Assembly: GCA_046329805.1 (NCBI GenBank) | Contig: JAXLUA010000004.1 | Coordinates: 183,263 to 247,262, forward strand | Origin: Chitinophagales bacterium | Lineage (GTDB): Bacteria > Bacteroidota > Bacteroidia > Chitinophagales > JADIYW01 | DNA length: 64,000 nucleotides | Direction: 5' to 3' | Shown here: one piece after another, positions 1 through 64,000 of the stretch | How positions within the stretch are numbered: the stretch's first letter is position 1 | How the letters are laid out: each line of letters opens with the position of its first letter | Translations under genes and position numbers: made by a program | The notes under the pieces: generated by a model | Database searches by the model: none | What the model saw: the letters and a program-made list of their open reading frames with translations, nothing else | Told to the model about the DNA's origin: nothing

Positions 1-20
1 AAAATAAAATAGCCAATAGC

Positions 21-61
21 ATAAAAATAAGGAGGCACATTGTATATGCCTCCTTATTTTT
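21..61 (-). terminator. Rho-independent (bidirectional) terminator downstream of purF
   Basis: 11-bp stem ATAAGGAGGCA (27-37) / TGCCTCCTTAT (47-57) with a 9-nt loop, flanked by an A-run (23-26) and a T-run (58-61). It lies just 3' of the minus-strand purF stop at 85. Confidence 0.6.
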
Positions 62-84
62 ATACCACTAATGAAGAATATCCA

Positions 85-1980
85 TCAATACGCTCTGATG
101 CTTTTGCCTTCCATGTAATTTATAAATGCGCTTAGTGCAACTCTATTACCTCCCGGTGTGGGATAATTGCCTGTAAAATACCAATCTCCTAAGTTAGTTG
201 GACAAGCTTCATGTAGATGTTCTATGGTTTGGTATATTACTTGAACATCCGAAAATATATGTTTAGGTTTTATAATATTGGCAATTTCATTAGAAATATC
301 TTCGTCTGTAAAAGGAGCATATACTTCTTTTACCAAATTTGTCATTTCCAAAACCGGTTTTTGTATTTCTTCTTTACAACGCAAGTATAAATTATTTAAG
401 AACGTGCTATCTTTTTGTTTCCACAATTGTACTGCTGCTTGGAATGCTACAAAACTGCCCATCTTACTCATATCTATGCCATAGCAATCCGGATAACGAA
501 TTTGTGGAGCTGAAGAAACCACAATTATTTTTTTGGGTTGTAATCTGTCTAACATCGTCAAAATACTTTCTTTCAAGGTTGTACCCCTAACGATAGAGTC
601 ATCTAACACCACTAATGTATCTTGATTATTTTTCACTAAGCCATACGTAACGTCATAAACATGATGTACTAAATCATTACGCGAAGTATCTTCCGTGATA
701 AACGTTCGCATTTTTACATCTTTAATTGCAATTTTTTCTATGCGCGGCATTATGGAAAGTTGCTCATGTAATGCGGTAGCAGATTTTATTTTTCCTTGTT
801 CAAATGCTTCTAATTTTAGTTGTACATGCTGCTTTTGAACTTCCTCGGTCATTCCAAGAAAAGCCACCTCTGCGGTATTGGGAATATAGGAAAATACGGT
901 GTTTTTAAAATCAAAATTTACAGCGTTTAAAATTGCCGGTACTAATAATTTTCCTAATTTTTTTCGCTCTTGATAAATTTCAAAATCACTACCTCTGGAA
1001 AAATATATACGTTCAAAGCTACAGGCTTTGCGCTCTAACGGCGTTGTACATTCCACCTCTCCTACGCTTCCGTCTTTTTTTATAATTAATGCATATCCGG
1101 GTTTTATTTCTTGCACTTTGCTTCTGTGCACATTAAATGCTGTTTGTATTGCCGGGCGTTCTGACGCAACAACTACCACTTCGTCATCTTTGTAATAATA
1201 TGCAGGACGTATGCCATTGGGGTCTCTTAAAACAAAAGCATCGCCATGCCCTATCATGCCGGCCATTGCATAGCCTCCATCAAAATCTTCAGCAGCGTTT
1301 TTCAGTATATTTGCCACATTTAGTCCGTTTTCTATTAATGGCGTAATCTCAGCATTCGACAGACCTGAAGGCTTATATTTTTTAAACTGCTGCTGGTTTT
1401 CCATATCCAAGAAATGTCCAATTTTTTCTAATACCGTCATGGTATCAGACATCTCGCGAGGAAATTGCCCTAAGGAAACTAACCTATCGAACAATTCGTT
1501 TACGTTAGTCATATTAAAATTTCCTGCGACAATCAACGTTCGTGTTTTCCAATTATTTGCTCTCACGCGCGGATGGCAGTTACTCATATCATTCCCTCCA
1601 TGTGTTCCATAGCGCAAATGTCCTAAGAGTAATTCGCCCATAAAAGGATAATTGTTTTTCACATACTCCATATCTTGGAGCTGTTCTTTTTCTTTATCTG
1701 ATAAATTGGAAAATCGACGGAAAATTTTATTGAATATATCTTGAATGGCTTGCTTATCTACACTTCGTTCTCTATCGAAATAGGCTTTACCGGGTTCACT
1801 ATCTAATTTTATGGTTGCTAATCCTGCGCCATCTTGCCCACGGTTATGCTGTTTTTCCATCAACAAATACATACGGTTTAGTCCGTAATGCAAGTCACCG
1901 TATTTTTCTTTGTAATACGAAAGAGGTTGGAGTAGCCGTATAAGGGCAATACCACATTCATGTTTGATTATATCGCTCAT
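85..1980 (-). CDS. purF: Amidophosphoribosyltransferase (long Bacteroidota type, class II glutamine amidotransferase)
   Basis: N-terminus MSDIIKHECGIALIRL (propeptide plus catalytic Cys) and PRTase motif VVLDDSIVRGTT. The ORF-track start at 2118 was trimmed to the ATG at 1980; the upstream 46 aa look like non-coding read-through. Confidence 0.9.
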   Translation of the reverse strand: MSDIIKHECGIALIRLLQPLSYYKEKYGDLHYGLNRMYLLMEKQHNRGQDGAGLATIKLDSEPGKAYFDRERSVDKQAIQDIFNKIFRRFSNLSDKEKEQLQDMEYVKNNYPFMGELLLGHLRYGTHGGNDMSNCHPRVRANNWKTRTLIVAGNFNMTNVNELFDRLVSLGQFPREMSDTMTVLEKIGHFLDMENQQQFKKYKPSGLSNAEITPLIENGLNVANILKNAAEDFDGGYAMAGMIGHGDAFVLRDPNGIRPAYYYKDDEVVVVASERPAIQTAFNVHRSKVQEIKPGYALIIKKDGSVGEVECTTPLERKACSFERIYFSRGSDFEIYQERKKLGKLLVPAILNAVNFDFKNTVFSYIPNTAEVAFLGMTEEVQKQHVQLKLEAFEQGKIKSATALHEQLSIMPRIEKIAIKDVKMRTFITEDTSRNDLVHHVYDVTYGLVKNNQDTLVVLDDSIVRGTTLKESILTMLDRLQPKKIIVVSSAPQIRYPDCYGIDMSKMGSFVAFQAAVQLWKQKDSTFLNNLYLRCKEEIQKPVLEMTNLVKEVYAPFTDEDISNEIANIIKPKHIFSDVQVIYQTIEHLHEACPTNLGDWYFTGNYPTPGGNRVALSAFINYMEGKSIRAY

Positions 1981-2146
1981 TTCCTGAAGGAAAATTAGTA
2001 TGCACAAAAATACGATTTGTTTTTGAAAGGGTATTGTACAAAATATAAAGCCTAAGTTATTATTGTGGATATTGAGGATACTCTCTTTCCAATCATCAAC
2101 CAATAGACCGCTTTTCATGAATTGAAATGCTTATTTTTGCTGTCTA

Positions 2147-2860
2147 ATGGCAAATTCTTATTTTCAATTTAAACAATTTAAAGTACAGCAAGATAATTGC
2201 GCCATGAAAGTTTGTACAGATTCTTGTTTGTTCGGAGCATGGCTTGCTGAATTACCGGAGTTCAAAAATGCATTAGACATCGGTGGCGGAACCGGCTTAT
2301 TAAGTTTAATGCTGGCACAACAAAATACAGTTCATATAGAAACCATTGAGATAGATGCTGCCGCCGCCGCACAAGCTCATGAAAATATACGACAATCCCC
2401 TTGGGCAGATAGAATAACTGTAATAAACGCAGATGTACGTTATTTTTCATCTCCTGCACAATATGATTTAATTTTTACCAATCCTCCATTTTATGAGCTG
2501 GATTTAATTTCAAAAAACAGTGGTGAACAAGCGGCTAAACACTCTACTCATTTATCTTTAGATGAATTACTGCTTTTCGTAGAGAAACAACTTTCTACTG
2601 ATGGTATTTTTGCCATTTTATTACCTTACAAACGAAAAACAGAATTTGAGCAAAAAGCAGCCGGATATGGTTTATTTCCGTTTAAACGTGCGTTCCTTCA
2701 ACAAACGCCTACACACTCATTTTTTCGATATATGGCATTATTTAGTAGAAATAAAATAGACAGCGAAATAATAGAAGAAAAAATAAGTATTAAAGACAGC
2801 AATAATCAATACGCTCCAATAGTTCAAAAGTACCTAAAACCATATTATTTGCATCTTTAA
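2147..2860 (+). CDS. trmN6: tRNA1(Val) (adenine37-N6)-methyltransferase (YfiC/TrmN6 family)
   Basis: N-terminus FKQFKVQQDNCAMKVCTDSCLFGAW, SAM motif DIGGGTGLLSLMLAQ and catalytic TNPPFY (NPPY) motif. Confidence 0.75.
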   Translation: MANSYFQFKQFKVQQDNCAMKVCTDSCLFGAWLAELPEFKNALDIGGGTGLLSLMLAQQNTVHIETIEIDAAAAAQAHENIRQSPWADRITVINADVRYFSSPAQYDLIFTNPPFYELDLISKNSGEQAAKHSTHLSLDELLLFVEKQLSTDGIFAILLPYKRKTEFEQKAAGYGLFPFKRAFLQQTPTHSFFRYMALFSRNKIDSEIIEEKISIKDSNNQYAPIVQKYLKPYYLHL

Positions 2861-2967
2861 AAACAAAATAAAATGCATTGGGTACTACAGTATGAATCTT
2901 TGGAGAATACTATTAGAAAAATACAATAACTTAAATAGTTTAGTTAACTTTAGTAAAAATAATTCTA

Positions 2968-4818
2968 ATGAAGCGATTTTTACTATGCTATGTTTTAGCT
3001 TTTGGTGCACTATTTTCCTCAAAAGCTATGGAGCCTATTTCAAGTTTAGAGCGTTCGATGGTGGATACATCATTGATACCGTTTTACCATGGAGTAGCTT
3101 CGGGAGATCCATTACCCGACAAAGTAATTATTTGGACTCGCGTAACTCCGGATGTTGATGGCGCAGTAAACGGAACATGGCGAGTAGCTTTAGACACTAA
3201 TTTCACTTCTATCGTTCAAAGCGGAACATTTACAGCAGATAGTTCCAGAGATTATTGTGTAAAAATAGATGTAAGCGGATTACAGCCTAATACTTGGTAT
3301 TTTTATAATTTTACGGCATTAGGCAGAAACTCCCAAACCGGCCGAACCAAAACAGCTCCGGTAGGTGGAGTGGATCAGTTGCGTTTTGCATTTACATCTT
3401 GCTCCCATTATCCCAATGGTTATTTTAATGCTTATAGCAGAATTAGAGATCGAAACGACATCGATGCAATTTTACATCTTGGCGATTATATTTATGAATA
3501 TGGAACTGGAGCGGGCGCGGTAAGAACCGATCAAAAACCAAGTTATGAAATCATCCGACTTGCAGATTATCGACAACGTTATTCTACGCACCGATTAGAT
3601 CCTGATTGCAGAAGAATGCACCAACAATATCCTTTTATTTCTATATGGGATGATCATGAAACGGCTAATAATTCCTATAAAGATGGTGCTGAAAATCATA
3701 CCCCCGCCACGGAAGGGCCATGGAGCGCAAGAAAATCAGCAGGAGAAGAAGCTAACGACGAATGGATTCCGCGAAGACTTCCGGAGCCGGGGAACATCAA
3801 TAAAATATGGCGGAAAATAAGCTATGGAAATTTAGCAGACCTCTTTTTGTTAGACACACGATTGTACGCACGTACACAACAAGGCGGCAATGTAAATGAT
3901 ACCTCTAAACATATTATTGGAAATGAGCAATTACAATGGCTGAAAACTGAAATGATGAACTCAACAGCCAAATGGAAAATTATTGCACAACAAGTGATGA
4001 TGGGCAATCTTACGCCTTTTGGAATTACGGTGAATGATGACCAATGGGATGGATATACTGCTGATAGAAAAAAATTATACGACATTATTTTAAACAATAA
4101 TATACAAAATATAGTTGTACTTACCGGCGATATACATACCGCTTGGGCGATGGATTTACCTTATAATACAGCGACTTACAATGCAACCACCGGAGCAGGT
4201 TCTGTTGGGGTGGAGTTTGTATGCACCAGTGTTACTTCTTCCTCCTCCCCTGTTCCTTTGGATCCATTGTATCCATTAGTATCAGCAATATTGCCGCATA
4301 TTAAATATGTTGACTTATACAAAAAAGGATATGGCGTTTTAGATTTAACCGCCGATAAAGCTCAAGGGAATTTTTATGGGTTAAAAACGATTACGACCAG
4401 AGACACCAACCAAACATTTGAATCGGCGTGGTACACATTACCGGGCACGAGATGGCTAAAAAAAGCAACTAATGCATCTGTAAAAAATATTCCAAATATT
4501 TATTTTGCCCCGGAAACACCCATTCAAAATATCACCACTGGCATAAAAAATTATGCGAAAGATATTGTAATGCTGAGTGCCTACCCCAACCCATTTGTCG
4601 ATAAAATTACACTTCAGTTTAACATTTCCACCTCTTCTGCTGTTGATGTATTCGTTTACGATATAACCGGTAAATTTGTACAACAACAATCATTAGGTTT
4701 TTTAACTAAAGGCCTTTATGACAAACAAATAGAACTTGGAGGCTTGGCAGCCGGTGCTTATAAATTAGTACTAAAAAATAATTCAGCAATCATTGAACGA
4801 ACCATCGAAAAATTTTAA
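2968..4818 (+). CDS. PhoD-family alkaline phosphatase with T9SS type-A C-terminal sorting domain
   Basis: Signal peptide, PhoD signature HGVASGDPLPDKVIIWTRV, metallophosphatase motifs HLGDYIYEY and WDDHE. The C-terminal ~80 aa are Por_Secre_tail-like (SAYPNPFVDKITLQF...YKLVL). Confidence 0.85.
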   Translation: MKRFLLCYVLAFGALFSSKAMEPISSLERSMVDTSLIPFYHGVASGDPLPDKVIIWTRVTPDVDGAVNGTWRVALDTNFTSIVQSGTFTADSSRDYCVKIDVSGLQPNTWYFYNFTALGRNSQTGRTKTAPVGGVDQLRFAFTSCSHYPNGYFNAYSRIRDRNDIDAILHLGDYIYEYGTGAGAVRTDQKPSYEIIRLADYRQRYSTHRLDPDCRRMHQQYPFISIWDDHETANNSYKDGAENHTPATEGPWSARKSAGEEANDEWIPRRLPEPGNINKIWRKISYGNLADLFLLDTRLYARTQQGGNVNDTSKHIIGNEQLQWLKTEMMNSTAKWKIIAQQVMMGNLTPFGITVNDDQWDGYTADRKKLYDIILNNNIQNIVVLTGDIHTAWAMDLPYNTATYNATTGAGSVGVEFVCTSVTSSSSPVPLDPLYPLVSAILPHIKYVDLYKKGYGVLDLTADKAQGNFYGLKTITTRDTNQTFESAWYTLPGTRWLKKATNASVKNIPNIYFAPETPIQNITTGIKNYAKDIVMLSAYPNPFVDKITLQFNISTSSAVDVFVYDITGKFVQQQSLGFLTKGLYDKQIELGGLAAGAYKLVLKNNSAIIERTIEKF

Positions 4819-4819
4819 A

Positions 4820-5410
4820 ATGAAAATGGAAAAACAGAAACACAAAAATAACAAGAACACTGCTGTGGCAAAAGAATTTACGGCTTCTTACACCTACCCT
4901 ATTGGAAAGTATAAAGCTCCTGAAAAACTAAATGAGAAAGCATTAAAAGCATGTATTGATGATATTCGAGCTTTGCCCGAACTATTACAGGATGCCATAA
5001 AAAAGGTAAATAAAAAGAAGAAATTACAATATACGTATAGAGATGGCGGCTGGACAATAGAACAGATTGTTCATCATCTTGCAGATAGCCACGCTAATGC
5101 TTATATCCGATTTAAACTGGCACTTACAGAAAACAACCCTACTATTGCACCTTATGATGAGAATTTATGGGCAGAAACCGCAGATGTGCAAATGCCGATA
5201 AAAGTATCTTATCATTTACTAAAAGCATTACACAAAAAATGGGTAGTGTTATTAGAAAACATGGATTCAAATGATTGGAAGCGTACCTATTTTCATCCGG
5301 CAAAGAAACAAGAAGTAGCATTAGATGAAATGATATCTTTATATGCTTGGCATGGGAAACACCATGTAGCACAAATAATTGCTGCATTAAAGAAACATAA
5401 GGAGCACTAA
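4820..5410 (+). CDS. DinB/YfiT-family metal-dependent protein
   Basis: WTIEQIVHHLADSHANAY and WHGKHHVAQI match the His-triad pattern of the YfiT/DinB fold. The start was moved to the ATG at 4820, just after the PhoD stop; the ORF-track start at 4793 overlaps PhoD. Confidence 0.7.
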   Translation: MKMEKQKHKNNKNTAVAKEFTASYTYPIGKYKAPEKLNEKALKACIDDIRALPELLQDAIKKVNKKKKLQYTYRDGGWTIEQIVHHLADSHANAYIRFKLALTENNPTIAPYDENLWAETADVQMPIKVSYHLLKALHKKWVVLLENMDSNDWKRTYFHPAKKQEVALDEMISLYAWHGKHHVAQIIAALKKHKEH

Positions 5411-5426
5411 CCTTATTCTGTAAAAT

Positions 5427-6587
5427 TTATTGAATGGCTTGCTGCGGAAACAATTCCGCTAACTTTGCTGCTAATGCTTCGCCGCGTAAGTTTTTAGCAA
5501 TTACCTTTCCGGTTTTGTCTAATAAATACGTGCTTGGAATTGATTCAATGTGATATTGCTGTGCCGGAGCTGAATTCCATCCGCCAAAATCACATCCATG
5601 GTTTTTCCAAATTAAACCATCTTTAGCAATTGCTTTTTTCCATTGTTCGGCATTAGCATCTAAAGACACCGAAAAAACTTCAAATCCTTTGTCGTGATAT
5701 TTTTTATACAATGCGACTACATTTGGATTTTCCATTCTGCAAGGGTTGCACCACGATGCCCAAAAATCTAATAAAACATAGTTCCCCTGTAGGTTTTTTA
5801 ATTGAATAGTATCTCCGCCGGGGCTTTGTAAAATGATATTTGGTGCTTGTGCATTTAATGCCACTCCGCCTTCATTCTCTTGCAGCATGGCATCACGGTA
5901 TTGCTTCATTTGTTTATACCAACCATCAATATATTTCGATTCCGGGTCTGATTTATGTAATTTCTCTATCTCATCAACCAAGTACGGAATTTCTTCTTGC
6001 AACATTGGGCCTAAATAATTTAAAGCAAAACAAGCTACGTCTGTATTCTTTTCCTTATTTATAAAATCTTTAATATAATCTACATACGCCTTTTTCTCGC
6101 TTGTAAATATTTTCAGTAAAGAATCTTTTTGTGCCGGTGTTGCAGCTCGTAATTTGGAATAGGAAGAATCTAATAGCGTAAAACGTGCTTTAGAAATAGA
6201 CACTAACTGCTGAATAGAAATAGAGCCTTTATTTCCTTTTACCGTATAATCTTCTAATTGTTTATAGTCACCATCTAATACAATATGATCGTTCGGGGCA
6301 ATGTATAAAAAAATAGAGCGGGTTGCATCATCGCCAAATCTCAAACGGTAAATGCCTTTTGAGGAGTAATTCTTTAATTTAAACGCTCTGTTGCGAATAG
6401 TAATTGTATCTAAAACGGTAGGGGTTTCTGTGGTAATATCTTCTAAACTCACCTTTACCCCATCCCCATTTTTTATTGTTCCATCTATGCTATAACCGTT
6501 AAAGTGTTTACAAGACGTAGTTATACTTATCAGCACCACAATAAGTGCAATATTTTTCATTACTGTATTCTTAATATTAGTTTTCAT
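5427..6587 (-). CDS. TlpA/ResA-like thiol-disulfide oxidoreductase lipoprotein (N-terminal DUF4369-like domain plus thioredoxin fold)
   Basis: Lipobox ITTSC, and thioredoxin active site WASWCNPCRMENP in the C-terminal domain. Confidence 0.8.
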   Translation of the reverse strand: MKTNIKNTVMKNIALIVVLISITTSCKHFNGYSIDGTIKNGDGVKVSLEDITTETPTVLDTITIRNRAFKLKNYSSKGIYRLRFGDDATRSIFLYIAPNDHIVLDGDYKQLEDYTVKGNKGSISIQQLVSISKARFTLLDSSYSKLRAATPAQKDSLLKIFTSEKKAYVDYIKDFINKEKNTDVACFALNYLGPMLQEEIPYLVDEIEKLHKSDPESKYIDGWYKQMKQYRDAMLQENEGGVALNAQAPNIILQSPGGDTIQLKNLQGNYVLLDFWASWCNPCRMENPNVVALYKKYHDKGFEVFSVSLDANAEQWKKAIAKDGLIWKNHGCDFGGWNSAPAQQYHIESIPSTYLLDKTGKVIAKNLRGEALAAKLAELFPQQAIQ

Positions 6588-6696
6588 CTGTTTAAATTTA
6601 TTGTTTTTAATTGTGTATTTCGTTCCGAATATTCGGAACGAAATTACTCATGCTCATTTCATATTCTACTGCTTTTTGTAATGCACAGCAAATATA
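6588..6696 (-). promoter_or_regulatory. Conserved 5' leader: candidate -7 box, 16-aa MSMSN uORF, 28-bp perfect palindrome
   Basis: Read on the minus strand. TATATTTG (6689-6696) matches the Bacteroidota -7 consensus TAnnTTTG. The uORF runs 6657-6607. The perfect palindrome ATTTCGTTCCGAAT/ATTCGGAACGAAAT spans 6617-6644. This leader is a near-identical paralogue of 55426-55532. Confidence 0.5.
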
Positions 6697-6958
6697 CAAC
6701 TTTTAAAAACGGACTATATGTTTATAGTTTTATAAAAATCCAAATTAATGTTAATGATAGCTACAGGGATGTACTTTGCATTTAAAAGCAAAGGATAATC
6801 AAATAAAGGTATTTCATTCTATTTTTTATACCGTTTGTAACCTTTTAATACGATGGTTGCTCTAATAGGTTAGTGATGTAAAAAAAGAATTTTAAAATTA
6901 ATTGTAACCTTTTTGAAGCACCACTACTCTAATAGTAAAACAAATAAAAATTAGTAAA

Positions 6959-7624
6959 ATGAAAACTTCAGTAAAATTATCGACACCAAAAGGCAGAACA
7001 CTTAGTTTAATTTTTGTATTTGCCATTTCCTTATTATCAACTTTTACACTACAAAGTTGTAAGAAAGAAACCGTATCTCCATTGGATAGCGAACAGTACG
7101 CACAACTACACGAAGCAATGCACACCCTTTGGGCGGATCACATGCAATATACTTATGCTACAGTAGATGCATTTTTCAATAATGGCGATGCGTTAAGCAG
7201 TAATTTAACACGTTTATTAAAAAACCAAGAAGATATTGGGAATGGAATTAAGCCCTACTATGGTGAGGCTGCCGGCGACAGCTTAACCAGCTTACTAAAA
7301 GCACATATTAACGGAGCTGTACCAATTCTTACAGCAGTAAAAAACGGTACGGATCCTACAGCAGCAATTAATGATTGGTATGCTAATGCAAAACTTATCG
7401 GTCAATTTCTCGAAAGTGCAAATCCTAAAAATTGGAAAGGTACAGAAATGGAAGATATGATGAAAACACACATCGACCAAACGATAAAATATGCATTGGA
7501 CTTACATAATAAAGATTATACAAATGCTATTAAAAATTATGATATTGCCTTTGCCCACATGACAGAAATGATGGCTGATATGTTATCGCAAGGTATTGCA
7601 AAACAATTCCCTAATAAATTCTAA
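6959..7624 (+). CDS. Hypothetical lipoprotein
   Basis: Signal peptide with lipobox LQSC. The rest looks helical, and no family was recognised. Confidence 0.6.
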   Translation: MKTSVKLSTPKGRTLSLIFVFAISLLSTFTLQSCKKETVSPLDSEQYAQLHEAMHTLWADHMQYTYATVDAFFNNGDALSSNLTRLLKNQEDIGNGIKPYYGEAAGDSLTSLLKAHINGAVPILTAVKNGTDPTAAINDWYANAKLIGQFLESANPKNWKGTEMEDMMKTHIDQTIKYALDLHNKDYTNAIKNYDIAFAHMTEMMADMLSQGIAKQFPNKF

Positions 7625-7732
7625 TAGTTTCAAAATATTTAACGGGTAGGAGAAATATGTCGGGTTATTCGCTCCTATTCCGTTAAATAAACCCATTTTT
7701 CCAACTACTTTTTATTCTTAAAAAAGTAACTG

Positions 7733-7763
7733 TCCGGTTCTATTTTGAACCGGATATTTTTTT
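7733..7763 (+). terminator. Rho-independent terminator
   Basis: Stem TCCGGTTC (7733-7740) / GAACCGGA (7747-7754) followed by a T7 run (7757-7763). A second long imperfect hairpin at 7637-7688 precedes it. Confidence 0.65.
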
Positions 7764-7849
7764 GGATAAATAATAAATGCGCAATACTTCAAAAAGGATT
7801 CACGACTAAATTAAAATTTGTTTATTTGCTATCTTTGCAAAAAACAGCC

Positions 7850-8428
7850 ATGAGTTTAGAACAATCGCTACAAAAACGAAGTAACAATCAATGCGAGTTG
7901 TGCGGAGCTTCAGATACATTAAGCATATACGATGTACCGCCAAATGCACAGCAACGAGAAGAAGACAGCCTTTTCCTTTGCACCACCTGCAAAGAACAAA
8001 TAGAAAAACGCAAACCCTTAGATGCAGCGCATTGGAAATTCCTATTAGAAAGTATGTGGAGTGAAATCCCCGCCGTACAAGTAGTTTCGTGGCGAATGCT
8101 TCAACGTTTCAGAGAGGAAAGTTGGGCGGCAGACGCATTAGATATGCTATATTTTGATGAAGCACAATTAGCATGGGCAAAAGCAACCGGCGACCATGAA
8201 AACTCTGCCGAAGTGGACCTCCATAAAGATTGCAATGGCACTGTATTGGAAAATGGCGACACCGTAGTACTCATCAAATCCTTAGATGTAAAAGGCTCTA
8301 CCGTAAATGCGCGATTAGGTACCGTTGTCAAAAATATTAGATTAGTACACGATAACACAGCACAAATAGAAGGAAAAATAGAAGGTCAAACCATCGTTAT
8401 TTTAACCAAATACGTTCGCAAAGGGTAG
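7850..8428 (+). CDS. phnA: PhnA protein (zinc-ribbon plus PhnA C-terminal domain)
   Basis: CELCG...CTTC zinc ribbon. The C-terminus DCNGTVLENGDTVVLIKSLDVKGS...IEGKIEGQTIVILTKYVRK is typical of PhnA. The start was trimmed to the ATG at 7850. Confidence 0.8.
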   Translation: MSLEQSLQKRSNNQCELCGASDTLSIYDVPPNAQQREEDSLFLCTTCKEQIEKRKPLDAAHWKFLLESMWSEIPAVQVVSWRMLQRFREESWAADALDMLYFDEAQLAWAKATGDHENSAEVDLHKDCNGTVLENGDTVVLIKSLDVKGSTVNARLGTVVKNIRLVHDNTAQIEGKIEGQTIVILTKYVRKG

Positions 8429-8472
8429 ATTATATTTCTATAAACCTTAATTGTTTTCTTTATTTTTGTACT

Positions 8473-9723
8473 ATGCTCACACCAGAAATTTCCATATTAA
8501 CCCTCCTTATCATTGGTTTTATCATATTCGATTTTATTCTTGAAACCATTTTGGATACTTTAAATGCTAAAACGTGGGATATTCCTATTCCTAAAGAACT
8601 GGAGGGTATTTACGATGAAGAAAAATATGCTAAAGCCAAAAAATACCATCAGGCCACGCAACGGATAAGCACCCTATCCACAATAATTAGTACAGTGCTA
8701 ACTATAGCCGTACTTTGGTGGAAAGGATTTGCATTTGTACATATATACATTACACAATTTACGCTTTCTCCTATTTTACAAGCAGTATTATTTTTCGGAG
8801 TGTTTGCAGTTGCCTCTTCTATCATTGGTCTTCCGTTTGAGTTATATAGCATTTTTGTGATAGAAGAAAAATTTGGATTTAATAAAATGACATGGAAGAC
8901 CTATCTCTCCGATAAAATAAAAGGAATACTTTTGGGAGCTAGTATAGGCGGTATTCTATTGAGTCTTTTCGTCTGGTTTTACACCATTGCAGGTACACTA
9001 TTTTGGATATATGCATGGATACTATTTTCTGCATTTACCCTTTTCTTCTCCATGTTTTACACCAGTATTATTGTTCCTATTTTTAATAAATTAAACCCAT
9101 TAGAAGAGGGAGCACTTAGAGAAAAAATTGAATTATTTGCAAAGAAAATCAACTTTCCGCTTACCAATATCTTTGTAATAGATGGCTCGAAAAGAAGTAC
9201 TAAAGCCAATGCCTATTTTAGCGGATTAGGCAATAAAAAAACAATCGTATTATTCGATACATTAATTAACGAACAAACCGAAGACGAATTGGTAAGTGTG
9301 CTGGCACATGAAGTAGGTCATTATAAAATGAAACACATCCAAAAGGGAATGATAATAGGCATACTACAAATGGGTGCTTTATTATTTTTATTATCTCTAT
9401 TCATCAATAAGCCCGAATTATCGCAAGCTTTAGGGTTGCAAACCGATATTCCTATCTTTCATTTGGGGTTAATTGCATTTAGTTTACTATACAGCCCTAT
9501 TTCCATGCTTACCGGAATATTTATGAATATACTTTCGCGCAAAAATGAATTTGAAGCCGATAATTATGCCAAAGAAAATATCGGTACGGGCATCTACTTA
9601 ATTAGTGCACTACGCAAACTGTCTGCCAACAATTTATCCAACTTGAATCCGAATAAATGGTACGTGTTCTTCCATTATTCACACCCTCCCCTCTTAGAGC
9701 GTGTTCGTAATTTAATGAAGTAA
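8473..9723 (+). CDS. M48 family integral-membrane zinc metalloprotease (Ste24/CAAX prenyl protease-like)
   Basis: Multiple TM helices, HEVGHYKMKH (HExxH), and the C-terminal NEFEAD...HPPLLERV motif. Confidence 0.85.
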   Translation: MLTPEISILTLLIIGFIIFDFILETILDTLNAKTWDIPIPKELEGIYDEEKYAKAKKYHQATQRISTLSTIISTVLTIAVLWWKGFAFVHIYITQFTLSPILQAVLFFGVFAVASSIIGLPFELYSIFVIEEKFGFNKMTWKTYLSDKIKGILLGASIGGILLSLFVWFYTIAGTLFWIYAWILFSAFTLFFSMFYTSIIVPIFNKLNPLEEGALREKIELFAKKINFPLTNIFVIDGSKRSTKANAYFSGLGNKKTIVLFDTLINEQTEDELVSVLAHEVGHYKMKHIQKGMIIGILQMGALLFLLSLFINKPELSQALGLQTDIPIFHLGLIAFSLLYSPISMLTGIFMNILSRKNEFEADNYAKENIGTGIYLISALRKLSANNLSNLNPNKWYVFFHYSHPPLLERVRNLMK

Positions 9724-9728
9724 TTGGC

Positions 9729-11030
9729 ATGAATTCAATATTCCCCAACTATTGCTGTATTATATTGCTCTTATTATTTTGCAAAATGGGAAGCGCACAA
9801 AAATTAGTATCTAAACCATTTATCGGACATACGGATTCAGCATCGGTTAATGTATGGTGCATGTTCCAAAAAGCACAAGCCGTATTTATTCGAAATTCTG
9901 ATGGGCAACAAAAAATATTTTTATGGGATAAACAAAAATGCTATAAAAAATACTTACCCATAACTATTCATTTTGGTCAGCTCCAAAAAAATAAAGCTTA
10001 TACATTGGAATATTCTTTTAATGGACAAAATTATTATCCGTTAATTTCCGTACAGACCGACAATATAGACAGTTTACAAAATATATCTTTTTTAGCCGGT
10101 TCATGTGCTTTTATCAGTACCGGATTTAATGGGATAATAAAGCCATTTAACAGCCTTAGAATTTTTAAAGAAATGAAAAAGGACAGCAGCAATATGCTAT
10201 TATGGCTCGGCGACAATTTATATTACGTACTACAACCATTTAATTACAAATCTCAATTAAAAAGAAATATAAAAACCAGATTGAATAAAAAACTAAATGA
10301 GTTATTGGCCTCCAAACAAAATTATGCTATTTGGGACGATCACGATTATGGACATAATAATAGTGATGGTTTTTTTAAATTTAAAAAGAACTCATTAAAT
10401 GTATTTCAACAATTTTGGCCTAACCCGACGAATGACACCTTCAATTACTTTACCTACAAAAAATCAGATGTACAATTCTTCATGCTGGATGACAGATACA
10501 ATAATGAACATGAAAAATCTGTTTTAGGCACTACACAATTAGCGTGGCTGAAAAAAGAATTAGCGGCTTCCGATGCAAATTTTAAATTTATCTGTATCGG
10601 CATGCAGGCAATAAATCCGGTAAGCACAAAAGAATGTTTTTATAAAACTACTTCGGAGTTCAAAAGCCTCCTCGACTATATACAACTGCAAAAAATAAAT
10701 GGTGTGGTATTCCTTTCAGGCGATCGCCACCATGCCGAACTGTTAAGAGTACAGGAAAACGGCATGTATCCACTGTATGATTTTACCACTTCGCCATTAA
10801 CAATGTATCCCGTTAAAATTGGAAAGAGGAGCAAAGAACTCAAGAATCCTTACAGAATAGTGGGTACGTATTATCCAAGTTACAATTATGGAAAAATAAC
10901 CGTGAGCGGAGATTTTAATGCAAGAAAATGCCTATTGGAGCTAAAAAATAAACAAGGGAATGTGATTTGGAGGTATGAAATAAATAAGGAAGATTTGGTC
11001 ATAAAACCACAGCCATTGATAATCAATTGA
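9729..11030 (+). CDS. PhoD-like metallophosphatase, secreted
   Basis: Signal peptide, plus LGDNLYY, IWDDHDYGHNNSD and FLSGDRHHAEL metallophosphoesterase motifs. Confidence 0.75.
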   Translation: MNSIFPNYCCIILLLLFCKMGSAQKLVSKPFIGHTDSASVNVWCMFQKAQAVFIRNSDGQQKIFLWDKQKCYKKYLPITIHFGQLQKNKAYTLEYSFNGQNYYPLISVQTDNIDSLQNISFLAGSCAFISTGFNGIIKPFNSLRIFKEMKKDSSNMLLWLGDNLYYVLQPFNYKSQLKRNIKTRLNKKLNELLASKQNYAIWDDHDYGHNNSDGFFKFKKNSLNVFQQFWPNPTNDTFNYFTYKKSDVQFFMLDDRYNNEHEKSVLGTTQLAWLKKELAASDANFKFICIGMQAINPVSTKECFYKTTSEFKSLLDYIQLQKINGVVFLSGDRHHAELLRVQENGMYPLYDFTTSPLTMYPVKIGKRSKELKNPYRIVGTYYPSYNYGKITVSGDFNARKCLLELKNKQGNVIWRYEINKEDLVIKPQPLIIN

Positions 11031-11157
11031 TTATCAATAGGAACAAAACACAAATTTAATCAAATGTGGATAAAATGTGGACTTAATAAAAAATCAACAT
11101 AAACGCAAAAATATTCCACAAAAAATTACTATCTTTGCAACTCCAAAATTAAAAATC

Positions 11158-11466
11158 ATGTACGCAATTGTAGAAATAGGCGGTCATCAATTCAAAGTAG
11201 CACAAAACCAAGAGATTTTCGTGTATAAATTAGATGGCAATGCCGGTGACAAAGTTAACTTTGACAAAGTATTATTAGTATCCGGTGATGCAGGTACAAA
11301 AGTAGGCGCTCCTACGGTAAGTGGTGCTGCTGTGTCCGGTACTATCATCGAACATACTAAAGGTGACAAAGTAATCGTTTTCAAAAAGAAAAGAAGAAAA
11401 GGCTATAAAGTTAAAAACGGCTTTAGACAGTCTTATACAAAAGTAAAAATTGACGCAATTGCGTAA
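11158..11466 (+). CDS. rplU: 50S ribosomal protein L21
   Basis: [15 protein letters not shown]-terminus. The start was trimmed from 11077 to 11158. A TATCTTTG -7-like box lies at 11130-11137. Confidence 0.95.
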
Positions 11467-11492
11467 TTCGTAAACTCAAAAATTCTAATAAA

Positions 11493-11741
11493 ATGGCTCA
11501 CAAGAAAGGTGTCGGTAGCTCCAAAAACGGTAGAGAATCACACAGCAAGCGATTAGGTGTTAAATTATACGGCGGTCAAGATGTTATCGCAGGAAATATT
11601 ATCATCCGTCAACGCGGAACAAAATTCCATCCGGGCGAAGGGGTTGGCTTAGGAAAAGACCATACTATCTTTGCTACTAAAGACGGTAAAGTATTGTTCA
11701 AAAAAGGATACAAAGACAGAACATTTGTGCATGTAGCATAA
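11493..11741 (+). CDS. rpmA: 50S ribosomal protein L27
   Basis: [24 protein letters not shown]...[13 protein letters not shown]. Confidence 0.95.
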
Positions 11742-11760
11742 TCTTCTATTCTTTCATTAT

Positions 11761-11793
11761 AAAAAAAGACTGTCAATCGACAGTCTTTTTTTT
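11761..11793. terminator. Bidirectional rho-independent terminator between rpmA and pgk
   Basis: A7 run, stem AGACTGTC (11767-11774) / GACAGTCT (11779-11786), 4-nt loop, then a T7 run. Confidence 0.8.
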
Positions 11794-11815
11794 ATGCTGC
11801 TATAAATTATATTTA

Positions 11816-13027
11816 TTATAATAATGCAGCAACGCCCGGCAGTGTTTTCCCTTCAAAAAACTCTAATAATGCGCCACCTCCGGTAGAGATATAACTTACA
11901 TTATTCGCCAAACCAAATTTATTCACTGCTGCTACGCTATCGCCGCCGCCTACCAAGCTAAATGCACCATGTTTTGTAGCATCAGCCACTGCCATTGCAA
12001 TGCTTTTCGTTCCATTTTGAAAATTATCCATTTCAAAAACTCCCATTGGACCGTTCCATAAAATCGTTTTAGCATTTTTTATAACTTTTTCAAAAGCAGC
12101 AATTGCATTATGTCCAATATCTAAACCCATCCAACCCTCCGGGATATTCATATTATCTGCAATTTGCGTTTGGGCGGCATTATCAAATTTATTTGCAACG
12201 ATGGAATCTTCAGGCAATAAAATTTCTACCCCTTTAGCTTTTGCTCTTTCCAAAACATCTAATGCCAACACCAATTTATCCTCTTCCACTAACGAATTAC
12301 CGATATGCCCTCCTTTGGCTTTAAAAAATGTATATGCCATTCCTCCACCAATAATAATTGTGTCTGCTATGTTTAGCAAATTTTCTATTATCAATATTTT
12401 ATCAGATACTTTTGCGCCCCCCAAAATTGCTGTAAATGGTTTTTCCGCTTTAGTTAAAACTTTATCGGCGTTTGCCACTTCTGCTGCCATCAAATACCCC
12501 AAACATTTATTTTCAGTCGTAAAATGTTTGGCTACGATTGTGGTGCTGGCATGCGCTCTGTGTGCCGATCCAAATGCATCATTTACATATACATCGCCAT
12601 GATATGCTAATTGCGCAGCAAAGACCTCATCGCCTTTTTCTTCTCCTTTGTGAAATCGTGTATTCTCTAACAATAAAATTTGTCCGGGTTGTAAATTGTT
12701 AGCTAATTTTCTGCTTTCTTCATCCACACAATCATTAGCAAAAAGAACTTCTTTATTCAATAAAGCTGAAAGATGTTGAACAACATGTTTTAAAGAAAAT
12801 TTCTCTGTATCAATCGTGCCATCTTCTTTTAATTTTTTCAGCGGTCTGCCCAAGTGCGACATTAAAACCACACTGCCACCATCTTTTATTACTTTTAAAA
12901 TAGTGGGCAATGCCGCACGAATACGTGTATCGTCGGTGATATTAAATTGTTTATCAAAAGGCACATTAAAATCGACGCGAATTAACGCTCTTTTACCATT
13001 AAAATTAATTGAATCTACTGTTTGCAT
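11816..13027 (-). CDS. pgk: Phosphoglycerate kinase
   Basis: [13 protein letters not shown]-terminal signature and full-length 403 aa with the STGGGA C-terminal motif. Confidence 0.95.
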
Positions 13028-13073
13028 ATTTATTAATGATTAGTGATGAGTGATGTTGTACTTATAAAAAAAC

Positions 13074-13171
13074 TATTTACCATTTGCTATTTACCATTTA
13101 CCATTTACCATTTACTATTTACTATTTACTATTTACTATTTACTATTTACTATTTACCATTTACCATTTAC
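13074..13171. repeat. 14 tandem copies of the heptanucleotide YATTTAC
   Basis: Counted directly. The unit order is T,C(g),T,C,C,C,T,T,T,T,T,T,C,C, where T=TATTTAC, C=CATTTAC, plus one CATTTGC variant. The array lies between the gap stop (13183) and the pgk start (13027). Confidence 0.95.
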
Positions 13172-13182
13172 TCAAAAAACCA

Positions 13183-14184
13183 CTACAAAAATGCGACTTT
13201 TTCCACTAATTCCGCCAAGCGGTTGGCATAGCCATATTCATTATCGTACCAACCTACAATTTTCACCAAATCACCAATTTGCTGCGTAAGTCCTGCATCG
13301 AACGTGCAGGAAACCGGAGTGTGAATTATATCGCTGGAAACGATAGGTTCTTCGGTGTAAGCTAAAATATTTTTAAAAGAATTTTCGGCTGCCGATTTAA
13401 AGGTGGCATTTATTTCTTCAATAGTTGTTTGTTTTTCAATATTACAATATAATTCGGTAGAAGAACCAACGATAACCGGAACACGAACAGCGCTTCCTTT
13501 TATTTTTCCTTTTATTTCGGGCATCACCCATTCCAAAGCCTTATTGGCATTGGTAGTAGTGGGAACAATATTTTGTGCGGCTGCGCGCGCTCTTCTAAAA
13601 TCGTTTCCATGTATGCCGTCGTGCAAGCGTTGGTCGCCGGTGTAGGCATGTATGGTATTCATAAATGCATTCTTAATTCCAAAATTATCTTGCATTACTT
13701 TTACCATTGGGGCTAAGCAATTGGTGGTACAAGAGGCATTGGATAAAATAGTATCTTCTTTGGAAATAGCGTTGTCATTTATGCCCAAAACTATTGTTTT
13801 CACTGACTTATCAGCCGGTGAAGAGATAACTACTTTTTTAGCACCGGCATCAATATGTTCTTGTAATTTCTCTCTGTCGCGATATTTTCCGGTACATTCC
13901 ACCACGATGTCTATGTTCAAATCTTTCCAAGGTAAATCGGTAGAAGCAGCGATAGAAGTGCTGATTATTTCTTGACCTTCAATGAGGAGGTGATTTTCTT
14001 TTGCGGTAATCGTTTTATTCCATTTTCCTTGAGCGGTATCATGTTTTAGCAGGTATATTAAAGCATCGTTGGGAGCTAAATCGTTGATGGCAACGATATC
14101 TACCATTTGCTTATCAAAAAGTAATTGGAACACCAAGCGCCCAATGCGCCCTAATCCATTAATAGCAATACGAGGTTTAGCCAT
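13183..14184 (-). CDS. gap: Glyceraldehyde-3-phosphate dehydrogenase
   Basis: INGLGRIGRLVFQ Rossmann N-terminus, and active site SNASCTTNCLAP. Confidence 0.95.
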   Translation of the reverse strand: MAKPRIAINGLGRIGRLVFQLLFDKQMVDIVAINDLAPNDALIYLLKHDTAQGKWNKTITAKENHLLIEGQEIISTSIAASTDLPWKDLNIDIVVECTGKYRDREKLQEHIDAGAKKVVISSPADKSVKTIVLGINDNAISKEDTILSNASCTTNCLAPMVKVMQDNFGIKNAFMNTIHAYTGDQRLHDGIHGNDFRRARAAAQNIVPTTTNANKALEWVMPEIKGKIKGSAVRVPVIVGSSTELYCNIEKQTTIEEINATFKSAAENSFKNILAYTEEPIVSSDIIHTPVSCTFDAGLTQQIGDLVKIVGWYDNEYGYANRLAELVEKVAFL

Positions 14185-14253
14185 AGCGATGAATTTAATT
14201 TTTGTAAAAGTAGAGAGAATTTAGATTTGTAAAAAGAAATTATTGTTAAGTAG

Positions 14254-14283
14254 TTGTAGAAAAAAAAAAAGTTACTATATTTG
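14254..14283 (+). promoter_or_regulatory. Bacteroidota sigma-A type promoter of tRNA-Glu
   Basis: TTG (14254-14256), a 19-nt spacer, then TATATTTG (14276-14283). This matches TTG-N19-TAnnTTTG and sits 17 nt upstream of the tRNA 5' end. Confidence 0.6.
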
Positions 14284-14300
14284 CACTCGCTTTAGAGAAC

Positions 14301-14375
14301 GGCCCGTTCGTCTAGGGGTTAGGACAGGAGATTTTCATTCTTCAAACAGGGGTTCGATTCCCCTACGGGCTACCA
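14301..14375 (+). tRNA. tRNA-Glu (anticodon UUC), CCA encoded
   Basis: Hand-folded cloverleaf. Acceptor GGCCCGT/ACGGGCT (G1-U72 wobble), D stem GTCT/GGAC, anticodon stem GGAGA/TCTTC with loop TTTTCAT (TTC), T arm AGGGG-TTCGATT-CCCCT, discriminator A and CCA. Confidence 0.9.
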
Positions 14376-15882
14376 CAAGGGAAAGACTTTCATTATTGGA
14401 AGTCTTTTTCTTTTTTACCTCATCTAACTCATTGATATTGTTACACATTAGACTTAGTATTTCATTGGGTTTTGTGGTTCGATAACTACTATTTGAAAAC
14501 ACCAACTTTTCAGGGAATATCAAACCAATCATTTTCTGTTTATTTTCCAAATTTGACTGGTTATAGTAGTAAGATAAATTACTCAATAACGAAAATCCAA
14601 ACTTGCTATATTCAGCAAATCCATTTGTTGCACCTTTCAAATCTTCAATTCTATTCTTCAGTTCTACTATTTGTACCGCATACTTATCTTTTAGCATTTT
14701 ATAATCATGCTTATCCAAGCCACCATCAATTAAACTTTCAGCGGTCTTTTCTTGTTTATCTTTTGTTGCAGCAATTTGTTGATTTAACTTTTTAATCTCA
14801 GCTTCCCTATCACCTTCATTTGTTTTAAAAACATCTTCCATTATAGCAATATATAAACTTGCAATTTCAGGTTTTAGAGAAATAGATGTAAGCCATTTAT
14901 TAAATGAAGTATGAGCAATATCAGACTTAAATCTTTCTTTGCAACCAGACTGACAATGATAATAATAGTAAATACCACCATTTCCTTTAGAAGCACTTCC
15001 AGTTAGGTTTTTACCGCAGCAACTACAAACCAAAAAACCACGCAAAGCCAATTCTTCTTTTGCTTTACCTTTTTTGGCTTTAATTTTTTTCTTTCCAGAT
15101 AAAACATATTGCACTTCATTAAATAATTCTTCACTAATTATGGGTGCATGCAATCCTTTTACTAACTCCTCTCTTTCATTTTTAAACTCTTTTATCCTTA
15201 TCATTCCATAATAAAAAGGGTCACGCAACAACATCCAAAATCTATTTCTACTAACCTTTAAACCTTGCTTATTCATTTCTTTACGTAGTGCATCAATTTC
15301 CCACAATCCAGTAGCATACAATTCAAACGCTTTTTTTACCAATGGTTCTGATTTTGAAAATACGATGATAGGTCTATTCAGAGTATCACGAGCATTCCTG
15401 TATCCTATTGGTGCGCCACTTACCCATCTGCCCTCTTTCATAGCCTTTCGCATACCATTGGTAGTATTCAAAGAACGTCTTGCATTTTCAACCTGAGGTG
15501 TAGCCATGTAAATAGCTTTCATTAAGATATTTTCAGGCACGCTTTCATCTAAAAGTTGTTCAATTGCTTCCAATTCAACACCCATCTTTTTGAGTTGTGT
15601 TATCATCACTAATCCACCCTCTAAATCCCTCGAAAACCTATCAAACTTAATAACCAGAAGTTTTTTCACAAAACCTTTGTTACTTTTTAAGAAAGCAAGC
15701 AATTTATTAAATGCTGGTCTATCGAATGTCTTAGCAGAATGGTCATCTTGAAAATGTTGCACAACAGTATAGCCGTTAGCTTCAGCATACCTTTCTAACT
15801 TTTCTTTTTGGTCTCGTAAGCTAAAACCCTTTTCAGCCTGTTCATCTGTTGACACCCTTGTGTATAGTATTACATTTGCCAT
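14335..15882 (-). CDS. Large serine recombinase (resolvase/invertase N-domain, recombinase domain, zinc ribbon, coiled coil)
   Basis: MANVILYTRVSTDEQ catalytic-Ser motif, CSCCG...YYYHC zinc ribbon, 515 aa as integrated. The last 46 codons are read from host DNA through the tRNA terminator into the antisense tRNA-Glu. Confidence 0.85.
   Translation of the reverse strand: MANVILYTRVSTDEQAEKGFSLRDQKEKLERYAEANGYTVVQHFQDDHSAKTFDRPAFNKLLAFLKSNKGFVKKLLVIKFDRFSRDLEGGLVMITQLKKMGVELEAIEQLLDESVPENILMKAIYMATPQVENARRSLNTTNGMRKAMKEGRWVSGAPIGYRNARDTLNRPIIVFSKSEPLVKKAFELYATGLWEIDALRKEMNKQGLKVSRNRFWMLLRDPFYYGMIRIKEFKNEREELVKGLHAPIISEELFNEVQYVLSGKKKIKAKKGKAKEELALRGFLVCSCCGKNLTGSASKGNGGIYYYYHCQSGCKERFKSDIAHTSFNKWLTSISLKPEIASLYIAIMEDVFKTNEGDREAEIKKLNQQIAATKDKQEKTAESLIDGGLDKHDYKMLKDKYAVQIVELKNRIEDLKGATNGFAEYSKFGFSLLSNLSYYYNQSNLENKQKMIGLIFPEKLVFSNSSYRTTKPNEILSLMCNNINELDEVKKKKTSNNESLSLVVARRGIEPLFEE
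14383..14416 (+). terminator. Rho-independent terminator after tRNA-Glu
   Basis: Stem AAGACTTTC (14383-14391) / GGAAGTCTT (14398-14406) followed by TTTCTTTTTT. Confidence 0.7.
14475..14487. repeat. Left copy of the 13-bp direct repeat (putative attL core)
   Basis: TGGTTCGATAACT, identical to 32654-32666. It lies inside the 3' end of the recombinase ORF (codons SYRT). Confidence 0.7.
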
Positions 15883-16027
15883 TTTTTGATGGTTTTAAAG
15901 ATTTATAAATCTGATAGTCAAGGTTACCTAACTTGTACAGTAGGTCTCTAATTTGCTTAACTTGTTCGTCTGTGTAAGTTTGTCCGTTTTGTTGTAATGT
16001 TTTTTTACATTTTTCTAAATTTAACAT
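15842..16027 (-). CDS. Small hypothetical protein upstream of the recombinase (overlaps its start by 41 nt)
   Basis: ORF only, with no recognised motif. Its position suggests co-transcription with the recombinase. Confidence 0.35.
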   Translation of the reverse strand: MLNLEKCKKTLQQNGQTYTDEQVKQIRDLLYKLGNLDYQIYKSLKPSKNGKCNTIHKGVNR

Positions 16028-16101
16028 GTTGAAATCGCGTAACTACAACCTCAGGGCTTCTGATAGCTTTAGTGATTTGCAATTAGTCAGGGTGCTCCCC
16101 T

Positions 16102-16926
16102 TTATAACTTCTTTTTTATTTTTCTTAAAATTCTTGTTACACGTCCATCCTCTTCAATTAGTTCGATGGAAGCATATTTTTGCTCTTTTAAAATTTCATC
16201 AATCTTCTTTCTACAACTCACACTCTCCATTCCCTCGATTAAATCAATTTTACCACCCTTATACCTAACTTCTATTTTCTCAAAGGTTTTAATCCGCATA
16301 AAAGCAAGTAATTCTACCTCTTCAATGCTTAATGCAGCTTCATTTGTCACAGTAGGCTTCAAATCCACATCAGGGAAAAAACCTTGTATTATGTTATTCA
16401 AACTCAATTGTATATGATTATCCAATCCTAAAAAATCTCTTGACACTTTATACTGTGTATAATTAGCAGGTATCGCAACACCATCAGTAAAGACTAAAAT
16501 CAAGACCGGCATTTTATTTCCTATTGCAAAAGCAGTATAAAATTCAAGCAAAGGCATAGCTACACCGCACTTTTTACTATGAAATTCAAGACTTTCCTTA
16601 GTTACCTTAATCTGATTCCAACTCATACCAAAAGCCCTTAATTCATGTATTATTTTCAGCCAAATAGCATCCATTACACTAAATTTCCGCCACTCTTTCC
16701 CTGCTCTGGTCTTATCTAACAATCCCTCTTTCTCCCAACCGCTTATTTGCCTGTACGATATATTCTTAAATACCACCTTTCTGTCTCTGTCATTTAAGAT
16801 ATTTGATATATGATTACCCTTTCGTTCTTTAAAGTATTGGTAAAATCCATTATCAAAAGCATCATGCCTATATGCATCCAGTGCAATATCTCTTGTATTA
16901 GCGTTTTCTTTAGGGGGTTTCATCAT
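16102..16926 (-). CDS. MerR-like HTH domain protein with an uncharacterised C-terminal domain
   Basis: ISYRQISGWEKEGLL...WRKFSVMDAIWLKIIHELRAFGMSWNQIK follows the MerR-type HTH plus wing pattern. The C-terminal ~150 aa are unrecognised. Confidence 0.55.
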   Translation of the reverse strand: MMKPPKENANTRDIALDAYRHDAFDNGFYQYFKERKGNHISNILNDRDRKVVFKNISYRQISGWEKEGLLDKTRAGKEWRKFSVMDAIWLKIIHELRAFGMSWNQIKVTKESLEFHSKKCGVAMPLLEFYTAFAIGNKMPVLILVFTDGVAIPANYTQYKVSRDFLGLDNHIQLSLNNIIQGFFPDVDLKPTVTNEAALSIEEVELLAFMRIKTFEKIEVRYKGGKIDLIEGMESVSCRKKIDEILKEQKYASIELIEEDGRVTRILRKIKKKL

Positions 16927-17027
16927 TGGTTTATCTAAACAAATATACGCAAATTATACCAATCAGTAAGGTTTTTTTATACACATTTTTTTACTATTTT
17001 TGATTTAATCTATTAACTATATATACT

Positions 17028-17903
17028 ATGAATGTTGGCTCTAAAAAACACCTGCCTAAGTCTTCAAACTTTGAAGTATTTCGTTATCAGTTAGTTGTCG
17101 ACAAAACGCTGCAAATGGATATGTTTAAACAGTACCAAACAGCAGAAGACATCAGAGCAGACAAAAACAACATCTTTCACGAAATTCTAAATGCTCCAAA
17201 TTTCAATTTTTATTCCAGTAAGTCAGAGATAACATCGAAACTCCTCTATCAGAAAGATACGATGTACTATTACAAAATTGGAGTTAAAAGAAATGCAAAG
17301 GTCTTTAAGAAAGATTTTACAGAATCCAATATTGAAAACTACCCGAATATTATTGTAGCTATCAATAACCACCCTGAAGTACAGAAAATTGCCATTCAGG
17401 ATAATATTAAAGCATTTGGTAATTGTAAGATAGTTAGCCATTTCATACAAGACACTATTGATACAAAACTGAAAGCATACAATCTTTCAATGATGGCTGA
17501 ACCCTTATTTGATAAAAAAGAATTTTGGAAACTGGTACATAAATACCCGAAACAAATCCGGCAACTAACTTTTGATTTAGTTTCGCCGAATATGGCTAAT
17601 ATTTCTAAAAACTTAGACATTAATCTCAAACAGTTATACGAAGATACAAACACACACAAAACAAAAGTCGAATTAAATGCGGATGAGGGTAGTTATTTAG
17701 ACATTAAAGACAGTAGCAAATTCATAAATAGTTTAGTAGATTACAGTGCAGATGGTGGTGGTAATATACACATGCGTGTAAATGGTATTCGTAAGAAATT
17801 GCACACTGCCGAATCTCCAACAGAATTTAATATAGATGAAATGCTTCTAAAGAATGATGATTGGGAAAAACTAGACGTGTATTTTAGAGAAATCCTAATT
17901 TAA
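17028..17903 (+). CDS. Hypothetical protein (291 aa), divergent from the MerR-like gene
   Basis: Clean ORF with no signal peptide and no motif recognised. Confidence 0.55.
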   Translation: MNVGSKKHLPKSSNFEVFRYQLVVDKTLQMDMFKQYQTAEDIRADKNNIFHEILNAPNFNFYSSKSEITSKLLYQKDTMYYYKIGVKRNAKVFKKDFTESNIENYPNIIVAINNHPEVQKIAIQDNIKAFGNCKIVSHFIQDTIDTKLKAYNLSMMAEPLFDKKEFWKLVHKYPKQIRQLTFDLVSPNMANISKNLDINLKQLYEDTNTHKTKVELNADEGSYLDIKDSSKFINSLVDYSADGGGNIHMRVNGIRKKLHTAESPTEFNIDEMLLKNDDWEKLDVYFREILI

Positions 17904-17951
17904 GATGCAAAATTTTTCAAATAAATAATTGGTCTCTAATATCAAATTTTC

Positions 17952-17981
17952 GACAGTATTTATAAAAACTGTCCATTTTTT
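17952..17981 (+). terminator. Weak rho-independent terminator after the 291-aa gene
   Basis: Stem GACAGT (17952-17957) / ACTGTC (17968-17973) followed by a T6 run (17976-17981). Confidence 0.4.
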
Positions 17982-18027
17982 GGTTTCAAATATTTTCCTG
18001 TAAATTCATTTTACTGTCCATTTTTTG
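17968..18027 (+). promoter_or_regulatory. Two 15-bp direct repeats ACTGTCCATTTTTTG upstream of abiEi (candidate operator)
   Basis: Exact copies at 17968-17982 and 18013-18027, immediately 5' of the AbiEi ORF. Confidence 0.45.
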
Positions 18028-18034
18028 AACATAA

Positions 18035-18820
18035 GTGCTATATTTACATCTGATAACAATATATATCGTGCCTAAAGATTTTATTACAGAACAGCTAAAA
18101 CAAAGATTTATGGGTCAACCCCATATCTCCAGAGAAGAATTGCTGCACTTTTACAGGTCATTTGAGCCTGATTTAAAGGAAGGAACTTTTGGTTGGCGTA
18201 TTTATGCATTGAAAGAAAAAAACTTATTAAAACCTGTAAGAAAAGGGGTTTATACCCTATCTGTCAAGCCACAATTCCATCCTGCCCTAGATGCTAAGTT
18301 AAAAGAACTGTCAAACAAGATTGGAAAGCAGTTTCCATTTGCCAAATATTGCGTCTGGAATACTCGCTGGCTGAATGAATGGATGATACACCAGCCCGGC
18401 AGATTCTTAACCATAGTGGAGGTGGAAACTTCGGCAACAGAATCCGCTTTTTATTTTCTAAAAGACAATAACTTCAAAAATGTATTCCTCAACCCTGATG
18501 AAGAAGTACTGGAAAGATATATTTATGAAGAATCAGAAACCATAATTGTAAAAACACTGGTATCTAAATCACCGCTGAAAAAAGAAAAAAAGATTCCTGT
18601 TCCGGCAGCAGAAAAGATTTTGGTAGATTTATTTATCGACAAAAAGATATTTGCCCCCTTTCAGGGAAGTGAATTAGTCTATATCTTCAATAACGTATAT
18701 AAGCAATATGCGCTGAATATGACAAAACTACTGGCTTATGCCAAACGCAGAACCAAAGAGCCTGAACTATTGGATTTCATCACTAAGAATACACAACTCA
18801 CAGAATTATTAAGCGAATGA
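18035..18820 (+). CDS. abiEi: AbiEi-family type IV antitoxin / transcriptional regulator
   Basis: The N-terminal wHTH-like segment ITEQLKQRFMGQPHISREELLHFY...KNLLKPVRKGVYTL is typical of the AbiEi_4 N-domain. A 4-bp ATGA overlap joins it to the downstream AbiEii gene. The start is ambiguous (GTG 18035, GTG 18068 or ATG 18110). Confidence 0.7.
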   Translation: MLYLHLITIYIVPKDFITEQLKQRFMGQPHISREELLHFYRSFEPDLKEGTFGWRIYALKEKNLLKPVRKGVYTLSVKPQFHPALDAKLKELSNKIGKQFPFAKYCVWNTRWLNEWMIHQPGRFLTIVEVETSATESAFYFLKDNNFKNVFLNPDEEVLERYIYEESETIIVKTLVSKSPLKKEKKIPVPAAEKILVDLFIDKKIFAPFQGSELVYIFNNVYKQYALNMTKLLAYAKRRTKEPELLDFITKNTQLTELLSE

Positions 18821-19908
18821 TAGTACCGGCATCATATACTCCTGAATGGATAATGGGAAAAAGGAAAATATATCCTAAAAGTGACCCTTCTATAATGGAA
18901 AAGGTTATTTATGCACTAACATTAGTGGAACAGTTAGCCCAAACAGACCTAGCATTTACATTTAAAGGCGGCACAAGTCTCTTACTGATATTGCCAGAAC
19001 CAAAAAGATTCTCAATTGACGTAGATATTGTGACAACTGAAAGCAGAGAAAAAATTGAAGCAATATTAGCAGACATTTGTAAGCAAGGTATATTCAGCAA
19101 ATTTGAGTTAGATAAATTAAGAAGTTATAAGCCTGGTATACCAAAAGCACATTATCTGCTTACATTCTATTCACAATTAGAAAGTAAAGAAAAAATAATC
19201 CTGCTGGATGTATTATACGAAGAACATGGCTACCCGGCATTAATACAAGCTCCAATAACAAACGAATGGATTCAGACAGATGACAACCTGTTAACGGTAC
19301 AGATACCAACCGTAGATTCTATTACTGGTGATAAGCTAACTGCTTATGCGCCTAATACGATTGGCATTCATTTCAGAGTTGAACATAAGGATGGCAGAGT
19401 AACAGAAAAGCAAATGGAAGTAATGAAACAACTATTTGACATTGGTATTTTATTTGAAAAAATTACTAATCTTACTCATTTTAAACAATCTTTCGCTACC
19501 ACATCAGCAAAAGAGATTGCATACAGAACCGAACAAAACATTACACAGGAAACTGTATTAAATGACATTATAGATACCTCCTTGATGATTGCTTCAATGG
19601 GCAAATTCTTTGATGCTAATGGAGATTTTAAACATATACAAGTTGGGCTTACCGGGCTTAAATCATTTATCTATAATGGTGCATTTCGTATTGATGAAGC
19701 GATAGTGGCATCATCGAAAGCTGTTTATCTGGCAGCTATCATCCTGACAGATTATAAAGGAGAAATTCAACGTTGGCAGGATGGTGATGACATTATGAAG
19801 TACGTGATAAAACCTATCGAATATCAATTCCTAAATAAACTAAGAAATATTCCCGGTGCTCCGCTATTTTATTGGCATCAAACATTAAGTTTGATGGATA
19901 AACTATAA
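18817..19908 (+). CDS. abiEii: AbiEii/AbiGii-family nucleotidyltransferase toxin (DUF1814)
   Basis: FTFKGGTSLLLIL...RFSIDVDIV matches the nucleotidyltransferase GS-x-DxD pattern of AbiEii. It is paired with AbiEi. Confidence 0.75.
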   Translation: MIVPASYTPEWIMGKRKIYPKSDPSIMEKVIYALTLVEQLAQTDLAFTFKGGTSLLLILPEPKRFSIDVDIVTTESREKIEAILADICKQGIFSKFELDKLRSYKPGIPKAHYLLTFYSQLESKEKIILLDVLYEEHGYPALIQAPITNEWIQTDDNLLTVQIPTVDSITGDKLTAYAPNTIGIHFRVEHKDGRVTEKQMEVMKQLFDIGILFEKITNLTHFKQSFATTSAKEIAYRTEQNITQETVLNDIIDTSLMIASMGKFFDANGDFKHIQVGLTGLKSFIYNGAFRIDEAIVASSKAVYLAAIILTDYKGEIQRWQDGDDIMKYVIKPIEYQFLNKLRNIPGAPLFYWHQTLSLMDKL

Positions 19909-20000
19909 AAATAAACTTATGTAAATTAACAGATAAAACAAAAATGGAATAAAGAATGAGTTTGTCTATTATGTTTTAACTTCTTTTAATTAAACCAGCC

Positions 20001-21953
20001 ATGACACTAAGTGAAGAAATAATAAACAAGCTATATTCAAAGCGTTCAGTGCTTATTGGAAGGTCTGAAAATGAATCACAGAATGATATAGTGGTACATG
20101 ACCTAACCGTCTCTCGTACTCATTGCAAACTCGAAATTTCATCGGATAACAAAATAATTCTCACCGATTTAAATTCCAAAAATCATACCTACGTAAATGG
20201 AAATCCATTGATAAATGATTCTATGGTCATTAGTGAAACAGATTTTATTTCTATTGGCAATAATGTTTTTTCACTCAGTAAAAAAAGTATCCCAAAAGAA
20301 ATAGCTATTACGGCTATAGACATAAGCAAGAGATTTTCCAATAATAAAGTTGCCTTAAACCCTATTTCCTTCAGTATATTTCAGGGTGATTTTGTTGCTA
20401 TTCTTGGTCCAACAGGTTGTGGTAAATCTGTCTTACTTAAAGTCTTAAATGGGTTTGACCCGGCAAGCTCCGGCAAGGTTGAGTTTTGCGGAAATGATTT
20501 ATATAAAGACTATAAGAAATGTAAAGAATTAATTGGATATGTACCGCAAGATGATATTGTACACAGCGAATTAACAGTTAAAGAAGCATTATATTTTTCA
20601 TTTCAACTGAGGAATAAGGAAAATGTGGATGATGATATAGTCTACAAAAAAATCAATGAAGTACTAAGTGAACTTAATTTATCAGATGCCGCTATCTTAA
20701 ATCAAAAGGTTGGCTCTTTATCCGGTGGACAAAGAAAAAGAATTTCGATTGCAATTGAATTATTTTCAGACCCTAAAGTCTTATACCTCGATGAACCAAC
20801 TTCTCCATTAGATCCTGAAACGATTGAAGAGTTTTTAGGAAGTATAAAAAAACTGACAGAAAAAGGAACTACCATTATAATGGTTACACACAAACCCGAA
20901 GATTTAAACTTTGTTGACAGAGTCATATGGTTAGGCACGGGTGGTTATTTAGCGTATTATGGAAATAAGGATAAATTCCTGGATTACTTTAAAAAAGAAA
21001 ATGCTATAAATATTTACACTGAACTGAAGAATAAGGATAAAGCACGTTCTTGGTATGAAAAATGGTTTTCTAATTATGACAAAAAAAAGGAAAAACCTGC
21101 AACTGTTACAGAAACAAAATCAGATTATCCCTTCTTTAGGCAACTATATTGGTTGACATACAGATACTTTAAGATAAAACTTAACGACAAAGGATATATG
21201 GCATTATTGTTAGCACAGGCTCCTGTCATAGCATGTTTAATTATTCTTATTTTCGATAAGCTAACGTTATCTGTATTGTTTATGATAAACCTGACCGCTA
21301 TATGGCTTGGTTCCAGCAATGCGGCTCGTGAAATAGTAGCAGAATTACCAATCTATCACAGAGAAAGAATGTACAATCTGAAGTTATTGCCTTATGTTCT
21401 GTCAAAACTTTTCGTGCAATTTATTTTTTCTACAGTTCAGTCATTCCTGTTTATAAGTATATTGTTTCTCTTTTATTTCAATTCTGTTATTTCTTTAGAA
21501 CATTACCTGCCGCTTGTAGGAATGATGATTTTAATTTCCATGTCAGCAGTAATAATGGGACTGCTGTTATCAGCTATAGTGAAAACAAGCGAACAGGCTA
21601 TTGCTTTATTGCCCTTACTGCTTATACCCCAGCTTATACTGTCAGGGGTTATTTATCCTATAAACCATAATAAGGTAATAGAATTTTTAAGTTGTGTTTC
21701 ATTAGGCAGGTTAGGCACATCTGCATTTTCGTGTATTCAAGAAAATGTAGAACATGCATTTGCCATAATTAATCAGCATGGATTCATGCACACCCAATAT
21801 AAAGTTATTAATACTGCGGAAGCACTTAATTTACCTGTTACACTGGGCTTAGACCCGAAAAACATGACACTGAATGTTATAATGGTTATTATACTATGTG
21901 CTATATTTATGCTGGGTACTGTTTTTGCATTAAAAAAGAAAGATACGATATGA
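20001..21953 (+). CDS. FHA domain-fused ABC exporter (FHA, NBD, ABC-2/ABCG-type permease in one polypeptide)
   Basis: FHA: IGRSENESQNDIVVHDLTVSRTHCKLE...DLNSKNHTYVNG. Walker A GPTGCGKS, Q-loop VPQDD, signature LSGGQRKR, Walker B VLYLDEPTS, H-loop VTHKP. About six C-terminal TM helices. Confidence 0.85.
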   Translation: MTLSEEIINKLYSKRSVLIGRSENESQNDIVVHDLTVSRTHCKLEISSDNKIILTDLNSKNHTYVNGNPLINDSMVISETDFISIGNNVFSLSKKSIPKEIAITAIDISKRFSNNKVALNPISFSIFQGDFVAILGPTGCGKSVLLKVLNGFDPASSGKVEFCGNDLYKDYKKCKELIGYVPQDDIVHSELTVKEALYFSFQLRNKENVDDDIVYKKINEVLSELNLSDAAILNQKVGSLSGGQRKRISIAIELFSDPKVLYLDEPTSPLDPETIEEFLGSIKKLTEKGTTIIMVTHKPEDLNFVDRVIWLGTGGYLAYYGNKDKFLDYFKKENAINIYTELKNKDKARSWYEKWFSNYDKKKEKPATVTETKSDYPFFRQLYWLTYRYFKIKLNDKGYMALLLAQAPVIACLIILIFDKLTLSVLFMINLTAIWLGSSNAAREIVAELPIYHRERMYNLKLLPYVLSKLFVQFIFSTVQSFLFISILFLFYFNSVISLEHYLPLVGMMILISMSAVIMGLLLSAIVKTSEQAIALLPLLLIPQLILSGVIYPINHNKVIEFLSCVSLGRLGTSAFSCIQENVEHAFAIINQHGFMHTQYKVINTAEALNLPVTLGLDPKNMTLNVIMVIILCAIFMLGTVFALKKKDTI

Positions 21954-22789
21954 ATATAAAGACAAGTAGATTGGTTATTTTATTCCTTTTGTTCGCTACA
22001 TCTTGTAAAGGAAATACCGGATTGGTGACAGAGAAAAAAATCGTTTATCAGTTTCCGAATACATCTGTAGTAGAAAAGATACCGCAGGATTGCATGGCGA
22101 AAGAGGATGATAAACTGATTAATGCTGCAAGCGGAGTTGAATCATTCTTCCTGAATGTTGTTGGCGATGAGGTTACAGAAAAGGATGAAAATAGTTATGG
22201 TAAGATGTTCAACGATGCTTTCAGAAAAGACCTGAAATTTGTTACGGATGTTAATATGAACCGCTTACAGGTTATACTAAAGAAACTTACCCCTTATGTT
22301 CAGCGAAAAGGCATTTCCTATTCCATAATACTTGTGAAAAATGATAACGATGTAAACGCCTGGACACACGCAGGTGGATATATTTACGTTACAACAGGCT
22401 TAATGAAGTTTGTAAACTCGGATGATGAACTCGCTTTTTGTATTGCTCACGAAATCGGTCACAATGAAAATGAACATTGCAAAGCATCTGTGCAACGCAT
22501 TAAAACAGCTAAGAACATGGGTGCAACCAACGAAATGACAGGTATGGCATCAACCATATTTTCGGCTGTTTTTGCAGCATTTAATCAACCACAGGAAACA
22601 GCATCCGACCTCGCAGGGGTCTATTTGATGTATAAGGCAGGTTATGAGCCGCAAAAAGCACTTGATTTTTTCGATAAGATGAGCAAAAATGAACAACCCA
22701 ATGCACTGGAGAAAATGCTGCGTTCTCACCCGTTTGCAACAGAGAGAAGAGCATGTTTACAAACGTATATAAATAATGCGGTACAATAA
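21950..22789 (+). CDS. M48-family zinc metalloprotease lipoprotein
   Basis: Lipobox LFATSC and HEIGHNENEH (HExxH). The start ATG overlaps the ABC stop (ATGA). The ORF-track start at 21896 was trimmed. Confidence 0.75.
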   Translation: MNIKTSRLVILFLLFATSCKGNTGLVTEKKIVYQFPNTSVVEKIPQDCMAKEDDKLINAASGVESFFLNVVGDEVTEKDENSYGKMFNDAFRKDLKFVTDVNMNRLQVILKKLTPYVQRKGISYSIILVKNDNDVNAWTHAGGYIYVTTGLMKFVNSDDELAFCIAHEIGHNENEHCKASVQRIKTAKNMGATNEMTGMASTIFSAVFAAFNQPQETASDLAGVYLMYKAGYEPQKALDFFDKMSKNEQPNALEKMLRSHPFATERRACLQTYINNAVQ

Positions 22790-22795
22790 GTAGAA

Positions 22796-23551
22796 ATGAG
22801 TAAGCAGAGAACAATAACATACGCATCATTTACCGGGATTGGCAAAAAAGCCAATAATGAGGATACTTACTTAACTGAGATACATGAAGAATCAGGTAGT
22901 GCTTTATGTATGGTGTGCGATGGAGTTGGAGGACAAAATAAAGGAGAGATAGCGTCTGCTTTGCTTATTGCTTCATTCAAAGAATATATGGAATCACATC
23001 CCGACTTGCCGGATGAATCCTGGGTTCAGAAAGCTATAAAATATGCGGAAGCCAGGTTTGATGCGCATACACAAGTAAATCCCGATGCAAAAGGAATGGC
23101 AAGTACATTGGCATTGTTGTATATGCACAATGACGAAGCATTGATTGCACATTGTGGCGACAGCCGCGTCTATCATTTTAGAGAAGAAGCTATTTTGTTT
23201 CAGACTAAGGACCATTCCTATGTGAACTGGCTGATTGATCGTGGTGAGATAACTATGGAACAAGTAGCCACACATCCCAAGAAAAATGTGATAACCAGAT
23301 GCATATCGGGTTCCGGGAACCCGACACAGGCGGAGATACATCACATAAAAGATTTACATTCGAATGATTACTTTTTACTCTGTACAGACGGTGTGTTGGA
23401 AGCCTGGAACAATAGAGAACTGGCAAGGTTAATGTTGCCAGAAAATAATATGCAAACAATTACTGATGAATTACAAGATAAATGCAGTCTGTTATCCATT
23501 GATAACTATACCGCCATTTCCATTAAAATAATAGAACAACAGGCATTATGA
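22796..23551 (+). CDS. PP2C-family (PPM) Ser/Thr protein phosphatase
   Basis: GKKANNEDTYL, MVCDGVGGQNKGEIAS and LLCTDGV metal-binding Asp motifs. No signal peptide. Confidence 0.85.
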   Translation: MSKQRTITYASFTGIGKKANNEDTYLTEIHEESGSALCMVCDGVGGQNKGEIASALLIASFKEYMESHPDLPDESWVQKAIKYAEARFDAHTQVNPDAKGMASTLALLYMHNDEALIAHCGDSRVYHFREEAILFQTKDHSYVNWLIDRGEITMEQVATHPKKNVITRCISGSGNPTQAEIHHIKDLHSNDYFLLCTDGVLEAWNNRELARLMLPENNMQTITDELQDKCSLLSIDNYTAISIKIIEQQAL

Positions 23552-24336
23552 ACTTGAAACTTTCTTCTTACATGAAGCATCTGCTGATTTTACTCGGGTT
23601 TATCTGCATGTGTTGTGTTGTGTATGCACAGGATAGCAAGCCAAAATCTAAAGCTACTACCAAACCGACAGTTATAACAAAGCCACCGGCTGCTGCAAAA
23701 CCTATGACAAGGACAACAACTTCATCCGTCACCACTGATAGCAACTATGGCTCTGTTACTGATATTGATGGCAATGTTTATAAAACCGTTAAAATCGGAA
23801 ACCAGATTTGGATGGCAGAAAACTTAAAAACTTCACACTATAATGATGGTACTCAGATACCTAACATAACTGATGGTAACAAATGGGTCTATTTAACAAC
23901 TGGTGCATATTGTTATTATGATAACGAGTATAAGAATAATACAATATATGGCAAGCTATATAATTGGTATGCCGTAAATACGGGTAAACTCGCGCCTAAA
24001 GGATGGCATATACCTACCGATGCGGAATGGTTAATATTAACTACCTTTTTAGGTGGCGAGACTATAGCAGGTGGTAAAATGAAATCTACAAAATATTGGA
24101 AATTACCAAATATAGGGGCAACTAATAACAGTGGTTTTAACTGTTTGCCGGCTGGTTATCGAACCCACATCTATGGTTTATATAACAGTATAGGATATTG
24201 CTGCTACTTTTGGTCTACCACAGAAGGTAATATTTATCCCGCATGGTATCGATCTCTCAGAAACACTAATTCTAATACGATTAGGGACCTTGACAATAAA
24301 GAAAGTGGCTATAGTGTTCGATGTATAAAAGATTAA
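23548..24336 (+). CDS. Secreted FISUMP-domain protein (Fibrobacter succinogenes major paralogous domain, TIGR02145-like)
   Basis: DIDGNVYKTVKIGNQIWMAENL...YGKLYNWYAV...KGWHIPTDAEW...SGFNCLPAGYR...YFWSTTE...GYSVRCIKD. Signal peptide ends VYA|QD. ATGA overlap with the PP2C stop. Confidence 0.8.
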   Translation: MNLKLSSYMKHLLILLGFICMCCVVYAQDSKPKSKATTKPTVITKPPAAAKPMTRTTTSSVTTDSNYGSVTDIDGNVYKTVKIGNQIWMAENLKTSHYNDGTQIPNITDGNKWVYLTTGAYCYYDNEYKNNTIYGKLYNWYAVNTGKLAPKGWHIPTDAEWLILTTFLGGETIAGGKMKSTKYWKLPNIGATNNSGFNCLPAGYRTHIYGLYNSIGYCCYFWSTTEGNIYPAWYRSLRNTNSNTIRDLDNKESGYSVRCIKD

Positions 24337-24343
24337 ATAAATA

Positions 24344-25159
24344 ATGATGAAAGTAAATAAATACAATAAGAATGAAATAACTTCAGAAGAAGAAAATGCC
24401 TATGTTTCCATTCAAATAATTGAAGACGAATTAAATAAAATACAAGGCGGTTTTCCGAATAATTATAATGGTATTTTTGATGAGTTGGAAAGCATTAAAC
24501 TACTTATATCACAAATTGGAGAATTAGTGTTACATGAAGAAAAAGAAACAAAACGCAAAAGAAAGGAAATACTGAATAAAGGAGAAGAACATGAAGTCGA
24601 TGATGTATTTGAAACAACGTCAAAAACACTCAAATTCAGAGAGTACACCTACAATTCTTTGCTTTTCCTGATACACTTAAACTTCGAAAAGTATTTAATT
24701 CAGTTATGTAAGCTAATAAATTCAACCCCATTAAAGAAGGATGATATAATAAATAAATTCCCTGAATCAGAATTTGAGGATGTAGATAGTTTTTATAGAT
24801 TTCTTAATGAACAAGTATCAATAAATACAGAAGTAAAAGATGAAACCTTCCCCACAATAAGAATTTATAAAGAAATAAGGAATGCATTGTACCATAGGGA
24901 TGGGTTTACTTATAAAGAAAATGTTATAACATGGATAAAGATGAGAGAGGACATTTTATTAACAAATAAAAAAACTGGCAAGGTAAAGTGTAAAGAATCA
25001 GGAAAAAAAATTATTAAGAATGTAGAATTCCAAAAGATAAAAATCACTAATTCATCATTTCTTATTTCATATATCAATGATATAGAATCCTACTTCAAGA
25101 AGATATTGGTATTAATAAGAACACGATATTATTCTGCATACGAACAAGGTAAATTATAA
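24344..25159 (+). CDS. Cytoplasmic hypothetical protein with a HEPN-like RNxxxH motif
   Basis: No signal peptide. EIRNALYHRDG (R-x4-H with Asn after Arg) sits in a predicted helical C-terminal half. The call rests on this single motif. Confidence 0.5.
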   Translation: MMKVNKYNKNEITSEEENAYVSIQIIEDELNKIQGGFPNNYNGIFDELESIKLLISQIGELVLHEEKETKRKRKEILNKGEEHEVDDVFETTSKTLKFREYTYNSLLFLIHLNFEKYLIQLCKLINSTPLKKDDIINKFPESEFEDVDSFYRFLNEQVSINTEVKDETFPTIRIYKEIRNALYHRDGFTYKENVITWIKMREDILLTNKKTGKVKCKESGKKIIKNVEFQKIKITNSSFLISYINDIESYFKKILVLIRTRYYSAYEQGKL

Positions 25160-25165
25160 CTAAAA

Positions 25166-25501
25166 ATGAGATTAATGGTCTTAAATACTTGGAGGTGTAG
25201 TGTTTTGATTTTGTTGTTGAATGCTTGTGTTGAATATACAAATGCGCAAGACATCAAACCAAAATCTAAAATTCAGATGCAGAGTTGGCAAAATAATTTC
25301 GATGAAGTCTGGACATTCAAAGAAGGACTTGCAGTAGTTAAGAAAAATAACAAATGGGGTTATGTAGATAACACCGGTACTGTAAAAATCCCATTAATCT
25401 ATGATAAGGCTTATGGTTTTATAAATGGCGTAGCATGGGTGGTGCAAAATGGTAAAAACAGATACATTAACAAAAACGGTAATTGCGTAAAAAATTGCTG
25501 A
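25166..25501 (+). CDS. Secreted WG-repeat (KWG) protein
   Basis: Signal peptide ends TNA|QD. FKEGLAVVKKNNKWGYVDNTGTVKIPLIYDKAYGFINGVAWV matches the WG_beta_rep pattern. Confidence 0.7.
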   Translation: MRLMVLNTWRCSVLILLLNACVEYTNAQDIKPKSKIQMQSWQNNFDEVWTFKEGLAVVKKNNKWGYVDNTGTVKIPLIYDKAYGFINGVAWVVQNGKNRYINKNGNCVKNC

Positions 25502-25521
25502 TAAAATATAATATTAAAAAT

Positions 25522-26172
25522 ATGAAAAATAAATTATGTATTTTCTTAATCTCGGTGGCATACTCAGTAAACGTTGTTAATGCACAAGATAATAAACCAA
25601 AACCAAAATCAAATACAACAATGCCAAAACAATCGAATAATGCATCTAAGCCAATAGTTGTAAAATCACAATCGAAACTAGAAACAATAGAGTGGATATT
25701 AGGTAAATTTAATAAATATGCTTCAACTGACATTGAGACAAATCATTCAAATCTTAATGACAAGTTTGCAATTAAGTATTACTCTTGGAAAGTAAAATAT
25801 TATGATATTCAATACTCTATTGATGATAATTACATGAACATAAAATACAAAACTATTTCATTTGAATATAATGGTAAAATGTACATTCAGAGAGAACGGA
25901 TTACAGAAAACAATATATTGATTCCTATATACGCAATAACTTCAGTTTACAAAGTAGATAATGAATTAGCAATAACTACTATCACGAATGCAATAAAAAA
26001 TGAAGGATTCTATGTTGAAGGCAATAAAAAATCTCCTTTTAAAATAAAAAACAGCTATTTCTCAATACCGTTTTCATTTTATGAAGAAGATGATCTTGGT
26101 GAACGTATTAGCAAGGCATTTATGAACTTAAAAAAATATTATTCACCTCCTACAAACTCTGAAACATTTTAA
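25522..26172 (+). CDS. Secreted hypothetical protein
   Basis: Signal peptide MKNKLCIFLISVAYSVNVVNA|QD followed by a KPKPK linker. No family recognised. The start was trimmed from 25483. Confidence 0.6.
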   Translation: MKNKLCIFLISVAYSVNVVNAQDNKPKPKSNTTMPKQSNNASKPIVVKSQSKLETIEWILGKFNKYASTDIETNHSNLNDKFAIKYYSWKVKYYDIQYSIDDNYMNIKYKTISFEYNGKMYIQRERITENNILIPIYAITSVYKVDNELAITTITNAIKNEGFYVEGNKKSPFKIKNSYFSIPFSFYEEDDLGERISKAFMNLKKYYSPPTNSETF

Positions 26173-26186
26173 TAATAAGTTTTTTA

Positions 26187-27152
26187 TCAGAAGAAATGTT
26201 CTGTTCCTAAGATTTTTAAATACTCATCAATTTTCATTTTTTGAAAATTCGCTGAAGTTTCATACTTCATTTTTTGGTCCCCTGTAACTAAAATAACTTT
26301 TTCATTCTTTACATAGCAATTCATTAGTATATGGCTATCGTTAATTGTATTCCATATATCCCGATTCAAGTCATTAAATTTTGTTCCGGCATTGAATTTT
26401 ATGAAAAAATCCTGCATGTTTTTCATGGCAGATTTATAAATACTAATAAATAATTTCATTTCATTTTCGGAAACGGATAAGTTATATTTTTTAAAATACT
26501 GAGCAGTACCATGCAAGTAAGTTTTGGCCATAATTGAAGCAAATTTCTCTTCTTTTCCTTGTCCTTTAGTTAATGATTTATAAATTTTTTGGTCGCCAAT
26601 TTCACTTTTCTCTAAGTTTACATTTGGATTAAATCCCTTTATAATTTGGGTAAATATTTCAAATTCATTTATTCTGTTCTCAATACAATTTATATGATTA
26701 ATTTCAATAGCATTTGCAATCTCAGAATTATCTTTTATCTGCTCAATAGTTTTACCTTTTAGTATTTCATTTGTTATGTCGTCACAAACCCTTAATACAC
26801 TGTCATTGTAAATCTTCTCATTTTCATCAATAATATCAAAAATATCATTTAAAACTATATTATTCAAGGATGGTCTGTATTTAAATTCATACTTTATTCC
26901 TGTCTGATTTCTGCCATGAAGTATTGAAGCTACTATTCCATTTAAACAGTTATCTCTTTCATTTAAATCTTGTTCATTTTTAGAAAGATGATATAATAGT
27001 TCGGTTAATACTATTACACTTAAGTGTACAGTTAATCCTTTCTCGGCTTCAGCCATTCTAATATTTTTCAATTTCTCCTCAATCTCACTAACTGAGCAGT
27101 TGAGGGTTAAATTTCTATAGGCACATGTATCAAAAATTACATTTGTATTCAT
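26187..27152 (-). CDS. Hypothetical protein, possible split PIN-like nuclease fold
   Basis: Acidic residues appear in PIN-like order: VIFDTCAY (N-terminus), LTELLYHL, INDSHIL and LVTGDQKM (C-terminus). There is a long helical insert. The assignment is weak. Confidence 0.5.
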   Translation of the reverse strand: MNTNVIFDTCAYRNLTLNCSVSEIEEKLKNIRMAEAEKGLTVHLSVIVLTELLYHLSKNEQDLNERDNCLNGIVASILHGRNQTGIKYEFKYRPSLNNIVLNDIFDIIDENEKIYNDSVLRVCDDITNEILKGKTIEQIKDNSEIANAIEINHINCIENRINEFEIFTQIIKGFNPNVNLEKSEIGDQKIYKSLTKGQGKEEKFASIMAKTYLHGTAQYFKKYNLSVSENEMKLFISIYKSAMKNMQDFFIKFNAGTKFNDLNRDIWNTINDSHILMNCYVKNEKVILVTGDQKMKYETSANFQKMKIDEYLKILGTEHFF

Positions 27153-27396
27153 ATTTATTATCTTTTTTTTCGCGACATCCGTGTCTATTTAATATAAATA
27201 TAAATATATTAAAATCCAAAGAAAATTTTGAATTATTTTTCAGTAAGCGGAAAAATTAAGCAAAATATAGGCAAATATTGTTTTTTGCCTTTTGTTTACA
27301 TAAACTTCTATGCAATCATTAAAGTAGATTATCATTTATAGATAGTTTATACCTCATTCATAGAAAATCAAAAAGATTTCTTTATTTTTAGATTTT

Positions 27397-28785
27397 ATGC
27401 TATTACACAACCAATACGAATTCAATCCTGCTACAGACCTCATTGGCAGTGGTGGCTTCGCACGTGTGTACAAGGCATTTGATATTAACCTGCACAGAAC
27501 AATTGCCCTGAAACGTTTTGACAAAAAAGACACCAAATATTCTGTATTAAATGAGATACGCCGTTGCTTCGATTTCAACCACCCCAATATCATACGTTAT
27601 CTGAATTGTTTTCAGGTAGAAAACACCGACATTTTTGGCGATAATGAAATAGTGGAGTTTGGTGTGATGGAATATGCAGATTCAGGTGATTTTAGTCAGC
27701 TAATTGATAGAAAAATCAAAGTAAGCGACGACGAATTGAAAGACATCCTAATTGGAATATTGGATGGATTGGATTATTTGCACAAACCGCAACCTCTCCA
27801 TAATAAACCATCCATCATTCATCGCGACCTAAAAGCCAGCAATATTCTTTTTGTCAGCATGGGCGACAAACTGATTCCAAAGATTTGTGATTTTGGCATC
27901 AGCAAGGAAGTAAACAGTTCCGATACTTTAACATCTACCAATACGGGCGCTTTAGGAACGGTAGAGTATATGGCACCAGAACAATTGAATATATCTAAAT
28001 TTGGGCAAGTTGGCAGACTACAACCCAATGTAGATTTCTGGGCATTGGGATGCATGCTCTATGAGTATTTTACGGACAAAGCTCCTTTTGGCAAAAGATC
28101 GGATGGTATAATGGCCATAGATATTCAGGCAAATATATTGGATAACGAACCGGTTTACCCAAATTCAATCCCTGCTAAATACCAGAAATTTATCCAACGA
28201 TGTTTAGTAAAAAACGCTGTAAATAGAGTAGCAGATGCAAATTCATTGAAGCGTATCGTTTTGGATGTTGATGAAGTTGTAGGGTCAAAGATAAAAATAG
28301 ATAAACCTAAAGTAGAACCAGAAAAAAAGTCCGATGATGCAGATACGAGATTGCTATTAACTTTTGCATACACATTAACTTTCATAGCTATAATTATAGT
28401 TGCTATCTTTCTCTACTTTCATAAAGACTCTCTATTTACTCCAAAAGAAACAAGTATAGAAAATAATGTAACTACAGATGCTGAAGTAGTTACAGAATAT
28501 ATGAAGTATACCAATACATCAGGTGAAACTTTCGATTATAATGGTGCTTTGTTAAATGGATCAATACCAAATGGAAAAGGAACAGCAATTTATACTAATG
28601 GCGATAAATATATTGGAGATTTTCAGAATGGATTAAGAAATGGTACCGGTATTTATTATTGGTCAGACGGAGAGAAGTTTGAAGGTGAATACAAAGATAA
28701 TTTAAGAAACGGGTTTGGTAAGTATTATTCTGCAGATGGTAGTCTGATAGAACAAGGTAATTATATTAATGGTGAACTTAAATAA
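27397..28785 (+). CDS. Hanks-type Ser/Thr protein kinase with one TM helix and C-terminal MORN repeats
   Basis: GSGGFARVYKA, ALKRF, HRDLKASNILF, DFGISK and YMAPE. TM helix LLLTFAYTLTFIAIIIVAIFLYF. MORN-like repeats YTNGDKYIGDFQNGLRNGTGIYYWSDGEKFEGEYKDNLRNGFGKYY. Confidence 0.9.
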   Translation: MLLHNQYEFNPATDLIGSGGFARVYKAFDINLHRTIALKRFDKKDTKYSVLNEIRRCFDFNHPNIIRYLNCFQVENTDIFGDNEIVEFGVMEYADSGDFSQLIDRKIKVSDDELKDILIGILDGLDYLHKPQPLHNKPSIIHRDLKASNILFVSMGDKLIPKICDFGISKEVNSSDTLTSTNTGALGTVEYMAPEQLNISKFGQVGRLQPNVDFWALGCMLYEYFTDKAPFGKRSDGIMAIDIQANILDNEPVYPNSIPAKYQKFIQRCLVKNAVNRVADANSLKRIVLDVDEVVGSKIKIDKPKVEPEKKSDDADTRLLLTFAYTLTFIAIIIVAIFLYFHKDSLFTPKETSIENNVTTDAEVVTEYMKYTNTSGETFDYNGALLNGSIPNGKGTAIYTNGDKYIGDFQNGLRNGTGIYYWSDGEKFEGEYKDNLRNGFGKYYSADGSLIEQGNYINGELK

Positions 28786-28799
28786 CATAAATTAATTCG

Positions 28800-29990
28800 T
28801 TTACCACACTAATATAGGCTCATGCGGTATCCTTCCCTAAAGCCAGCCTAATACCGCATCTGTGGCTCGCAGCCCATTTTTTCTGTCATGCTTTTTGTAC
28901 CCGCCCAATATGGCACATTGCTTTCTCTTACTGTCATTCTGAGCGCAGCGAAGAATCTTGCTACAATTGTCTTCCTGAGTTTATCGAAGGGACAAAAGCA
29001 AAGCGCCATGCAAAGCTTCAAACAAAAAATCACGCCAGAAAAAAATGGTCTGAAGCATACTTAAACATAATGTGCTCTTATGGTACAGCCATGCCACGCT
29101 CATTTACATGCTTGATAATGGCTTTCCCATAAGCACACTATGTTAAGTAGCCGAGCCACAGCATCATTTTGATAAAATGATGTTCGCCTACATTCTTGCG
29201 TGCCTTGCGGTCGCTTCTTCCACTCCGCTAAAGCTACATTCCATCAGCCACCTCAGCACCTAAAGCAAGCGTGTTCCCTCATTCCATGTCGCAAAAGCCA
29301 TACATTGCTTTCCGTGTGTTGGCAGATGCATCCCACACTTATTATTTTGTGTGTAAAATTTACAAAATAATGCCACCGCTTCAATGCATCTGCTCAACCC
29401 ACTCCAAGCATCCATGCAGTTTTGCTCATTCCATTCCGTCACACACTTGCCCCTTACTACTTATCCCAAACATTCCGTAAAAGGCAACTCTATCCAATGC
29501 GTGCGGTAGCTTCTTCCATTCCGATGCATTCCGTTCAGGGTGTCGCTACTTTCATCCGCTCCGAACCCTTTCACTTCATTGCATCTTCATTCCATCAGCC
29601 ACCTCCGCAAGAAAAGCAAGAGTGCTTCGCACCCTTGCGTGATAGTGCTAACCCTCATTATTCTGCAAAAAACAACTTCTATATTTTTTTAAAAAAGGCA
29701 TTATCCATAAATCCAAAAAATAAAAAAGAAAGCAAATGTAGGGGGCTTACTAAAGCCAACGCTCATGGTCTGCAAGGTTAAAATGCATTTTTGAAAAAAA
29801 ATCTCCACCTCATTCACCTTTTATCAATAAACCAAACAGCAGTTTGTGAGGTAGTATTTTTTTCCAAAAAACCTTGACAGCCCATGCCGCGCCCCCAGAA
29901 AAAAGGCTTTCTTTTTTCTTTTTTTTTGCCGTTTTTTTTTCTTGTTTTCTTTTGGGTTTATGGGTGATGCGCGAAGCGCAGCAGAGCATA
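28800..29990. other. G+C-rich ORF-free structured region (candidate large ncRNA, or decayed MITE/REP cluster)
   Basis: No credible ORF. Nested inverted repeats: 28822-28830/28851-28859, 28860-28869/29152-29161, 29059-29083/29127-29148 and 29163-29171/29175-29183. REP-like GTCATTCTGAGCGCAGCGAAGAATC. A ~40-nt direct repeat at 29237-29276 and 29588-29628. Confidence 0.5.
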
Positions 29991-30008
29991 AAAATTAATG
30001 CTCATACT

Positions 30009-30431
30009 ATGCGTACCGTACACCTCAAAACATTTAACAAAAACTTCAACTACGAAGGTCATTTTTTCTTCATCCTGAATAAAGGATTGAACAGCGGAAA
30101 ACCAATGAAAACATCCTGCCCGAATTGCTTTGTATGCATGGCAGAAAACGAAGAACAGAAAGAGCAGTTGTACTGGCTCTGCTTTGCCCTTTGGTATTCA
30201 AAATCCTTTCATTACTACCTCAAAGGTTCTGTAATCCCTTATATTTCCATAGATGAACTAAATCAATGCCTTTCCAAATCCTTGCTTAAAACCTCTGAAA
30301 ATAAACAGGAGTTTGTAAAAGCCATCCAACAGGCAAAGAAGTTCGAGGAATTAGAAAATCTATACGAAAAGAATTTGCAGCTGATAAGGCAAGCCAGGAG
30401 AGCCATTTTTTACAAACGTTCCTTTTTATAA
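30009..30431 (+). CDS. Hypothetical protein (140 aa)
   Basis: The ORF-track ORF 29874-30431 was trimmed to the ATG at 30009. The upstream part translates T-tracts into poly-Phe. No family recognised. Confidence 0.45.
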   Translation: MRTVHLKTFNKNFNYEGHFFFILNKGLNSGKPMKTSCPNCFVCMAENEEQKEQLYWLCFALWYSKSFHYYLKGSVIPYISIDELNQCLSKSLLKTSENKQEFVKAIQQAKKFEELENLYEKNLQLIRQARRAIFYKRSFL

Positions 30432-30435
30432 AGGG

Positions 30436-30484
30436 TACATAAGGCATACATAAGTCATACGTAAGCCATACATAAGCCATACAT
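30436..30484. repeat. Iteron-like array: 4.5 tandem copies of an 11-bp unit TACATAAGNCA
   Basis: TACATAAGGCA, TACATAAGTCA, TACGTAAGCCA, TACATAAGCCA, TACAT, read directly. The array starts 5 bp after the stop at 30431. Confidence 0.9.
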
Positions 30485-30523
30485 GATTGCACCTAATACC
30501 GACTATATATATCAAAATGAAAG

Positions 30524-30557
30524 AAAATAAAAAATCCTGCACTCTCATGCAGGATTT
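30524..30557 (-). terminator. Rho-independent terminator of the minus-strand SNase/267-aa/49-aa operon
   Basis: Stem AAATCCTGCA (30532-30541) / TGCAGGATTT (30548-30557). On the minus strand it is followed by TTTTATTTTC. Confidence 0.75.
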
Positions 30558-30639
30558 AAAACCATACTTCACAAAACTGTACTATGCACCAGTGGAGGGA
30601 TTTCGACCTTGTCGCTTTGAACGCCTAAAACATTCAATA

Positions 30640-30789
30640 CTAATCACCTGTCGGACTTTCACTTTGCAATTTCTTTCTTTTTTCCTCAGCCCGCTTTCTA
30701 CGCTCTTCAAAGCTCATAGACCTTGCGCCGGTGGATGGATTCCGTCCATCCCGTTTCGCTCTTCGGAAAATTGCTGTTGACTTTACCAT
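30640..30789 (-). CDS. Small highly basic protein (49 aa), absent from the ORF track (<60 aa)
   Basis: Hand translation gives MVKSTAIFRRAKRDGRNPSTGARSMSFEERRKRAEEKRKKLQSESPTGD. Its ATG lies 1 nt after the upstream stop, and the terminator follows. Confidence 0.5.
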   Translation of the reverse strand: MVKSTAIFRRAKRDGRNPSTGARSMSFEERRKRAEEKRKKLQSESPTGD

Positions 30790-30790
30790 G

Positions 30791-31594
30791 TTAAAAAATA
30801 TTATCGATTACTAAACAATTACCAGAAGAAAATTTATAATAATTTCCGTTCACTTCCTGATAAAACTCAATACCAATGCAATTGATAACGGAAATATCAG
30901 TAGTCATTACAGTACCAGCTGGCAATGATGCTGCTATTGTTTCTCCTGCATAAGCTGCATTCAATGGTGTATACGCTCCATAAGTAGAAGAACTCAATTC
31001 ATTCAAATCTGGATTGGTAGGCTCATAAGTCCCTGTGGAATCATTATAAGCAAAATCCGATACAACACCAATGGCGTTAATAAAACGAAAATGCGTAGCT
31101 CCAATTGGTGCATTGATGGAGTTTGTAGGGTTGACTGCCAAAGTTGTTAATGTACTGGTTAATCGGTCAACTGAACTTGTCAATGAATAAGGCACATAAA
31201 CAATACTTGGAAAGGAAACGTTTTTATCAAATCCGAATCCATACAAATAAGTTCTCTGTGTGCTGATTTCCACTTTACGAACACCTCTCGCTTCCGTACC
31301 ATCTTCAAGATTAATTTTCTTCATGATAGAAGTTAATCTACCTGTAACTTGTGGGTCTGTCATGCCATTAAGTACTTCGGATAACGCAACTCTTACTGAC
31401 TTTCCAGCCTTAGCACATCCTGCGAACTCCGACATATTTTCTCTCGTTCTTTCAAACTCAGGCGCAGTTTTTACCTGTGTATCGGTAGGACCTCCTATCA
31501 TTCCAGCAAAGTAGCCTGATTGTCCTTTTATTTTAAAATGTCTTACGTCCCCGATAGTACCGACGTATTTCATAATTCCTTTTTGGCGAGCCAT
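30791..31594 (-). CDS. Hypothetical protein (267 aa)
   Basis: Clean ORF with no signal peptide and no recognised motif. Confidence 0.6.
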   Translation of the reverse strand: MARQKGIMKYVGTIGDVRHFKIKGQSGYFAGMIGGPTDTQVKTAPEFERTRENMSEFAGCAKAGKSVRVALSEVLNGMTDPQVTGRLTSIMKKINLEDGTEARGVRKVEISTQRTYLYGFGFDKNVSFPSIVYVPYSLTSSVDRLTSTLTTLAVNPTNSINAPIGATHFRFINAIGVVSDFAYNDSTGTYEPTNPDLNELSSSTYGAYTPLNAAYAGETIAASLPAGTVMTTDISVINCIGIEFYQEVNGNYYKFSSGNCLVIDNIF

Positions 31595-31621
31595 AATTTA
31601 AAGATTTAAATGTTTAAAAAA

Positions 31622-32131
31622 TTATTTACAATTATTACAATATTTATTTTTGTTTTTTAAGTTATATGCTCTCCAAAATGAAGGAGGACATACACCTGTC
31701 ATTCCACATTTCCAAAGCCCCTTATGTTCATTGATAGCTAAAATCATTATGGACTTCAGTAATGAATCATTGCTATATGTTTGATAATGCCAAGCCCAGC
31801 CGTTACGAATCAATGTGCTATCCAATCGTTGATTATTAACCCAAATATCAGCAAGAACTCTACCATACAAATCCTTCCCGGTGCTGTCATAAGAAACCAT
31901 CCTACCAGATAGTAATTTGCTTGTATTAACGAATGATAAATATCCATAAGGTTGTTTTAATTCAGGTGAATCAACATTTTTAAGTCGTACAGTAAAATCT
32001 GTATTTCCTTTCCTCAAGACATAGGTATCTCCATCTTTTACACGAACAACTCTTGCACTATCATTTGCATTAGTTTTTAATGAAATAGTTGATATTAAAA
32101 AGAGAAATATTATCTTGAATATTGCGTTCAT
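31622..32131 (-). CDS. Secreted thermonuclease (staphylococcal nuclease, SNase-like)
   Basis: Signal peptide, then VVRVKDGDTYVL...VRLKNVDSPELKQPYG...GKDLYGRVLADIWV...LIRNGWAW matches the SNc fold motifs. Confidence 0.8.
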   Translation of the reverse strand: MNAIFKIIFLFLISTISLKTNANDSARVVRVKDGDTYVLRKGNTDFTVRLKNVDSPELKQPYGYLSFVNTSKLLSGRMVSYDSTGKDLYGRVLADIWVNNQRLDSTLIRNGWAWHYQTYSNDSLLKSIMILAINEHKGLWKCGMTGVCPPSFWRAYNLKNKNKYCNNCK

Positions 32132-32174
32132 GCGTCAAATATATACACACTTTAGATAGTAATAAAACATGCAC

Positions 32175-32199
32175 TTCCGAACTATTCCGATACTTCCGT
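32175..32199. promoter_or_regulatory. Three phased direct repeats TTCCGA / TTCCGA / TTCCGT in a divergent promoter region
   Basis: Motif copies at 32175-32180, 32185-32190 and 32194-32199, spaced 10 and 9 bp. They lie between the SNase start (32131, minus) and the HTH gene start (32296, plus). Confidence 0.45.
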
Positions 32200-32295
32200 T
32201 TTATCCATGCTGTGAACTTTATTCCTTAAATTTTTATTAGTATATTTGTATAAGAGTTAGTGTAAATAATTATTGACTTTAAATGTAATTACGAA

Positions 32296-32487
32296 ATGGA
32301 AAGATTATGTATTTACCCAAAGGATGTACAAATTGTTACAGGCAAAAGCGAAAGATGGGGTAGAGAAATTATTAAAAAGATTAAAGCTAAGATTAACAAA
32401 GAGGAGCATCAGTTTGTTACTATTGATGAATTTTGTACTTACTATGGTCTTGAAGAAAACAAAGTAAAACAACTTTTAAGACTATAA
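32296..32487 (+). CDS. Small HTH DNA-binding protein (candidate excisionase / recombination directionality factor)
   Basis: MERLCIYPKDVQIVTGKSERWGREIIKKIK resembles the AlpA/excisionase-type HTH of Bacteroidota mobile elements. It sits at the island end opposite the recombinase. Confidence 0.5.
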   Translation: MERLCIYPKDVQIVTGKSERWGREIIKKIKAKINKEEHQFVTIDEFCTYYGLEENKVKQLLRL

Positions 32488-32653
32488 TCTTAACTTTGAT
32501 TATAGTAATCTCTTACTAATAGGGATATGGTTAGATACCTCTACGGGAGTATAAATACAACTAAATAGCATAGTTCAAGCCATTAGGCATTGATTCAGGA
32601 GTTAGCAGCTTTACGTTCAAAACCCCTTTTAAATCATATATTCTCTTGAAATG

Positions 32654-32666
32654 CACCATTAATTGG
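32654..32666. repeat. Right copy of the 13-bp direct repeat (putative attR core)
   Basis: TGGTTCGATAACT, identical to 14475-14487. Confidence 0.7.
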
Positions 32667-32683
32667 TTCGATAACTGTCCCGT
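32654..32683 (+). pseudogene. tRNA-Glu 3'-end-like remnant (non-functional)
   Basis: TGGTTCGATAACTGTCCCGTACGGGCTACA shares GGTTCGAT and ACGGGCTAC with the T-loop and acceptor 3' strand of tRNA-Glu (14351-14373). It cannot form a T stem. Confidence 0.5.
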
Positions 32684-32714
32684 ACGGGCTACAAAAAAAT
32701 GCTTCCACCTTGGA
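32683..32714. terminator. Bidirectional rho-independent terminator (3' of the minus-strand TPR gene)
   Basis: A7 run, stem ATGCTTCCA (32689-32697) / TGGAAGCAT (32701-32709), then a T-run. Confidence 0.75.
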
Positions 32715-32731
32715 AGCATTTTTTATTGTCT

Positions 32732-33454
32732 CTATTTCCGGCAGTATTGTTTTATTAAATCGTATGCACCGTAATCTTGCATTTCTCCGGCTTTGCTCCA
32801 GTCTTTACAAGCATTTCTAAAATCGCCTTCATGCCCTTCTGCCATTCCGCGATTGAGGTAAGCGTCCGACAAATTGGGGTTTAACTGAATGGCTTTATCG
32901 AAATATAAAATAGATTTTTTTTCGTTTCCGAGCTTATCTTCTACTATGGCAATATTGTAATATATATCCGGAAAGTTGGGATTTATAGTTGCAATTTTAG
33001 TAAAATCGAGCAATGCTTCTTTCAGCAAGCCCAAATCACCTTCGGCAATTCCACGATTGAGATAAGCATACAAGTAGGTGGAATCTATTGAGATAGTAGC
33101 ATCAAAATCTGAAATTGCGCCGTCATAATCGCCTAATTTTCCTTTGGCAATTCCTCTATTGTAATAGGCATCAAAAAACCGGGGATTAAATTTTATGGCT
33201 TGTGAAAAATCTTGAATGGCGGAAACATAATCGGCAGTGTTATAGTATGCAATACCTCTACTGTTTAATGCTTTTACATTGTTGGTATCTAATGCCAATG
33301 CTTTACTATATTGCTGTATTGCTCCGGAATAATTACCGGATTCATTTTTTTTAAACCCATCTTTGTAGTAATCTCCTTGGGATTGGGCATTTCCATTATT
33401 TAGCAAGAGTACTAAAAATATAGCTGTAAATGTGCCTATAAATTTCATGTCCAA
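32732..33454 (-). CDS. Secreted tetratricopeptide (TPR) repeat protein
   Basis: Signal peptide, then about six TPR units of the form A..YNRGIA...GDY..AI.DF..AI..NP. Confidence 0.8.
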   Translation of the reverse strand: MDMKFIGTFTAIFLVLLLNNGNAQSQGDYYKDGFKKNESGNYSGAIQQYSKALALDTNNVKALNSRGIAYYNTADYVSAIQDFSQAIKFNPRFFDAYYNRGIAKGKLGDYDGAISDFDATISIDSTYLYAYLNRGIAEGDLGLLKEALLDFTKIATINPNFPDIYYNIAIVEDKLGNEKKSILYFDKAIQLNPNLSDAYLNRGMAEGHEGDFRNACKDWSKAGEMQDYGAYDLIKQYCRK

Positions 33455-33527
33455 GGTTTAATTTAAATATAGACTCGGATAGAATGAAATAGTTACAAGC
33501 GGCAACTAAAAAGGGCAAAAAATAACA

Positions 33528-34217
33528 TTATTTATCAGTTGAGGTGCAGTACTTTGCAATAGAGCGTTTGGCTTTCTCATAGCCAAGTTCTACGGCTTTT
33601 GTCCAATCTGCGCAGGCCTCCGTATTATTCTCATCGTAGTAGTAATAATCTGCACGGTTGCTATACGCTTCGGCATAATTTTGATTAATGGAAATAGCTT
33701 TAGTAAAATCTTCTATTGCACCATCTGCGCCGGAGTAATATTTACAAAGTCCTCTATTGTTGAATGCATCGGCATAATCGGGTTGTAGCTCTATTGCTTT
33801 ACTGCAATCCGCAATTGCGTCTTCGTATTTTCCTGCTATACGTTTTGAAATTCCGCGGTTTAAAATATACTCCGCATTTGCACTGTCTAATGTTACTGCT
33901 TTTTCAAAATCAAGTAATGCGCCTTGCACTTCTCCGATGCTATTTTTTGTTTTTCCTCTAAGGTTGTATGCAGCTTTATCGGTATCGTTAAAAGAAATAG
34001 CTTCCGTAAAATCACGTATTGCGCCGGTGTATTCTCCCAATCGGAGCATTAATACCCCTCGGCTGAAATAGGCATCATGCGTAGGTTTATTCAGTATTGC
34101 GGCATTTAACTGCTGAAGTGTATCCAAATAAGAAGCAGCATTTTGGGCGATTGCAGTAGTTGCAGTTCCACTCCATATCGCAATTAAGGCAGTAAGGATT
34201 AATTTAATTCGGTTCAT
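33528..34217 (-). CDS. Secreted tetratricopeptide (TPR) repeat protein
   Basis: Signal peptide and repeated A...RG......G.Y..AI.D...AI TPR units. It is a paralogue of the neighbouring gene. Confidence 0.8.
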   Translation of the reverse strand: MNRIKLILTALIAIWSGTATTAIAQNAASYLDTLQQLNAAILNKPTHDAYFSRGVLMLRLGEYTGAIRDFTEAISFNDTDKAAYNLRGKTKNSIGEVQGALLDFEKAVTLDSANAEYILNRGISKRIAGKYEDAIADCSKAIELQPDYADAFNNRGLCKYYSGADGAIEDFTKAISINQNYAEAYSNRADYYYYDENNTEACADWTKAVELGYEKAKRSIAKYCTSTDK

Positions 34218-34295
34218 AGTAGTGTTTAGTTTCTAAAAATAATAAAATTATCAAAAAGGTATATTAGGAGGAAATAATCTATTGTAAAAATAATA

Positions 34296-35789
34296 TTAGC
34301 CTTCAGAGAGTTCAACAAAGATATCCCAAAGAATTTCGTAGGGTATAATTTCCCATTCGGCAATAATATAATTGTTTTGTTTTCTAAGTTCTTCTAATTC
34401 GTATCCATCGGCATTTTGCATTTCTTTAGCATTAAATCCTGACTTTTCTGCTTTTAACAGCACGCTCAAAAATAAGTGGTTTCGTTTATACGTGTTATCA
34501 TTCAAATATCTGGAGCGGTAAATGCGGAGTGCATCCATTTTGGAGAAAATGAGGTTATAATCTTTACGGACAGCATTGAATAAGATTTCTACTACACGAA
34601 TAGCAAAATTGAATCCTGATTTATCTTTCTGGTTAAATGGAACATCATTTAAAAATTTGGGCAAACTGAATTTATACTCTCCATTATTCCAATAACTATC
34701 CATAAAAACAAGGTATGCGTGGTAGATTTTCCAACGTTCAATTAGCGGTGCCACTTGTCGTTTATACGATTTATTATTTAAAACACTCTCATATACTTCA
34801 TAAGCGCGTTCTATATTTTTTGTTTGTAAATAAAGTTTAAATTCTACTTCTTTCAGTACATACCAATTGTAACCGGTATCGGCAATTTTTATTCTATTCT
34901 CATCGTTAATCAAAGCGATTCCTTTTTCATATTGGCGAGAATATAAAAAAGCTCTTGCCCTATAATACAGCACTACAAAACGTCTGGTATTGGTTATTGT
35001 TTCAGGATTAGAATCCATCAAAGCATCAGCCTCATCACACAACGTTAATATTTTATGTAATTCATTACTATGTTCAAAATAAATCAATGCTAAATAAAAA
35101 TAATAGAAGTCAATCTCCGGGTTATTAATTTCGACTTTTAAATCATTTAATTTATCTAAATTTTCTTTTACTTCCGCTAATAAATCATACGTAATTGCTA
35201 CAGGTCGATTAAATTCCACAGCCACTTTCATATAGAGATACTTAGCAAATTGTTCTTTCTGTGCTAAATCTAAATACTTCAGGTATTTTTCTTCTTCTAA
35301 TTCTATATTTTTTTTATCTCCCTTTAGGCTATAGTAAGAAATTAGATAAAACGAGTAATTTTTCAGGATATCGTAAAAATTATATTTTAAGGCTTTGGCG
35401 TAATTATCTTTTACCAATTCGTAAACTAATTTATTAGTACCGGTAAGTTTTATAATAATCTCAATGGTTTGGTTATGGGTAAGGCACTCATAATATGCTT
35501 TTACTACTTCACTATTCGACACTTCATCAATATCGAAAAGAAGAATGGATTTTAAGAGTTTTGCTTTAAAGCGAGATTTAAGTTTTCTGAATTTTGCATC
35601 TTTTTCATTGCTGTCATACAGATATTTAGCAGCTGATAAATCATCTTTTATACTACCATTTTCTAAGCCTTCGTATAATTTTAAGTATAAATTTGTTGCT
35701 CCTTGGCTTAAAAGTGTTTTATCAAACACATCAATTTTAGATAATCGCTTGCGATTAACAATTTTTACCAATTCTTTTAATGCTTCCAT
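34296..35789 (-). CDS. Hypothetical all-helical (TPR-like) cytoplasmic protein, 497 aa
   Basis: Long ORF with no signal peptide or TM helix. Composition is helical-repeat-like, and no catalytic motif was recognised. Confidence 0.6.
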   Translation of the reverse strand: MEALKELVKIVNRKRLSKIDVFDKTLLSQGATNLYLKLYEGLENGSIKDDLSAAKYLYDSNEKDAKFRKLKSRFKAKLLKSILLFDIDEVSNSEVVKAYYECLTHNQTIEIIIKLTGTNKLVYELVKDNYAKALKYNFYDILKNYSFYLISYYSLKGDKKNIELEEEKYLKYLDLAQKEQFAKYLYMKVAVEFNRPVAITYDLLAEVKENLDKLNDLKVEINNPEIDFYYFYLALIYFEHSNELHKILTLCDEADALMDSNPETITNTRRFVVLYYRARAFLYSRQYEKGIALINDENRIKIADTGYNWYVLKEVEFKLYLQTKNIERAYEVYESVLNNKSYKRQVAPLIERWKIYHAYLVFMDSYWNNGEYKFSLPKFLNDVPFNQKDKSGFNFAIRVVEILFNAVRKDYNLIFSKMDALRIYRSRYLNDNTYKRNHLFLSVLLKAEKSGFNAKEMQNADGYELEELRKQNNYIIAEWEIIPYEILWDIFVELSEG

Positions 35790-36247
35790 AGCGTCACATT
35801 TATAAAATTAATTCTAACACGAACGCATTAAAAATTAATGCTTTATAATTCACTTAGCAATATAGTTCTTTTTTTAGCAAGTCACAAGAATACCCCCAAA
35901 GGAGTTGACGATAATTAAAACTATATGCAACTTTGAACTGTGAAGTACTCTTTCTATTTAAAAAGTACATAATACCCAAAATTATTTACTTTTTATAGAC
36001 CATTTATGAACGTATAACCCGATTAAAAGTAGTATTTCAGAACATAATTTTAACCCATCAATAAAAACCCATGTCACAAATAATGAAATAAAAACCCAAG
36101 AAATCAACATATAACTGTATGTATTTCAATTAGTTGAATTTACATAACTATAAAACCACCCCATTATAGCAGGTCACTCTATTTAAAATAGTGTGATTTT
36201 TTCATTAAAATTATGTTCTCATATTTGTATTACAAAACACGCAAAAA

Positions 36248-36448
36248 ATGGGAATTATAGTAGCTTTAATCCTCGCGCTATCAGCGGGAAAACACGGAGT
36301 AATTGATCCGACAGAAGGTTTAACAAAAAACCAACAAACTACGGTAAACGCTAAAAGTGGCGTTATCGATCCAACAGAAGGTATTAAACAAAATACTTCT
36401 ACACCAGTTAATGCCAAAAGTGGCGTTATCGATCCAACTGAAGGATAA
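36248..36448 (+). CDS. Small hydrophobic-leader protein with three tandem K(H/S)GVIDPTEG repeats
   Basis: MGIIVALILALSAG followed by KHGVIDPTEGLTKNQQTTVNA / KSGVIDPTEGIKQNTSTPVNA / KSGVIDPTEG. A plus-strand terminator follows at 36532-36563. Confidence 0.5.
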   Translation: MGIIVALILALSAGKHGVIDPTEGLTKNQQTTVNAKSGVIDPTEGIKQNTSTPVNAKSGVIDPTEG

Positions 36449-36531
36449 TTTTCAGCACATTTCAACACTCACCGCATCTTATTTATAATAGTCTTATTAT
36501 AATATAAATAGTTAGTAGTTTAGTTCTTAAT

Positions 36532-36563
36532 CGGAGTGGTTTCGCCACTCCGTATTTTTTTTT
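36532..36563 (+). terminator. Rho-independent terminator after the repeat-peptide gene
   Basis: Stem CGGAGTGG (36532-36539) / CCACTCCG (36545-36552), then TATTTTTTTTT. Confidence 0.75.
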
Positions 36564-36588
36564 CTATTGAAATTCCATTAAAAAAGTA

Positions 36589-37029
36589 TCAAATTGGTAC
36601 TTGCACAGAAGTACCAATCATATTAGACGTTGCTTTTGCTAGCAGGTGGTTTTGTTCATTGTATAATTCTGCTTTTATATGCAATACCGTTTTTCCGGCG
36701 CGCACAATTGTAGCCTCTGCCCATAGTATATCTCCGGCTTTTGCGGGTTTTAGGAAATCTACATTCATATTGATAGTAGCAAAACCATTAGGGCGTCCTA
36801 AAGTAAAACTGGCTGCTCCCATCACTTCGTCTAAAATAGTGGCCATTATTCCACCATGCATAATCCCTAAAGGGTTTAACATATAAGGCTCTACTTTAAA
36901 CGCCATCTTCACTCTACCTTCCTCCGCCTCCGTTACTTTTGCTTTTAGCCATTCCATTAATGGATAATCGTATTGCCATTTATCCTTACTTATTTGCTGC
37001 TTCAAAAACTGTACTCTCGTATTGCTCAT
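36589..37029 (-). CDS. PaaI-family hotdog-fold thioesterase
   Basis: NPLGIMHGGIMATILDEVMG is the typical PaaI/YbgC-like motif. 146 aa. Confidence 0.8.
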   Translation of the reverse strand: MSNTRVQFLKQQISKDKWQYDYPLMEWLKAKVTEAEEGRVKMAFKVEPYMLNPLGIMHGGIMATILDEVMGAASFTLGRPNGFATINMNVDFLKPAKAGDILWAEATIVRAGKTVLHIKAELYNEQNHLLAKATSNMIGTSVQVPI

Positions 37030-37047
37030 TATATATTTATTTGAAAA

Positions 37048-38652
37048 TCAAATTACTACTTCATCTTTATTAAACTCCGAAGTTAAGTGAAAGTGTATAT
37101 CGGGATAATCTTGTTGCGTAAGGCGGAGAATCCACTCGGAGCTTGCTAAAAACACAGGGTTATCATCTTTGTCATACGCAATATAATTAAATTTAGTACG
37201 GATGAACTCATTTAGCTTTTGCGGGTTATCTGAAGTTAGCCAACAGGCTTTATAATATTGCAATGGTTTAAACTGACAAGAAGCACCATACTCATGTAAA
37301 AGTCTGTATTGTATCACTTCAAATTGTAAATCGCCCACTGTGCCGATAATTTTAGCTTGCGTAGTATGTACCGTAAACAACTGTGCTACCCCCTCTTCTG
37401 TAAGCTGTCGGATGCCTTTTTCCAGTTGTTTGGTTTTCATGGGGTCGGTATTCACCAATTCTTTGAATATTTCCGGCGAAAAACTCGGAATACCTTTGAA
37501 GTGCATCAACTCCCCTTCGGTAAGCGTATCTCCGATTTTAAAATTTCCGGTATCATTTATTCCAATCACGTCGCCGGGGTAAGCATCCTCAACAATATTT
37601 TTATCAGATGCCATAAACGTTACCGGGTTGCTAAACCTAAGTTCTTTTTTTAATCGGGTGTGGAAGAAAAACTTATTTCGTTCGAATTTACCGGAGCATA
37701 CCCTCAAAAAAGCAATTCTACTTCGGTGATTGGGGTCGATATTGGCGTGAATTTTAAATACAAATCCGGTCATTTTTTCTTCTTCGGGCATTACTACACG
37801 TGTATCGGTGTTTCTGCCGCGTGGCGATGGTGCTATGCGTATAAAAGTTTCCAGCAGCTCCCGAACACCGAAATTATTTACCCCCGAGCCAAAAAATACC
37901 GGAGCAATAACACCTGATTTATAATCATTTTCGTGAAATGGCTCATATACACCGTCAATCAAATCTACGTCTTCGCGCAATTTATCAGCATCGCGTGCGC
38001 CTACTTGTTTATCCAAATCAGGGTCATTCAAATTGTCGATGCTCACAAATTCTTCTTCTACTTTTGTTCCTGAGGCTCTAAATAAATTCAGTTGTTTATC
38101 ATATAAATTATACACCCCTTTAAAATGTGTACCACTATTTATGGGCCAAGACAATGGACGTACTTTGATGAATAGTTTTTGCTCCAATTCATCTAATAAA
38201 TCAAATGGGTCTTTACCATCTCTATCCATTTTATTAATAAAAACAATCACGGGTGTACTGCGCATGCGACAAACCTCCATCAACTTTTCGGTTTGTGCCT
38301 CTACTCCTTTCACACAATCTACCACCAATATTACACTATCTACTGCTGTTAGAGTTCTGTAGGTATCTTCGGCAAAATCTTTATGGCCGGGGGTATCTAA
38401 TAAATTTATCAATGTATTTTGATACTCAAACGTCATTACAGAGGTTGCCACGGAGATACCCCGTTGTTTTTCAATTTCCATGAAATCGGAAGTCGCCGAT
38501 TTTTTTATTTTATTCGACTTTACGGCACCTGCTGTTTGTATCGCTCCGCCATACAATAGAAATTTCTCGGTAAGCGTTGTTTTACCTGCATCGGGGTGGG
38601 AGATAATCGCAAACGTTTTTCTTCTTTTAATTTCATCTGATATTGAAGCCAT
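37048..38652 (-). CDS. prfC: Peptide chain release factor 3
   Basis: [38 protein letters not shown] and NKMD GTPase motifs. The start was trimmed from 38712 to the ATG at 38652. Confidence 0.95.
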
Positions 38653-38828
38653 ACAGCAAAAATACGGCGATTGCGGCTCTTGTTTAAACAGAATTAAAAA
38701 TTTAATTAGCAATTAATAAATACAAGGAACAAAAAAGGAACACAGATTTAAACAGCAGCCTGATTTTTAAACTGTTTTTATAGCTATTTATGTTTGAATT
38801 GCTTAACTTCAAAAGCTAAAAAGTATTA

Positions 38829-41800
38829 ATGAGCAGATTTTCACCCTTAAAATACGTACTATTCCTTTTCATTGCTATAAGCGCACTTACCGCCTCTGCC
38901 ACTCATATCGTCGGCGGAGTAATGAACTACACCTATTTAGGAAATGATAAGTTTGAAATATCATTATACGTTTATCGCGATTGTATTCATGGCATTCCTC
39001 CTTTAGATGATCCTGCTATTATCCGTATTTGGGATGGCGTTTCGGAGCAATATAGTTTTGTAAATGTTCCTTTTGATGATACGCTGCCACCATTGCCGCC
39101 TGATGCTTGCGCAAAAATAACTACTCCTGTTTGTGTAAATTGGACAAGATATAGAGATACGCTTGTTCTGCCGCCGAACGATTTAGGCTATACTATTTAT
39201 TACCAAAGATGCTGTCGGAATAATACCATTCAAAATCTAACTTATAACTCACGAGGAAATGGTGCTATGGACTGGGGAGCGACGTATTCCATAAATATAC
39301 CGCCTTCTTCTACTCAAGGACAAAACATCATCAACAGCTCTCCCGTTTTTAAAAATTATCCTCCAATTTATATTTGCGTAAACAAGCCAATAAATTATGA
39401 CAATAGTGCTATAGATGCGGATGGTGATTCTTTGGTATATAGCTTATGTACGCCGTATTCAGGAGCATATCCTAATGATCCGCTCAATTATTATTCAGAG
39501 GAAACGCCGCCGTTTGAAGAAGTACAGTGGGCTCCGGGGTATAGTGTAAATAATATGTTGGGCGGTACTACTCCTTTACAAATTAATCCCGTAACGGGCG
39601 TATTAACAGGAACACCTAATACCATGGGGCAATTTGTGGTAGGAGTTTGCGTGGATGAATATCGGAAAGGCGAACTACTTACGCACACCACACGCGATTT
39701 CCAATTTAATATTATTGACTGTAATTTACAGGTAGTCAGTAGTTTTTTTGCACCCAAAGTGCAATGCAATAATTTCACTGTAGATTTTCAAAATCAAAGT
39801 AGTGGTGCCACTGACTATAAATGGTATTTCGGTGATGGAGATTCTTCAACAGCCACAAACCCTACACATACCTATAGAGATACCGGAAGGTACAATGTAA
39901 CGTTAGTAAGTATTAATACGATTACTAATTCTTGTAAAGCAGAATACACACAGAAAGTTTCTATCCAATACAAAAAAATTGTTGCTGATTTTTCTACTGC
40001 TGTTGCCACTTGTATTTCAGCAAATGACTCTATAAAATTTTTAGACAGAAGCACCGATGCTTTTAACATTGCAAATTGGAAGTGGAATTTTTCTACCGGA
40101 GATTCTTCTGTACAGAAAAATCCTTCCGTCCGGTACAATGGCATTGATACGGTAATTACCGCAACGCTTACCGTTACCTCTACAAACGGATGTACATCCA
40201 GCAATACTAAATCAATACGTTTATTTCCAAAACCTCATTATAATTTGAATCCTATTATTACTAAATGTACGAATACCGGTGTCGCACAAATTATATTGAA
40301 CATGAGCGGAAATAATATTTTCTCATGGACTCCCACAACGGGATTAAACAACGCAACTTTGCAAAGTCCCACAACGAACATCAATACAAATACTACCTAC
40401 TATGTAACAATAAAAACACCATTAGCAAACGGTGATACTTGTGTGCAATACGATAGTGTGCAAGTACAAACAATAAATACGGTACAAATAAATGCAACAG
40501 ATACTTTAAAAATATGTAATGATTCTGTACGGCTGTATGTGCCTTTATCTGCAGGACAATCTGTTATTTGGTCCACTTCTAATACATTTAATCCCATCAT
40601 CGGAAACAGTGCAAGTATTAGCATTTACCAAACTAAAGCAGAACAAAAATATTATGTACAAATCTCCGCTCAAGAATGCAATGCAATAGATAGTATTTTA
40701 GTAATGTACAATGATACCATTCCAACTATTACACTTGCTAAATCTGTATTACAATGTTCCAACCAAGTAAATCTGAACGCAACTGTCAATTATCAAACAC
40801 ATGTATCGTGGTCAACTAATAGTTCTTTTCTTCCGGTTTTATCCAACAATACATCGCTTTCAATTATTCAACCTACAAAAACAGTAAAGTACTACCTGAA
40901 AGCAGAGTATAAGACATGCAGCAGCATCGATAGTGTAAAAGTAACGATACAAGATACATTGCCTTTAATTTCATTAGCAGACACACTGAATTTTTGTGGT
41001 GGAAATCTTATTACTATCAATGCAACTGTTCGGAAATACACCGCACTATTTTGGTCTGACATGCCTGATTTTAGTACTAACCTCGGCAATTCTCCTCAAC
41101 TAACTGTTACCCCTGCGACTACATCAAAAAAATATTACCTCAAAGCATTTTACAGAGATTGTTCAGTAATAGACAGTGTTGTCGTAAATTATAACAACAC
41201 TACACCGAGCATTGTATTAGAAGACAGTTTGTTTTCCTGTAGTAAAACTATTCACTTACAAGCACAAGTTACTAATGGACAGCAAATTTTATGGTCATTA
41301 AATCCAAATTTCAGTACCATTATTTCTACAAATCCGGTAATAGATACAATACAACAAACTAACAGCATTCAGAAATATTATATAAAAGCGATAAATGGTT
41401 TTTGTATAGCAAAAGATAGCATTACGGTTAAGGTGCAAAATGCAGCACAAATAAGGCTTAAAGACACCTTATGGGTTTGTGCAGATTCCGTGAGGCTACA
41501 CGCAGATATTACAAATTTTGATTCCTTGCATTGGGCTACTACATTAGGTTTTACTACTGTTATTGGCAAAACACCTACTATTGTAATTGCGCAAACGGAT
41601 GAAGAAAAAATGTATTACCTAAAAGTGTTTAATGCCGGATGTACAACTATTGACAGTGTACATGTATTTTACAGCAATGAAGCCCCAACCATCAGCTTAT
41701 CCTCACCGGTTAATTTCTGTACAGATACTGTGTTTGCTTATGCTTTCGCTAATCCATACACCGAAGCGGAATGGTTTGACAGTAGAGATTTATCACATCT

Positions 41801-42680
41801 TATCGGCACTAATCTCACCTTACAAATTACTCAACCCATTGGGGAGCATTGGTATTATTTCAGAGCAAAAAATAAGTATTGTACCTCGTTAGACAGTATT
41901 AAAATAAGTAATAATGCAATAAAATACCGAAAACCTGAAATTGCAGTATGTATCGGTCAAAAAGCGACCATTCATTTGCAAATCCAAACAAATTCTGAAT
42001 ATAAAACAACATGGGTATTAAAGCAAGACACCATTATCACCATACAAACTGACTCCGTTTCATTTACACCGACTTCAACACAAACAATTTATTTCAAAGT
42101 AGAAAACAGCAGAAATTGTACCATAGAAGACAGCATAATTGTTTCCGTTCTTCCCGCCCCTCTCCTGCATGCAACCGTAGATAAACCGGTAATTTACGAA
42201 GGCGAACAAGTTCAGTTAAACGCCACACAAAACAATAACTATATATACCATTGGATGCCTACTGAAATTGTATCCTCCGCTTCAATTTACAATCCGATAG
42301 CAAGCCCAACGCAGACCACTACATTTACCGTTATAGTAACAGATATTAATACCTGCAGCAATAAAGATACTATTACCGTAACTGTTTTAAACGCTGATTG
42401 TTCTTCCAAATCTATATACATGCCGAATGCTTTTTCACCCAATGGCGATGGAATAAATGATGTATTTATGGTAAGATCATCCATACTAAAAAATATGCAT
42501 CTGGAAATTTATGACAGATGGGGCAATAGAGTTTTTGAAACGAACAACCTCAACGAAGGATGGAATGGAACATATAAAGGACAACAAGCTGCTGCAGATG
42601 CTTATGGCTATTATTTTTCCGGAGAATGCCTGCAAGGAAAAAAAATTACATTAAAGGGAAATGTGACGCTATTAAAATAA
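38829..42680 (+). CDS. Giant cell-surface protein with a PKD domain, ~7 tandem ~88-aa repeats and a T9SS type-B (gliding motility-associated) C-terminal domain
   Basis: Signal peptide. PKD: YKWYFGDGDSSTATNPTHTYRDTGRYNVTLV. The repeats carry W..(S)..F....G....KYYLKA...C..IDSV.V. CTD: IYMPNAFSPNGDGINDVFMV...DRWGNRVFE...GWNGTYKG...YGYYF...KGNVTLLK. Confidence 0.85.
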   Translation: MSRFSPLKYVLFLFIAISALTASATHIVGGVMNYTYLGNDKFEISLYVYRDCIHGIPPLDDPAIIRIWDGVSEQYSFVNVPFDDTLPPLPPDACAKITTPVCVNWTRYRDTLVLPPNDLGYTIYYQRCCRNNTIQNLTYNSRGNGAMDWGATYSINIPPSSTQGQNIINSSPVFKNYPPIYICVNKPINYDNSAIDADGDSLVYSLCTPYSGAYPNDPLNYYSEETPPFEEVQWAPGYSVNNMLGGTTPLQINPVTGVLTGTPNTMGQFVVGVCVDEYRKGELLTHTTRDFQFNIIDCNLQVVSSFFAPKVQCNNFTVDFQNQSSGATDYKWYFGDGDSSTATNPTHTYRDTGRYNVTLVSINTITNSCKAEYTQKVSIQYKKIVADFSTAVATCISANDSIKFLDRSTDAFNIANWKWNFSTGDSSVQKNPSVRYNGIDTVITATLTVTSTNGCTSSNTKSIRLFPKPHYNLNPIITKCTNTGVAQIILNMSGNNIFSWTPTTGLNNATLQSPTTNINTNTTYYVTIKTPLANGDTCVQYDSVQVQTINTVQINATDTLKICNDSVRLYVPLSAGQSVIWSTSNTFNPIIGNSASISIYQTKAEQKYYVQISAQECNAIDSILVMYNDTIPTITLAKSVLQCSNQVNLNATVNYQTHVSWSTNSSFLPVLSNNTSLSIIQPTKTVKYYLKAEYKTCSSIDSVKVTIQDTLPLISLADTLNFCGGNLITINATVRKYTALFWSDMPDFSTNLGNSPQLTVTPATTSKKYYLKAFYRDCSVIDSVVVNYNNTTPSIVLEDSLFSCSKTIHLQAQVTNGQQILWSLNPNFSTIISTNPVIDTIQQTNSIQKYYIKAINGFCIAKDSITVKVQNAAQIRLKDTLWVCADSVRLHADITNFDSLHWATTLGFTTVIGKTPTIVIAQTDEEKMYYLKVFNAGCTTIDSVHVFYSNEAPTISLSSPVNFCTDTVFAYAFANPYTEAEWFDSRDLSHLIGTNLTLQITQPIGEHWYYFRAKNKYCTSLDSIKISNNAIKYRKPEIAVCIGQKATIHLQIQTNSEYKTTWVLKQDTIITIQTDSVSFTPTSTQTIYFKVENSRNCTIEDSIIVSVLPAPLLHATVDKPVIYEGEQVQLNATQNNNYIYHWMPTEIVSSASIYNPIASPTQTTTFTVIVTDINTCSNKDTITVTVLNADCSSKSIYMPNAFSPNGDGINDVFMVRSSILKNMHLEIYDRWGNRVFETNNLNEGWNGTYKGQQAAADAYGYYFSGECLQGKKITLKGNVTLLK

Positions 42681-42761
42681 AAATATGATTCACAAAAAAC
42701 ATATCGCTCCAATTCGAACTGATTTTTAGACTACTGAAATTATAAAAAAATTATAACAGCA

Positions 42762-45700
42762 ATGAAAAAATTAAACACCATAATACTACTTCTCCTCTCC
42801 CACCTTTTATTTGCAGAAAAAAGCAGTACAACGAAATTAGATTTTATAAAAAATGAAGGGCAATGGGAAAACCCAATTTTATATAAAGTTGACTTGCACG
42901 GCGGCGGCTGGGCATTTCTTGAAAACAGTGGCATTACCTATACATTTTTAGACAAAAAAGAAAATCATCCAACAAAAGAAACACATACAGAAACAATAAA
43001 TGGCCATTCATTTAAAGTAAAATGGCTAAATGCAAATCCACAACTAAAAGCAGAAGGACAAGACCCAGAGGCTTATTATAATAATTACTTTTCGGGCAAT
43101 GATAAAAGCAAATGGAAATCCAATGTAGGAATTTACCAAACCGTATTTTATCACAATGTATATCCCAATATCGACTTTAAAATTTACAGTGAGAATGCCG
43201 CTTTAAAATCGGATTATATCGTACATAAATCCGGCAACCCAAGCGATTTAAAATTTAGATATGACGGTTTAGAGAACATTACCATTGAAGAAAATGGACG
43301 ATTAAAATTAACCACTTCTATCAATACACTCTATGAACTTAAACCTTATGCTTATCAAATTATAAATGGTGTAAAAAAAGAAGTAGCTTGCAGATATGCA
43401 TATCAAAATAAAGTACTGACTTTTATAATTCCTGATGGGTACAATAAAAATTATGACTTAGTAATTGATCCGACATTAATTTTCTCTACGTACTCAGGAA
43501 GTTTTTCAGATAATTGGGGTTCTTCCGCCACACACGACAACAATGGCAACATGTTTTTAGGCGGAATTGCTTTAGGAGCCGCATACCCTACTACTGTTGG
43601 CGCATTCCAAACCAATTTTAACGGCGGAGATGGCAGCGAACCTACGGACGTGGTAATCACCAAATTTAATGCAACCGGTACCGCCAGGATGTATTCCACC
43701 TATTTGGGCGGCAGCTCCAACGAATTATTAGCAAGTTTGCTCTGCACACCCAACAACGAATTGATTGCCGTAATGACCACGAGTTCTTTAGATTTTCCGA
43801 CAACAGCAAATGCTTACAGCAAAACTTTTAGCGGAGGTTCATATATAATTGCGTATGACATATTTATGCCAAATGGTTCAGATGTTGCTATTTCTAAATT
43901 TAATGCAAATGGTACTGCTCTAATCGGCTCTACTTACTTTGGTGGATCAGGAAATGACGGTACTAATTTAGGCGCTTTCACGGCATTTAATTATGGCGAT
44001 CAATCCAGAAGTGATGTAGCAATAGATAATACCGGTAACATATACATTACCTCTACTACAAATTCTACTGATTTGCCAAGTACGGCAGGAAAAGCTCAAC
44101 CAGTATATGGCGGAGGGGAATCTGATGGGTTTGTTGCTAAATTTAATGCAAATTTATCTGCTTTATCATGGGCTACCTACTATGGTGGCTCAGCGGACGA
44201 TGTTGCATACAGTATGTCGATCGATAAAAACAATGCTATTTTTATTTGTGGAGGCACTTCCAGTACCAATCTTCCAAATACCCGAAATGGATTAAACCCC
44301 AATTACCAAGGGGGTGTTTTAGATGGCTATGTAGCTAAAATTAATAACACCGGAACAGCTGTTCTTGCGGCTACTTACTTAGGCACATCTGAATATGACC
44401 AAGCCTATATTCTCGACTTAGACAATAAAGATAATGTTGGCATATTCGGGCAAACGCTTGGAAATTATCTCGTGAGCAATGGAGTATATTCAAATACTGG
44501 AGGAAAACAATTTATTCAAAAATTAAACAACAACCTTAACTCAAGTATTTTCTCTACTGTTTTTGGAAGTAAAAATTCTCCTACCATTAACATTACACCA
44601 ACTGCATTTCTAATAGATGTTTGTAATAATATTTATGCTGCTGGGTGGGGAGGTAATGTAAACTATACCGGAAACACAGACAGTATGGCAGTTACTTCAG
44701 ATGCCTATAAAAAAACAACAGATAAAAGTGACTTTTATCTGATTAACTTAAATGCAAATGCAAGCAGTTTGAAATATGCAACTTACTTTGGAGAAGACGG
44801 CGGTATCGGCGATCATGTAGATGGCGGTACCAGTAGGTTTGATAAAAACGGGATAATATACCAAGCAGTTTGTGCAAGCTGCGGCGCCACCAATGCATTT
44901 CCTGTTACTCCGGGAGTGGTAGGCCCTCATAACAATTCCAACAATTGCAATATGGCTGGTTTTAAATTTAAGTTTGATTTAACGGCATTGCAAATTATAA
45001 CGGCAACGGCAACTCCTGCTAATGGATGTGCTCCACTCAGCGTAAATTTTAATTACACTTCATCTGCTCCGGGTGTTAGTTACTTTTGGGATTTTGGAGA
45101 TAATACTTCTTCTACCAATCAATATCCAACGCATACCTATAATAACGAAGGTACTTATACTGTTAAATTTATTATCAAAGATCCCAACAATTGCAACCCG
45201 ATAGATTCTACAACGCTAAAAATTACTGTTGGAACTAAACAAACTACCCAAATCGACACTACTATTTGTCAAGGACAAACGGTAACGATAAACCATCAAC
45301 AATTCTCTACTTCGGGAAACTATACCATTACCCTCCGAAATGCTTTAGGTTGCGACAGCATCATACAACTTAAATTAAAAGTAAACCCTACCAAAGAAAA
45401 CAGAATAAGTACCACCATTTGCAAAGGAGCAAGCATTTCAATTGGCAATCAACAATTTTCAACAGCAGGAAATTATACTATACCATTAAGCACTACTTTG
45501 GGCTGTGATAGTATTATTTACCTAAACCTGCAAGTTAGCGATACCTTATTTACGACATTACAAAAAACAATATGTAAAGGGCAAAGTTACACCATCGGCA
45601 ATACCACTTTTTATCAATCGGGAAGCTATTCCATTCCGTTTAAAAGCGCTTTCGAGTGCGACAGTATTGTAAAACTAACGCTAACCGTTGCCGATACGGT

Positions 45701-46529
45701 AAAGCAATATTTACAACAAAGTATCTGCGATGGCGACAGTATTAAAATCGGAACGACCATAATACATTCAGCCGGAGACTATAATATTCATTTGAATACT
45801 CCTGCCGGATGCGATAGCATTGTGTATTTATCACTTACCGTTTTAGCAAACTCAGCTTCAGTAGTGCAAAAAGAAATTTGCCAAGGAGAGGAATTTCACA
45901 TCGGCAATCAAACGTTTACAAAAACGGGGGAATATGTTATACATCAGCAAGCAAGTAATAGCTGCGACAGCACCATACAACTCACGTTAACGGTAAATCC
46001 AATACCTACTATTGATGCGGTAAGCAACAAAGATAAAGTGTATATAAATGAACAAGTACAACTCAATGTAATAAGTGAAGAAAATCTTTCTTACCATTGG
46101 ATGCCAATAGATATTGTGAGTAATTCTTTATTACAAAATCCTACTGCAATTATTACAGCACCTACATGGTTTTATGTTATCAGTACTAATCCAATCACAA
46201 AATGCACCGCAACGGATTCTGTGTTTGTAGGATTAAAATACTTACCCTGCAATAAAGATAACATCTATATTCCCAATGCCTTTACACCAAACGGAGACGG
46301 TATAAATGACGTTTTTATCCCACGCTCGTCCATATTAAAATCCATGAGATTAATCATAAACGACCGCTGGGGGCATGAAGTGTTTGAGAGTAACGACCTC
46401 AACAAAGGATGGGATGGCACCTACAAAGGAGAGCCTGCCCAAGTAGATGTGTATGGATATTATTTTATTGGAGAATGCCAGCAAGGCGATAAAATAACCC
46501 TTAAAGGAAATGTATCCTTATTGAGGTAA
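42762..46529 (+). CDS. Giant cell-surface protein with SBBP beta-propeller repeats, a PKD domain, six ~40-aa Cys-repeat modules and a T9SS type-B C-terminal domain
   Basis: SBBP-like YSTYLGGSSNE / STYFGGSGNDG / ATYYGGSADD. PKD: YFWDFGDNTSSTNQYPTHTYNNEGTYTV. Repeats: ICxGxxxxIGNQxFxxxGxYxIxLxxxxGCDSI. CTD: IYIPNAFTPNGDGINDVFIP...DRWGHEVFE...GWDGTYKG. Confidence 0.85.
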   Translation: MKKLNTIILLLLSHLLFAEKSSTTKLDFIKNEGQWENPILYKVDLHGGGWAFLENSGITYTFLDKKENHPTKETHTETINGHSFKVKWLNANPQLKAEGQDPEAYYNNYFSGNDKSKWKSNVGIYQTVFYHNVYPNIDFKIYSENAALKSDYIVHKSGNPSDLKFRYDGLENITIEENGRLKLTTSINTLYELKPYAYQIINGVKKEVACRYAYQNKVLTFIIPDGYNKNYDLVIDPTLIFSTYSGSFSDNWGSSATHDNNGNMFLGGIALGAAYPTTVGAFQTNFNGGDGSEPTDVVITKFNATGTARMYSTYLGGSSNELLASLLCTPNNELIAVMTTSSLDFPTTANAYSKTFSGGSYIIAYDIFMPNGSDVAISKFNANGTALIGSTYFGGSGNDGTNLGAFTAFNYGDQSRSDVAIDNTGNIYITSTTNSTDLPSTAGKAQPVYGGGESDGFVAKFNANLSALSWATYYGGSADDVAYSMSIDKNNAIFICGGTSSTNLPNTRNGLNPNYQGGVLDGYVAKINNTGTAVLAATYLGTSEYDQAYILDLDNKDNVGIFGQTLGNYLVSNGVYSNTGGKQFIQKLNNNLNSSIFSTVFGSKNSPTINITPTAFLIDVCNNIYAAGWGGNVNYTGNTDSMAVTSDAYKKTTDKSDFYLINLNANASSLKYATYFGEDGGIGDHVDGGTSRFDKNGIIYQAVCASCGATNAFPVTPGVVGPHNNSNNCNMAGFKFKFDLTALQIITATATPANGCAPLSVNFNYTSSAPGVSYFWDFGDNTSSTNQYPTHTYNNEGTYTVKFIIKDPNNCNPIDSTTLKITVGTKQTTQIDTTICQGQTVTINHQQFSTSGNYTITLRNALGCDSIIQLKLKVNPTKENRISTTICKGASISIGNQQFSTAGNYTIPLSTTLGCDSIIYLNLQVSDTLFTTLQKTICKGQSYTIGNTTFYQSGSYSIPFKSAFECDSIVKLTLTVADTVKQYLQQSICDGDSIKIGTTIIHSAGDYNIHLNTPAGCDSIVYLSLTVLANSASVVQKEICQGEEFHIGNQTFTKTGEYVIHQQASNSCDSTIQLTLTVNPIPTIDAVSNKDKVYINEQVQLNVISEENLSYHWMPIDIVSNSLLQNPTAIITAPTWFYVISTNPITKCTATDSVFVGLKYLPCNKDNIYIPNAFTPNGDGINDVFIPRSSILKSMRLIINDRWGHEVFESNDLNKGWDGTYKGEPAQVDVYGYYFIGECQQGDKITLKGNVSLLR

Positions 46530-46563
46530 AATTATTTGAAAAAATTAAACTATATTAGCGCAT

Positions 46564-48300
46564 ATGAAAAGAGTATTCATTTTAAGCCTATTCGTGGCTA
46601 CTGTTTTTAAGACAATTACAGCACAGGATCCACATTTTAGTCAAATACAATACAACCCATTATACTTAAACCCTGCATTTGCGGGAGTAACCGAATATGG
46701 AAAAGCCAATCGATTAGCCGGATTATACAGAGATCAATGGCGTACATTGCCCGTTCCCTATTCTACCACTACGGCCACCTATGATCGTACTTTGAAAAAA
46801 TTTCCCAAAGGATGGCTTTTAGGCGGAGGATTGAGTTTTCTGTATGATAGAGCCGGAGATGGACATTTAAGTATTTTCAATCCCAATCTTACCATGAATT
46901 TTGGTAAATATTTCAATAAAGAAAAACAATTACTGACCGTGGGTATTACTGCCGGTATTACTGTAAAAACATTAGATTATTTAGGTTTACAATTTGACAA
47001 TCAATACAATGGCTCGTCTTTCGATCCTAATTTACCTTCAGGTGAAGCATTTTCTAACAATAACATATCCTATCCTAATTTTACGTTAGGCGTAAACTTC
47101 CGTACTAAAATAAAAGGAAATTCTACTTTGGATATTGGTGGTACAACATCGAATCTGCACCAACCGAATCAGAATTTTTTATATTATACCACCTCTAAAT
47201 TACCCTCACGCCACACCGCTTATGCAAAAGCTAAAATTGGTATAAAAGACAATTGGAATATACAACCGGGAGTTTTCTTCCAAAACCAAAAGAAAGCCAA
47301 TCAAGTATTGGTAAATGCCATTGCCGAAGTACGTTTTAGCGAGAAAAAAGACTTTGGTTTAGGCTTTGGTGCCGGTTATCGAGCTATCGGTAACGATGCA
47401 GCCATTGCTTACCTTTCTTTTTTATATAAAACATTGCGTATCGGTGCCGCTTACGATTTTAATGTATCCGGATTAAGAAAGGCCACAAAAGCACAAGGTG
47501 CATTTGAAATTGCTTTAAACTATGAATTTGGAACTATCAAAACTAAACAATGCCCGAAATGTCCGGTATATGTACCAGCAAATGTAGAAACTACACTACG
47601 TGTTAAATATGAAGATTCCTTAAATAACTTAATAGATACGGTTTTACATATCATTGTTCCATCTGACACCGTACAAAAACAATACTTAGATTCAATAGAA
47701 TTGAAATTAAAACCAATTGTATTCCAAACAGAAAGTCCTTCTATCCACATCGAAAGAACTAATGAAAAAATAATGACATTATTGCCAATTGAGTTATACT
47801 TTGACAATGATATACCGAAGGCAACCAAAGACAAATCCGTTCCAAACTTTAGTGATTTATATACCTCGTATAAATCTAAAACCGCAGAATTTACGGCACA
47901 TTCCAAAGATAAAGCCGGCGACATTAGCAGCTTCTTTGCTACGGTAGATAAAAATTACAACCGAGTAGATGATGTAATTCGTGAGCTGACTAATTTAGTA
48001 GATAGCGGATACGTGATAACTCTTGAATTTAGAGGATACGCCTCTCCGTTAGCGTCATCCGAGTATAATAAGAAATTATCGGAGCGACGTATTCAAAGTG
48101 TTGTTAAATTCTTTGAATCTCGATTAGGTGATAACTTTAAAATGCTGGCAAAAACGGCTTCTGAAGTGCCATTCGGAAAATCTATGGCTCCGAAAGATAT
48201 CAGTGATAGCAGAAAAGATATTGCAAACTCTGTATTTGGTATTGCAGCATCAAAACAACGAAAGGTAGAAATCATAGGTATTCGAATAGAAAAAAAATAA
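46564..48300 (+). CDS. PorP/SprF-family T9SS membrane protein fused to a C-terminal OmpA-like domain
   Basis: AQDPHFSQIQYNPLYLNPAFAG is the canonical PorP/SprF N-terminus. The C-terminus FRGYASPLASSEYNKKLSERRIQSV is OmpA-like. It lies directly downstream of two type-B CTD cargo genes. Confidence 0.8.
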   Translation: MKRVFILSLFVATVFKTITAQDPHFSQIQYNPLYLNPAFAGVTEYGKANRLAGLYRDQWRTLPVPYSTTTATYDRTLKKFPKGWLLGGGLSFLYDRAGDGHLSIFNPNLTMNFGKYFNKEKQLLTVGITAGITVKTLDYLGLQFDNQYNGSSFDPNLPSGEAFSNNNISYPNFTLGVNFRTKIKGNSTLDIGGTTSNLHQPNQNFLYYTTSKLPSRHTAYAKAKIGIKDNWNIQPGVFFQNQKKANQVLVNAIAEVRFSEKKDFGLGFGAGYRAIGNDAAIAYLSFLYKTLRIGAAYDFNVSGLRKATKAQGAFEIALNYEFGTIKTKQCPKCPVYVPANVETTLRVKYEDSLNNLIDTVLHIIVPSDTVQKQYLDSIELKLKPIVFQTESPSIHIERTNEKIMTLLPIELYFDNDIPKATKDKSVPNFSDLYTSYKSKTAEFTAHSKDKAGDISSFFATVDKNYNRVDDVIRELTNLVDSGYVITLEFRGYASPLASSEYNKKLSERRIQSVVKFFESRLGDNFKMLAKTASEVPFGKSMAPKDISDSRKDIANSVFGIAASKQRKVEIIGIRIEKK

Positions 48301-48305
48301 TTTTT

Positions 48306-48341
48306 AAAAAAAACCTCACCATTTTTGTGAGGTTTTTTTTT
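48306..48341 (+). terminator. Rho-independent terminator
   Basis: A-run, stem AACCTCAC (48312-48319) / GTGAGGTT (48327-48334), then a T-run to 48341. Confidence 0.8.
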
Positions 48342-48403
48342 AATTATATTGGAGATATTCTATCAATGTAGTATCTTACGAAAATATTATTTTTTCAAAT
48401 TAT

Positions 48404-50107
48404 ATGGCAACAGAAACAGAAGAAATCGTCGATTTACATCCGCAAGACCAAGATGCGAACAGAGTATTTGAGCAATACATAGAGAAAAAACCCAGCTCAT
48501 TATTGGTTCGGGTAATTATTACCATGCGTCATTTTTCAGGCTTAATTTTGGGTGGCGGCTACGCCTACCTGCGCCACCGTCGAGCCACTAAAGCAAAATT
48601 CAGCTTACTGCAAGACGTGTTTCTACGAATTTTCTTATGGTTACACTGGCCATTATTAAAAAAGAAATTAATAAAACAGCCTTTTTCCGTTCAGTTGCGC
48701 CGCCGATTAGAGATGTTGGGTGCAACTTATATTAAATTAGGGCAAATCATGAGTTTGCGCGAAGACATGCTTCCAAAAGACATTACGGATGAATTAAAGA
48801 AATTATTAGATACGTTACCTGCAATCAGCTACGAGCGTTTTACGGAATTAGTAGAAATACAAATCGGTCAGCCATTGCATAAAGTATTTACCGAAGTAAA
48901 ACAAAATCCGTTAGGCTCTGCTTCAATTGCACAAACACATAGAGCTACATTAAGAACAGGAGAAGATGTAGTGTTGAAATTGATAAAACCGGGCACACGC
49001 GAATTAATACAAACTGACAGCCGAATAATAAAAGTAATGGGTGCATTTTTGGAATTATTTATTCCACATTTACAACCTAAAAACATGTTTACGGAATTTT
49101 GCGATTATACGAACCGAGAAGTAGATTTTAAATTAGAAGCGGATAATGCGGAAGAATTTACCGCTAATTTCATTAAACATAGTGCAATACATTTTCCAAA
49201 AATATATCGTGATTATACGACAAGCGATTTAATATGCATGGAATTTATTAGAGGTATAAAGCCCGACCAACGTGCTTATGAACGCTACAACGAAGAAGAT
49301 AGAGCAAAAATTGTCGATTATGGTGCTTATGCTATAATCCAAATGCTTTATCATGATGGTTTTTTCCATGCCGACTTACATCCTGGAAATTTGCTTATTG
49401 TAGATGGTGCCAACGGACCTGAAGTTGGATTCATAGATTTAGGAATGGTAGGACGTTTTGAGGACAATACCCGAAAAACAATGCTCTACTATTTCAATAG
49501 TTTAGTAATGGGCGACCCGCAAGGGGCAGCAAGATATTTGACATTATTAGCGCGTAAAGGAAAAGATTCAGATGTAGAAGGATTCCGTAGAGCCTTTTTA
49601 GCTATTGGAAACAAATGGCTGAAAGCACCCAACTTTAAAGATTTTTCTTTGGCAAAATTAATTTTAGAATCCGTAGGCTTGGGGGCAAAATACAGAATGT
49701 ACTACCCTTTAGAATTAGTGCTAATGGTTAAAGCAATCATCACTTACGAAGGGGTTGGCAACGTAATTATGCCTGGATTTGACATACAAAAAGTTTCTAA
49801 AAAACATATTCGCAAAATGATTTTGGGAGAAGTAAATCCGGTGGAATTATTTAAATCACAATTACAAAATGCTCCTGAAATCATGGATATCATCACGCGT
49901 TCGCCAATGGTATTATCCGAAGCATTCAAGCAGTTTGAAACCCGATTAGTAGAAAAGAAAAAACCATTAGCCGGCGGAATCCAAAATACAATTTTAGGCG
50001 GTTGTTGCATCATCGGAGGGTCGATACTTGCGGCGGCCGGTTTGCAATGGTTTGTATTTAGTCCATTGCTTGTATTCGGCTTTATTGTTGCTTTAAAATC
50101 AGAATAA
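48404..50107 (+). CDS. ABC1/UbiB/AarF-family atypical protein kinase
   Basis: LGATYIKLGQIMSLREDMLP, PLGSASIAQTHRA and FFHADLHPGNLLI. C-terminal TM segment. Confidence 0.85.
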   Translation: MATETEEIVDLHPQDQDANRVFEQYIEKKPSSLLVRVIITMRHFSGLILGGGYAYLRHRRATKAKFSLLQDVFLRIFLWLHWPLLKKKLIKQPFSVQLRRRLEMLGATYIKLGQIMSLREDMLPKDITDELKKLLDTLPAISYERFTELVEIQIGQPLHKVFTEVKQNPLGSASIAQTHRATLRTGEDVVLKLIKPGTRELIQTDSRIIKVMGAFLELFIPHLQPKNMFTEFCDYTNREVDFKLEADNAEEFTANFIKHSAIHFPKIYRDYTTSDLICMEFIRGIKPDQRAYERYNEEDRAKIVDYGAYAIIQMLYHDGFFHADLHPGNLLIVDGANGPEVGFIDLGMVGRFEDNTRKTMLYYFNSLVMGDPQGAARYLTLLARKGKDSDVEGFRRAFLAIGNKWLKAPNFKDFSLAKLILESVGLGAKYRMYYPLELVLMVKAIITYEGVGNVIMPGFDIQKVSKKHIRKMILGEVNPVELFKSQLQNAPEIMDIITRSPMVLSEAFKQFETRLVEKKKPLAGGIQNTILGGCCIIGGSILAAAGLQWFVFSPLLVFGFIVALKSE

Positions 50108-50120
50108 TTACAGTACCGGC

Positions 50121-50618
50121 TTATTCGTTAGTTATTTCAAAAAGAAGTAATTGCTCTTCTGCATGGGTAATAATTTCCTTATACCTTAATCCGAGGTTTT
50201 GCAATAAGCTAATTGCATTTTTATTTTCAGGGAGTGTAATTCCAGCTACTTTCTTTATAGACTTATTTTCTAACACACTATCTAAATACGCTCTTGATGC
50301 TTCAAAGGTGTATCCGCATTTTTCAAAATTTGGCAAAATTGCAAATCCAATATCAGGGCAATCATAAGTAGCTCTATACAAAAATGTCACTACCCCAATA
50401 GGCTGTTTGGATTGTTTAAGTTCAAAAATATGATAGAAATAATTTGGATGCCGGAGTATTTCCAAAATATATTGTTCACTCCCTTTTATGTTATTAATTT
50501 TTCTATCGCCGATGTATTTTTTCCAACTTTCAGTATTTACTAATTCCAAAATAAATGCGGCATCAGTTATATGCATCGGTCTAATGCTCAACCTCGGTGT
50601 TTCGATGTTTTTAAACAT
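50121..50618 (-). CDS. GNAT-family N-acetyltransferase (RimJ/RimL-like)
   Basis: 165 aa. The N-terminus TPRLSIRPMHITDA and the GNAT core pattern IGFAILPNFEKCGYTFEA. Confidence 0.7.
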   Translation of the reverse strand: MFKNIETPRLSIRPMHITDAAFILELVNTESWKKYIGDRKINNIKGSEQYILEILRHPNYFYHIFELKQSKQPIGVVTFLYRATYDCPDIGFAILPNFEKCGYTFEASRAYLDSVLENKSIKKVAGITLPENKNAISLLQNLGLRYKEIITHAEEQLLLFEITNE

Positions 50619-50621
50619 AAT

Positions 50622-51356
50622 TTATTTATTTACCAATGTACACTGTATATATTCTGCTGCAAGTTTATCTAAGAAAAAGTATAACATCTCATTCATTGAC
50701 GTATAATCAAAATTCCTTATTTCATTAGGTGTTTGAACAAATTTATGCGTTGTATTATTCATTAAAAGAGATGCATCTTCTGCAATCAACATTTCCACAA
50801 CTTCAGGAGTAAATTCAGGATGGCATTGAAATCCGTACACCAAATTTGAGTACGAAATAATTTGCCTTGGACAGCCGAAGCTTTTAGCTAAAACATTGCA
50901 CTTTTCTGTAAGTCCCGGCATATCGCTATGCCAATGTCCTACCTTTACAATATTTCCAAAATGCTTTATTTTATTATCTCTCAGCCCCTCTTGTGTAAGT
51001 GTTATCGGCAGTACTCCGATTTCTTTCTCAGGGCTGCGCTCAAATGCAGCGCCCATTGCTTCGCCAATAAGCTGTGCTCCAAGGCATGCTCCGACAACCG
51101 CTTTGCGGTTATTAATCATTTTTCTAATAAAATTTATCTCGGCTTTTGCATCAAAGTATGGGCATTCTTCCTTGCTTGTATTCGGACTTTGAGGACCGCC
51201 CATTACAATAAGTACATCGATATTTTCAACTGTTTCCGGCAATAAATTATATTCAAAAACTTTGGTAAAACTTACCTTGTGATTTCTACTGATTGCCCAA
51301 TCTAAATATGCGCCAGGTGCTTCAAAAATTTCGTGTTGTATAAAATGAATATGCAT
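50622..51356 (-). CDS. Class I (type 1) glutamine amidotransferase-like protein
   Basis: VVGACLGAQLIGEAMG (nucleophile elbow Cys) and FQCHPEF (His-Glu). The start was trimmed from 51398 to 51356. Confidence 0.75.
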   Translation of the reverse strand: MHIHFIQHEIFEAPGAYLDWAISRNHKVSFTKVFEYNLLPETVENIDVLIVMGGPQSPNTSKEECPYFDAKAEINFIRKMINNRKAVVGACLGAQLIGEAMGAAFERSPEKEIGVLPITLTQEGLRDNKIKHFGNIVKVGHWHSDMPGLTEKCNVLAKSFGCPRQIISYSNLVYGFQCHPEFTPEVVEMLIAEDASLLMNNTTHKFVQTPNEIRNFDYTSMNEMLYFFLDKLAAEYIQCTLVNK

Positions 51357-51575
51357 AATTGATTTTGTAGTCCGTAACAAATCGAAAAATACTAACAAAT
51401 GTAATAGAATTTACAGCTTAATCAAGCTACCAACTTAAACAAAAAAAGCAGTATAAGCATAGTTTTAATAAGCAAAAGCAGCAGTAATGAAAAATAGGTG
51501 GTATTTGGAACACTACGTTTCTTTATATTGAATAGGATCATTTAAAAGTAGAAGTTTATTGTATTTACTTACCAT

Positions 51576-51600
51576 AAAAAAAGGGCTGCATAGCAGCCCC
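51576..51600 (-). terminator. Rho-independent terminator downstream of the LytTR regulator gene
   Basis: Stem GGGCTGC (51583-51589) / GCAGCCC (51593-51599). On the minus strand it is followed by a T7 run (complement of 51576-51582). Confidence 0.7.
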
Positions 51601-51728
51601 ATAGAAACATAAAAACCCTTGAGAAATATAATGCTAAACGCATTAACTCCTTTCGAAATTGTACTATATTAGTGAAACACGCTCGTTAAATTGTGTTAAC
51701 GGTCAAATGAATGCGTAAGCGGTAAAAT

Positions 51729-52499
51729 TTATATAGCTTGGTAAGCTATTTTATCAAAAAAATCTTTCTTTTTTCTTCTGGAAATCTCTACTAATGAACC
51801 ATCCGCGAGTTTTACGGAGTAATTTCCATTATCATTCACTATATTTTTTACTTTCGTCAGGTTTACAATAAAAGAGCGATGAATACGCATAAAATTAAGC
51901 GGTTCCAATATCTCTTCAAATACAGAGAGTGTCTTAGAGGCGATAATCTTTTTATTGTTTTCTAAAAAAATAACGGTGTAATTGCTTTCCGACTCCAACT
52001 TGATGATGTCGCCCGATTTTATAAAAACAGCACCTTCGTTGGTGTTAATCATTATTTTATTTTCCTGAAGATTTTGTTGATTTAATTTATCTACATAAGA
52101 AGATAACTCATCTACGGTTAATAGCTTAGAGTACATTTCCAAGCGGCTTTGTACCTTTTGTAATGCAATATCAAGCTCCGCAAGCTTTACGGGCTTTAAG
52201 ATATAATCTGCAACATTCCGTTTTATGGCATCAATTGCATATTTATCATGCGAGGTAACAAAAACTGTTTCAAAAGTTCCTGTATCTTCATAATGCTGAA
52301 ATAATTCCATGCCTTTTCCATCCGGTAGTTCAACATCTAAAAATATTAGTTGAGGTTTATGTTGGTCTATGGCTTCTTTAGCCTGTCGTAATGTAGCGCA
52401 TGCCGCTTGTACCTTAGTGGATATCTTTGCTTTGGGCAGCATATCCAAAAGCATATCTCTAAAAATGGGGTCATCTTCAATAACAATTACAGAAATCAT
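51729..52499 (-). CDS. LytR/AlgR-family response regulator (receiver plus LytTR DNA-binding domain)
   Basis: ISVIVIEDDPIF...FLDVELPDG receiver domain, and C-terminal FMRIHRSFIVNL LytTR motif. Confidence 0.9.
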   Translation of the reverse strand: MISVIVIEDDPIFRDMLLDMLPKAKISTKVQAACATLRQAKEAIDQHKPQLIFLDVELPDGKGMELFQHYEDTGTFETVFVTSHDKYAIDAIKRNVADYILKPVKLAELDIALQKVQSRLEMYSKLLTVDELSSYVDKLNQQNLQENKIMINTNEGAVFIKSGDIIKLESESNYTVIFLENNKKIIASKTLSVFEEILEPLNFMRIHRSFIVNLTKVKNIVNDNGNYSVKLADGSLVEISRRKKKDFFDKIAYQAI

Positions 52500-52555
52500 A
52501 GTCGCTGAGCGTGTATATGTTAAAAATAATGCTTATTTTTCAAATATCAAACACC

Positions 52556-54778
52556 ATGAACAAAATAATTAACATAGAAGCCGCTGAAAAATTCATCTAT
52601 AATTTTGAAGCACATCGACACGATATTGAGAATCAAACAGAAATCTACTCACTATTAAGAGACTGTGAATTAATAGCAACAGTAAATTCACAAACAAAGT
52701 TATTAGCTAAAGTAAGAATATTATTAACTGAATATTTTATTCAAATAAACGATTTAGAAAATGCACTTAAAATAGCATTTACCAACAAAAATAGTACCGA
52801 ACAAGAAGGGCTCGAAGAAGAACAATTAAATTGCTATTCGGGTTTACTAAGAGTTTTGTATCTCTTAGGAGATTACAGCAGATTGGAAGAATTTATTACT
52901 ATTTATAGAGATAAACTGGAACGTACGAATAACCAACAAAAATTATGTAGTTTAAATATCATTTCCGCCATTCAATATTACACTCTTAAAGAATATTCTA
53001 AATGCTTTGAGGCAAATGAAAAAGCATTGGAATATGCAGAAAAAACTAACGATATTACACTATTGGTTTATATCTATAACAATTATGGATCGCATTGCTT
53101 AGAACAAAAACCCGAACACGCTTTAGAATTATTAAACAAATGTATTGCTTTATATAAAAAACATCCTGACAGTAATCTTTCCGAAATTATACTAATTGCA
53201 GCACATGTAAATCTTGCAAATTTACACTTAAAAAATGGTGACTACAGAAAATGTAACAAATGCTTAGATACCGGAATAAGCATAGCAAAAACAACTAAAA
53301 ACAACAACTTGCTTTTAGATTGTGAAATAAAGCTCACCGAATTATTTATAAAATCTAAAAAATATGATGTAGCCAAAAAAATGCTGCTTAGAAACAAAGA
53401 TGTATGCAAAAAAAATAACGACCGACATCATCTATTAGAAATTTACAAGCTACTGCAAGAAGTATATTCTGTAACAAAAGAATTCGAAGCCGCCTATTTA
53501 TTTCTGAATAAGTACATGCAATTAAAAGATGAAATATTTAACGAAGAAACCTTACAGAAAATTAAAAACCTTCAGATACTAAATGAAGTACGTGAAATAA
53601 AACAGCAGCGCGACCACGCCGAGCGTTTAGCACGATTAAAACACGATTTTTTGGCAAATATGAGTCACGAAATCAGAACACCGATAAATAGCGTGTTGGG
53701 TATCTGCTATTTACTGCAACAGGGAAATTTAAATACGGCACAGCAAAAAGATTATTTAACACGATTAGAAAACTCAGGAAATAATTTATTGCATTTAATC
53801 AATGAAGTATTGGATATTTCAAAAATTGAAGCCGATAAAATTGAGTTGATAAATGCACCGTTTTCTTTTCATCAACTTCTAACCAATATTATACTGGCAC
53901 TACAACCGAAAGCCGATGAAAAAAATATTGATTTAATTTTAAAAATATCCCAAAAATCAGATCCAATTATTATTGGCGATGAAAATAGAATATCGCAAAT
54001 ATTAACCAATATAATTTCAAACTCCATAAAATTTACTCAAACAGGATCGGTAACGGTAACCGGTAAGCTCCTGCCTTCAGAAAATCCAAATGGGTTTTAC
54101 ACCTTACAGTGTACTATAAAAGATACCGGCATTGGTATTCCACAAGATAGACTGGAGAAAATATTCGAACGGTATGAGCAGGCTATCACAGAATTTAAAA
54201 CTCAATTTGGCGGTACAGGATTAGGCTTGGCTATCAGCAAAAAACTTACAGATTTGATGAATGGGCACATTACCGTTGAAAGTAAATTAAACAAAGGCAC
54301 CTCTTTTACCATTAGCATTCCCGTAAAAACAACAACAGATAACGTAGAACAAAAAATTATTATAGATGACCGTTCTTTCTTAGATAATACTGTATTTGTT
54401 ATTGCTGATGATTTAAAAGAAAGTAGAAAACTTTTCAAAGAAGTGTTATTGCAGTTTAATGATACCATAAAATTTTATGAAGCAAAAAATGGACACGAAG
54501 CACTGGAGTTAACCCGGAAGCATCAACCAGATGTTGTCTTCATGGATTTAGATATGCCGATTTTAAATGGATTTGAAGCCATTCATTTATTGCGGAATAG
54601 CGAGCAATACCCCAAAAATATAGTCATTGCGCATACAGCCTGTTTATTAGCGATGGGAATGGACGAATTGACTGCAATGGGCTTTAACGATCTTCTTACT
54701 AAGCCCTTTCGACCGAATGATTTGCTGATAAAATTACAGACTCATTTAAAACAAAATAAGTCGGTATTAAACGAATAA
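52556..54778 (+). CDS. Soluble hybrid sensor histidine kinase (TPR-like N-terminal region, HisKA, HATPase_c, receiver)
   Basis: H-box HDFLANMSHEIRTPIN, N/G boxes NSIKFT and GTGLGLAISKKL, receiver VFMDLDMPILNG...TKPF. No TM helix seen. The start is ambiguous (GTG 52511 to ATG 52556). Confidence 0.85.
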   Translation: MNKIINIEAAEKFIYNFEAHRHDIENQTEIYSLLRDCELIATVNSQTKLLAKVRILLTEYFIQINDLENALKIAFTNKNSTEQEGLEEEQLNCYSGLLRVLYLLGDYSRLEEFITIYRDKLERTNNQQKLCSLNIISAIQYYTLKEYSKCFEANEKALEYAEKTNDITLLVYIYNNYGSHCLEQKPEHALELLNKCIALYKKHPDSNLSEIILIAAHVNLANLHLKNGDYRKCNKCLDTGISIAKTTKNNNLLLDCEIKLTELFIKSKKYDVAKKMLLRNKDVCKKNNDRHHLLEIYKLLQEVYSVTKEFEAAYLFLNKYMQLKDEIFNEETLQKIKNLQILNEVREIKQQRDHAERLARLKHDFLANMSHEIRTPINSVLGICYLLQQGNLNTAQQKDYLTRLENSGNNLLHLINEVLDISKIEADKIELINAPFSFHQLLTNIILALQPKADEKNIDLILKISQKSDPIIIGDENRISQILTNIISNSIKFTQTGSVTVTGKLLPSENPNGFYTLQCTIKDTGIGIPQDRLEKIFERYEQAITEFKTQFGGTGLGLAISKKLTDLMNGHITVESKLNKGTSFTISIPVKTTTDNVEQKIIIDDRSFLDNTVFVIADDLKESRKLFKEVLLQFNDTIKFYEAKNGHEALELTRKHQPDVVFMDLDMPILNGFEAIHLLRNSEQYPKNIVIAHTACLLAMGMDELTAMGFNDLLTKPFRPNDLLIKLQTHLKQNKSVLNE

Positions 54779-54819
54779 TACCGACTAAAATACAACTAGT
54801 TTTTTCTATTAACTTTTAT

Positions 54820-55425
54820 TTAGTGTGTAGTCGGCGGCCAGCCAACAACGATATTACTGCCGGACTTAGAAATTTTTATTCTTGTTGTAGCACCGGTATC
54901 CGGAAGTCTCAAGAATTGCTTACTGCCGGATTTATAAGAAAAGAAAGTAACTTTTGGTGGGCAAATAATTCTTTCTGTTTTTAGTTCATTTTTTAACTCT
55001 GTGCCACTCGGGCTTACTACCCGTATTCTGAAAGCAGTTATTAACGAATCATTGCCATTCCATTTTGTATAAGGAGAAAACGAAACCAAATTTGCCGAAT
55101 CTTTTAATTGCACCTCTTGGCAAGTATCTGTTGGCGCTCCGGATGGACTCCCGGATGAATTAAGAATTACCGTTAAATAAACACTTCCCTCTGTTTCCGG
55201 CAAATGGTTATCTATTCTGTAAACAACAACGGTGTCGCGTACATGCCCGGGGATAGGAACACTACCCACTGGACCAAGTTCAATTAGCGAATCGCTGCTT
55301 TGCGTCAGTAATGCGCTTTCTGTAGAAGCCGATTCCGTTGAGGTAGCTTTGGGCTTGCATTGTGTAAACGATGCCACGATTAAACCTAGCATAGCAATGC
55401 CTAAAAATTTGTTTTTGTTTTTCAT
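54820..55425 (-). CDS. Hypothetical lipoprotein
   Basis: Signal peptide with lipobox SFTQC. No family recognised. Confidence 0.6.
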   Translation of the reverse strand: MKNKNKFLGIAMLGLIVASFTQCKPKATSTESASTESALLTQSSDSLIELGPVGSVPIPGHVRDTVVVYRIDNHLPETEGSVYLTVILNSSGSPSGAPTDTCQEVQLKDSANLVSFSPYTKWNGNDSLITAFRIRVVSPSGTELKNELKTERIICPPKVTFFSYKSGSKQFLRLPDTGATTRIKISKSGSNIVVGWPPTTH

Positions 55426-55532
55426 CTGTTTAAGTTTATTGTTTTTAGTTGTGCAGATGGAATTCGCATCTCAAACATTTCGTTTGGTGTACATTCCGAT
55501 GTTTCGGAATTGCTCATGCTCATTTCATACTC
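55426..55532 (-). promoter_or_regulatory. Paralogous 5' leader (TTCCGA-N4-TCGGAA palindrome, 33-aa MSMSN uORF ending ATGA on the main start)
   Basis: Blocks shared with 6588-6666: CTGTTTAA(A/G)TTTATTGTTTTTA(A/G)TTGTG and CTCATGCTCATTTCATA(T/C)TC. The palindrome is at 55494-55509. The uORF runs 55523-55422. Confidence 0.5.
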
Positions 55533-55751
55533 GTGATTTTAGTTGTAAATTAATAAAAATATTAACAAAAATGAATAATCATTCAAAATTCATCTATTAC
55601 TTGAATTTAAAAACAATAAAACCGTTATTATCAACGTTATAGCCAATAACTATACCTAACAAACTAACGGTTATTTGTTCGTTGAAAAATACCTCTATAT
55701 ACGCACATAAAAATAAAGAATGCGTAAATGGCAATTAGAATGCGTAAGCGG

Positions 55752-56780
55752 TTAGAAACGGTAATTCTGTACTGTTTCGATAAAATACTTAGCCTTTTCA
55801 AAGTCCACATCCGGATAAACCCCGTGTCCTAAATTGCAAATATATTTTTGCGATCCGAAAGCTTGTAGCATTTTCTCCGTTTCCGATTTAATGGTGGCTT
55901 TATCGGCATACAACACACAAGGATCTAAATTCCCTTGCAGCGTTTTAGCAGGAGCTTCACTCCTCGCCTTTTGAGGTTCTACCGTCCAATCTAAGCCAAT
56001 TACGGCACAATCCGTATTGCTAAATTCTTCGATACTATAATGGGCGTCTTTGGCAAATAATATCACAGGAACTTCGGTAATTGCGGCAGCAATACGTTTC
56101 ATATACGGCAAAGCAAATGAAGCGTACTGGGCTTTGTTCAATACCCCTGCCCAACTATCAAACACTTGTACAATGTCTGCACCACATCTAATTTGTTCTT
56201 TGAGGTATTGAATAGTTGCCGTAGTAATTTTATCTAATAATTGATGAGCTAAAATCGGATTTACATATAGCATTTTCTTAGCTTCCGAAAAAGTTTTACT
56301 TCCTTTACCTTCAATCATATACGAAAAAATAGTCCATGGTGCGCCCGCAAATCCGATTAAAGGAACGCGATTATTCAATTCTTTTTTTGTCAGTTTAATG
56401 GAGTCAAAAACGTAGGATAAATTGGGAACAACCTCTGTTGTTAATTTCACAACATCTTGTTCGTTTTTTATTGTTTTGGGAAAAAATGGCCCTTTGCTTT
56501 CAATCATCTCATAATTCAATCCCATAGCTTCGGGAATTACTAAAATGTCTGAAAAAATAATAGCGGCATCAACGCCCAATATATCGACCGGCTGCAGTGT
56601 TACTTCGCATATTAATTCAGGATTTTTTACCAATTCTTTAAATCCGTTTACACTGCTTCTTACGGCTCGGTATTCGGGTAAAATCCTACCTGCTTGTCGC
56701 ATTAACCATACCGGAACTCTATCTACATTTTCGCCTTTTGCGGCTCTTAGCAGTAACTCATTTGTTAACATAATGGGCAA
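55752..56780 (-). CDS. hemE: Uroporphyrinogen decarboxylase
   Basis: VPVWLMRQAGRILPEYR signature, 342 aa full length. Confidence 0.95.
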   Translation of the reverse strand: MPIMLTNELLLRAAKGENVDRVPVWLMRQAGRILPEYRAVRSSVNGFKELVKNPELICEVTLQPVDILGVDAAIIFSDILVIPEAMGLNYEMIESKGPFFPKTIKNEQDVVKLTTEVVPNLSYVFDSIKLTKKELNNRVPLIGFAGAPWTIFSYMIEGKGSKTFSEAKKMLYVNPILAHQLLDKITTATIQYLKEQIRCGADIVQVFDSWAGVLNKAQYASFALPYMKRIAAAITEVPVILFAKDAHYSIEEFSNTDCAVIGLDWTVEPQKARSEAPAKTLQGNLDPCVLYADKATIKSETEKMLQAFGSQKYICNLGHGVYPDVDFEKAKYFIETVQNYRF

Positions 56781-56887
56781 AATTACAAAATCTTATCCCT
56801 AAAAATTAAACTATTTTTGGACAATTGCATTGTTGTACTAATGAATAACGTTACAACTATGTAAAATTCATAAAAAAACGCTTAAAT

Positions 56888-57619
56888 ATGGGTGAAGCAG
56901 TTGAGATCAACAATCCGACGGTGAGCAAAATAATGCCGCGCGTAGTAGATATAAAAAATGCCAAAATAATGCACCACAATCACTTGGTGTTAGATAATGT
57001 AAATTTTGAAGTACGCAAAGGTGATTTTGTGTATTTAATAGGCAGAACCGGCAGCGGGAAAAGTAGTTTGTTGCGTACATTATACGGCGACTTAGAATTT
57101 ACCAATGGCGAAGCAGACGTATGCGGATATAATTTAAAAACACTAAAAAAAGCGGATGTCCCTTACTTGCGCAGAAGGCTGGGCATCGTATTTCAAGATT
57201 TTCAATTACTGCCGGACAGAACTGTGTTTGACAATTTGGAATTTGTATTAAAAGCCATTGGTTGGATAGATAAAGCAAAAATCAAAAAGACGATTGAAGA
57301 ATCAATCGAGATGGTGAAATTGAGTGAAAAATTAAAAAAATTTCCCGGACAGCTATCCGGCGGCGAGCAGCAACGAGTAGTCATTGCTCGTGCTTTATTA
57401 AATAATCCCGAACTAATATTAGCAGATGAGCCTACGGGAAATTTAGACCCCGAAACTACAGACGAAATCATGAGTTTGTTTTATTCTATTTTTAAAACCA
57501 CTCAAACCCCCATGATTATAGCGACACACAATTATCAATTAATAGAAAATTACCCGGGTATAATTTATATGTGTGCATATCAATCTATCAGCAGAGATGA
57601 TTCTCATTTTGTAAAATAA
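56888..57619 (+). CDS. ftsE: Cell division ATP-binding protein FtsE
   Basis: Walker [10 protein letters not shown], signature LSGGEQQRV, Walker [12 protein letters not shown]. There is no fused permease. The start may instead be the internal MPRVVDI. Confidence 0.8.
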
Positions 57620-57623
57620 AAAA

Positions 57624-58589
57624 TCAGATGCCTTTTAGCAAATAATCAACTACTCTTTTTTCCATCCAATTGTGTTCTTCACGGATATTTTCACAAAAGC
57701 CTACATGCCCGCCACCTTGGGTAATTTCTAAATGAAAATAGCTTGATTTTTTTGCAATTTCAATAGGATAGCATTCTTTGGTAAGCAATGGATCATTGTC
57801 GGCATTGATTAATAAAGTCGGCGTTTTTATCGACGATAAATAAGCCGATGCTTGCACTTTTAAAATATAATCTTCAATATTTTTGAATCCATAAACAGGT
57901 ACTGTATATCGCTCTGTAAAATCCCATAAATTTTTAGATTCAGCAATATATTTATAGTTCAATAAATTGGGAAATCGAGCTTGTTTCTTTAGTACTTTTT
58001 CTTTTACTTGCTTAGTGAATCTACGTTCGTACATTACGTTCCATCCTTTTATTAAATGCGGAAAAGAAGTTTCGTAATGAATAGGAACTGAAACGGTAAT
58101 GGCGGAGGTAATTTTATTCACTGAAGTCCATTTTTCTTCGCCTAAATATTTCAGTGTCATATTCCCTCCCATCGAAATTCCAACCAAATAAAATTCGTCG
58201 TATTTTTCTTGCTGTATCAGGTGGTTGACGATATAGTCTAAATCATCTGTTTTTCCGGAATGGTAATTATAAATCTGTAAATTATCTTCACCGCTGCAAC
58301 CTCTGAAATTCCAAGCGCATACATCAAAGCCATTTTTATTCAAAATTTTTGTCAATCCACGCGCATACACTCTATCAGAACTGCCTTCAAATCCGTGTGA
58401 AAGAAGGACCACTTTGCTGCTGCCCACGATGCTCCAATCCAAATCTAAAAAATCATCGTCCCAAGTAGTAATTTTTTCGCGTTGATATACAACACCTTCT
58501 ACCTTCCGATATACGTTAGGAATAATCGTTTGTAAGTGCTTTGTATAAAGCCACTTCGGTGAGCGTATTTTAGGCGATGCGTGTAGCAT
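57624..58589 (-). CDS. Alpha/beta hydrolase (YheT/ABHD1-3-like)
   Basis: VVLLSHGFEGSS, nucleophile elbow GISMGG, and C-terminal GGHVGF. Confidence 0.75.
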   Translation of the reverse strand: MLHASPKIRSPKWLYTKHLQTIIPNVYRKVEGVVYQREKITTWDDDFLDLDWSIVGSSKVVLLSHGFEGSSDRVYARGLTKILNKNGFDVCAWNFRGCSGEDNLQIYNYHSGKTDDLDYIVNHLIQQEKYDEFYLVGISMGGNMTLKYLGEEKWTSVNKITSAITVSVPIHYETSFPHLIKGWNVMYERRFTKQVKEKVLKKQARFPNLLNYKYIAESKNLWDFTERYTVPVYGFKNIEDYILKVQASAYLSSIKTPTLLINADNDPLLTKECYPIEIAKKSSYFHLEITQGGGHVGFCENIREEHNWMEKRVVDYLLKGI

Positions 58590-58701
58590 TTATGTTTCTA
58601 ATATATAGCATTTAGCAAAAACAACAATATTCCGTTGAGGAAGTTCACTCTTTTTAACAAAAAGCTATGAATTAAGAGTTACTGTCTGTACAAGTTTACA
58701 C

Positions 58702-59571
58702 CTAATCTTTAAAAAAGTCAAGTAGCAATTCATTTACTTCATTGGGACAATCATTTTGCGTCCAATGAGAGCACTTGGGAAGGTATTTAATTTGATAATC
58801 GGCATGTACATACGCTTCCGTGCCGTAGGTGAGTTCTTTGCCAAGCGCTTTATCTCCTTCGCCCCAAATCAGCAAGGTTGGCGACTGGATGCCGTTTTTA
58901 AACACTTGTAAGTTCGGCTTTGTTTGCATCATTGCTCTATAATAATTTATCGAACCTGTTAATGCGCCTTCTTGCTTGTAGGCATTTACAAATTCTTGCA
59001 AATCTTCATCGGTAAAATTTTGTTTGTTGTACATCCATCCGCGCACAAATTGTTTGAAAAACAAAGGAAGCGTAAATTGATAAATCATCTCCGGTAGTAA
59101 TGGAATTTGATGCATAAACATATACCAACTTTTTAGAAGTTGCGCCGGGCTGGAGGTTAATTTTTTTAGCATTATTTTAGGATGTGGGCAATTACAAACC
59201 ACTAATTTTTCTGTCAATTCCGGAAACATAGCTGCAAATGTCCACGCTACAGCACCACCCCAATCATGCCCTACAATGTAGGCTTTTTTAAATCCTAAAT
59301 ACTTAATCAACTCGGCAATGTCTGTAGCTACTATATCTGTTTTATAATTTTGAACGCCATGTGGTTTATCACTCAAATTAAACCCTCTTAAATCGGGGGC
59401 TACTACAGTAAACTGCTTTGCCAATATCGGAATTTGATAGCGCCATGTGTACCAAAATTCCGGCCATCCGTGCAGTAGTAGTACTAATTTCTTTCCGCTA
59501 CCTTGCTTTGCGATGTGTAGTTTTATCCCGTTTACAGGTATCGTTTCATGTTTTACAGACAAATTTTGCAT
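58702..59571 (-). CDS. Alpha/beta hydrolase, epoxide hydrolase/haloalkane dehalogenase-like
   Basis: LLHGWPEFWYTWRYQI and the Asp nucleophile motif GHDWGG. Confidence 0.75.
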   Translation of the reverse strand: MQNLSVKHETIPVNGIKLHIAKQGSGKKLVLLLHGWPEFWYTWRYQIPILAKQFTVVAPDLRGFNLSDKPHGVQNYKTDIVATDIAELIKYLGFKKAYIVGHDWGGAVAWTFAAMFPELTEKLVVCNCPHPKIMLKKLTSSPAQLLKSWYMFMHQIPLLPEMIYQFTLPLFFKQFVRGWMYNKQNFTDEDLQEFVNAYKQEGALTGSINYYRAMMQTKPNLQVFKNGIQSPTLLIWGEGDKALGKELTYGTEAYVHADYQIKYLPKCSHWTQNDCPNEVNELLLDFFKD

Positions 59572-59834
59572 AGTTCCATTTTAGGAAATAAATGTAAGGG
59601 GATTCTGATACTTTTACAACTAACATAAGATATTTTCCTAAAGCATGGAAATTATTATAAAAAGGTATGGGTTGAAAAGAAATTGAATTATATATCTGTA
59701 AATGTGTGCTATTTTTAATTAAAGAATTACTATAAAAATAGACTGGATAGCATAAAATAAAGAGTATCATTGCAGTCTCTCCTCTCTTACTCTTTTATGT
59801 TTTCTCCAAAGACTGCAAGGCTCAAAATTGTTTA

Positions 59835-60038
59835 TTATTTATTTCGCACAACATATACGGTTTGCCCGCTACCGGACGGGTCAACCACCACTTGCACCGA
59901 TGTGATATCAGAATATTGTTTATCCTCTGAAGAAATGGAGCGAAGTTGATCTTTATTGGATTTACTATTTTCGCACGATGTAAAGAAAACCAATACGGTA
60001 AGGGTAATTATATTTCTAAGAGTAAGTACCTTTGCCAT
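59835..60038 (-). CDS. Small hypothetical lipoprotein
   Basis: Signal peptide with lipobox FFTSC, 67 aa. Confidence 0.45.
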   Translation of the reverse strand: MAKVLTLRNIITLTVLVFFTSCENSKSNKDQLRSISSEDKQYSDITSVQVVVDPSGSGQTVYVVRNK

Positions 60039-60106
60039 AGCTCTTAGATTTTAATTAAATTTAAAAATAAAACTGATAAAAGTCAATACAAAAAAAACAA
60101 AAAGGC

Positions 60107-60574
60107 ATGAAAATAGAAATATGGTGGATTGGCAAAACGTTTCAAGATTTTACACAAAAAGGATACACCGAATTTATAAAACGGATAGAGAAATTTACAC
60201 CGATTTCTATTGTGGAAATACCTGAAATAAAAGGGCAAGCCCAGGGGAAAATAATTAAGCAATTAGAAGCCGAAAAAATATTATCTAAAATAAAACCTGA
60301 TGATTTTTTAATTCTGTTAGATGAAAAAGGCACTTCGTTTTCTTCTAAGCAATTTGCGCAATACATTGAAAAGAAAGAACATCAATCTATCAAAAAAATT
60401 ATATTCTTGATTGGCGGTGCCTATGGTTTTGAGGAGAAAATCTACACCCGTGCGAACGACAAAATTTCCTTATCTGCCATGACATTTTCACATCAGCTTA
60501 TTCGGTTAATTTTTATGGAACAATTATACAGAGCCTATACCATTATTCATAATTACCCTTATCATAATGAGTAG
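60107..60574 (+). CDS. rlmH: 23S rRNA (pseudouridine1915-N3)-methyltransferase
   Basis: 155 aa SPOUT fold. FLIGGAYGF, SLSAMTFSHQL and EQLYRAY motifs. Confidence 0.9.
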   Translation: MKIEIWWIGKTFQDFTQKGYTEFIKRIEKFTPISIVEIPEIKGQAQGKIIKQLEAEKILSKIKPDDFLILLDEKGTSFSSKQFAQYIEKKEHQSIKKIIFLIGGAYGFEEKIYTRANDKISLSAMTFSHQLIRLIFMEQLYRAYTIIHNYPYHNE

Positions 60575-60605
60575 TAAAGGAGCTATATGCAATTTATAAT
60601 TTGCA

Positions 60606-61481
60606 TTAATCAATATACCTTTTCAGGATATCCTGATAGGCATCAATTCGTCTATCGCGCAAGAAAGGCCAGATACGGCGCACGTCTTCGGTACGTTGCT
60701 TGTCTATTTCAATTACTGCATTTATCTCCGTGTCGCTTGGTGCTGAGAATAAAATTTCTCCTTGTGGGCCGGCAACAAAACTTTGCCCCCAAAATTGAAT
60801 GCCGTTAGTTGCACCGGTCCAGTCCGGCTCCACGCCCACACGGTTCACGGCAATTACCGGCAATCCGTTCGCAACAGCATGTCCGCGTTGTACGGTTTGC
60901 CATGCCGTAAATTGTCTGTTTTTTTCCTCGGACGTATCAGCGCTTTCCCACCCTATTGCTGTCGGATAAATTAGCACTTCTGCGCCGCCTAACGCCATCA
61001 ATCGTGCCGCCTCAGGGTACCACTGATCCCAACAAACCAATACACCCAATTTTCCTACCGAGGTAGCAATGGGTTTAAATCCGATATCACCGGGCGTAAA
61101 ATAAAATTTTTCGTAATAAGCCGGATCGTCGGGGATGTGCATTTTTCTGTATATGCCTGCAACACTTCCGTCTTTTTCAAAAACTACGGATGTATTGTGA
61201 TACAAACCCGGCGCACGTTTTTCAAACAAGGAGGTAACTAAAACAACTTGATGTTTTTTGGCTGCTTCGGCAAATAAAACGGACGACTCACCGGGAATGG
61301 GTTCTGCCAAATTAAATAGTTCCGTTTCTTCGGATTGGCAAAAATAAATTCCGCAATGCAGCTCTTGCAGTACTACTAATTCTGCGCCTTGCTGTTTACA
61401 TGCCGCAATTCCATCTAAAGATTTTTGGATATTTTTAGCTTTATCGTTGGTATTCGATTGTTGTACAATTCCGATTTTCAT
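60606..61481 (-). CDS. aguB: N-carbamoylputrescine amidase (nitrilase superfamily)
   Basis: VLQELH, YRKMHIPDDP and VLVCWDQWYPE (catalytic Glu-Lys-Cys triad context). It is adjacent to aguA. Confidence 0.85.
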   Translation of the reverse strand: MKIGIVQQSNTNDKAKNIQKSLDGIAACKQQGAELVVLQELHCGIYFCQSEETELFNLAEPIPGESSVLFAEAAKKHQVVLVTSLFEKRAPGLYHNTSVVFEKDGSVAGIYRKMHIPDDPAYYEKFYFTPGDIGFKPIATSVGKLGVLVCWDQWYPEAARLMALGGAEVLIYPTAIGWESADTSEEKNRQFTAWQTVQRGHAVANGLPVIAVNRVGVEPDWTGATNGIQFWGQSFVAGPQGEILFSAPSDTEINAVIEIDKQRTEDVRRIWPFLRDRRIDAYQDILKRYID

Positions 61482-61485
61482 AGTA

Positions 61486-62532
61486 TCAATTTTGAGATAG
61501 ATTTTTAAAATTTATAGCACCCTTTGGATACTGCATTGTAATGCAATGCAGAGAGCCGTGTTGTAGTAATAATGCTTTACAGTCTATGCCTATCACTTTC
61601 TTTGCCGGAAATGCTTTTTGCAATTGAGTTATTGCCAACTCATCTTGTTCTACTTGGTAAGTTGGCAGTAATACAACATCATTTAAAATTAAGAAATTAG
61701 CATACGTTGCGGGCAATCTCCGGTTATCGTCAGGGGCAAAAATAGCATCCGCCATAGGCAATGGTATTAACTGATAAGGCAGGCCATTTGCTGTTCTGAA
61801 AGATTGCAGCTCCTCTTCCATTATTTTTAAATCTTTATAATGCACTTCGTCCATATCGGTACACTGTACATAAGCAATAGTTTGCTCGTCGCAAAAGCGT
61901 GCAACCGTATCGATATGTGCGTCCGTATCATCTCCCAATAAATGCCCATGCTCCAGCCACAATACGTTTTTCAAGCCAAATAGTTCTTTCAGTTTGTTTT
62001 CTATTTGCAATTTAGTAAGATGCGGGTTTCTATTCGGCGACAACAAGCAATGCGTAGTAGTTAGAAGCGTGCCTCTTCCATCACTTTCTATACTGCCGCC
62101 TTCCAATACCAATCCGGGATGTATTAGCTCCTTTGCATTGTAAATGCCCTTATCCCAAAGTTCTCCGGTAATCAGATTATCCTTGTCGGCAGCAAATTTC
62201 AATCCCCAGCCATTAAATACAAAATTATAAATCAAGAAGCTATCCTCTTGTTGCACGGTGATGGCGGCATGGTCACGTGCCCAAGTATCATTAATTTCTG
62301 TTTCAATAATGTAAATATTCTTTCGGTCTATACTTTTCAAATAATGATTCAAATCCGTTACATCATCACATACAATAATAAGAGGTTGATAAGTGGCAAT
62401 GGTTTCAATAATATGAATATAGCAAGGAACCACTTCGTCCCAATATACTAACCAATCGGAAGTGCGGCTTGGAAATGCAATTTGTATAGCATCTTGTAAT
62501 TCCCATTCCGCCGGCAATCTTAAATTTATCAT
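61486..62532 (-). CDS. aguA: Agmatine deiminase
   Basis: LPAEWELQDAIQIAFP N-terminus, WARDHAAITV, and C-terminal catalytic GSLHCITMQ. Confidence 0.9.
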   Translation of the reverse strand: MINLRLPAEWELQDAIQIAFPSRTSDWLVYWDEVVPCYIHIIETIATYQPLIIVCDDVTDLNHYLKSIDRKNIYIIETEINDTWARDHAAITVQQEDSFLIYNFVFNGWGLKFAADKDNLITGELWDKGIYNAKELIHPGLVLEGGSIESDGRGTLLTTTHCLLSPNRNPHLTKLQIENKLKELFGLKNVLWLEHGHLLGDDTDAHIDTVARFCDEQTIAYVQCTDMDEVHYKDLKIMEEELQSFRTANGLPYQLIPLPMADAIFAPDDNRRLPATYANFLILNDVVLLPTYQVEQDELAITQLQKAFPAKKVIGIDCKALLLQHGSLHCITMQYPKGAINFKNLSQN

Positions 62533-62603
62533 GCTGCAAAAATACGTTTTAATTATAATCTTAAGTAAATTTACTTTTTTGAAAGATTCTTTATTTTCGC
62601 ATC

Positions 62604-63275
62604 ATGCAGAAAAGACTTTTATTACTTCCCGGATTTGGAGAAGATACCTTTTGTTTTAATGAGCTTATTCCATTTACCAACAAACATAAATATCAATATG
62701 TGCATGTAGATTACAGGCCGGTATTGGATAAATTTACATTTCCATTTATTACCGTTCAGCAGTTTGCCCGACAATTAATTACACATTATGCTATTCAGCA
62801 AACGGATAAGCTAATCGGACATTCTATGGGTGGATACTTTTCTTTTCAAATCAGAGAACTTATAGGGGCAGAAATTTGCATGATAAGCTCGTTTAACGAT
62901 CCGAAAAAAATCATACATGTAGTACCCGAATTCCCAAGATTGACGATGTTGGCAACTATGACGGGCATTACAAAAACAAAATTTGTAAAAAACTATTTAT
63001 TGAATAAAATAAAAAATGAGCAAATAAAAGAAATACAATCCAAGATTATGGATAATTTCGACAACTTTACGGATAACGAGCTTGCATTGATGTTAGAAAT
63101 GAATTATCAAAAGAAGATAGTATCCGAATTACCCAATCCATTGCGCATACACGACAAAAACGACCGAATAGTAGCCCCTCCCGACGAGCCCTATATACAA
63201 ATTTCCGGAGGGCATTTTTGCATGAATGTGCATCCCGAAGAAGTATATTCGCATTTAAAAGGTTTCTTAGCCTAA
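62604..63275 (+). CDS. Alpha/beta hydrolase family protein
   Basis: LLLPGFGED and nucleophile elbow GHSMGG. Confidence 0.65.
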   Translation: MQKRLLLLPGFGEDTFCFNELIPFTNKHKYQYVHVDYRPVLDKFTFPFITVQQFARQLITHYAIQQTDKLIGHSMGGYFSFQIRELIGAEICMISSFNDPKKIIHVVPEFPRLTMLATMTGITKTKFVKNYLLNKIKNEQIKEIQSKIMDNFDNFTDNELALMLEMNYQKKIVSELPNPLRIHDKNDRIVAPPDEPYIQISGGHFCMNVHPEEVYSHLKGFLA

Positions 63276-63396
63276 AAAACCATTTTAGTGTATTGTTTCT
63301 TTCAAGAAATTTTTCCAACTCTATTGAAATTAATACTTATCTTTTTTTTGTTTTTACACTTTCTAAAAAAAATGTATTTTACTTTCGAATTATCTT

Positions 63397-64000
63397 ATGA
63401 AAAACACTGACACCCAAAAAGGAGTTTCGCTATTGATATTAGTAGCCGCACTCGGATATTTTGTAGATGTATATGACTTAGTACTTTTTGGCGTAATACG
63501 CGTACCCAGCCTGAAAGGGATAGGAATTACCAGCGATGCCGACTTAGCCTATTACGGAAAAATGCTTTTTAATTATCAAATGTGGGGAATGTTGTTAGGC
63601 GGTATTTTTTGGGGAATATTAGGCGATAAAAAAGGCAGATTATCTGTGTTATTTGGTTCCATTTTCTTGTATTCTATTGCCAATATATTGAATGGCACAA
63701 TTCATTCCGTAGAAGAATATAAAGTACTCCGCTTTATTGCAGGCTTTGGATTAGCAGGAGAATTAGGTGCCGGAGTTACACTCGTTAGTGAAACGATGAG
63801 CAAAGAAAAGCGCGGCTTAGGCGCTACCATCATAGCTAGTGTAGGGGTTATTGGTGCTGTAGTAGCCAGTGTATTGGCCTCCTATCCTGAATTAATCAGT
63901 TGGAGGGTAAATTACTTTATCGGTGGCGGTATGGGTGTTGTATTATTGTTTATGCGGATTGGCGTGGCCGAATCGGGAATGTTTAAGCACATTATACAAA
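63397..64000 (+). CDS. MFS transporter (5' partial, runs off the window)
   Basis: Hand translation gives MKNTDTQKGVSLLILVAALGYFVDVYD...GILGDKKGRLSV (MFS motif A). It has multiple TM helices and no stop before 64000. It is not in the ORF track. Confidence 0.75.
   Translation, partial: MKNTDTQKGVSLLILVAALGYFVDVYDLVLFGVIRVPSLKGIGITSDADLAYYGKMLFNYQMWGMLLGGIFWGILGDKKGRLSVLFGSIFLYSIANILNGTIHSVEEYKVLRFIAGFGLAGELGAGVTLVSETMSKEKRGLGATIIASVGVIGAVVASVLASYPELISWRVNYFIGGGMGVVLLFMRIGVAESGMFKHIIQ

Follow-up and report, generated by a model that had tools for sequence, protein, structure and literature searches.

The window, the whole stretch of 64,000 nucleotides analysed here, comes from a Chitinophagales bacterium and carries an integrated island in the 3′ end of a host tRNA-Glu gene. 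A gene for a large serine recombinase (LSR) lies at the left end of the island, and the last 41 nucleotides of its open reading frame (ORF), stop codon included, are antisense to the tRNA; an earlier note on this DNA had observed that the ORF ends in this way. The features at the two ends are as follows.

14301-14375, plus strand: tRNA-Glu(TTC), found by ARAGORN
14335-15882, minus strand: LSR ORF in its integrated form, 515 aa, with Resolvase, Recombinase, and zinc-ribbon domains
14374-32692: integrated island, 18,319 bp (18.3 kb), delimited by empty-site comparison
14377-14412, plus strand: island-borne intrinsic terminator (terminator scan), which now ends the tRNA-Glu transcript
32296-32487, plus strand: 63-aa ORF at the right end of the island, without a Pfam match, conserved in two other elements (L178 and L179)
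32694-32724, plus strand: original host terminator of tRNA-Glu, directly after the tRNA in the empty site

The rest of the cargo consists of a 61-aa ORF, a MerR-like gene, DUF6577 with AbiEii, an FHA-ABC protein, an M48 peptidase, a PP2C phosphatase, a Ser/Thr kinase with MORN repeats, DUF6943, and a staphylococcal-type nuclease. Domain searches of the island ORFs found no tyrosine integrase, and the island's own LSR is almost certainly the integrating enzyme. No diagnostic match to a recombination directionality factor was found in the 61-aa ORF (15842-16027), the 63-aa ORF, or the MerR-like gene (16102-16926). The 63-aa ORF could be a regulator or such a factor.

The recombinase has the architecture of an LSR: a catalytic domain, then a Recombinase domain and a zinc ribbon with an inserted coiled coil. 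The resolvase-type catalytic domain (PF00239) was matched at E=4e-28 and the Recombinase domain (PF07508) at E=7e-12, while the zinc ribbon (PF13408) scored 24.0 bits, just below the 25.3-bit cut-off. In the family alignment, R9, V10, and S11 (the nucleophilic serine region) are invariant in 23 homologues; of the zinc-binding cysteines, C286, C289, and C314 are also invariant and C310 is nearly so. Structure matches were obtained with the N-terminal domains of TP901-1 integrase and TnpX and with the C-terminal domain of A118 integrase (4KIS; E=7e-9). The structure model has a coiled coil with long helices at residues 337-433 and a final beta-hairpin at residues 459-468, and the pLDDT is below 50 for residues 481-509.

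The empty site and the attachment core

Where does the crossover occur? The earlier note had placed it at a 13-mer, TGGTTCGATAACT, which is found without mismatch at two positions.

14475-14487, plus strand: left 13-mer, covering codons 466-469 (S-Y-R-T, as previously read) of the LSR ORF; not a crossover site
32664-32676, plus strand: right 13-mer, the outer motif of the attP left arm

According to that note, the island would extend from 14488 to 32676, the 46 residues after the left 13-mer would be host-encoded, and the recombinase would have 470 aa when excised and 515 aa when integrated. The 13-mer is indeed an exact direct repeat near both island ends, and joining the ends there puts a stop codon two codons on, giving a 470-aa ORF ending in SYRTN*. 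The junction expected from this crossover is CACCATTAATTGGTTCGATAACTACTATTTG. Empty sites of the same species were recovered from metagenome contigs by exact-protein look-up of the window's GAPDH. In three of them (L084, L088, and L090), the GAPDH protein is identical to that of the window, the left flanks agree with the window throughout about 1.29 kb (0 mismatches), and the right flanks show 1-6 mismatches to it in about 1.0 kb. In these three and in L086, for which the ungapped flank comparison is uninformative because of a 1-bp indel in the flanks, CCCCTACGGGCTAC is directly followed by AAAAAAATGCTTCC, without the island. Both the 13-mer and the 101 bp that separate it from the tRNA are missing from these empty sites; the right flank directly follows the tRNA. 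The junction lies 101 bp off the 13-mer, in the tRNA acceptor stem, where attL and attR of the window have exactly 10 bp in common, TACGGGCTAC.

14364-14373, plus strand: core TACGGGCTAC, attL copy, consisting of the acceptor 3′ strand of the tRNA, the discriminator base, and a C, as fixed by the four empty sites
32683-32692, plus strand: core, attR copy

In addition, the supposed host tail is conserved beside tRNA-Arg(CCT), tRNA-Arg(ACG), and other tRNAs, and 0 of 120 homologues end near residue 470. Judged by these sequences, crossover at the 13-mer is already refuted by the empty-site contigs, and I see almost no chance for it. The idea of an attachment core within the recombinase gene survives, with TACGGGCTAC in place of the 13-mer.

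The tRNA-Glu sequence up to 14373 is identical to that of the empty site, while C14374 and A14375 of the CCA end come from the island. As in other tRNA islands, the insertion lies in a tRNA gene, a stretch of tRNA sequence is directly repeated at the two ends, and an intact tRNA is regenerated. The island provides tRNA-Glu with a new CA end and a new terminator. The hairpin of this terminator, whose opposite strand encodes the recombinase-tail segment KKKTSNNESLS, is invariant in L001 and L002, and equivalent hairpins were found in L097, L180, L096, and L179.

Other contigs were searched for the same site. L085 contains the island's left end, including the recombinase, MerR-like, AbiEii, and FHA-ABC genes, all the same as in the window. 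Some samples, such as ERZ27248705 and ERZ27283041, contain the occupied as well as the empty state. A 2.5-kb element that has no recombinase (L087) occupies the same attB with the same left arm, GGTTCGACAACTGTCCCC. A GAPDH scan of genome contigs gave a related genome (L004) with an unoccupied tRNA-Glu and a different downstream neighbourhood, which is only a hint. In the metagenome scan with the host right flank, TACGGGCTACAAAAAAATGCTTCC, the sole match (L083) was the occupied attR again, and the right-flank TPR protein was not on record in the exact-protein look-up. No circular junction of the exact element was present in any collection searched, and its attP junction had no exact match in viral contigs. 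Attachment-site junctions of the attP type are present in L094, L096, L178, and L179. Their surroundings look chromosomal, and these junctions may stem from tandem arrays or be what deletions left behind rather than free circles. Nothing informative came from searching L094, L095, and L096 by k-mers for a second att copy.

The crossover is confined to the 10-bp TACGGGCTAC common to attP and attB. In attP, the inner arms CTGTCCCGTACGG / CTTTCCCTTGTGG are inverted repeats of each other around a CT, and by this symmetry the centre of the site would fall at CT. The central dinucleotide is probably this CT (C14370-T14371 and 32689-90), with GGGCTACC as the centre sequence. The attP junction reads GGTTCGATAACTGTCCCGTACGGGCTACCACAAGGGAAAG and the attB junction TTCCCCTACGGGCTACAAAAAAATGC. 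The attP left arm has the layout TGGTTCGAT-AACTG-TCCCG-TACGGGCTAC, which resembles a tRNA T arm. Within it, at positions 18-25 from the centre, GGTTCGAT mimics the T-loop and is followed by AACT. The real T-loop is found in the attB arm as follows.

14351-14358, plus strand: T-loop GGTTCGAT in the left arm of attB, positions 13-20 from the presumed centre, a candidate zinc-ribbon motif

Thus, the T-loop-like motif is 5 bp farther from the centre in attP than in attB. The same geometry has been described for A118 integrase, whose zinc-ribbon domain binds the corresponding motif at positions 16-24 in attP and 11-19 in attB (PMC3783163). The outer-motif shift of about 5 bp known from LSRs is seen here in the left arms only, and no clear copy of the T-loop-like motif was found in the right arms of attP and attB. 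By analogy, the att motifs may be assigned to the corresponding protein domains. The attP left arm is also present in L178, L179, L096, L094, and L107, as well as in the L087 element. I considered whether the right end might be the decayed 3′ half of a displaced tRNA, with crossover in the T-loop. I rejected this reading, as the AACTG insertion is missing from attL and the empty site locates the junction in the acceptor stem.

Two C-terminal forms of the recombinase

The core occupies codons 504-507 of the ORF, so that the attP core lies within the integrase ORF, as in phage Mx8. Codons 1-506 are encoded by the element and conserved in homologues. The host encodes only codons 507-515 (RGIEPLFEE) and the stop codon, at 14335-14364 on the antisense strand of the tRNA. 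When the circle was joined in silico, the ORF was 546 aa in length.

32561-32683, minus strand: excised-form codons 507-546 and stop codon, TGQLSNQLMVHFKRIYDLKGVLNVKLLTPESMPNGLNYAI*, as joined in the in-silico circle; cut off from the gene by integration

Because the gene reads through attP, each element has two C-terminal isoforms according to its state. Since the crossover lies in the 10-bp sequence of the acceptor stem and not at the 13-mer, the tail exchange is from 40 residues to 9. The excised element would encode a 546-aa protein with a conserved 40-residue tail, and integration would swap this tail for 9 tRNA-antisense residues, giving the 515-aa protein. The earlier note was right that integration changes the C-terminus. 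Its figures do not hold: 37 of the 46 residues that it took as host-encoded (470-506) lie inside the island, and it follows from the conserved element-encoded tail and the junction at TACGGGCTAC that the isoforms are 546 aa (excised) and 515 aa (integrated) instead of 470 and 515 aa. Integration shortens the protein.

The protein search gave 2,587 hits at E<=1e-20, and the family occurs chiefly in Bacteroidota (Chitinophagales and relatives). Of 120 homologues, about 100 have a length of 514-516 aa and end in tRNA-antisense peptides (GIEP, GFKP, GLEP, or RIEL). Homologues of 48-92% identity beside different tRNAs have a tail of the same length after YRT or FQT (T.PNEIL.LLC...KK.K...S.VV), which contradicts a host origin of this segment. 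The L097 recombinase (82% identity) adjoins tRNA-Arg(CCT), and the similarity to the window's element begins right after CTACCA; the L180 element adjoins tRNA-Arg(ACG). Relatives of about 37% identity on viral contigs have the same layout.

The excised-form tail is 40 aa in the window and 36-37 aa in L178, L179, and L096, where it ends in [AV][IV]*. A profile search with excised-form tails, the source of L178 and L179, gave only 8 short ORFs. The tail conservation extends past the roughly 25 bp expected for an att arm. These comparisons establish where the island begins and ends, what its core is, that the ORF has two forms, and that both tails are conserved throughout the family. The whole account, a tRNA-Glu island with core TACGGGCTAC and an LSR ORF that runs through attP and goes from 546 to 515 aa on integration, is very likely correct.

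Do the two forms differ in function? They may. The length, stop position, and motif SNQ[LF]..F..IY[DE]LK of the excised-form tail are kept in four diverged elements, and the differences among the window, L178, and L179 are mostly at third codon positions (three pairwise comparisons, which are non-independent). On the other hand, the reading across the core may have no function. The working protein would then end at the zinc ribbon and a short helix, near residue 480; the rest would be disordered, its sequence set by DNA-level needs such as the terminator hairpin and the att arms, and both isoforms would behave alike. The modelled fold does end at the YRT hairpin and a helix at residues 473-478, with low confidence beyond, and A118 integrase, too, terminates after the corresponding last beta-hairpin of the zinc ribbon (PMC3783163). 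The linker overlaps the conserved terminator hairpin, and the phage relatives have excised-form tails of just 4-7 residues beyond the conserved TSTG/RPG that overlaps the core. The helix of the excised-form tail is modelled with a pLDDT of about 57, and this tail could be a tolerated disordered extension. However, about 35 linker codons stay open in essentially all 120 homologues despite the AT-rich sequence, which, like the conserved tail, is not what a functionless reading would leave. I regard this reading as a serious one, although the odds are somewhat against it.

A T-loop-like repeat inside the gene

With up to 1 mismatch allowed, the query GGTTCGATAACTA was found 3 times where 0.03 matches were expected; the third of these, on the minus strand at 24153, is apparently fortuitous. 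Both 13-mers are copies of the T-loop-like motif, and the left one is an arm of a conserved, covarying inverted repeat within the gene. Its positions 14475-14484 (the 3′ arm in mRNA sense) pair across a 33-nt loop with the following segment.

14518-14527, minus strand: 5′ arm of the inverted repeat, TGGTTTGATA in mRNA sense, codons G-L-I of IGLIFPEKL

A direct contact of the Arg or Gln of YRT/FQT with the variable base of the motif was considered. It is unsupported, since the DNA-contacting strands of A118 integrase are beta11-12 and not the final hairpin, but a contact of this kind may still occur.

What does the repeat do? It may be a DNA site bound by the recombinase, that is, an operator, a decoy, or a secondary recombination site. 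The two motifs point towards each other and span 50-53 bp between their outer edges, close to the length of an attP, and the motif matches the attP left arm of its own lineage over 13 bp (window), 15 bp (L178), and 10 bp (L096). In L107, an 11-bp match to its own attP left arm is a lineage-specific variant, GGAGTTCGAT. The motif also tracks the T-loop of the target tRNA: R goes with E in 58 proteins and Q with K in 45, with mixed pairs in 4, and L180 conforms as well. The recombinase remnant of L178 stops about 10 nt past the motif. Against such a site, the inner-arm motif (TCCC) is absent at the matching positions. Moreover, one pair occurs as UG, CG, or UA and in no case as CA, and 0 of 119 have the (Ser,Gln) combination, which favours pairing within an RNA strand over two independent half-sites. 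LSRs are not known to have accessory sites, and I put this proposal forward tentatively. The repeat may instead be a stem-loop of the recombinase mRNA (a 10-bp stem with the 33-nt loop) that acts on translation or mRNA stability, its resemblance to the T-loop being secondary. The fraction of alignment cells that pair is 90.8%, compared with 82% after shuffling and 30-51% in slid controls; in three pairs both partners have changed (GC, AU, and UA at pair 10-60), and the covariation score is higher than in all 500 shuffles. The minimum-free-energy folds of five diverged members close the stem (z-scores from -0.3 to -4.0), and the Arg codon is always CGA and the Ser codon always TCG, while synonymous sites elsewhere are saturated. 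The stem statistics, however, come from 13 related sequences only, the same from which the structure was derived, and an mRNA stem leaves unexplained why the arms copy the att-site motif of each lineage. It is a possible but rather doubtful role.

The two observations might be joined. The exchange of the C-terminus would then be a built-in sensor of the integration state of a serine integrase: the 40-residue tail, made only from the circle, would bias the enzyme to attP x attB, and the tRNA-antisense tail or the loss of the helix would permit or regulate attL x attR, while the covarying T-loop-like repeat would be a recombinase-bound regulatory site or an RNA switch tying expression to the same motif. 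This combination is speculative and improbable as a whole. If true, it would be a directionality and autoregulatory control not described for LSRs.

LSRs are in wide use as genome-engineering tools, and their choice of direction is presented as an active question (PMC5499577, PMC11722253). The present family offers naturally defined attP/attB pairs on the highly conserved T-arm and acceptor sequences of tRNAs, and the 82%-identity relative at a different tRNA is a natural experiment in target-specificity change. The two state-dependent isoforms are directly testable as a directionality or stability switch. For annotation, "recombinase family proteins" of 514-516 aa that end in GIEP, GFKP, or GLEP carry host tRNA antisense termini, and their true full length is visible only in the circle.

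Comparison with known integrases and tRNA islands

Literature searches found no description of serine integrases that target tRNA genes or have attP in their own gene. In archaeal integrases of the SSV1 type and in the integration-dependent immunity of mycobacteriophages, attP lies in a coding gene of the element and the product depends on integration. Integration breaks the SSV int gene roughly in half and inactivates it; in the mycobacteriophages, it is the repressor that changes, by losing a degradation tag. In contrast, the island recombinase keeps its catalytic and DNA-binding domains, and only a C-terminal appendage changes.

Islands of the Islander/TIGER type, which have tyrosine integrases, share with this island the insertion in the 3′ part of a tRNA gene, the restored tRNA, and the adjoining displaced 3′ segment of the tRNA. 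The present island differs in its serine recombinase and in restoring no more than the 10-bp core plus CA. The remaining tRNA-like sequence of its attP does not copy the tRNA identically but mimics it, with a 5-bp insertion.

The enzyme resembles A118/LI, Bxb1, phiC31, and TP901-1 integrases in its Resolvase, Recombinase, zinc-ribbon, and coiled-coil parts, and the 5-bp shift of the outer motif between attP and attB agrees with the A118 model (PMC3783163). It differs from canonical large serine integrases in its target, the T arm and acceptor stem of tRNA genes; a systematic LSR survey discussed protein-coding gene targets and left tRNA unmentioned (PMC10083194). It also differs in that attP lies inside the ORF of the recombinase itself, the protein extends 46-77 residues past the final zinc-ribbon beta-hairpin, and attP and attB have 10 bp of identity.

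The closest known case is intP of the Myxococcus phage Mx8. The target of Mx8 is also a tRNA gene. Its attP lies inside the integrase coding sequence, and integration makes a recombinant gene (intP to intX) whose 3′ end is new and whose product has a changed C-terminus (PMC6070905). Mx8 Int belongs to the tyrosine recombinases, whereas the island enzyme is an LSR that exchanges only its last 40 codons, for 9. Because of its serine-recombinase domain architecture, the island recombinase is an analogue of the Mx8 integrase and not a member of its group.

The recombinase gene and the boundaries of the island

The window has a single tRNA gene, tRNA-Glu(TTC), and the final 41 nt of a 515-aa ORF, stop codon counted, overlap it in antisense. 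This ORF encodes a large serine recombinase (LSR). Its Resolvase (E=4e-28) and Recombinase (E=7e-12) domains were identified, its zinc ribbon scored near the threshold, and it matched the solved domains of the serine integrases TP901-1 and A118. The features of the locus are as follows.

14301-14375, plus strand: tRNA-Glu(TTC)
14335..15882, minus strand: LSR ORF, 515 aa
14374-32692: island, 18,319 bp
14377-14412: new intrinsic terminator of tRNA-Glu, supplied by the island
32694-32724: original tRNA-Glu terminator, left at attR

The earlier note had proposed that crossover takes place in the 13-bp repeat TGGTTCGATAACT. Exact copies of this 13-mer lie at 14475-14487 and 32664-32676, the left copy encodes codons 466-469 (S-Y-R-T) of the LSR, and joining the ends at the 13-mer in silico gives a 470-aa ORF ending in SYRTN*. 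These sequence observations and the principle of the interpretation hold, but the particulars do not.

The protein sequence of the neighbouring GAPDH gene (13183-14184) was matched exactly against public assemblies, and the hits were contigs of the source species, some occupied by the island and some empty. Contig L085 has the left end of the window's island, which begins with the same genes. In contigs L084, L086, L088, and L090, the TPR gene of the right flank, tRNA-Glu, and GAPDH adjoin with nothing intervening. In the window's orientation, this empty site (attB) reads ...CAAACAGGGGTTCGATTCCCCTACGGGCTAC|AAAAAAATGCTTCCACCTTGGAAGCATTTTTT..., and the flanks of L084, L088, and L090 differ from those of the window by 0 mismatches across ~1.29 kb on the left and 1-6 mismatches across ~1.0 kb on the right. 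The window has ...TTCCCCTACGGGCTAC|CACAAGGGAAAGAC... at attL and ...TGGTTCGATAACTGTCCCGTACGGGCTAC|AAAAAAATGC... at attR. The sole sequence common to both junctions is the core TACGGGCTAC (14364-14373 and 32683-32692), which comprises the acceptor stem 3′ strand, the discriminator base, and the first C of tRNA-Glu; a new CA end for the tRNA is supplied by the island. Thus, the empty-site contigs map the junction elsewhere than the 13-mer, whose left copy lies 101 bp within the island and whose right copy is separated from the core by 6 bp. A third near-copy, GGTTCGATAACCA (1 mismatch, 24153-24165, minus strand), was found within a cargo gene and is probably due to chance.

The cargo (18035-28785) resembles a group of defence or signalling genes; it includes DUF6577+AbiEii, an FHA-ABC transporter-like protein, an M48 peptidase, a PP2C phosphatase, a Fib_succ_major protein, and a Ser/Thr kinase with MORN repeats. 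In L001 and L002, the same site is occupied by related islands with restriction-modification or helicase cargo instead. Conserved modules lie at the island ends: a 63-aa ORF at the right end (32296-32487, plus strand) recurs in contigs L178 and L179, and a 61-aa ORF (15842-16027, minus strand) and a MerR-like protein (16102-16926, minus strand) beside the LSR recur in L001, L002, L097, and L180. One among these three may be the directionality factor.

Exchange of the recombinase C-terminus

LSR codons 1-506 are encoded by the island, and the first nucleotide of codon 507 is the core's last base. From there, the T arm and anticodon arm of the tRNA, read in antisense, supply the terminal RGIEPLFEE and the stop codon. 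When the true ends were rejoined in an in-silico circle, the ORF came to 546 aa, and its tail was TGQLSNQLMVHFKRIYDLKGVLNVKLLTPESMPNGLNYAI. Thus, integration takes off 40 residues and adds 9, the opposite of the 46-residue addition proposed before.

Is the 546-aa form the complete gene? A few homologues (P0041, P0042, P0046, P0108, and P0112) end in ...[LIF]SN[QSF][FL]... instead of tRNA antisense, and a profile built from these SN-type tails recovered more examples. The excised-form tails of L178 (LSNQIIDRFSKIYELKGVLNVSMLEPALMPSGYKVAI), L179 (LSNQLMESFKRIYDLKDVVPVRLLQPATIPYRLRKVI), and L096 (LSNQFKQELQQIYELKPFIPVQPLDITNGRKLLKAV) are 36-37 aa, with length and stop position as in the window's. 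Between the tails of the window, L178, and L179, the differences at codon positions 1, 2, and 3 number 29, 33, and 55 (sum of the three pairwise comparisons), and the conservation reaches far past the ~25 bp that an att arm should span. This tail conservation provides moderate evidence for the 546-aa form being the complete gene. Two caveats apply, one on structure and one on genomic context. In the structure model of P0042, an excised-form homologue, YRT lies in the last strand of the zinc-ribbon's final beta-hairpin (residues 465-468); beyond it come a short helix at 473-478, a linker modelled with low confidence at 481-509, and a helix with weak support at 508-519.

The attP-type junctions found sit in chromosomal-looking contigs, some next to truncated recombinase remnants, and instead of free circles they may represent tandem arrays or the outcome of deletions. 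Those at L178:5040-5300 and L179:3340-3560 adjoin truncated recombinase 3′ remnants and host-like genes at a locus without a tRNA, the L178 remnant ending ~10 nt past the internal 13-mer; they could have been left by deletions in tandem arrays, or belong to a different kind of element. L094:10001-11611 encodes a full-length excised-form recombinase of 536 aa with defence-type cargo 3′ of the gene (prok_STING, DUF6088+AbiEii), an arrangement suggesting islands stacked in tandem. At attR of the window, a 52-aa ORF (P0126; 32561-32719, minus strand) fuses the antisense host terminator to the orphaned 40-residue recombinase tail, and other genomes have ORFs resembling this attR-type one (P0127 and P0128).

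The recombinase family and its attachment sites

A protein search with the LSR gave 2,587 matches at E<=1e-20. The best 120 of these have 48-92% identity, are nearly all 514-516 aa in length, and have in common IFPEKL....[YF][RQ]T, then T.PNEIL.LLC, a KK-rich linker, and S.VV; their ends (GIEP, GFKP, GLEP, RIEL) are the typical reversed reading of tRNA T arms. The DNA of individual elements bears this out. L001 and L002 lie at tRNA-Glu in the same GAPDH-PGK neighbourhood with different cargo. L097 (82% identity; sample shared with L085) adjoins tRNA-Arg(CCT), its likeness to the window's element starting directly after ...CTACCA, and L180 adjoins tRNA-Arg(ACG). Relatives at ~37% identity with the same layout were found in IMG/VR viral contigs. 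Thus, 37 of the residues once ascribed to the host are encoded by the element and conserved in the protein family. The earlier note had itself named such a conserved tail, and a junction away from the 13-mer, as findings that would refute its model. In the corrected picture, LSR islands and phages of a widespread family, mainly in Bacteroidota, insert at the 3′ ends of tRNA genes by way of an attP that mimics the T arm and is crossed by the recombinase gene. In the FQT lineage, the target tRNA-Arg(ACG) (L180:7812-7888) has the T-loop GGTTTGAATCC, with U in place of the nearly universal C56, and the internal motif of that lineage's recombinase gene has the same C-to-T change.

The attP left arm is TGGTTCGAT-AACTG-TCCCG-TACGGGCTAC, and that of attB is GGGTTCGAT-TCCCC-TACGGGCTAC; thus, the attP arm is the tRNA T arm plus 5 extra bp. 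The attP inner arms form an inverted repeat, CTGTCCCGTACGG / CTTTCCCTTGTGG (9/13), around GCTA, which places the centre at CT, within the core. Counted from this centre, GGTTCGAT lies at positions 18-25 of attP and at positions 13-20 of attB. The motif bound by the zinc ribbon of A118 integrase is at 16-24 in attP and 11-19 in attB, i.e., 5 bp nearer the centre (PMC3783163). Judging from this arrangement, the right 13-mer would be the outer recognition motif of attP with the neighbouring AACT. The attP arm GGTT[CA]GATAA, followed by ~10 nt, the acceptor strand, and CCA, is also present in L178, L179, L096, L094, and L107. In another strain, the same attB (window 14364-14373) holds a ~2.5-kb element (L087:3284-5812) with a Phage_CRI-type replication protein, two small ORFs, and no recombinase. 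Its right end has a T-loop-mimic arm as in the window, GGTTCGACAACTGTCCCCTACGGGCTAC, and it is probably a satellite using the LSR in trans.

The intragenic inverted repeat and known systems

The left 13-mer is not a junction, yet it is not random. Fourteen distinct DNAs of the family all have CGA or CAA as the central codon of Y-R-T / F-Q-T, and the synonymous positions of conserved codons nearby are freely variable. It forms part of a further feature.

14475-14484 with 14518-14527: inverted repeat (stem) in the LSR coding sequence, codons Y-R-T and G-L-I

The G-[LS]-I codons, 33 nt upstream in the mRNA, carry GGTT[TC]GAT, the reverse complement of the YRT arm; within the repeat, the Arg codon is always CGA and the Ser codon always TCG. 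The repeat may act as an mRNA hairpin or as a palindromic DNA site for the recombinase. In 13 sequences, 90.8% of the cells of the 10-pair stem are paired (82% when shuffled, 30-51% with the partner slid) and the covariation score exceeds all 500 shuffles. These sequences, however, are few in number, related to one another, and the source of the structure itself, so the repeat is reported as a lead. Compensatory changes occur across the family: stem pair 10-60 is GC, AU, or UA, and pair 14-56 is UG, CG, or UA, never CA. Among 119 proteins, 52 have the residue combination (Leu,Gln), 44 have (Ser,Arg), 23 have (Leu,Arg), and none has (Ser,Gln). Minimum-free-energy folds close the stem in 5/5 diverged members. 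The internal motif tracks the att motif of each lineage (L107, GGAGTTCGAT; tRNA-Arg(ACG) lineage, GGTTTGA), and the repeat spans 50-53 bp from one outer edge to the other, roughly the length of an attP.

The possible C-terminal isoform switch and this inverted repeat are the parts that would merit experiments. In the literature searched, I found no description of serine integrases with tRNA targets or with attP inside their own gene, although absence there is not proof; a systematic LSR survey does not mention tRNA (PMC10083194). The closest precedent for an attP in the integrase gene with a new C-terminus upon integration is the Myxococcus phage Mx8 (PMC6070905). Since its enzyme is a tyrosine integrase, the window's LSR is an analogue of the Mx8 type and does not belong to it. 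The principle is shared by SSV-type integrases and by integration-dependent immunity, to which the earlier note had likened the locus, but the effect on the gene differs.

Follow-up and report, generated by a model that had tools for sequence, protein, structure and literature searches.

The FHA-ABC transporter Rv1747 is under positive control by PknF, exerted via the FHA domains of Rv1747 (PMC3138270), and the TagQRST-PpkA-PppA-Fha1 threonine phosphorylation pathway of P. aeruginosa senses membrane damage (PMC13584744, PMC7817224). TerY-P-like kinase/phosphatase modules are established defense systems (PMC11090510). The locus described here lies in a 64,000-nt stretch of Chitinophagales DNA, which we call the window. 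An earlier note, made from the letters alone, had proposed that it encodes a kinase/phosphatase/FHA switch tied to an exporter, and domains, motifs, and conserved co-occurrence support this idea. We lean, with slightly better than even confidence, towards reading the locus as a mobile, reduced version of a Bacteroidota envelope phospho-threonine operon, in which kinase-to-FHA signaling would gate an ABCG-like exporter.

The functional core is four genes, i.e. an FHA-NBD-ABC2 half-transporter, an M48 lipoprotein, a PP2C phosphatase, and a membrane Ser/Thr kinase, while the FISUMP/271-aa pair, the WG protein, the 216-aa protein, the PIN-like candidate, and AbiE are accessory cargo. The region 20001-26172 carries seven plus-strand genes, not the eight counted in the earlier note, whose own list comes to seven, or to nine once the convergent gene and kinase are added. 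The open reading frames do lie where it had placed them, and the two ATGA stop/start overlaps it reported are present at 21950 and 23548. Between the other plus-strand genes lie 6, 7, 6, and 20 nt, and the convergent gene follows after a further 14 nt. The kinase sits outside the seven-gene operon, separated from it by that convergent gene and a 244-nt gap. The domain assignments it made (FHA, ABC, M48, PP2C, FISUMP, WG, and Pkinase/MORN) all score over curated Pfam cut-offs.

Pfam, NCBIfam, and motifs identify the first core product (20001..21953, + strand) as a 650-aa ABC-2 (ABCG-like) half-transporter, with a single FHA (6.5e-16), ABC_tran (1.3e-30), and ABC2_membrane (5.5e-20) in one chain and about 6 TM segments; its top NCBIfam match, TIGR00955, is under the cut-off. 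This FHA domain is the only one of the cassette and is nearest to GarA/OdhI-type pThr readers, and its pThr-binding residues R21, S38, H41, and N61 are invariant among relatives. Full-length FHA-ABC homologs are also found on actinobacterial plasmids, including mycobacterial ones. The second core gene (21950..22789, +) encodes a BepA/LoiP-like M48 zinc metalloprotease lipoprotein (Peptidase_M48, 9.8e-24) with a lipobox-like leader and HEIGH, NCBIfam matches to BepA (2.2e-18) and LoiP (2.9e-17) that are both under cut-offs, and PDB matches to 3c37 (5e-17) and also BepA. The third (22796..23551, +) is a cytoplasmic, Stp1-like PP2C Ser/Thr phosphatase (PP2C_2, 2.4e-13; Stp1_PP2C, 1.8e-52, 178 bits and so under the 230-bit cut-off) with zero TM segments. 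The fourth (27397..28785, +) is a Hanks-type Ser/Thr kinase (Pkinase, 5e-50) that retains K39, HRD142, DFG165, and APE193, followed by a single TM segment (319-337) and C-terminal, extracytoplasmic MORN repeats (4.3e-14). Orthologs of this MORN kinase accompany the cassette in five loci (L011, L014, L019, L111, and L112), and L017 carries a full-length kinase with 40% identity to it.

Co-occurrence of these genes across Bacteroidota, which the earlier note had suggested checking, holds. In 29 of the 40 Bacteroidota loci with full flanks, no more than 10 kb separates an FHA-ABC homolog from homologs of M48, PP2C, and the kinase (STK), and the clustering of core genes is far beyond chance. In the wider operon, the usual order is [FISUMP]-ZnR-FHA-vWA-like-TM-FHA-PP2C-STK-M48-LEA_2-2xFHA-ABC-STK(n), as exemplified by two loci annotated with Pfam, i.e. 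L098 (STK, FHA, FHA, PP2C, FHA-M48, LEA_2, 2xFHA-ABC, and STK) and L099. It carries a TM-FHA protein with a vWA-like periplasmic domain, and in 24 loci M48 is fused to FHA (FHA-TM-M48, HExxH intact). The wider operon is found in Flavobacteriales, Chitinophagales, and other Bacteroidota, i.e. it is widespread yet apparently unstudied, and the window cassette is a reduced form of it. As such, the gene combination, which the earlier note did not recognize as a described system, is no isolated one-off, its core being conserved across Bacteroidota orders.

The reduced clade has one FHA domain and is rare, with only 3 of about 185,000 species genomes carrying it. Reduced cassettes orthologous to that of the window (81, 77, 56, and 55% identity) occupy differing chromosomal settings, and the 271-aa, WG, and 216-aa genes vary between relatives. 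The wider operon is flanked for the most part by housekeeping genes rather than defense islands. When 128 neighbors were compared with PADLOC, the defense matches at E<=1e-5, among the best 25 of 91 matched families, were AbiE pairs (two loci, mobile clade), two PsyrT-model matches, one McrBC, one BrxH-like, and one PDC-S02 candidate. For the wider family, this comes near to the conserved envelope operon that the earlier note had named as counting against its reading, though the same cannot be said of the mobile clade.

The placement next to AbiE on an integrative island, also claimed from the letters, is borne out. The whole unit is mobile, on an island inserted into tRNA-Glu by a large serine recombinase. 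Junctions mapped by blastn against empty-site contigs (L101-L103 and L106) delimit an 18.3-kb island (window 14374-32692); these contigs have >99% identical flanks and lack the island, i.e. its presence is polymorphic. The tRNA-Glu (UUC; 14301..14375, +; ARAGORN; Rfam tRNA, 58 bits; empty-site junctions) contains in its 3' end the left copy of an imperfect 15-bp att repeat (TCCCCTACGGGCTAC, 14359-14373). The junctions and sequence comparison place the right copy (TCCCGTACGGGCTAC, 14/15 identical) at 32678..32692. The recombinase gene (14335..15882, −; Resolvase, 4.4e-28; Recombinase, 7e-12; Zn_ribbon_recom) overlaps the tRNA-Glu with its 3' end. The island backbone also includes a MerR-like HTH protein (16102..16926, −; MerR_1, 1e-07), possibly an excision or regulatory factor, and a 291-aa protein (17028..17903, +) with zero matches in Pfam, PADLOC, and PHROGs.

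Directly upstream of the cassette lies a complete AbiE pair, as the earlier note had it, with both genes full length in PADLOC: the AbiEi antitoxin (DUF6577; 18068..18820, +; PADLOC AbiEi, 2.3e-92; Pfam DUF6577, 1.3e-80) and the AbiEii nucleotidyltransferase toxin (18817..19908, +; PADLOC AbiEii, 4.4e-118; Pfam AbiEii, 6.3e-17). Downstream, outside the signaling cassette, 28786..29960 (no strand assigned) is a conserved, structured noncoding stretch of the island: its nucleotide identity to L017 is 80-91%, against 71-73% for flanking genes, its indels are not multiples of 3, and its + strand folds with z = -4.1, while an Rfam search gave no family. The right-hand cargo (29874..32131; Pfam) comprises DUF6943 (+; 3.6e-46), a 267-aa protein (−), and a secreted staphylococcal-nuclease homolog (−; SNase, 3.3e-16), with homologs also 3' of the cassette in L017.

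Three accessory genes encode candidate secreted proteins that share the leader end AQDxKPK, with hydrophobic N-termini in the FISUMP and WG proteins. The FISUMP-domain protein (23548..24336, +; Fib_succ_major, 3.9e-45) is found in 9 of 42 full-flank loci, and its gene repeatedly comes first in the wider operon. Homologs of the small WG-repeat protein (25166..25501, +; WG_beta_rep, 5.8e-20) occur in L018, L072, L077, L081, and L108. The 216-aa protein (25522..26172, +; 229 aa if the start is TTG 25483) has zero family matches in searches that included Pfam, NCBIfam, and phage families, and 23 weak relatives among 1.84 billion representatives.

The 271-aa cytoplasmic helical protein (24344..25159, +; motif EIRNALYHR) belongs to a small family of only 6 homolog clusters, across which RNALYH (Rx4H) is invariant. 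It had been called HEPN-like, and this is unsupported: its AF2 model (pLDDT 79) has no fold match at E<0.1, HEPN included, and it has no Pfam match, again including HEPN. It pairs with FISUMP, and the two can stand apart from the cassette, as in L109 and L110, which carry them without the core. The convergent 321-aa protein (26187..27152, −; 8 homolog clusters) is weakly supported as PIN-like. Its acidic residues D8, E50, D271, and D291 are conserved, and PIN_4 matches, in 6 of 9 family members, are sub-threshold (best E 0.0012). Its gene occupies an equivalent position in L011, L111, and L112.

In our preferred reading, the MORN repeats of the kinase would sense an extracytoplasmic cue, probably helped by secreted proteins of lectin-like character, namely FISUMP, WG, and, in relatives, FGE-sulfatase proteins. 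The kinase would then phosphorylate threonine on itself or a partner, the N-terminal FHA of the exporter would bind pThr so that export is switched or localized, and PP2C would reset the switch. The M48 lipoprotein would act on periplasmic envelope proteins in the fashion of BepA/LoiP, and we place it in the same circuit because relatives fuse M48 directly to FHA. Signaling direction, cue, exported substrate, and phenotype are all inferred, and the label of envelope signaling is based on domain logic and topology because the wider operon is itself uncharacterized.

It is unlikely, though worth weighing, that the kinase instead detects infection or attack, and that the pThr/FHA switch triggers toxic effectors (e.g. 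the PIN-like nuclease, the 271-aa Rx4H protein, or deregulated export or proteolysis), with AbiE and the island as the usual defense-island setting. The rarity of the reduced clade, its AbiE/PIN-like linkage, and its presence or absence between near-identical strains are compatible with a conflict function too: the cassettes of L011, L111, and L112 have a different AbiEi/AbiEii pair within them, and the PIN-like gene lies inside the cassette in four of four contexts (these three and the window). Toxin-antitoxin pairs, however, also stabilize mobile DNA, and the PIN-like gene is split in L002, a copy identical otherwise. The PADLOC check proposed in the earlier note gave domain-level matches (mad3, mad6, PD-T4-6, and PDC-M21C) but no system-level match. 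The kinase matches the defense kinases mad6, PD-T4-6, and Stk2 and the PP2C matches PDC-M21C, but these are generic domains. That TerY-P-like modules serve in defense also speaks for this reading, but the methylase and specificity subunit needed by MADS are absent. Against this reading also stand the conservation of the core beside mostly housekeeping genes, a 271-aa protein that lacks HEPN signal and occurs without the core, and the lack of phage-family links for the family-less proteins. The case for an anti-phage role is circumstantial.

Less likely still is a TagQRST-like envelope-damage sensor, in which signaling runs the opposite way: the periplasmic lectin-like proteins, lipoprotein, and ABC would act upstream and activate the kinase, FHA would do no more than hold the transporter at the phosphorylated kinase, and the output would be in another part of the cell. 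The components do run parallel, i.e. the OM lipoprotein TagQ, periplasmic COG1262 (FGE-type) TagR, ABC-like TagTS, STK PpkA, PP2C PppA, and FHA Fha1 (PMC13584744, PMC7817224), but the window transporter is of the ABC-2/ABCG type and TagTS is MacB/LolCDE-like. In L014, FISUMP is absent and three FGE-sulfatase proteins that share its leader are encoded immediately before FHA-ABC, yet hhalign does not establish FISUMP and FGE-sulfatase as homologs (E 0.043, probability 1%). The vWA-like periplasmic domain of the wider operon fits such a sensor, whereas the island is without T6SS genes and the sole pThr reader is part of the transporter, an argument for placing the transporter at the receiving end of the signal. 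That the genes are unrelated island cargo, side by side by chance and uncoupled in function, is highly improbable and for the core already contradicted by the conservation data: variable accessory genes and a pair found alone elsewhere would fit, but the core four remain linked from 100% to about 40% identity in several orders, they are translationally coupled by ATGA overlaps, and relatives fuse M48 and ABC to the same FHA signaling domain.

Exporter gating by the kinase through FHA, the reading we prefer, can be set beside both described systems. The cassette resembles TagQRST-PpkA-PppA-Fha1 in its envelope-sensing layout, and because the ABC-like complex of TagQRST acts upstream of the kinase, signaling in the cassette could run in the reverse direction. 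With PknF/Rv1747 it would share kinase-to-FHA control of an ABC exporter, although Rv1747 has two FHA domains and a phospho-acceptor linker, whereas the window protein has one FHA running straight into the NBD.

We read the nine-gene cassette at 20001-28785 as an ABC exporter under the control of a Ser/Thr kinase, a PP2C phosphatase, and an FHA domain, and its interest lies in the widespread, FHA-fusion-rich operon to which it is related and in its own form as a minimised mobile derivative that travels with AbiE and a PIN-like gene. The first genes are co-directional and tightly packed on the plus strand between 20001 and 26172. The earlier note had recognized this packing but counted eight genes, where both the sequence and its own list give seven. 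Its ORF map and the ATGA overlaps at 21950 and 23548 agree with ours, and the gaps elsewhere in the seven-gene run are 6, 7, 6, and 20 nt. A convergent 321-aa gene (26187-27152) lies 14 nt past the run, and the kinase gene (27397-28785) begins 244 nt beyond the start of that gene.

The proposed domain content is borne out by Pfam, with all matches above curated cut-offs: Peptidase_M48, PP2C, Fib_succ_major, WG_beta_rep, Pkinase with MORN, and FHA with ABC_tran and ABC2_membrane. The exporter is one 650-aa polypeptide (FHA 17-86, ABC_tran 119-268, ABC2_membrane 380-576) in which the NBD begins ~20 residues after the single FHA domain, and its best NCBIfam match is the ABCG-type TIGR00955. Specifically, its pThr-binding residues are invariant among relatives, the kinase has K39, HRD142, DFG165, and APE193 followed by a single TM segment (319-337) and then the MORN repeats, and the M48 protein has a HEIGH motif and a lipoprotein-type leader. 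Judged by these intact motifs, the cassette proteins look functional. The kinase gene lies 5.4 kb downstream of the FHA-ABC gene in the window, and ~1.7-2.8 kb downstream, immediately past the ABC-M48-PP2C genes, in the related loci L014 and L019.

Three secreted proteins of the cassette, FISUMP (23548-24336), the WG-repeat protein (25166-25501), and the 216-aa protein (25522-26172; 229 aa if read from TTG 25483), have a common signal-peptide end and a Lys/Pro/Thr-rich linker, AQDxKPKxK... (23624-23652, 25242-25270, and 25580-25608, respectively). The same leader and linker occur in three FGE-sulfatase proteins of L014 (7027-9786) and in several secreted proteins of another relative, L018 (13540-17836). 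From sequence, this looks like a common module joined to interchangeable ligand-binding domains.

The cassette was proposed to sit on a mobile island beside AbiE, and the recombinase, att repeat, empty sites, and AbiE pair are all found. A tRNA-Glu gene (14301-14375) is overlapped at its 3' end by a large serine recombinase gene, and contigs from other samples, retrieved via the flanking GAPDH protein, are without the whole region. In blastn comparisons, these empty-site contigs (n = 4, flanks >99% identical to the window) place the junctions at 14373 and 32678, with an overlap of 15 bp that forms an imperfect direct repeat (14/15 identical). Junctions, repeat, and empty contigs together define an island of 18.3 kb (18,319 bp) that is present or absent between strains with >99% identical flanks. 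This is the arrangement of a tRNA-targeting island, whose two ends carry a recombinase and a directly repeated tRNA 3' end, respectively, and whose target site is unoccupied in relatives. A 25-mer search for a displaced full tRNA 3' end, allowing up to 3 mismatches, matched the tRNA alone.

The gene order of the island is recombinase, MerR-like, an unassigned 291-aa protein, the AbiE pair, the nine-gene cassette, ~1.15 kb of non-coding DNA, DUF6943, an unassigned 267-aa protein, and a secreted SNase. AbiEi (2.3e-92) and AbiEii (4.4e-118) are both full length by PADLOC, and their adjacent genes overlap at 18817-18820, as in an AbiE type IV toxin-antitoxin pair. The secreted staphylococcal-nuclease homolog at the right end (31622-32131) has a weak PADLOC match (C3a212, SNc+LTD, 4.4e-07) and PHROGs endonuclease matches, and the SNase, DUF6943, and 267-aa genes are conserved together in the related locus L017. 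In another strain, a different small element (L104, 7352-9812), encoding a Phage_CRI-like replication protein and ORFs of 100 and 210 aa, occupies the same tRNA-Glu site (window 14373/32665), which marks the site as an integration hotspot. Outside the island, ~18 tandem copies of a 7-nt unit (ACCATTT or ACTATTT) lie at 13058-13183, directly past the stop of the minus-strand GAPDH gene (13183-14184).

The non-coding stretch between the kinase and DUF6943 (28786-29960) has no ORF >119 aa. It is 80-91% identical to L017 at the nucleotide level, against 71-73% for the flanking coding genes, and its indels are not multiples of three. Within it lie two copies of a 57-nt repeat (29217-29273 and 29568-29624) as well as perfect hairpins, and its plus strand folds with z = -4.1. 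An Rfam search across the island matched the tRNA alone and gave no family for this stretch. The element is absent from viral contigs, the three metagenome contigs that matched it are copies of the same island, and all occurrences found were confined to this family of islands. A structured RNA is one possibility for this stretch, a site acting in cis for the element another.

FHA-ABC fusions are abundant (>3,600 matches), and the co-occurrence that the earlier note raised as a check is found. Among the 40 loci whose flanks extend for 8 kb or more in both directions, and with M48 counted by an M48-specific search, homologs of M48, PP2C, and STK all lie within 10 kb of FHA-ABC in 29; taken singly, M48 is present in 34/40, STK in 33/40, and PP2C in 30/40, and none of them in 5/40. 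Scanning one genome per species gave 80 FHA-ABC loci, and only 3 of these are closely related to the window form (identities of 77%, 81%, and 55%). The remainder, at 40-47% identity, are mostly two-FHA proteins from several Bacteroidota orders. An FHA HMM applied to 89 ABC-cluster ORFs likewise finds two domains in 70 and one in 9, mainly in the reduced clade, the single-FHA mobile form to which the window belongs.

Neighbour clustering, with Pfam on representatives, defines a canonical order for the larger operon: [FISUMP] - Zn-ribbon-FHA - vWA-like-TM-FHA - PP2C - STK - M48 (x1-2) - LEA_2 - 2xFHA-ABC - STK (x1-6), with L098 and L099 as independent Pfam-annotated examples. In 24 loci, M48 is an FHA-TM-M48 fusion with an intact HExxH, which ties the protease directly to pThr signalling. 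The window and the wider operon have in common homologous FHA-ABC (40-47% identity), M48, PP2C, and STK genes, and FISUMP recurs at the 5' end. By contrast, the window version has no LEA_2, neither of the stand-alone FHA proteins, and no second FHA domain on its ABC; its M48 is an FHA-less lipoprotein, whereas that of the wider operon is FHA-fused in 24 loci; and it gains the PIN-like gene and AbiE and is island-borne. No paper describing the FHA-ABC/M48/PP2C/STK operon of Bacteroidota was found in the searchable literature. The combination is not a one-off, given that the homologous operon is widespread in Bacteroidota. In some canonical operons (L044, L087, and L088), as many as six STK paralogs follow one another at the end, downstream of FHA-ABC, which could reflect diversified sensor inputs. 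Lone two-FHA ABC genes, without M48, PP2C, or STK, adjoin DarT/Macro and a CARF-Card1 nuclease in L016 (4017-5678; 1-371) and a restriction-modification pair in L097 (7929-9916).

The single-FHA 650-aa form is found in several unrelated settings. In the window it is in the tRNA-Glu island; in L011, L018, L108, and L111 it lies between thiolase and acyl-CoA dehydrogenase; in L112 it adjoins pheT and a PPIase; in L014 it adjoins OmpA and the three FGE-sulfatase genes; and in L017 it occurs with the same DUF6943/267-aa/SNase trio as in the window. This clade retains ABC-M48-PP2C and the kinase, which bears MORN repeats wherever Pfam annotation existed (L017 excluded). The PIN-like gene is convergent after FISUMP in 4/4 contexts examined (window, L011, L111, and L112), and in the last three a different AbiEi/AbiEii pair lies between it and the kinase. 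FISUMP and the 271-aa gene form a separable pair, which L109 and L110 carry with none of the core genes.

In several Chitinophagales-like genomes, a fatty-acid oxidation locus (thiolase, 3HCDH, and acyl-CoA dehydrogenase) hosts either the whole reduced cassette or the FISUMP and 271-aa pair alone (L109, 8662-10813; L110, 2766-4917; L011, L018, L108, and L111), with a 23S_rRNA_IVP/bAvd-like gene adjoining, and seems to be a second site of repeated insertion. Some copies are broken: the PIN-like gene of L002 is split into ORFs of 114 and 193 aa (14071-15035) in an otherwise identical copy, and genes are fragmented in L017 (PP2C, 7703-8425) and L018 (kinases, FISUMP, and AbiEii, 14313-20389). These may represent pseudogenisation or long-read indel errors.

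The two nuclease-like assignments fare differently. The 271-aa protein (24344-25159), proposed as HEPN-like, does carry an Rx4-6H motif, with R179-x4-H184 in 6/6 sequences and an invariant EIRNALYHR among only 6 homolog clusters. Yet neither fold nor profile matches HEPN: no family member has a HEPN Pfam match at E<=5, and the AF2 model (pLDDT 79, pTM 0.76) has no Foldseek match better than E 0.13, its best PDB match (E 0.38) being a designed bundle. No HEPN occurs among the 50 PDB and 50 BFVD matches listed, in a whole-chain comparison that may miss a small embedded HEPN core. In the 321-aa protein (8 homolog clusters), the acidic residues do follow a PIN-like order, with D8 (FDT), E50 (LTEL), D271 (INDS), and D291 (VTxD) conserved. 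Pfam matches in its family are all sub-threshold (PIN_4 in 6/9 members, best E 0.0012; PIN in 5/9; PIN_5 in 2; PIN_12 in 1), and the window protein itself has no PIN-clan Pfam match. Its PDB profile search was empty, and its AF2 model (pLDDT 42) is too low for fold comparison. The 216/229-aa protein has few, weak relatives, and none of these three proteins has a PHROGs match. The 23S_rRNA_IVP/bAvd genes near the cassette in L011 and L111 prompted the idea of a DGR acting on FISUMP; a repeat scan of 13000-36000 found no TR/VR-like repeat pair for the FISUMP gene.

Exactly one pThr reader is present in the cassette, on the ABCG-like exporter, and on this gene content the simplest model would be kinase-to-FHA gating of the exporter. 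External activation of the membrane kinase would run via its MORN repeats and the lectin-like secreted proteins, the pThr it creates would be bound by the FHA domain of the exporter, and export would then be switched on or localised. PP2C would reset the switch, and the role of the M48 lipoprotein would be periplasmic, resembling that of BepA or LoiP. Such kinase-FHA-exporter logic has been demonstrated for PknF and Rv1747 (PMC3138270). In the TagQRST pathway the ABC complex acts upstream of the kinase (PMC13584744, PMC7817224), and thus signalling in the cassette could run in either direction.

A bolder and rather unlikely reading is that the reduced cassette, together with AbiE, forms a mobile immunity module of a new kind, which reuses a chromosomal envelope-damage circuit. 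At the cell surface, a T6SS-free TagQRST-PpkA analogue would then sense adsorbing phages, their injection, or an attack that depends on contact, and the response would be phospho-threonine-gated export or proteolysis together with a nuclease. The island and AbiE pair, from which the earlier note drew a defence context, are present in the window; the neighbours of the wider operon are mostly housekeeping or unremarkable. In a PADLOC scan of 128 non-core neighbours, the best 25 of 91 matched families include AbiE from two reduced-clade loci, the PsyrT model twice, and McrBC, a BrxH-like gene, and a PDC-S02 candidate once each; most remaining neighbours encode housekeeping or unremarkable domains. 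This content argues that the wider operon is a chromosomal envelope-type neighbourhood and not a defence-island resident. Overall, a defence role is plausible at a low probability, and kinase-to-FHA gating of an exporter remains our preferred model.

To our knowledge, hardly any work has addressed signalling by Ser/Thr kinases, PP2C, and FHA domains in Bacteroidota. The conserved operon of ~8 genes newly defined here places FHA on an ABC exporter, M48, a vWA-like membrane protein, and a Zn-ribbon protein, and its presence on four different proteins points to an envelope complex of several proteins that would assemble on phospho-threonine. In the window, nature has reduced this system to four genes on an 18-kb island, and island-free strains with >99% identical flanks exist; together these offer a compact, clonable entry to the cue of the circuit and to the FHA-ABC substrate. 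The substrate of Rv1747, a virulence factor, is still under debate, and we know of no identified signal for TagQRST; a relative that is easy to work with could help with both. If the AbiE/PIN-like link is functional, the cassette would show a housekeeping envelope sensor turning into mobile immunity.

Among known systems, MADS is rejected: its mandatory parts are the mad6 kinase, mad7 specificity subunit, and mad8 methylase (bioRxiv 10.1101/2023.03.30.534895), and there is no methylase or specificity subunit here, the PADLOC mad3/mad6/mad8 matches are to ATPase and kinase domains, and NCBIfam MAD6 scores 87 bits against a cut-off of 460 bits. The kinase domain matches defence kinases (mad6 4.8e-61, PD-T4-6 6.9e-44, Stk2 4.6e-15) at the domain level only. 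The TerY-P triad (vWA TerY, PP2C, and STK-Zn ribbon), which is frequently mobile and associated with conflict systems (PMC11090510), shares a kinase/phosphatase module with the cassette. The window cassette is not placed in TerY-P: it has neither vWA gene nor Zn ribbon, and its STK ends in TM and MORN. The wider Bacteroidota operon does contain a vWA-like protein, PP2C, STK, and a Zn-ribbon protein, but there the Zn ribbon and vWA-like domain are fused to FHA and not to the kinase. With BepA, LoiP, and YcaL the cassette M48 shares an HExxH protease domain, a lipoprotein-type leader, and a similar size; it falls below all their NCBIfam cut-offs, has no TPR domain, and unlike them is genetically coupled to pThr signalling (FHA-fused in relatives).

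The TagQRST-PpkA-PppA-Fha1 pathway of the P. aeruginosa H1-T6SS, which senses envelope perturbation or damage, comprises an OM lipoprotein, a periplasmic COG1262 protein, an ABC-like complex, an STK, a PP2C, and an FHA protein (PMC13584744, PMC7817224). The cassette shares with it a membrane STK, PP2C, and FHA reader, and its ABC-type transporter, lipoprotein, and secreted FGE/lectin-like protein are possible counterparts of the other parts; Pfam finds no T6SS domains among the island genes. Here, however, the ABC is ABC-2/ABCG-type instead of a TagTS-type (COG1136/COG4591) complex and itself bears the FHA reader, which is the stand-alone Fha1 in the T6SS pathway; the lipoprotein is an M48 protease instead of TagQ; and the kinase ectodomain is MORN instead of vWA. 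Candidates for a TagR-like part are the secreted FISUMP in the window and the three FGE-sulfatase proteins in L014, which has no FISUMP; an hhalign comparison of the FISUMP and FGE-sulfatase profiles was not significant.

The PknF/Rv1747 pair of M. tuberculosis, in which PknF positively regulates Rv1747 through its FHA domains (PMC3138270), likewise combines a nearby Hanks kinase with a single polypeptide that carries FHA at its N-terminus, an NBD, and an ABC-2/ABCG-like membrane domain. Full-length FHA-ABC homologs (~27-33% identity) also occur on actinobacterial plasmids, including mycobacterial ones. Rv1747 has two FHA domains and a phospho-acceptor linker, whereas the window exporter has one FHA and no inter-FHA linker; on architecture, it would thus be Rv1747-type in its fusion and neighbouring kinase but not in the two-FHA/linker feature. 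Unlike PknF/Rv1747, the cassette adds, within one operon, a dedicated PP2C, an M48 lipoprotein, and lectin-like secreted proteins, and is carried in Bacteroidota on a mobile island.
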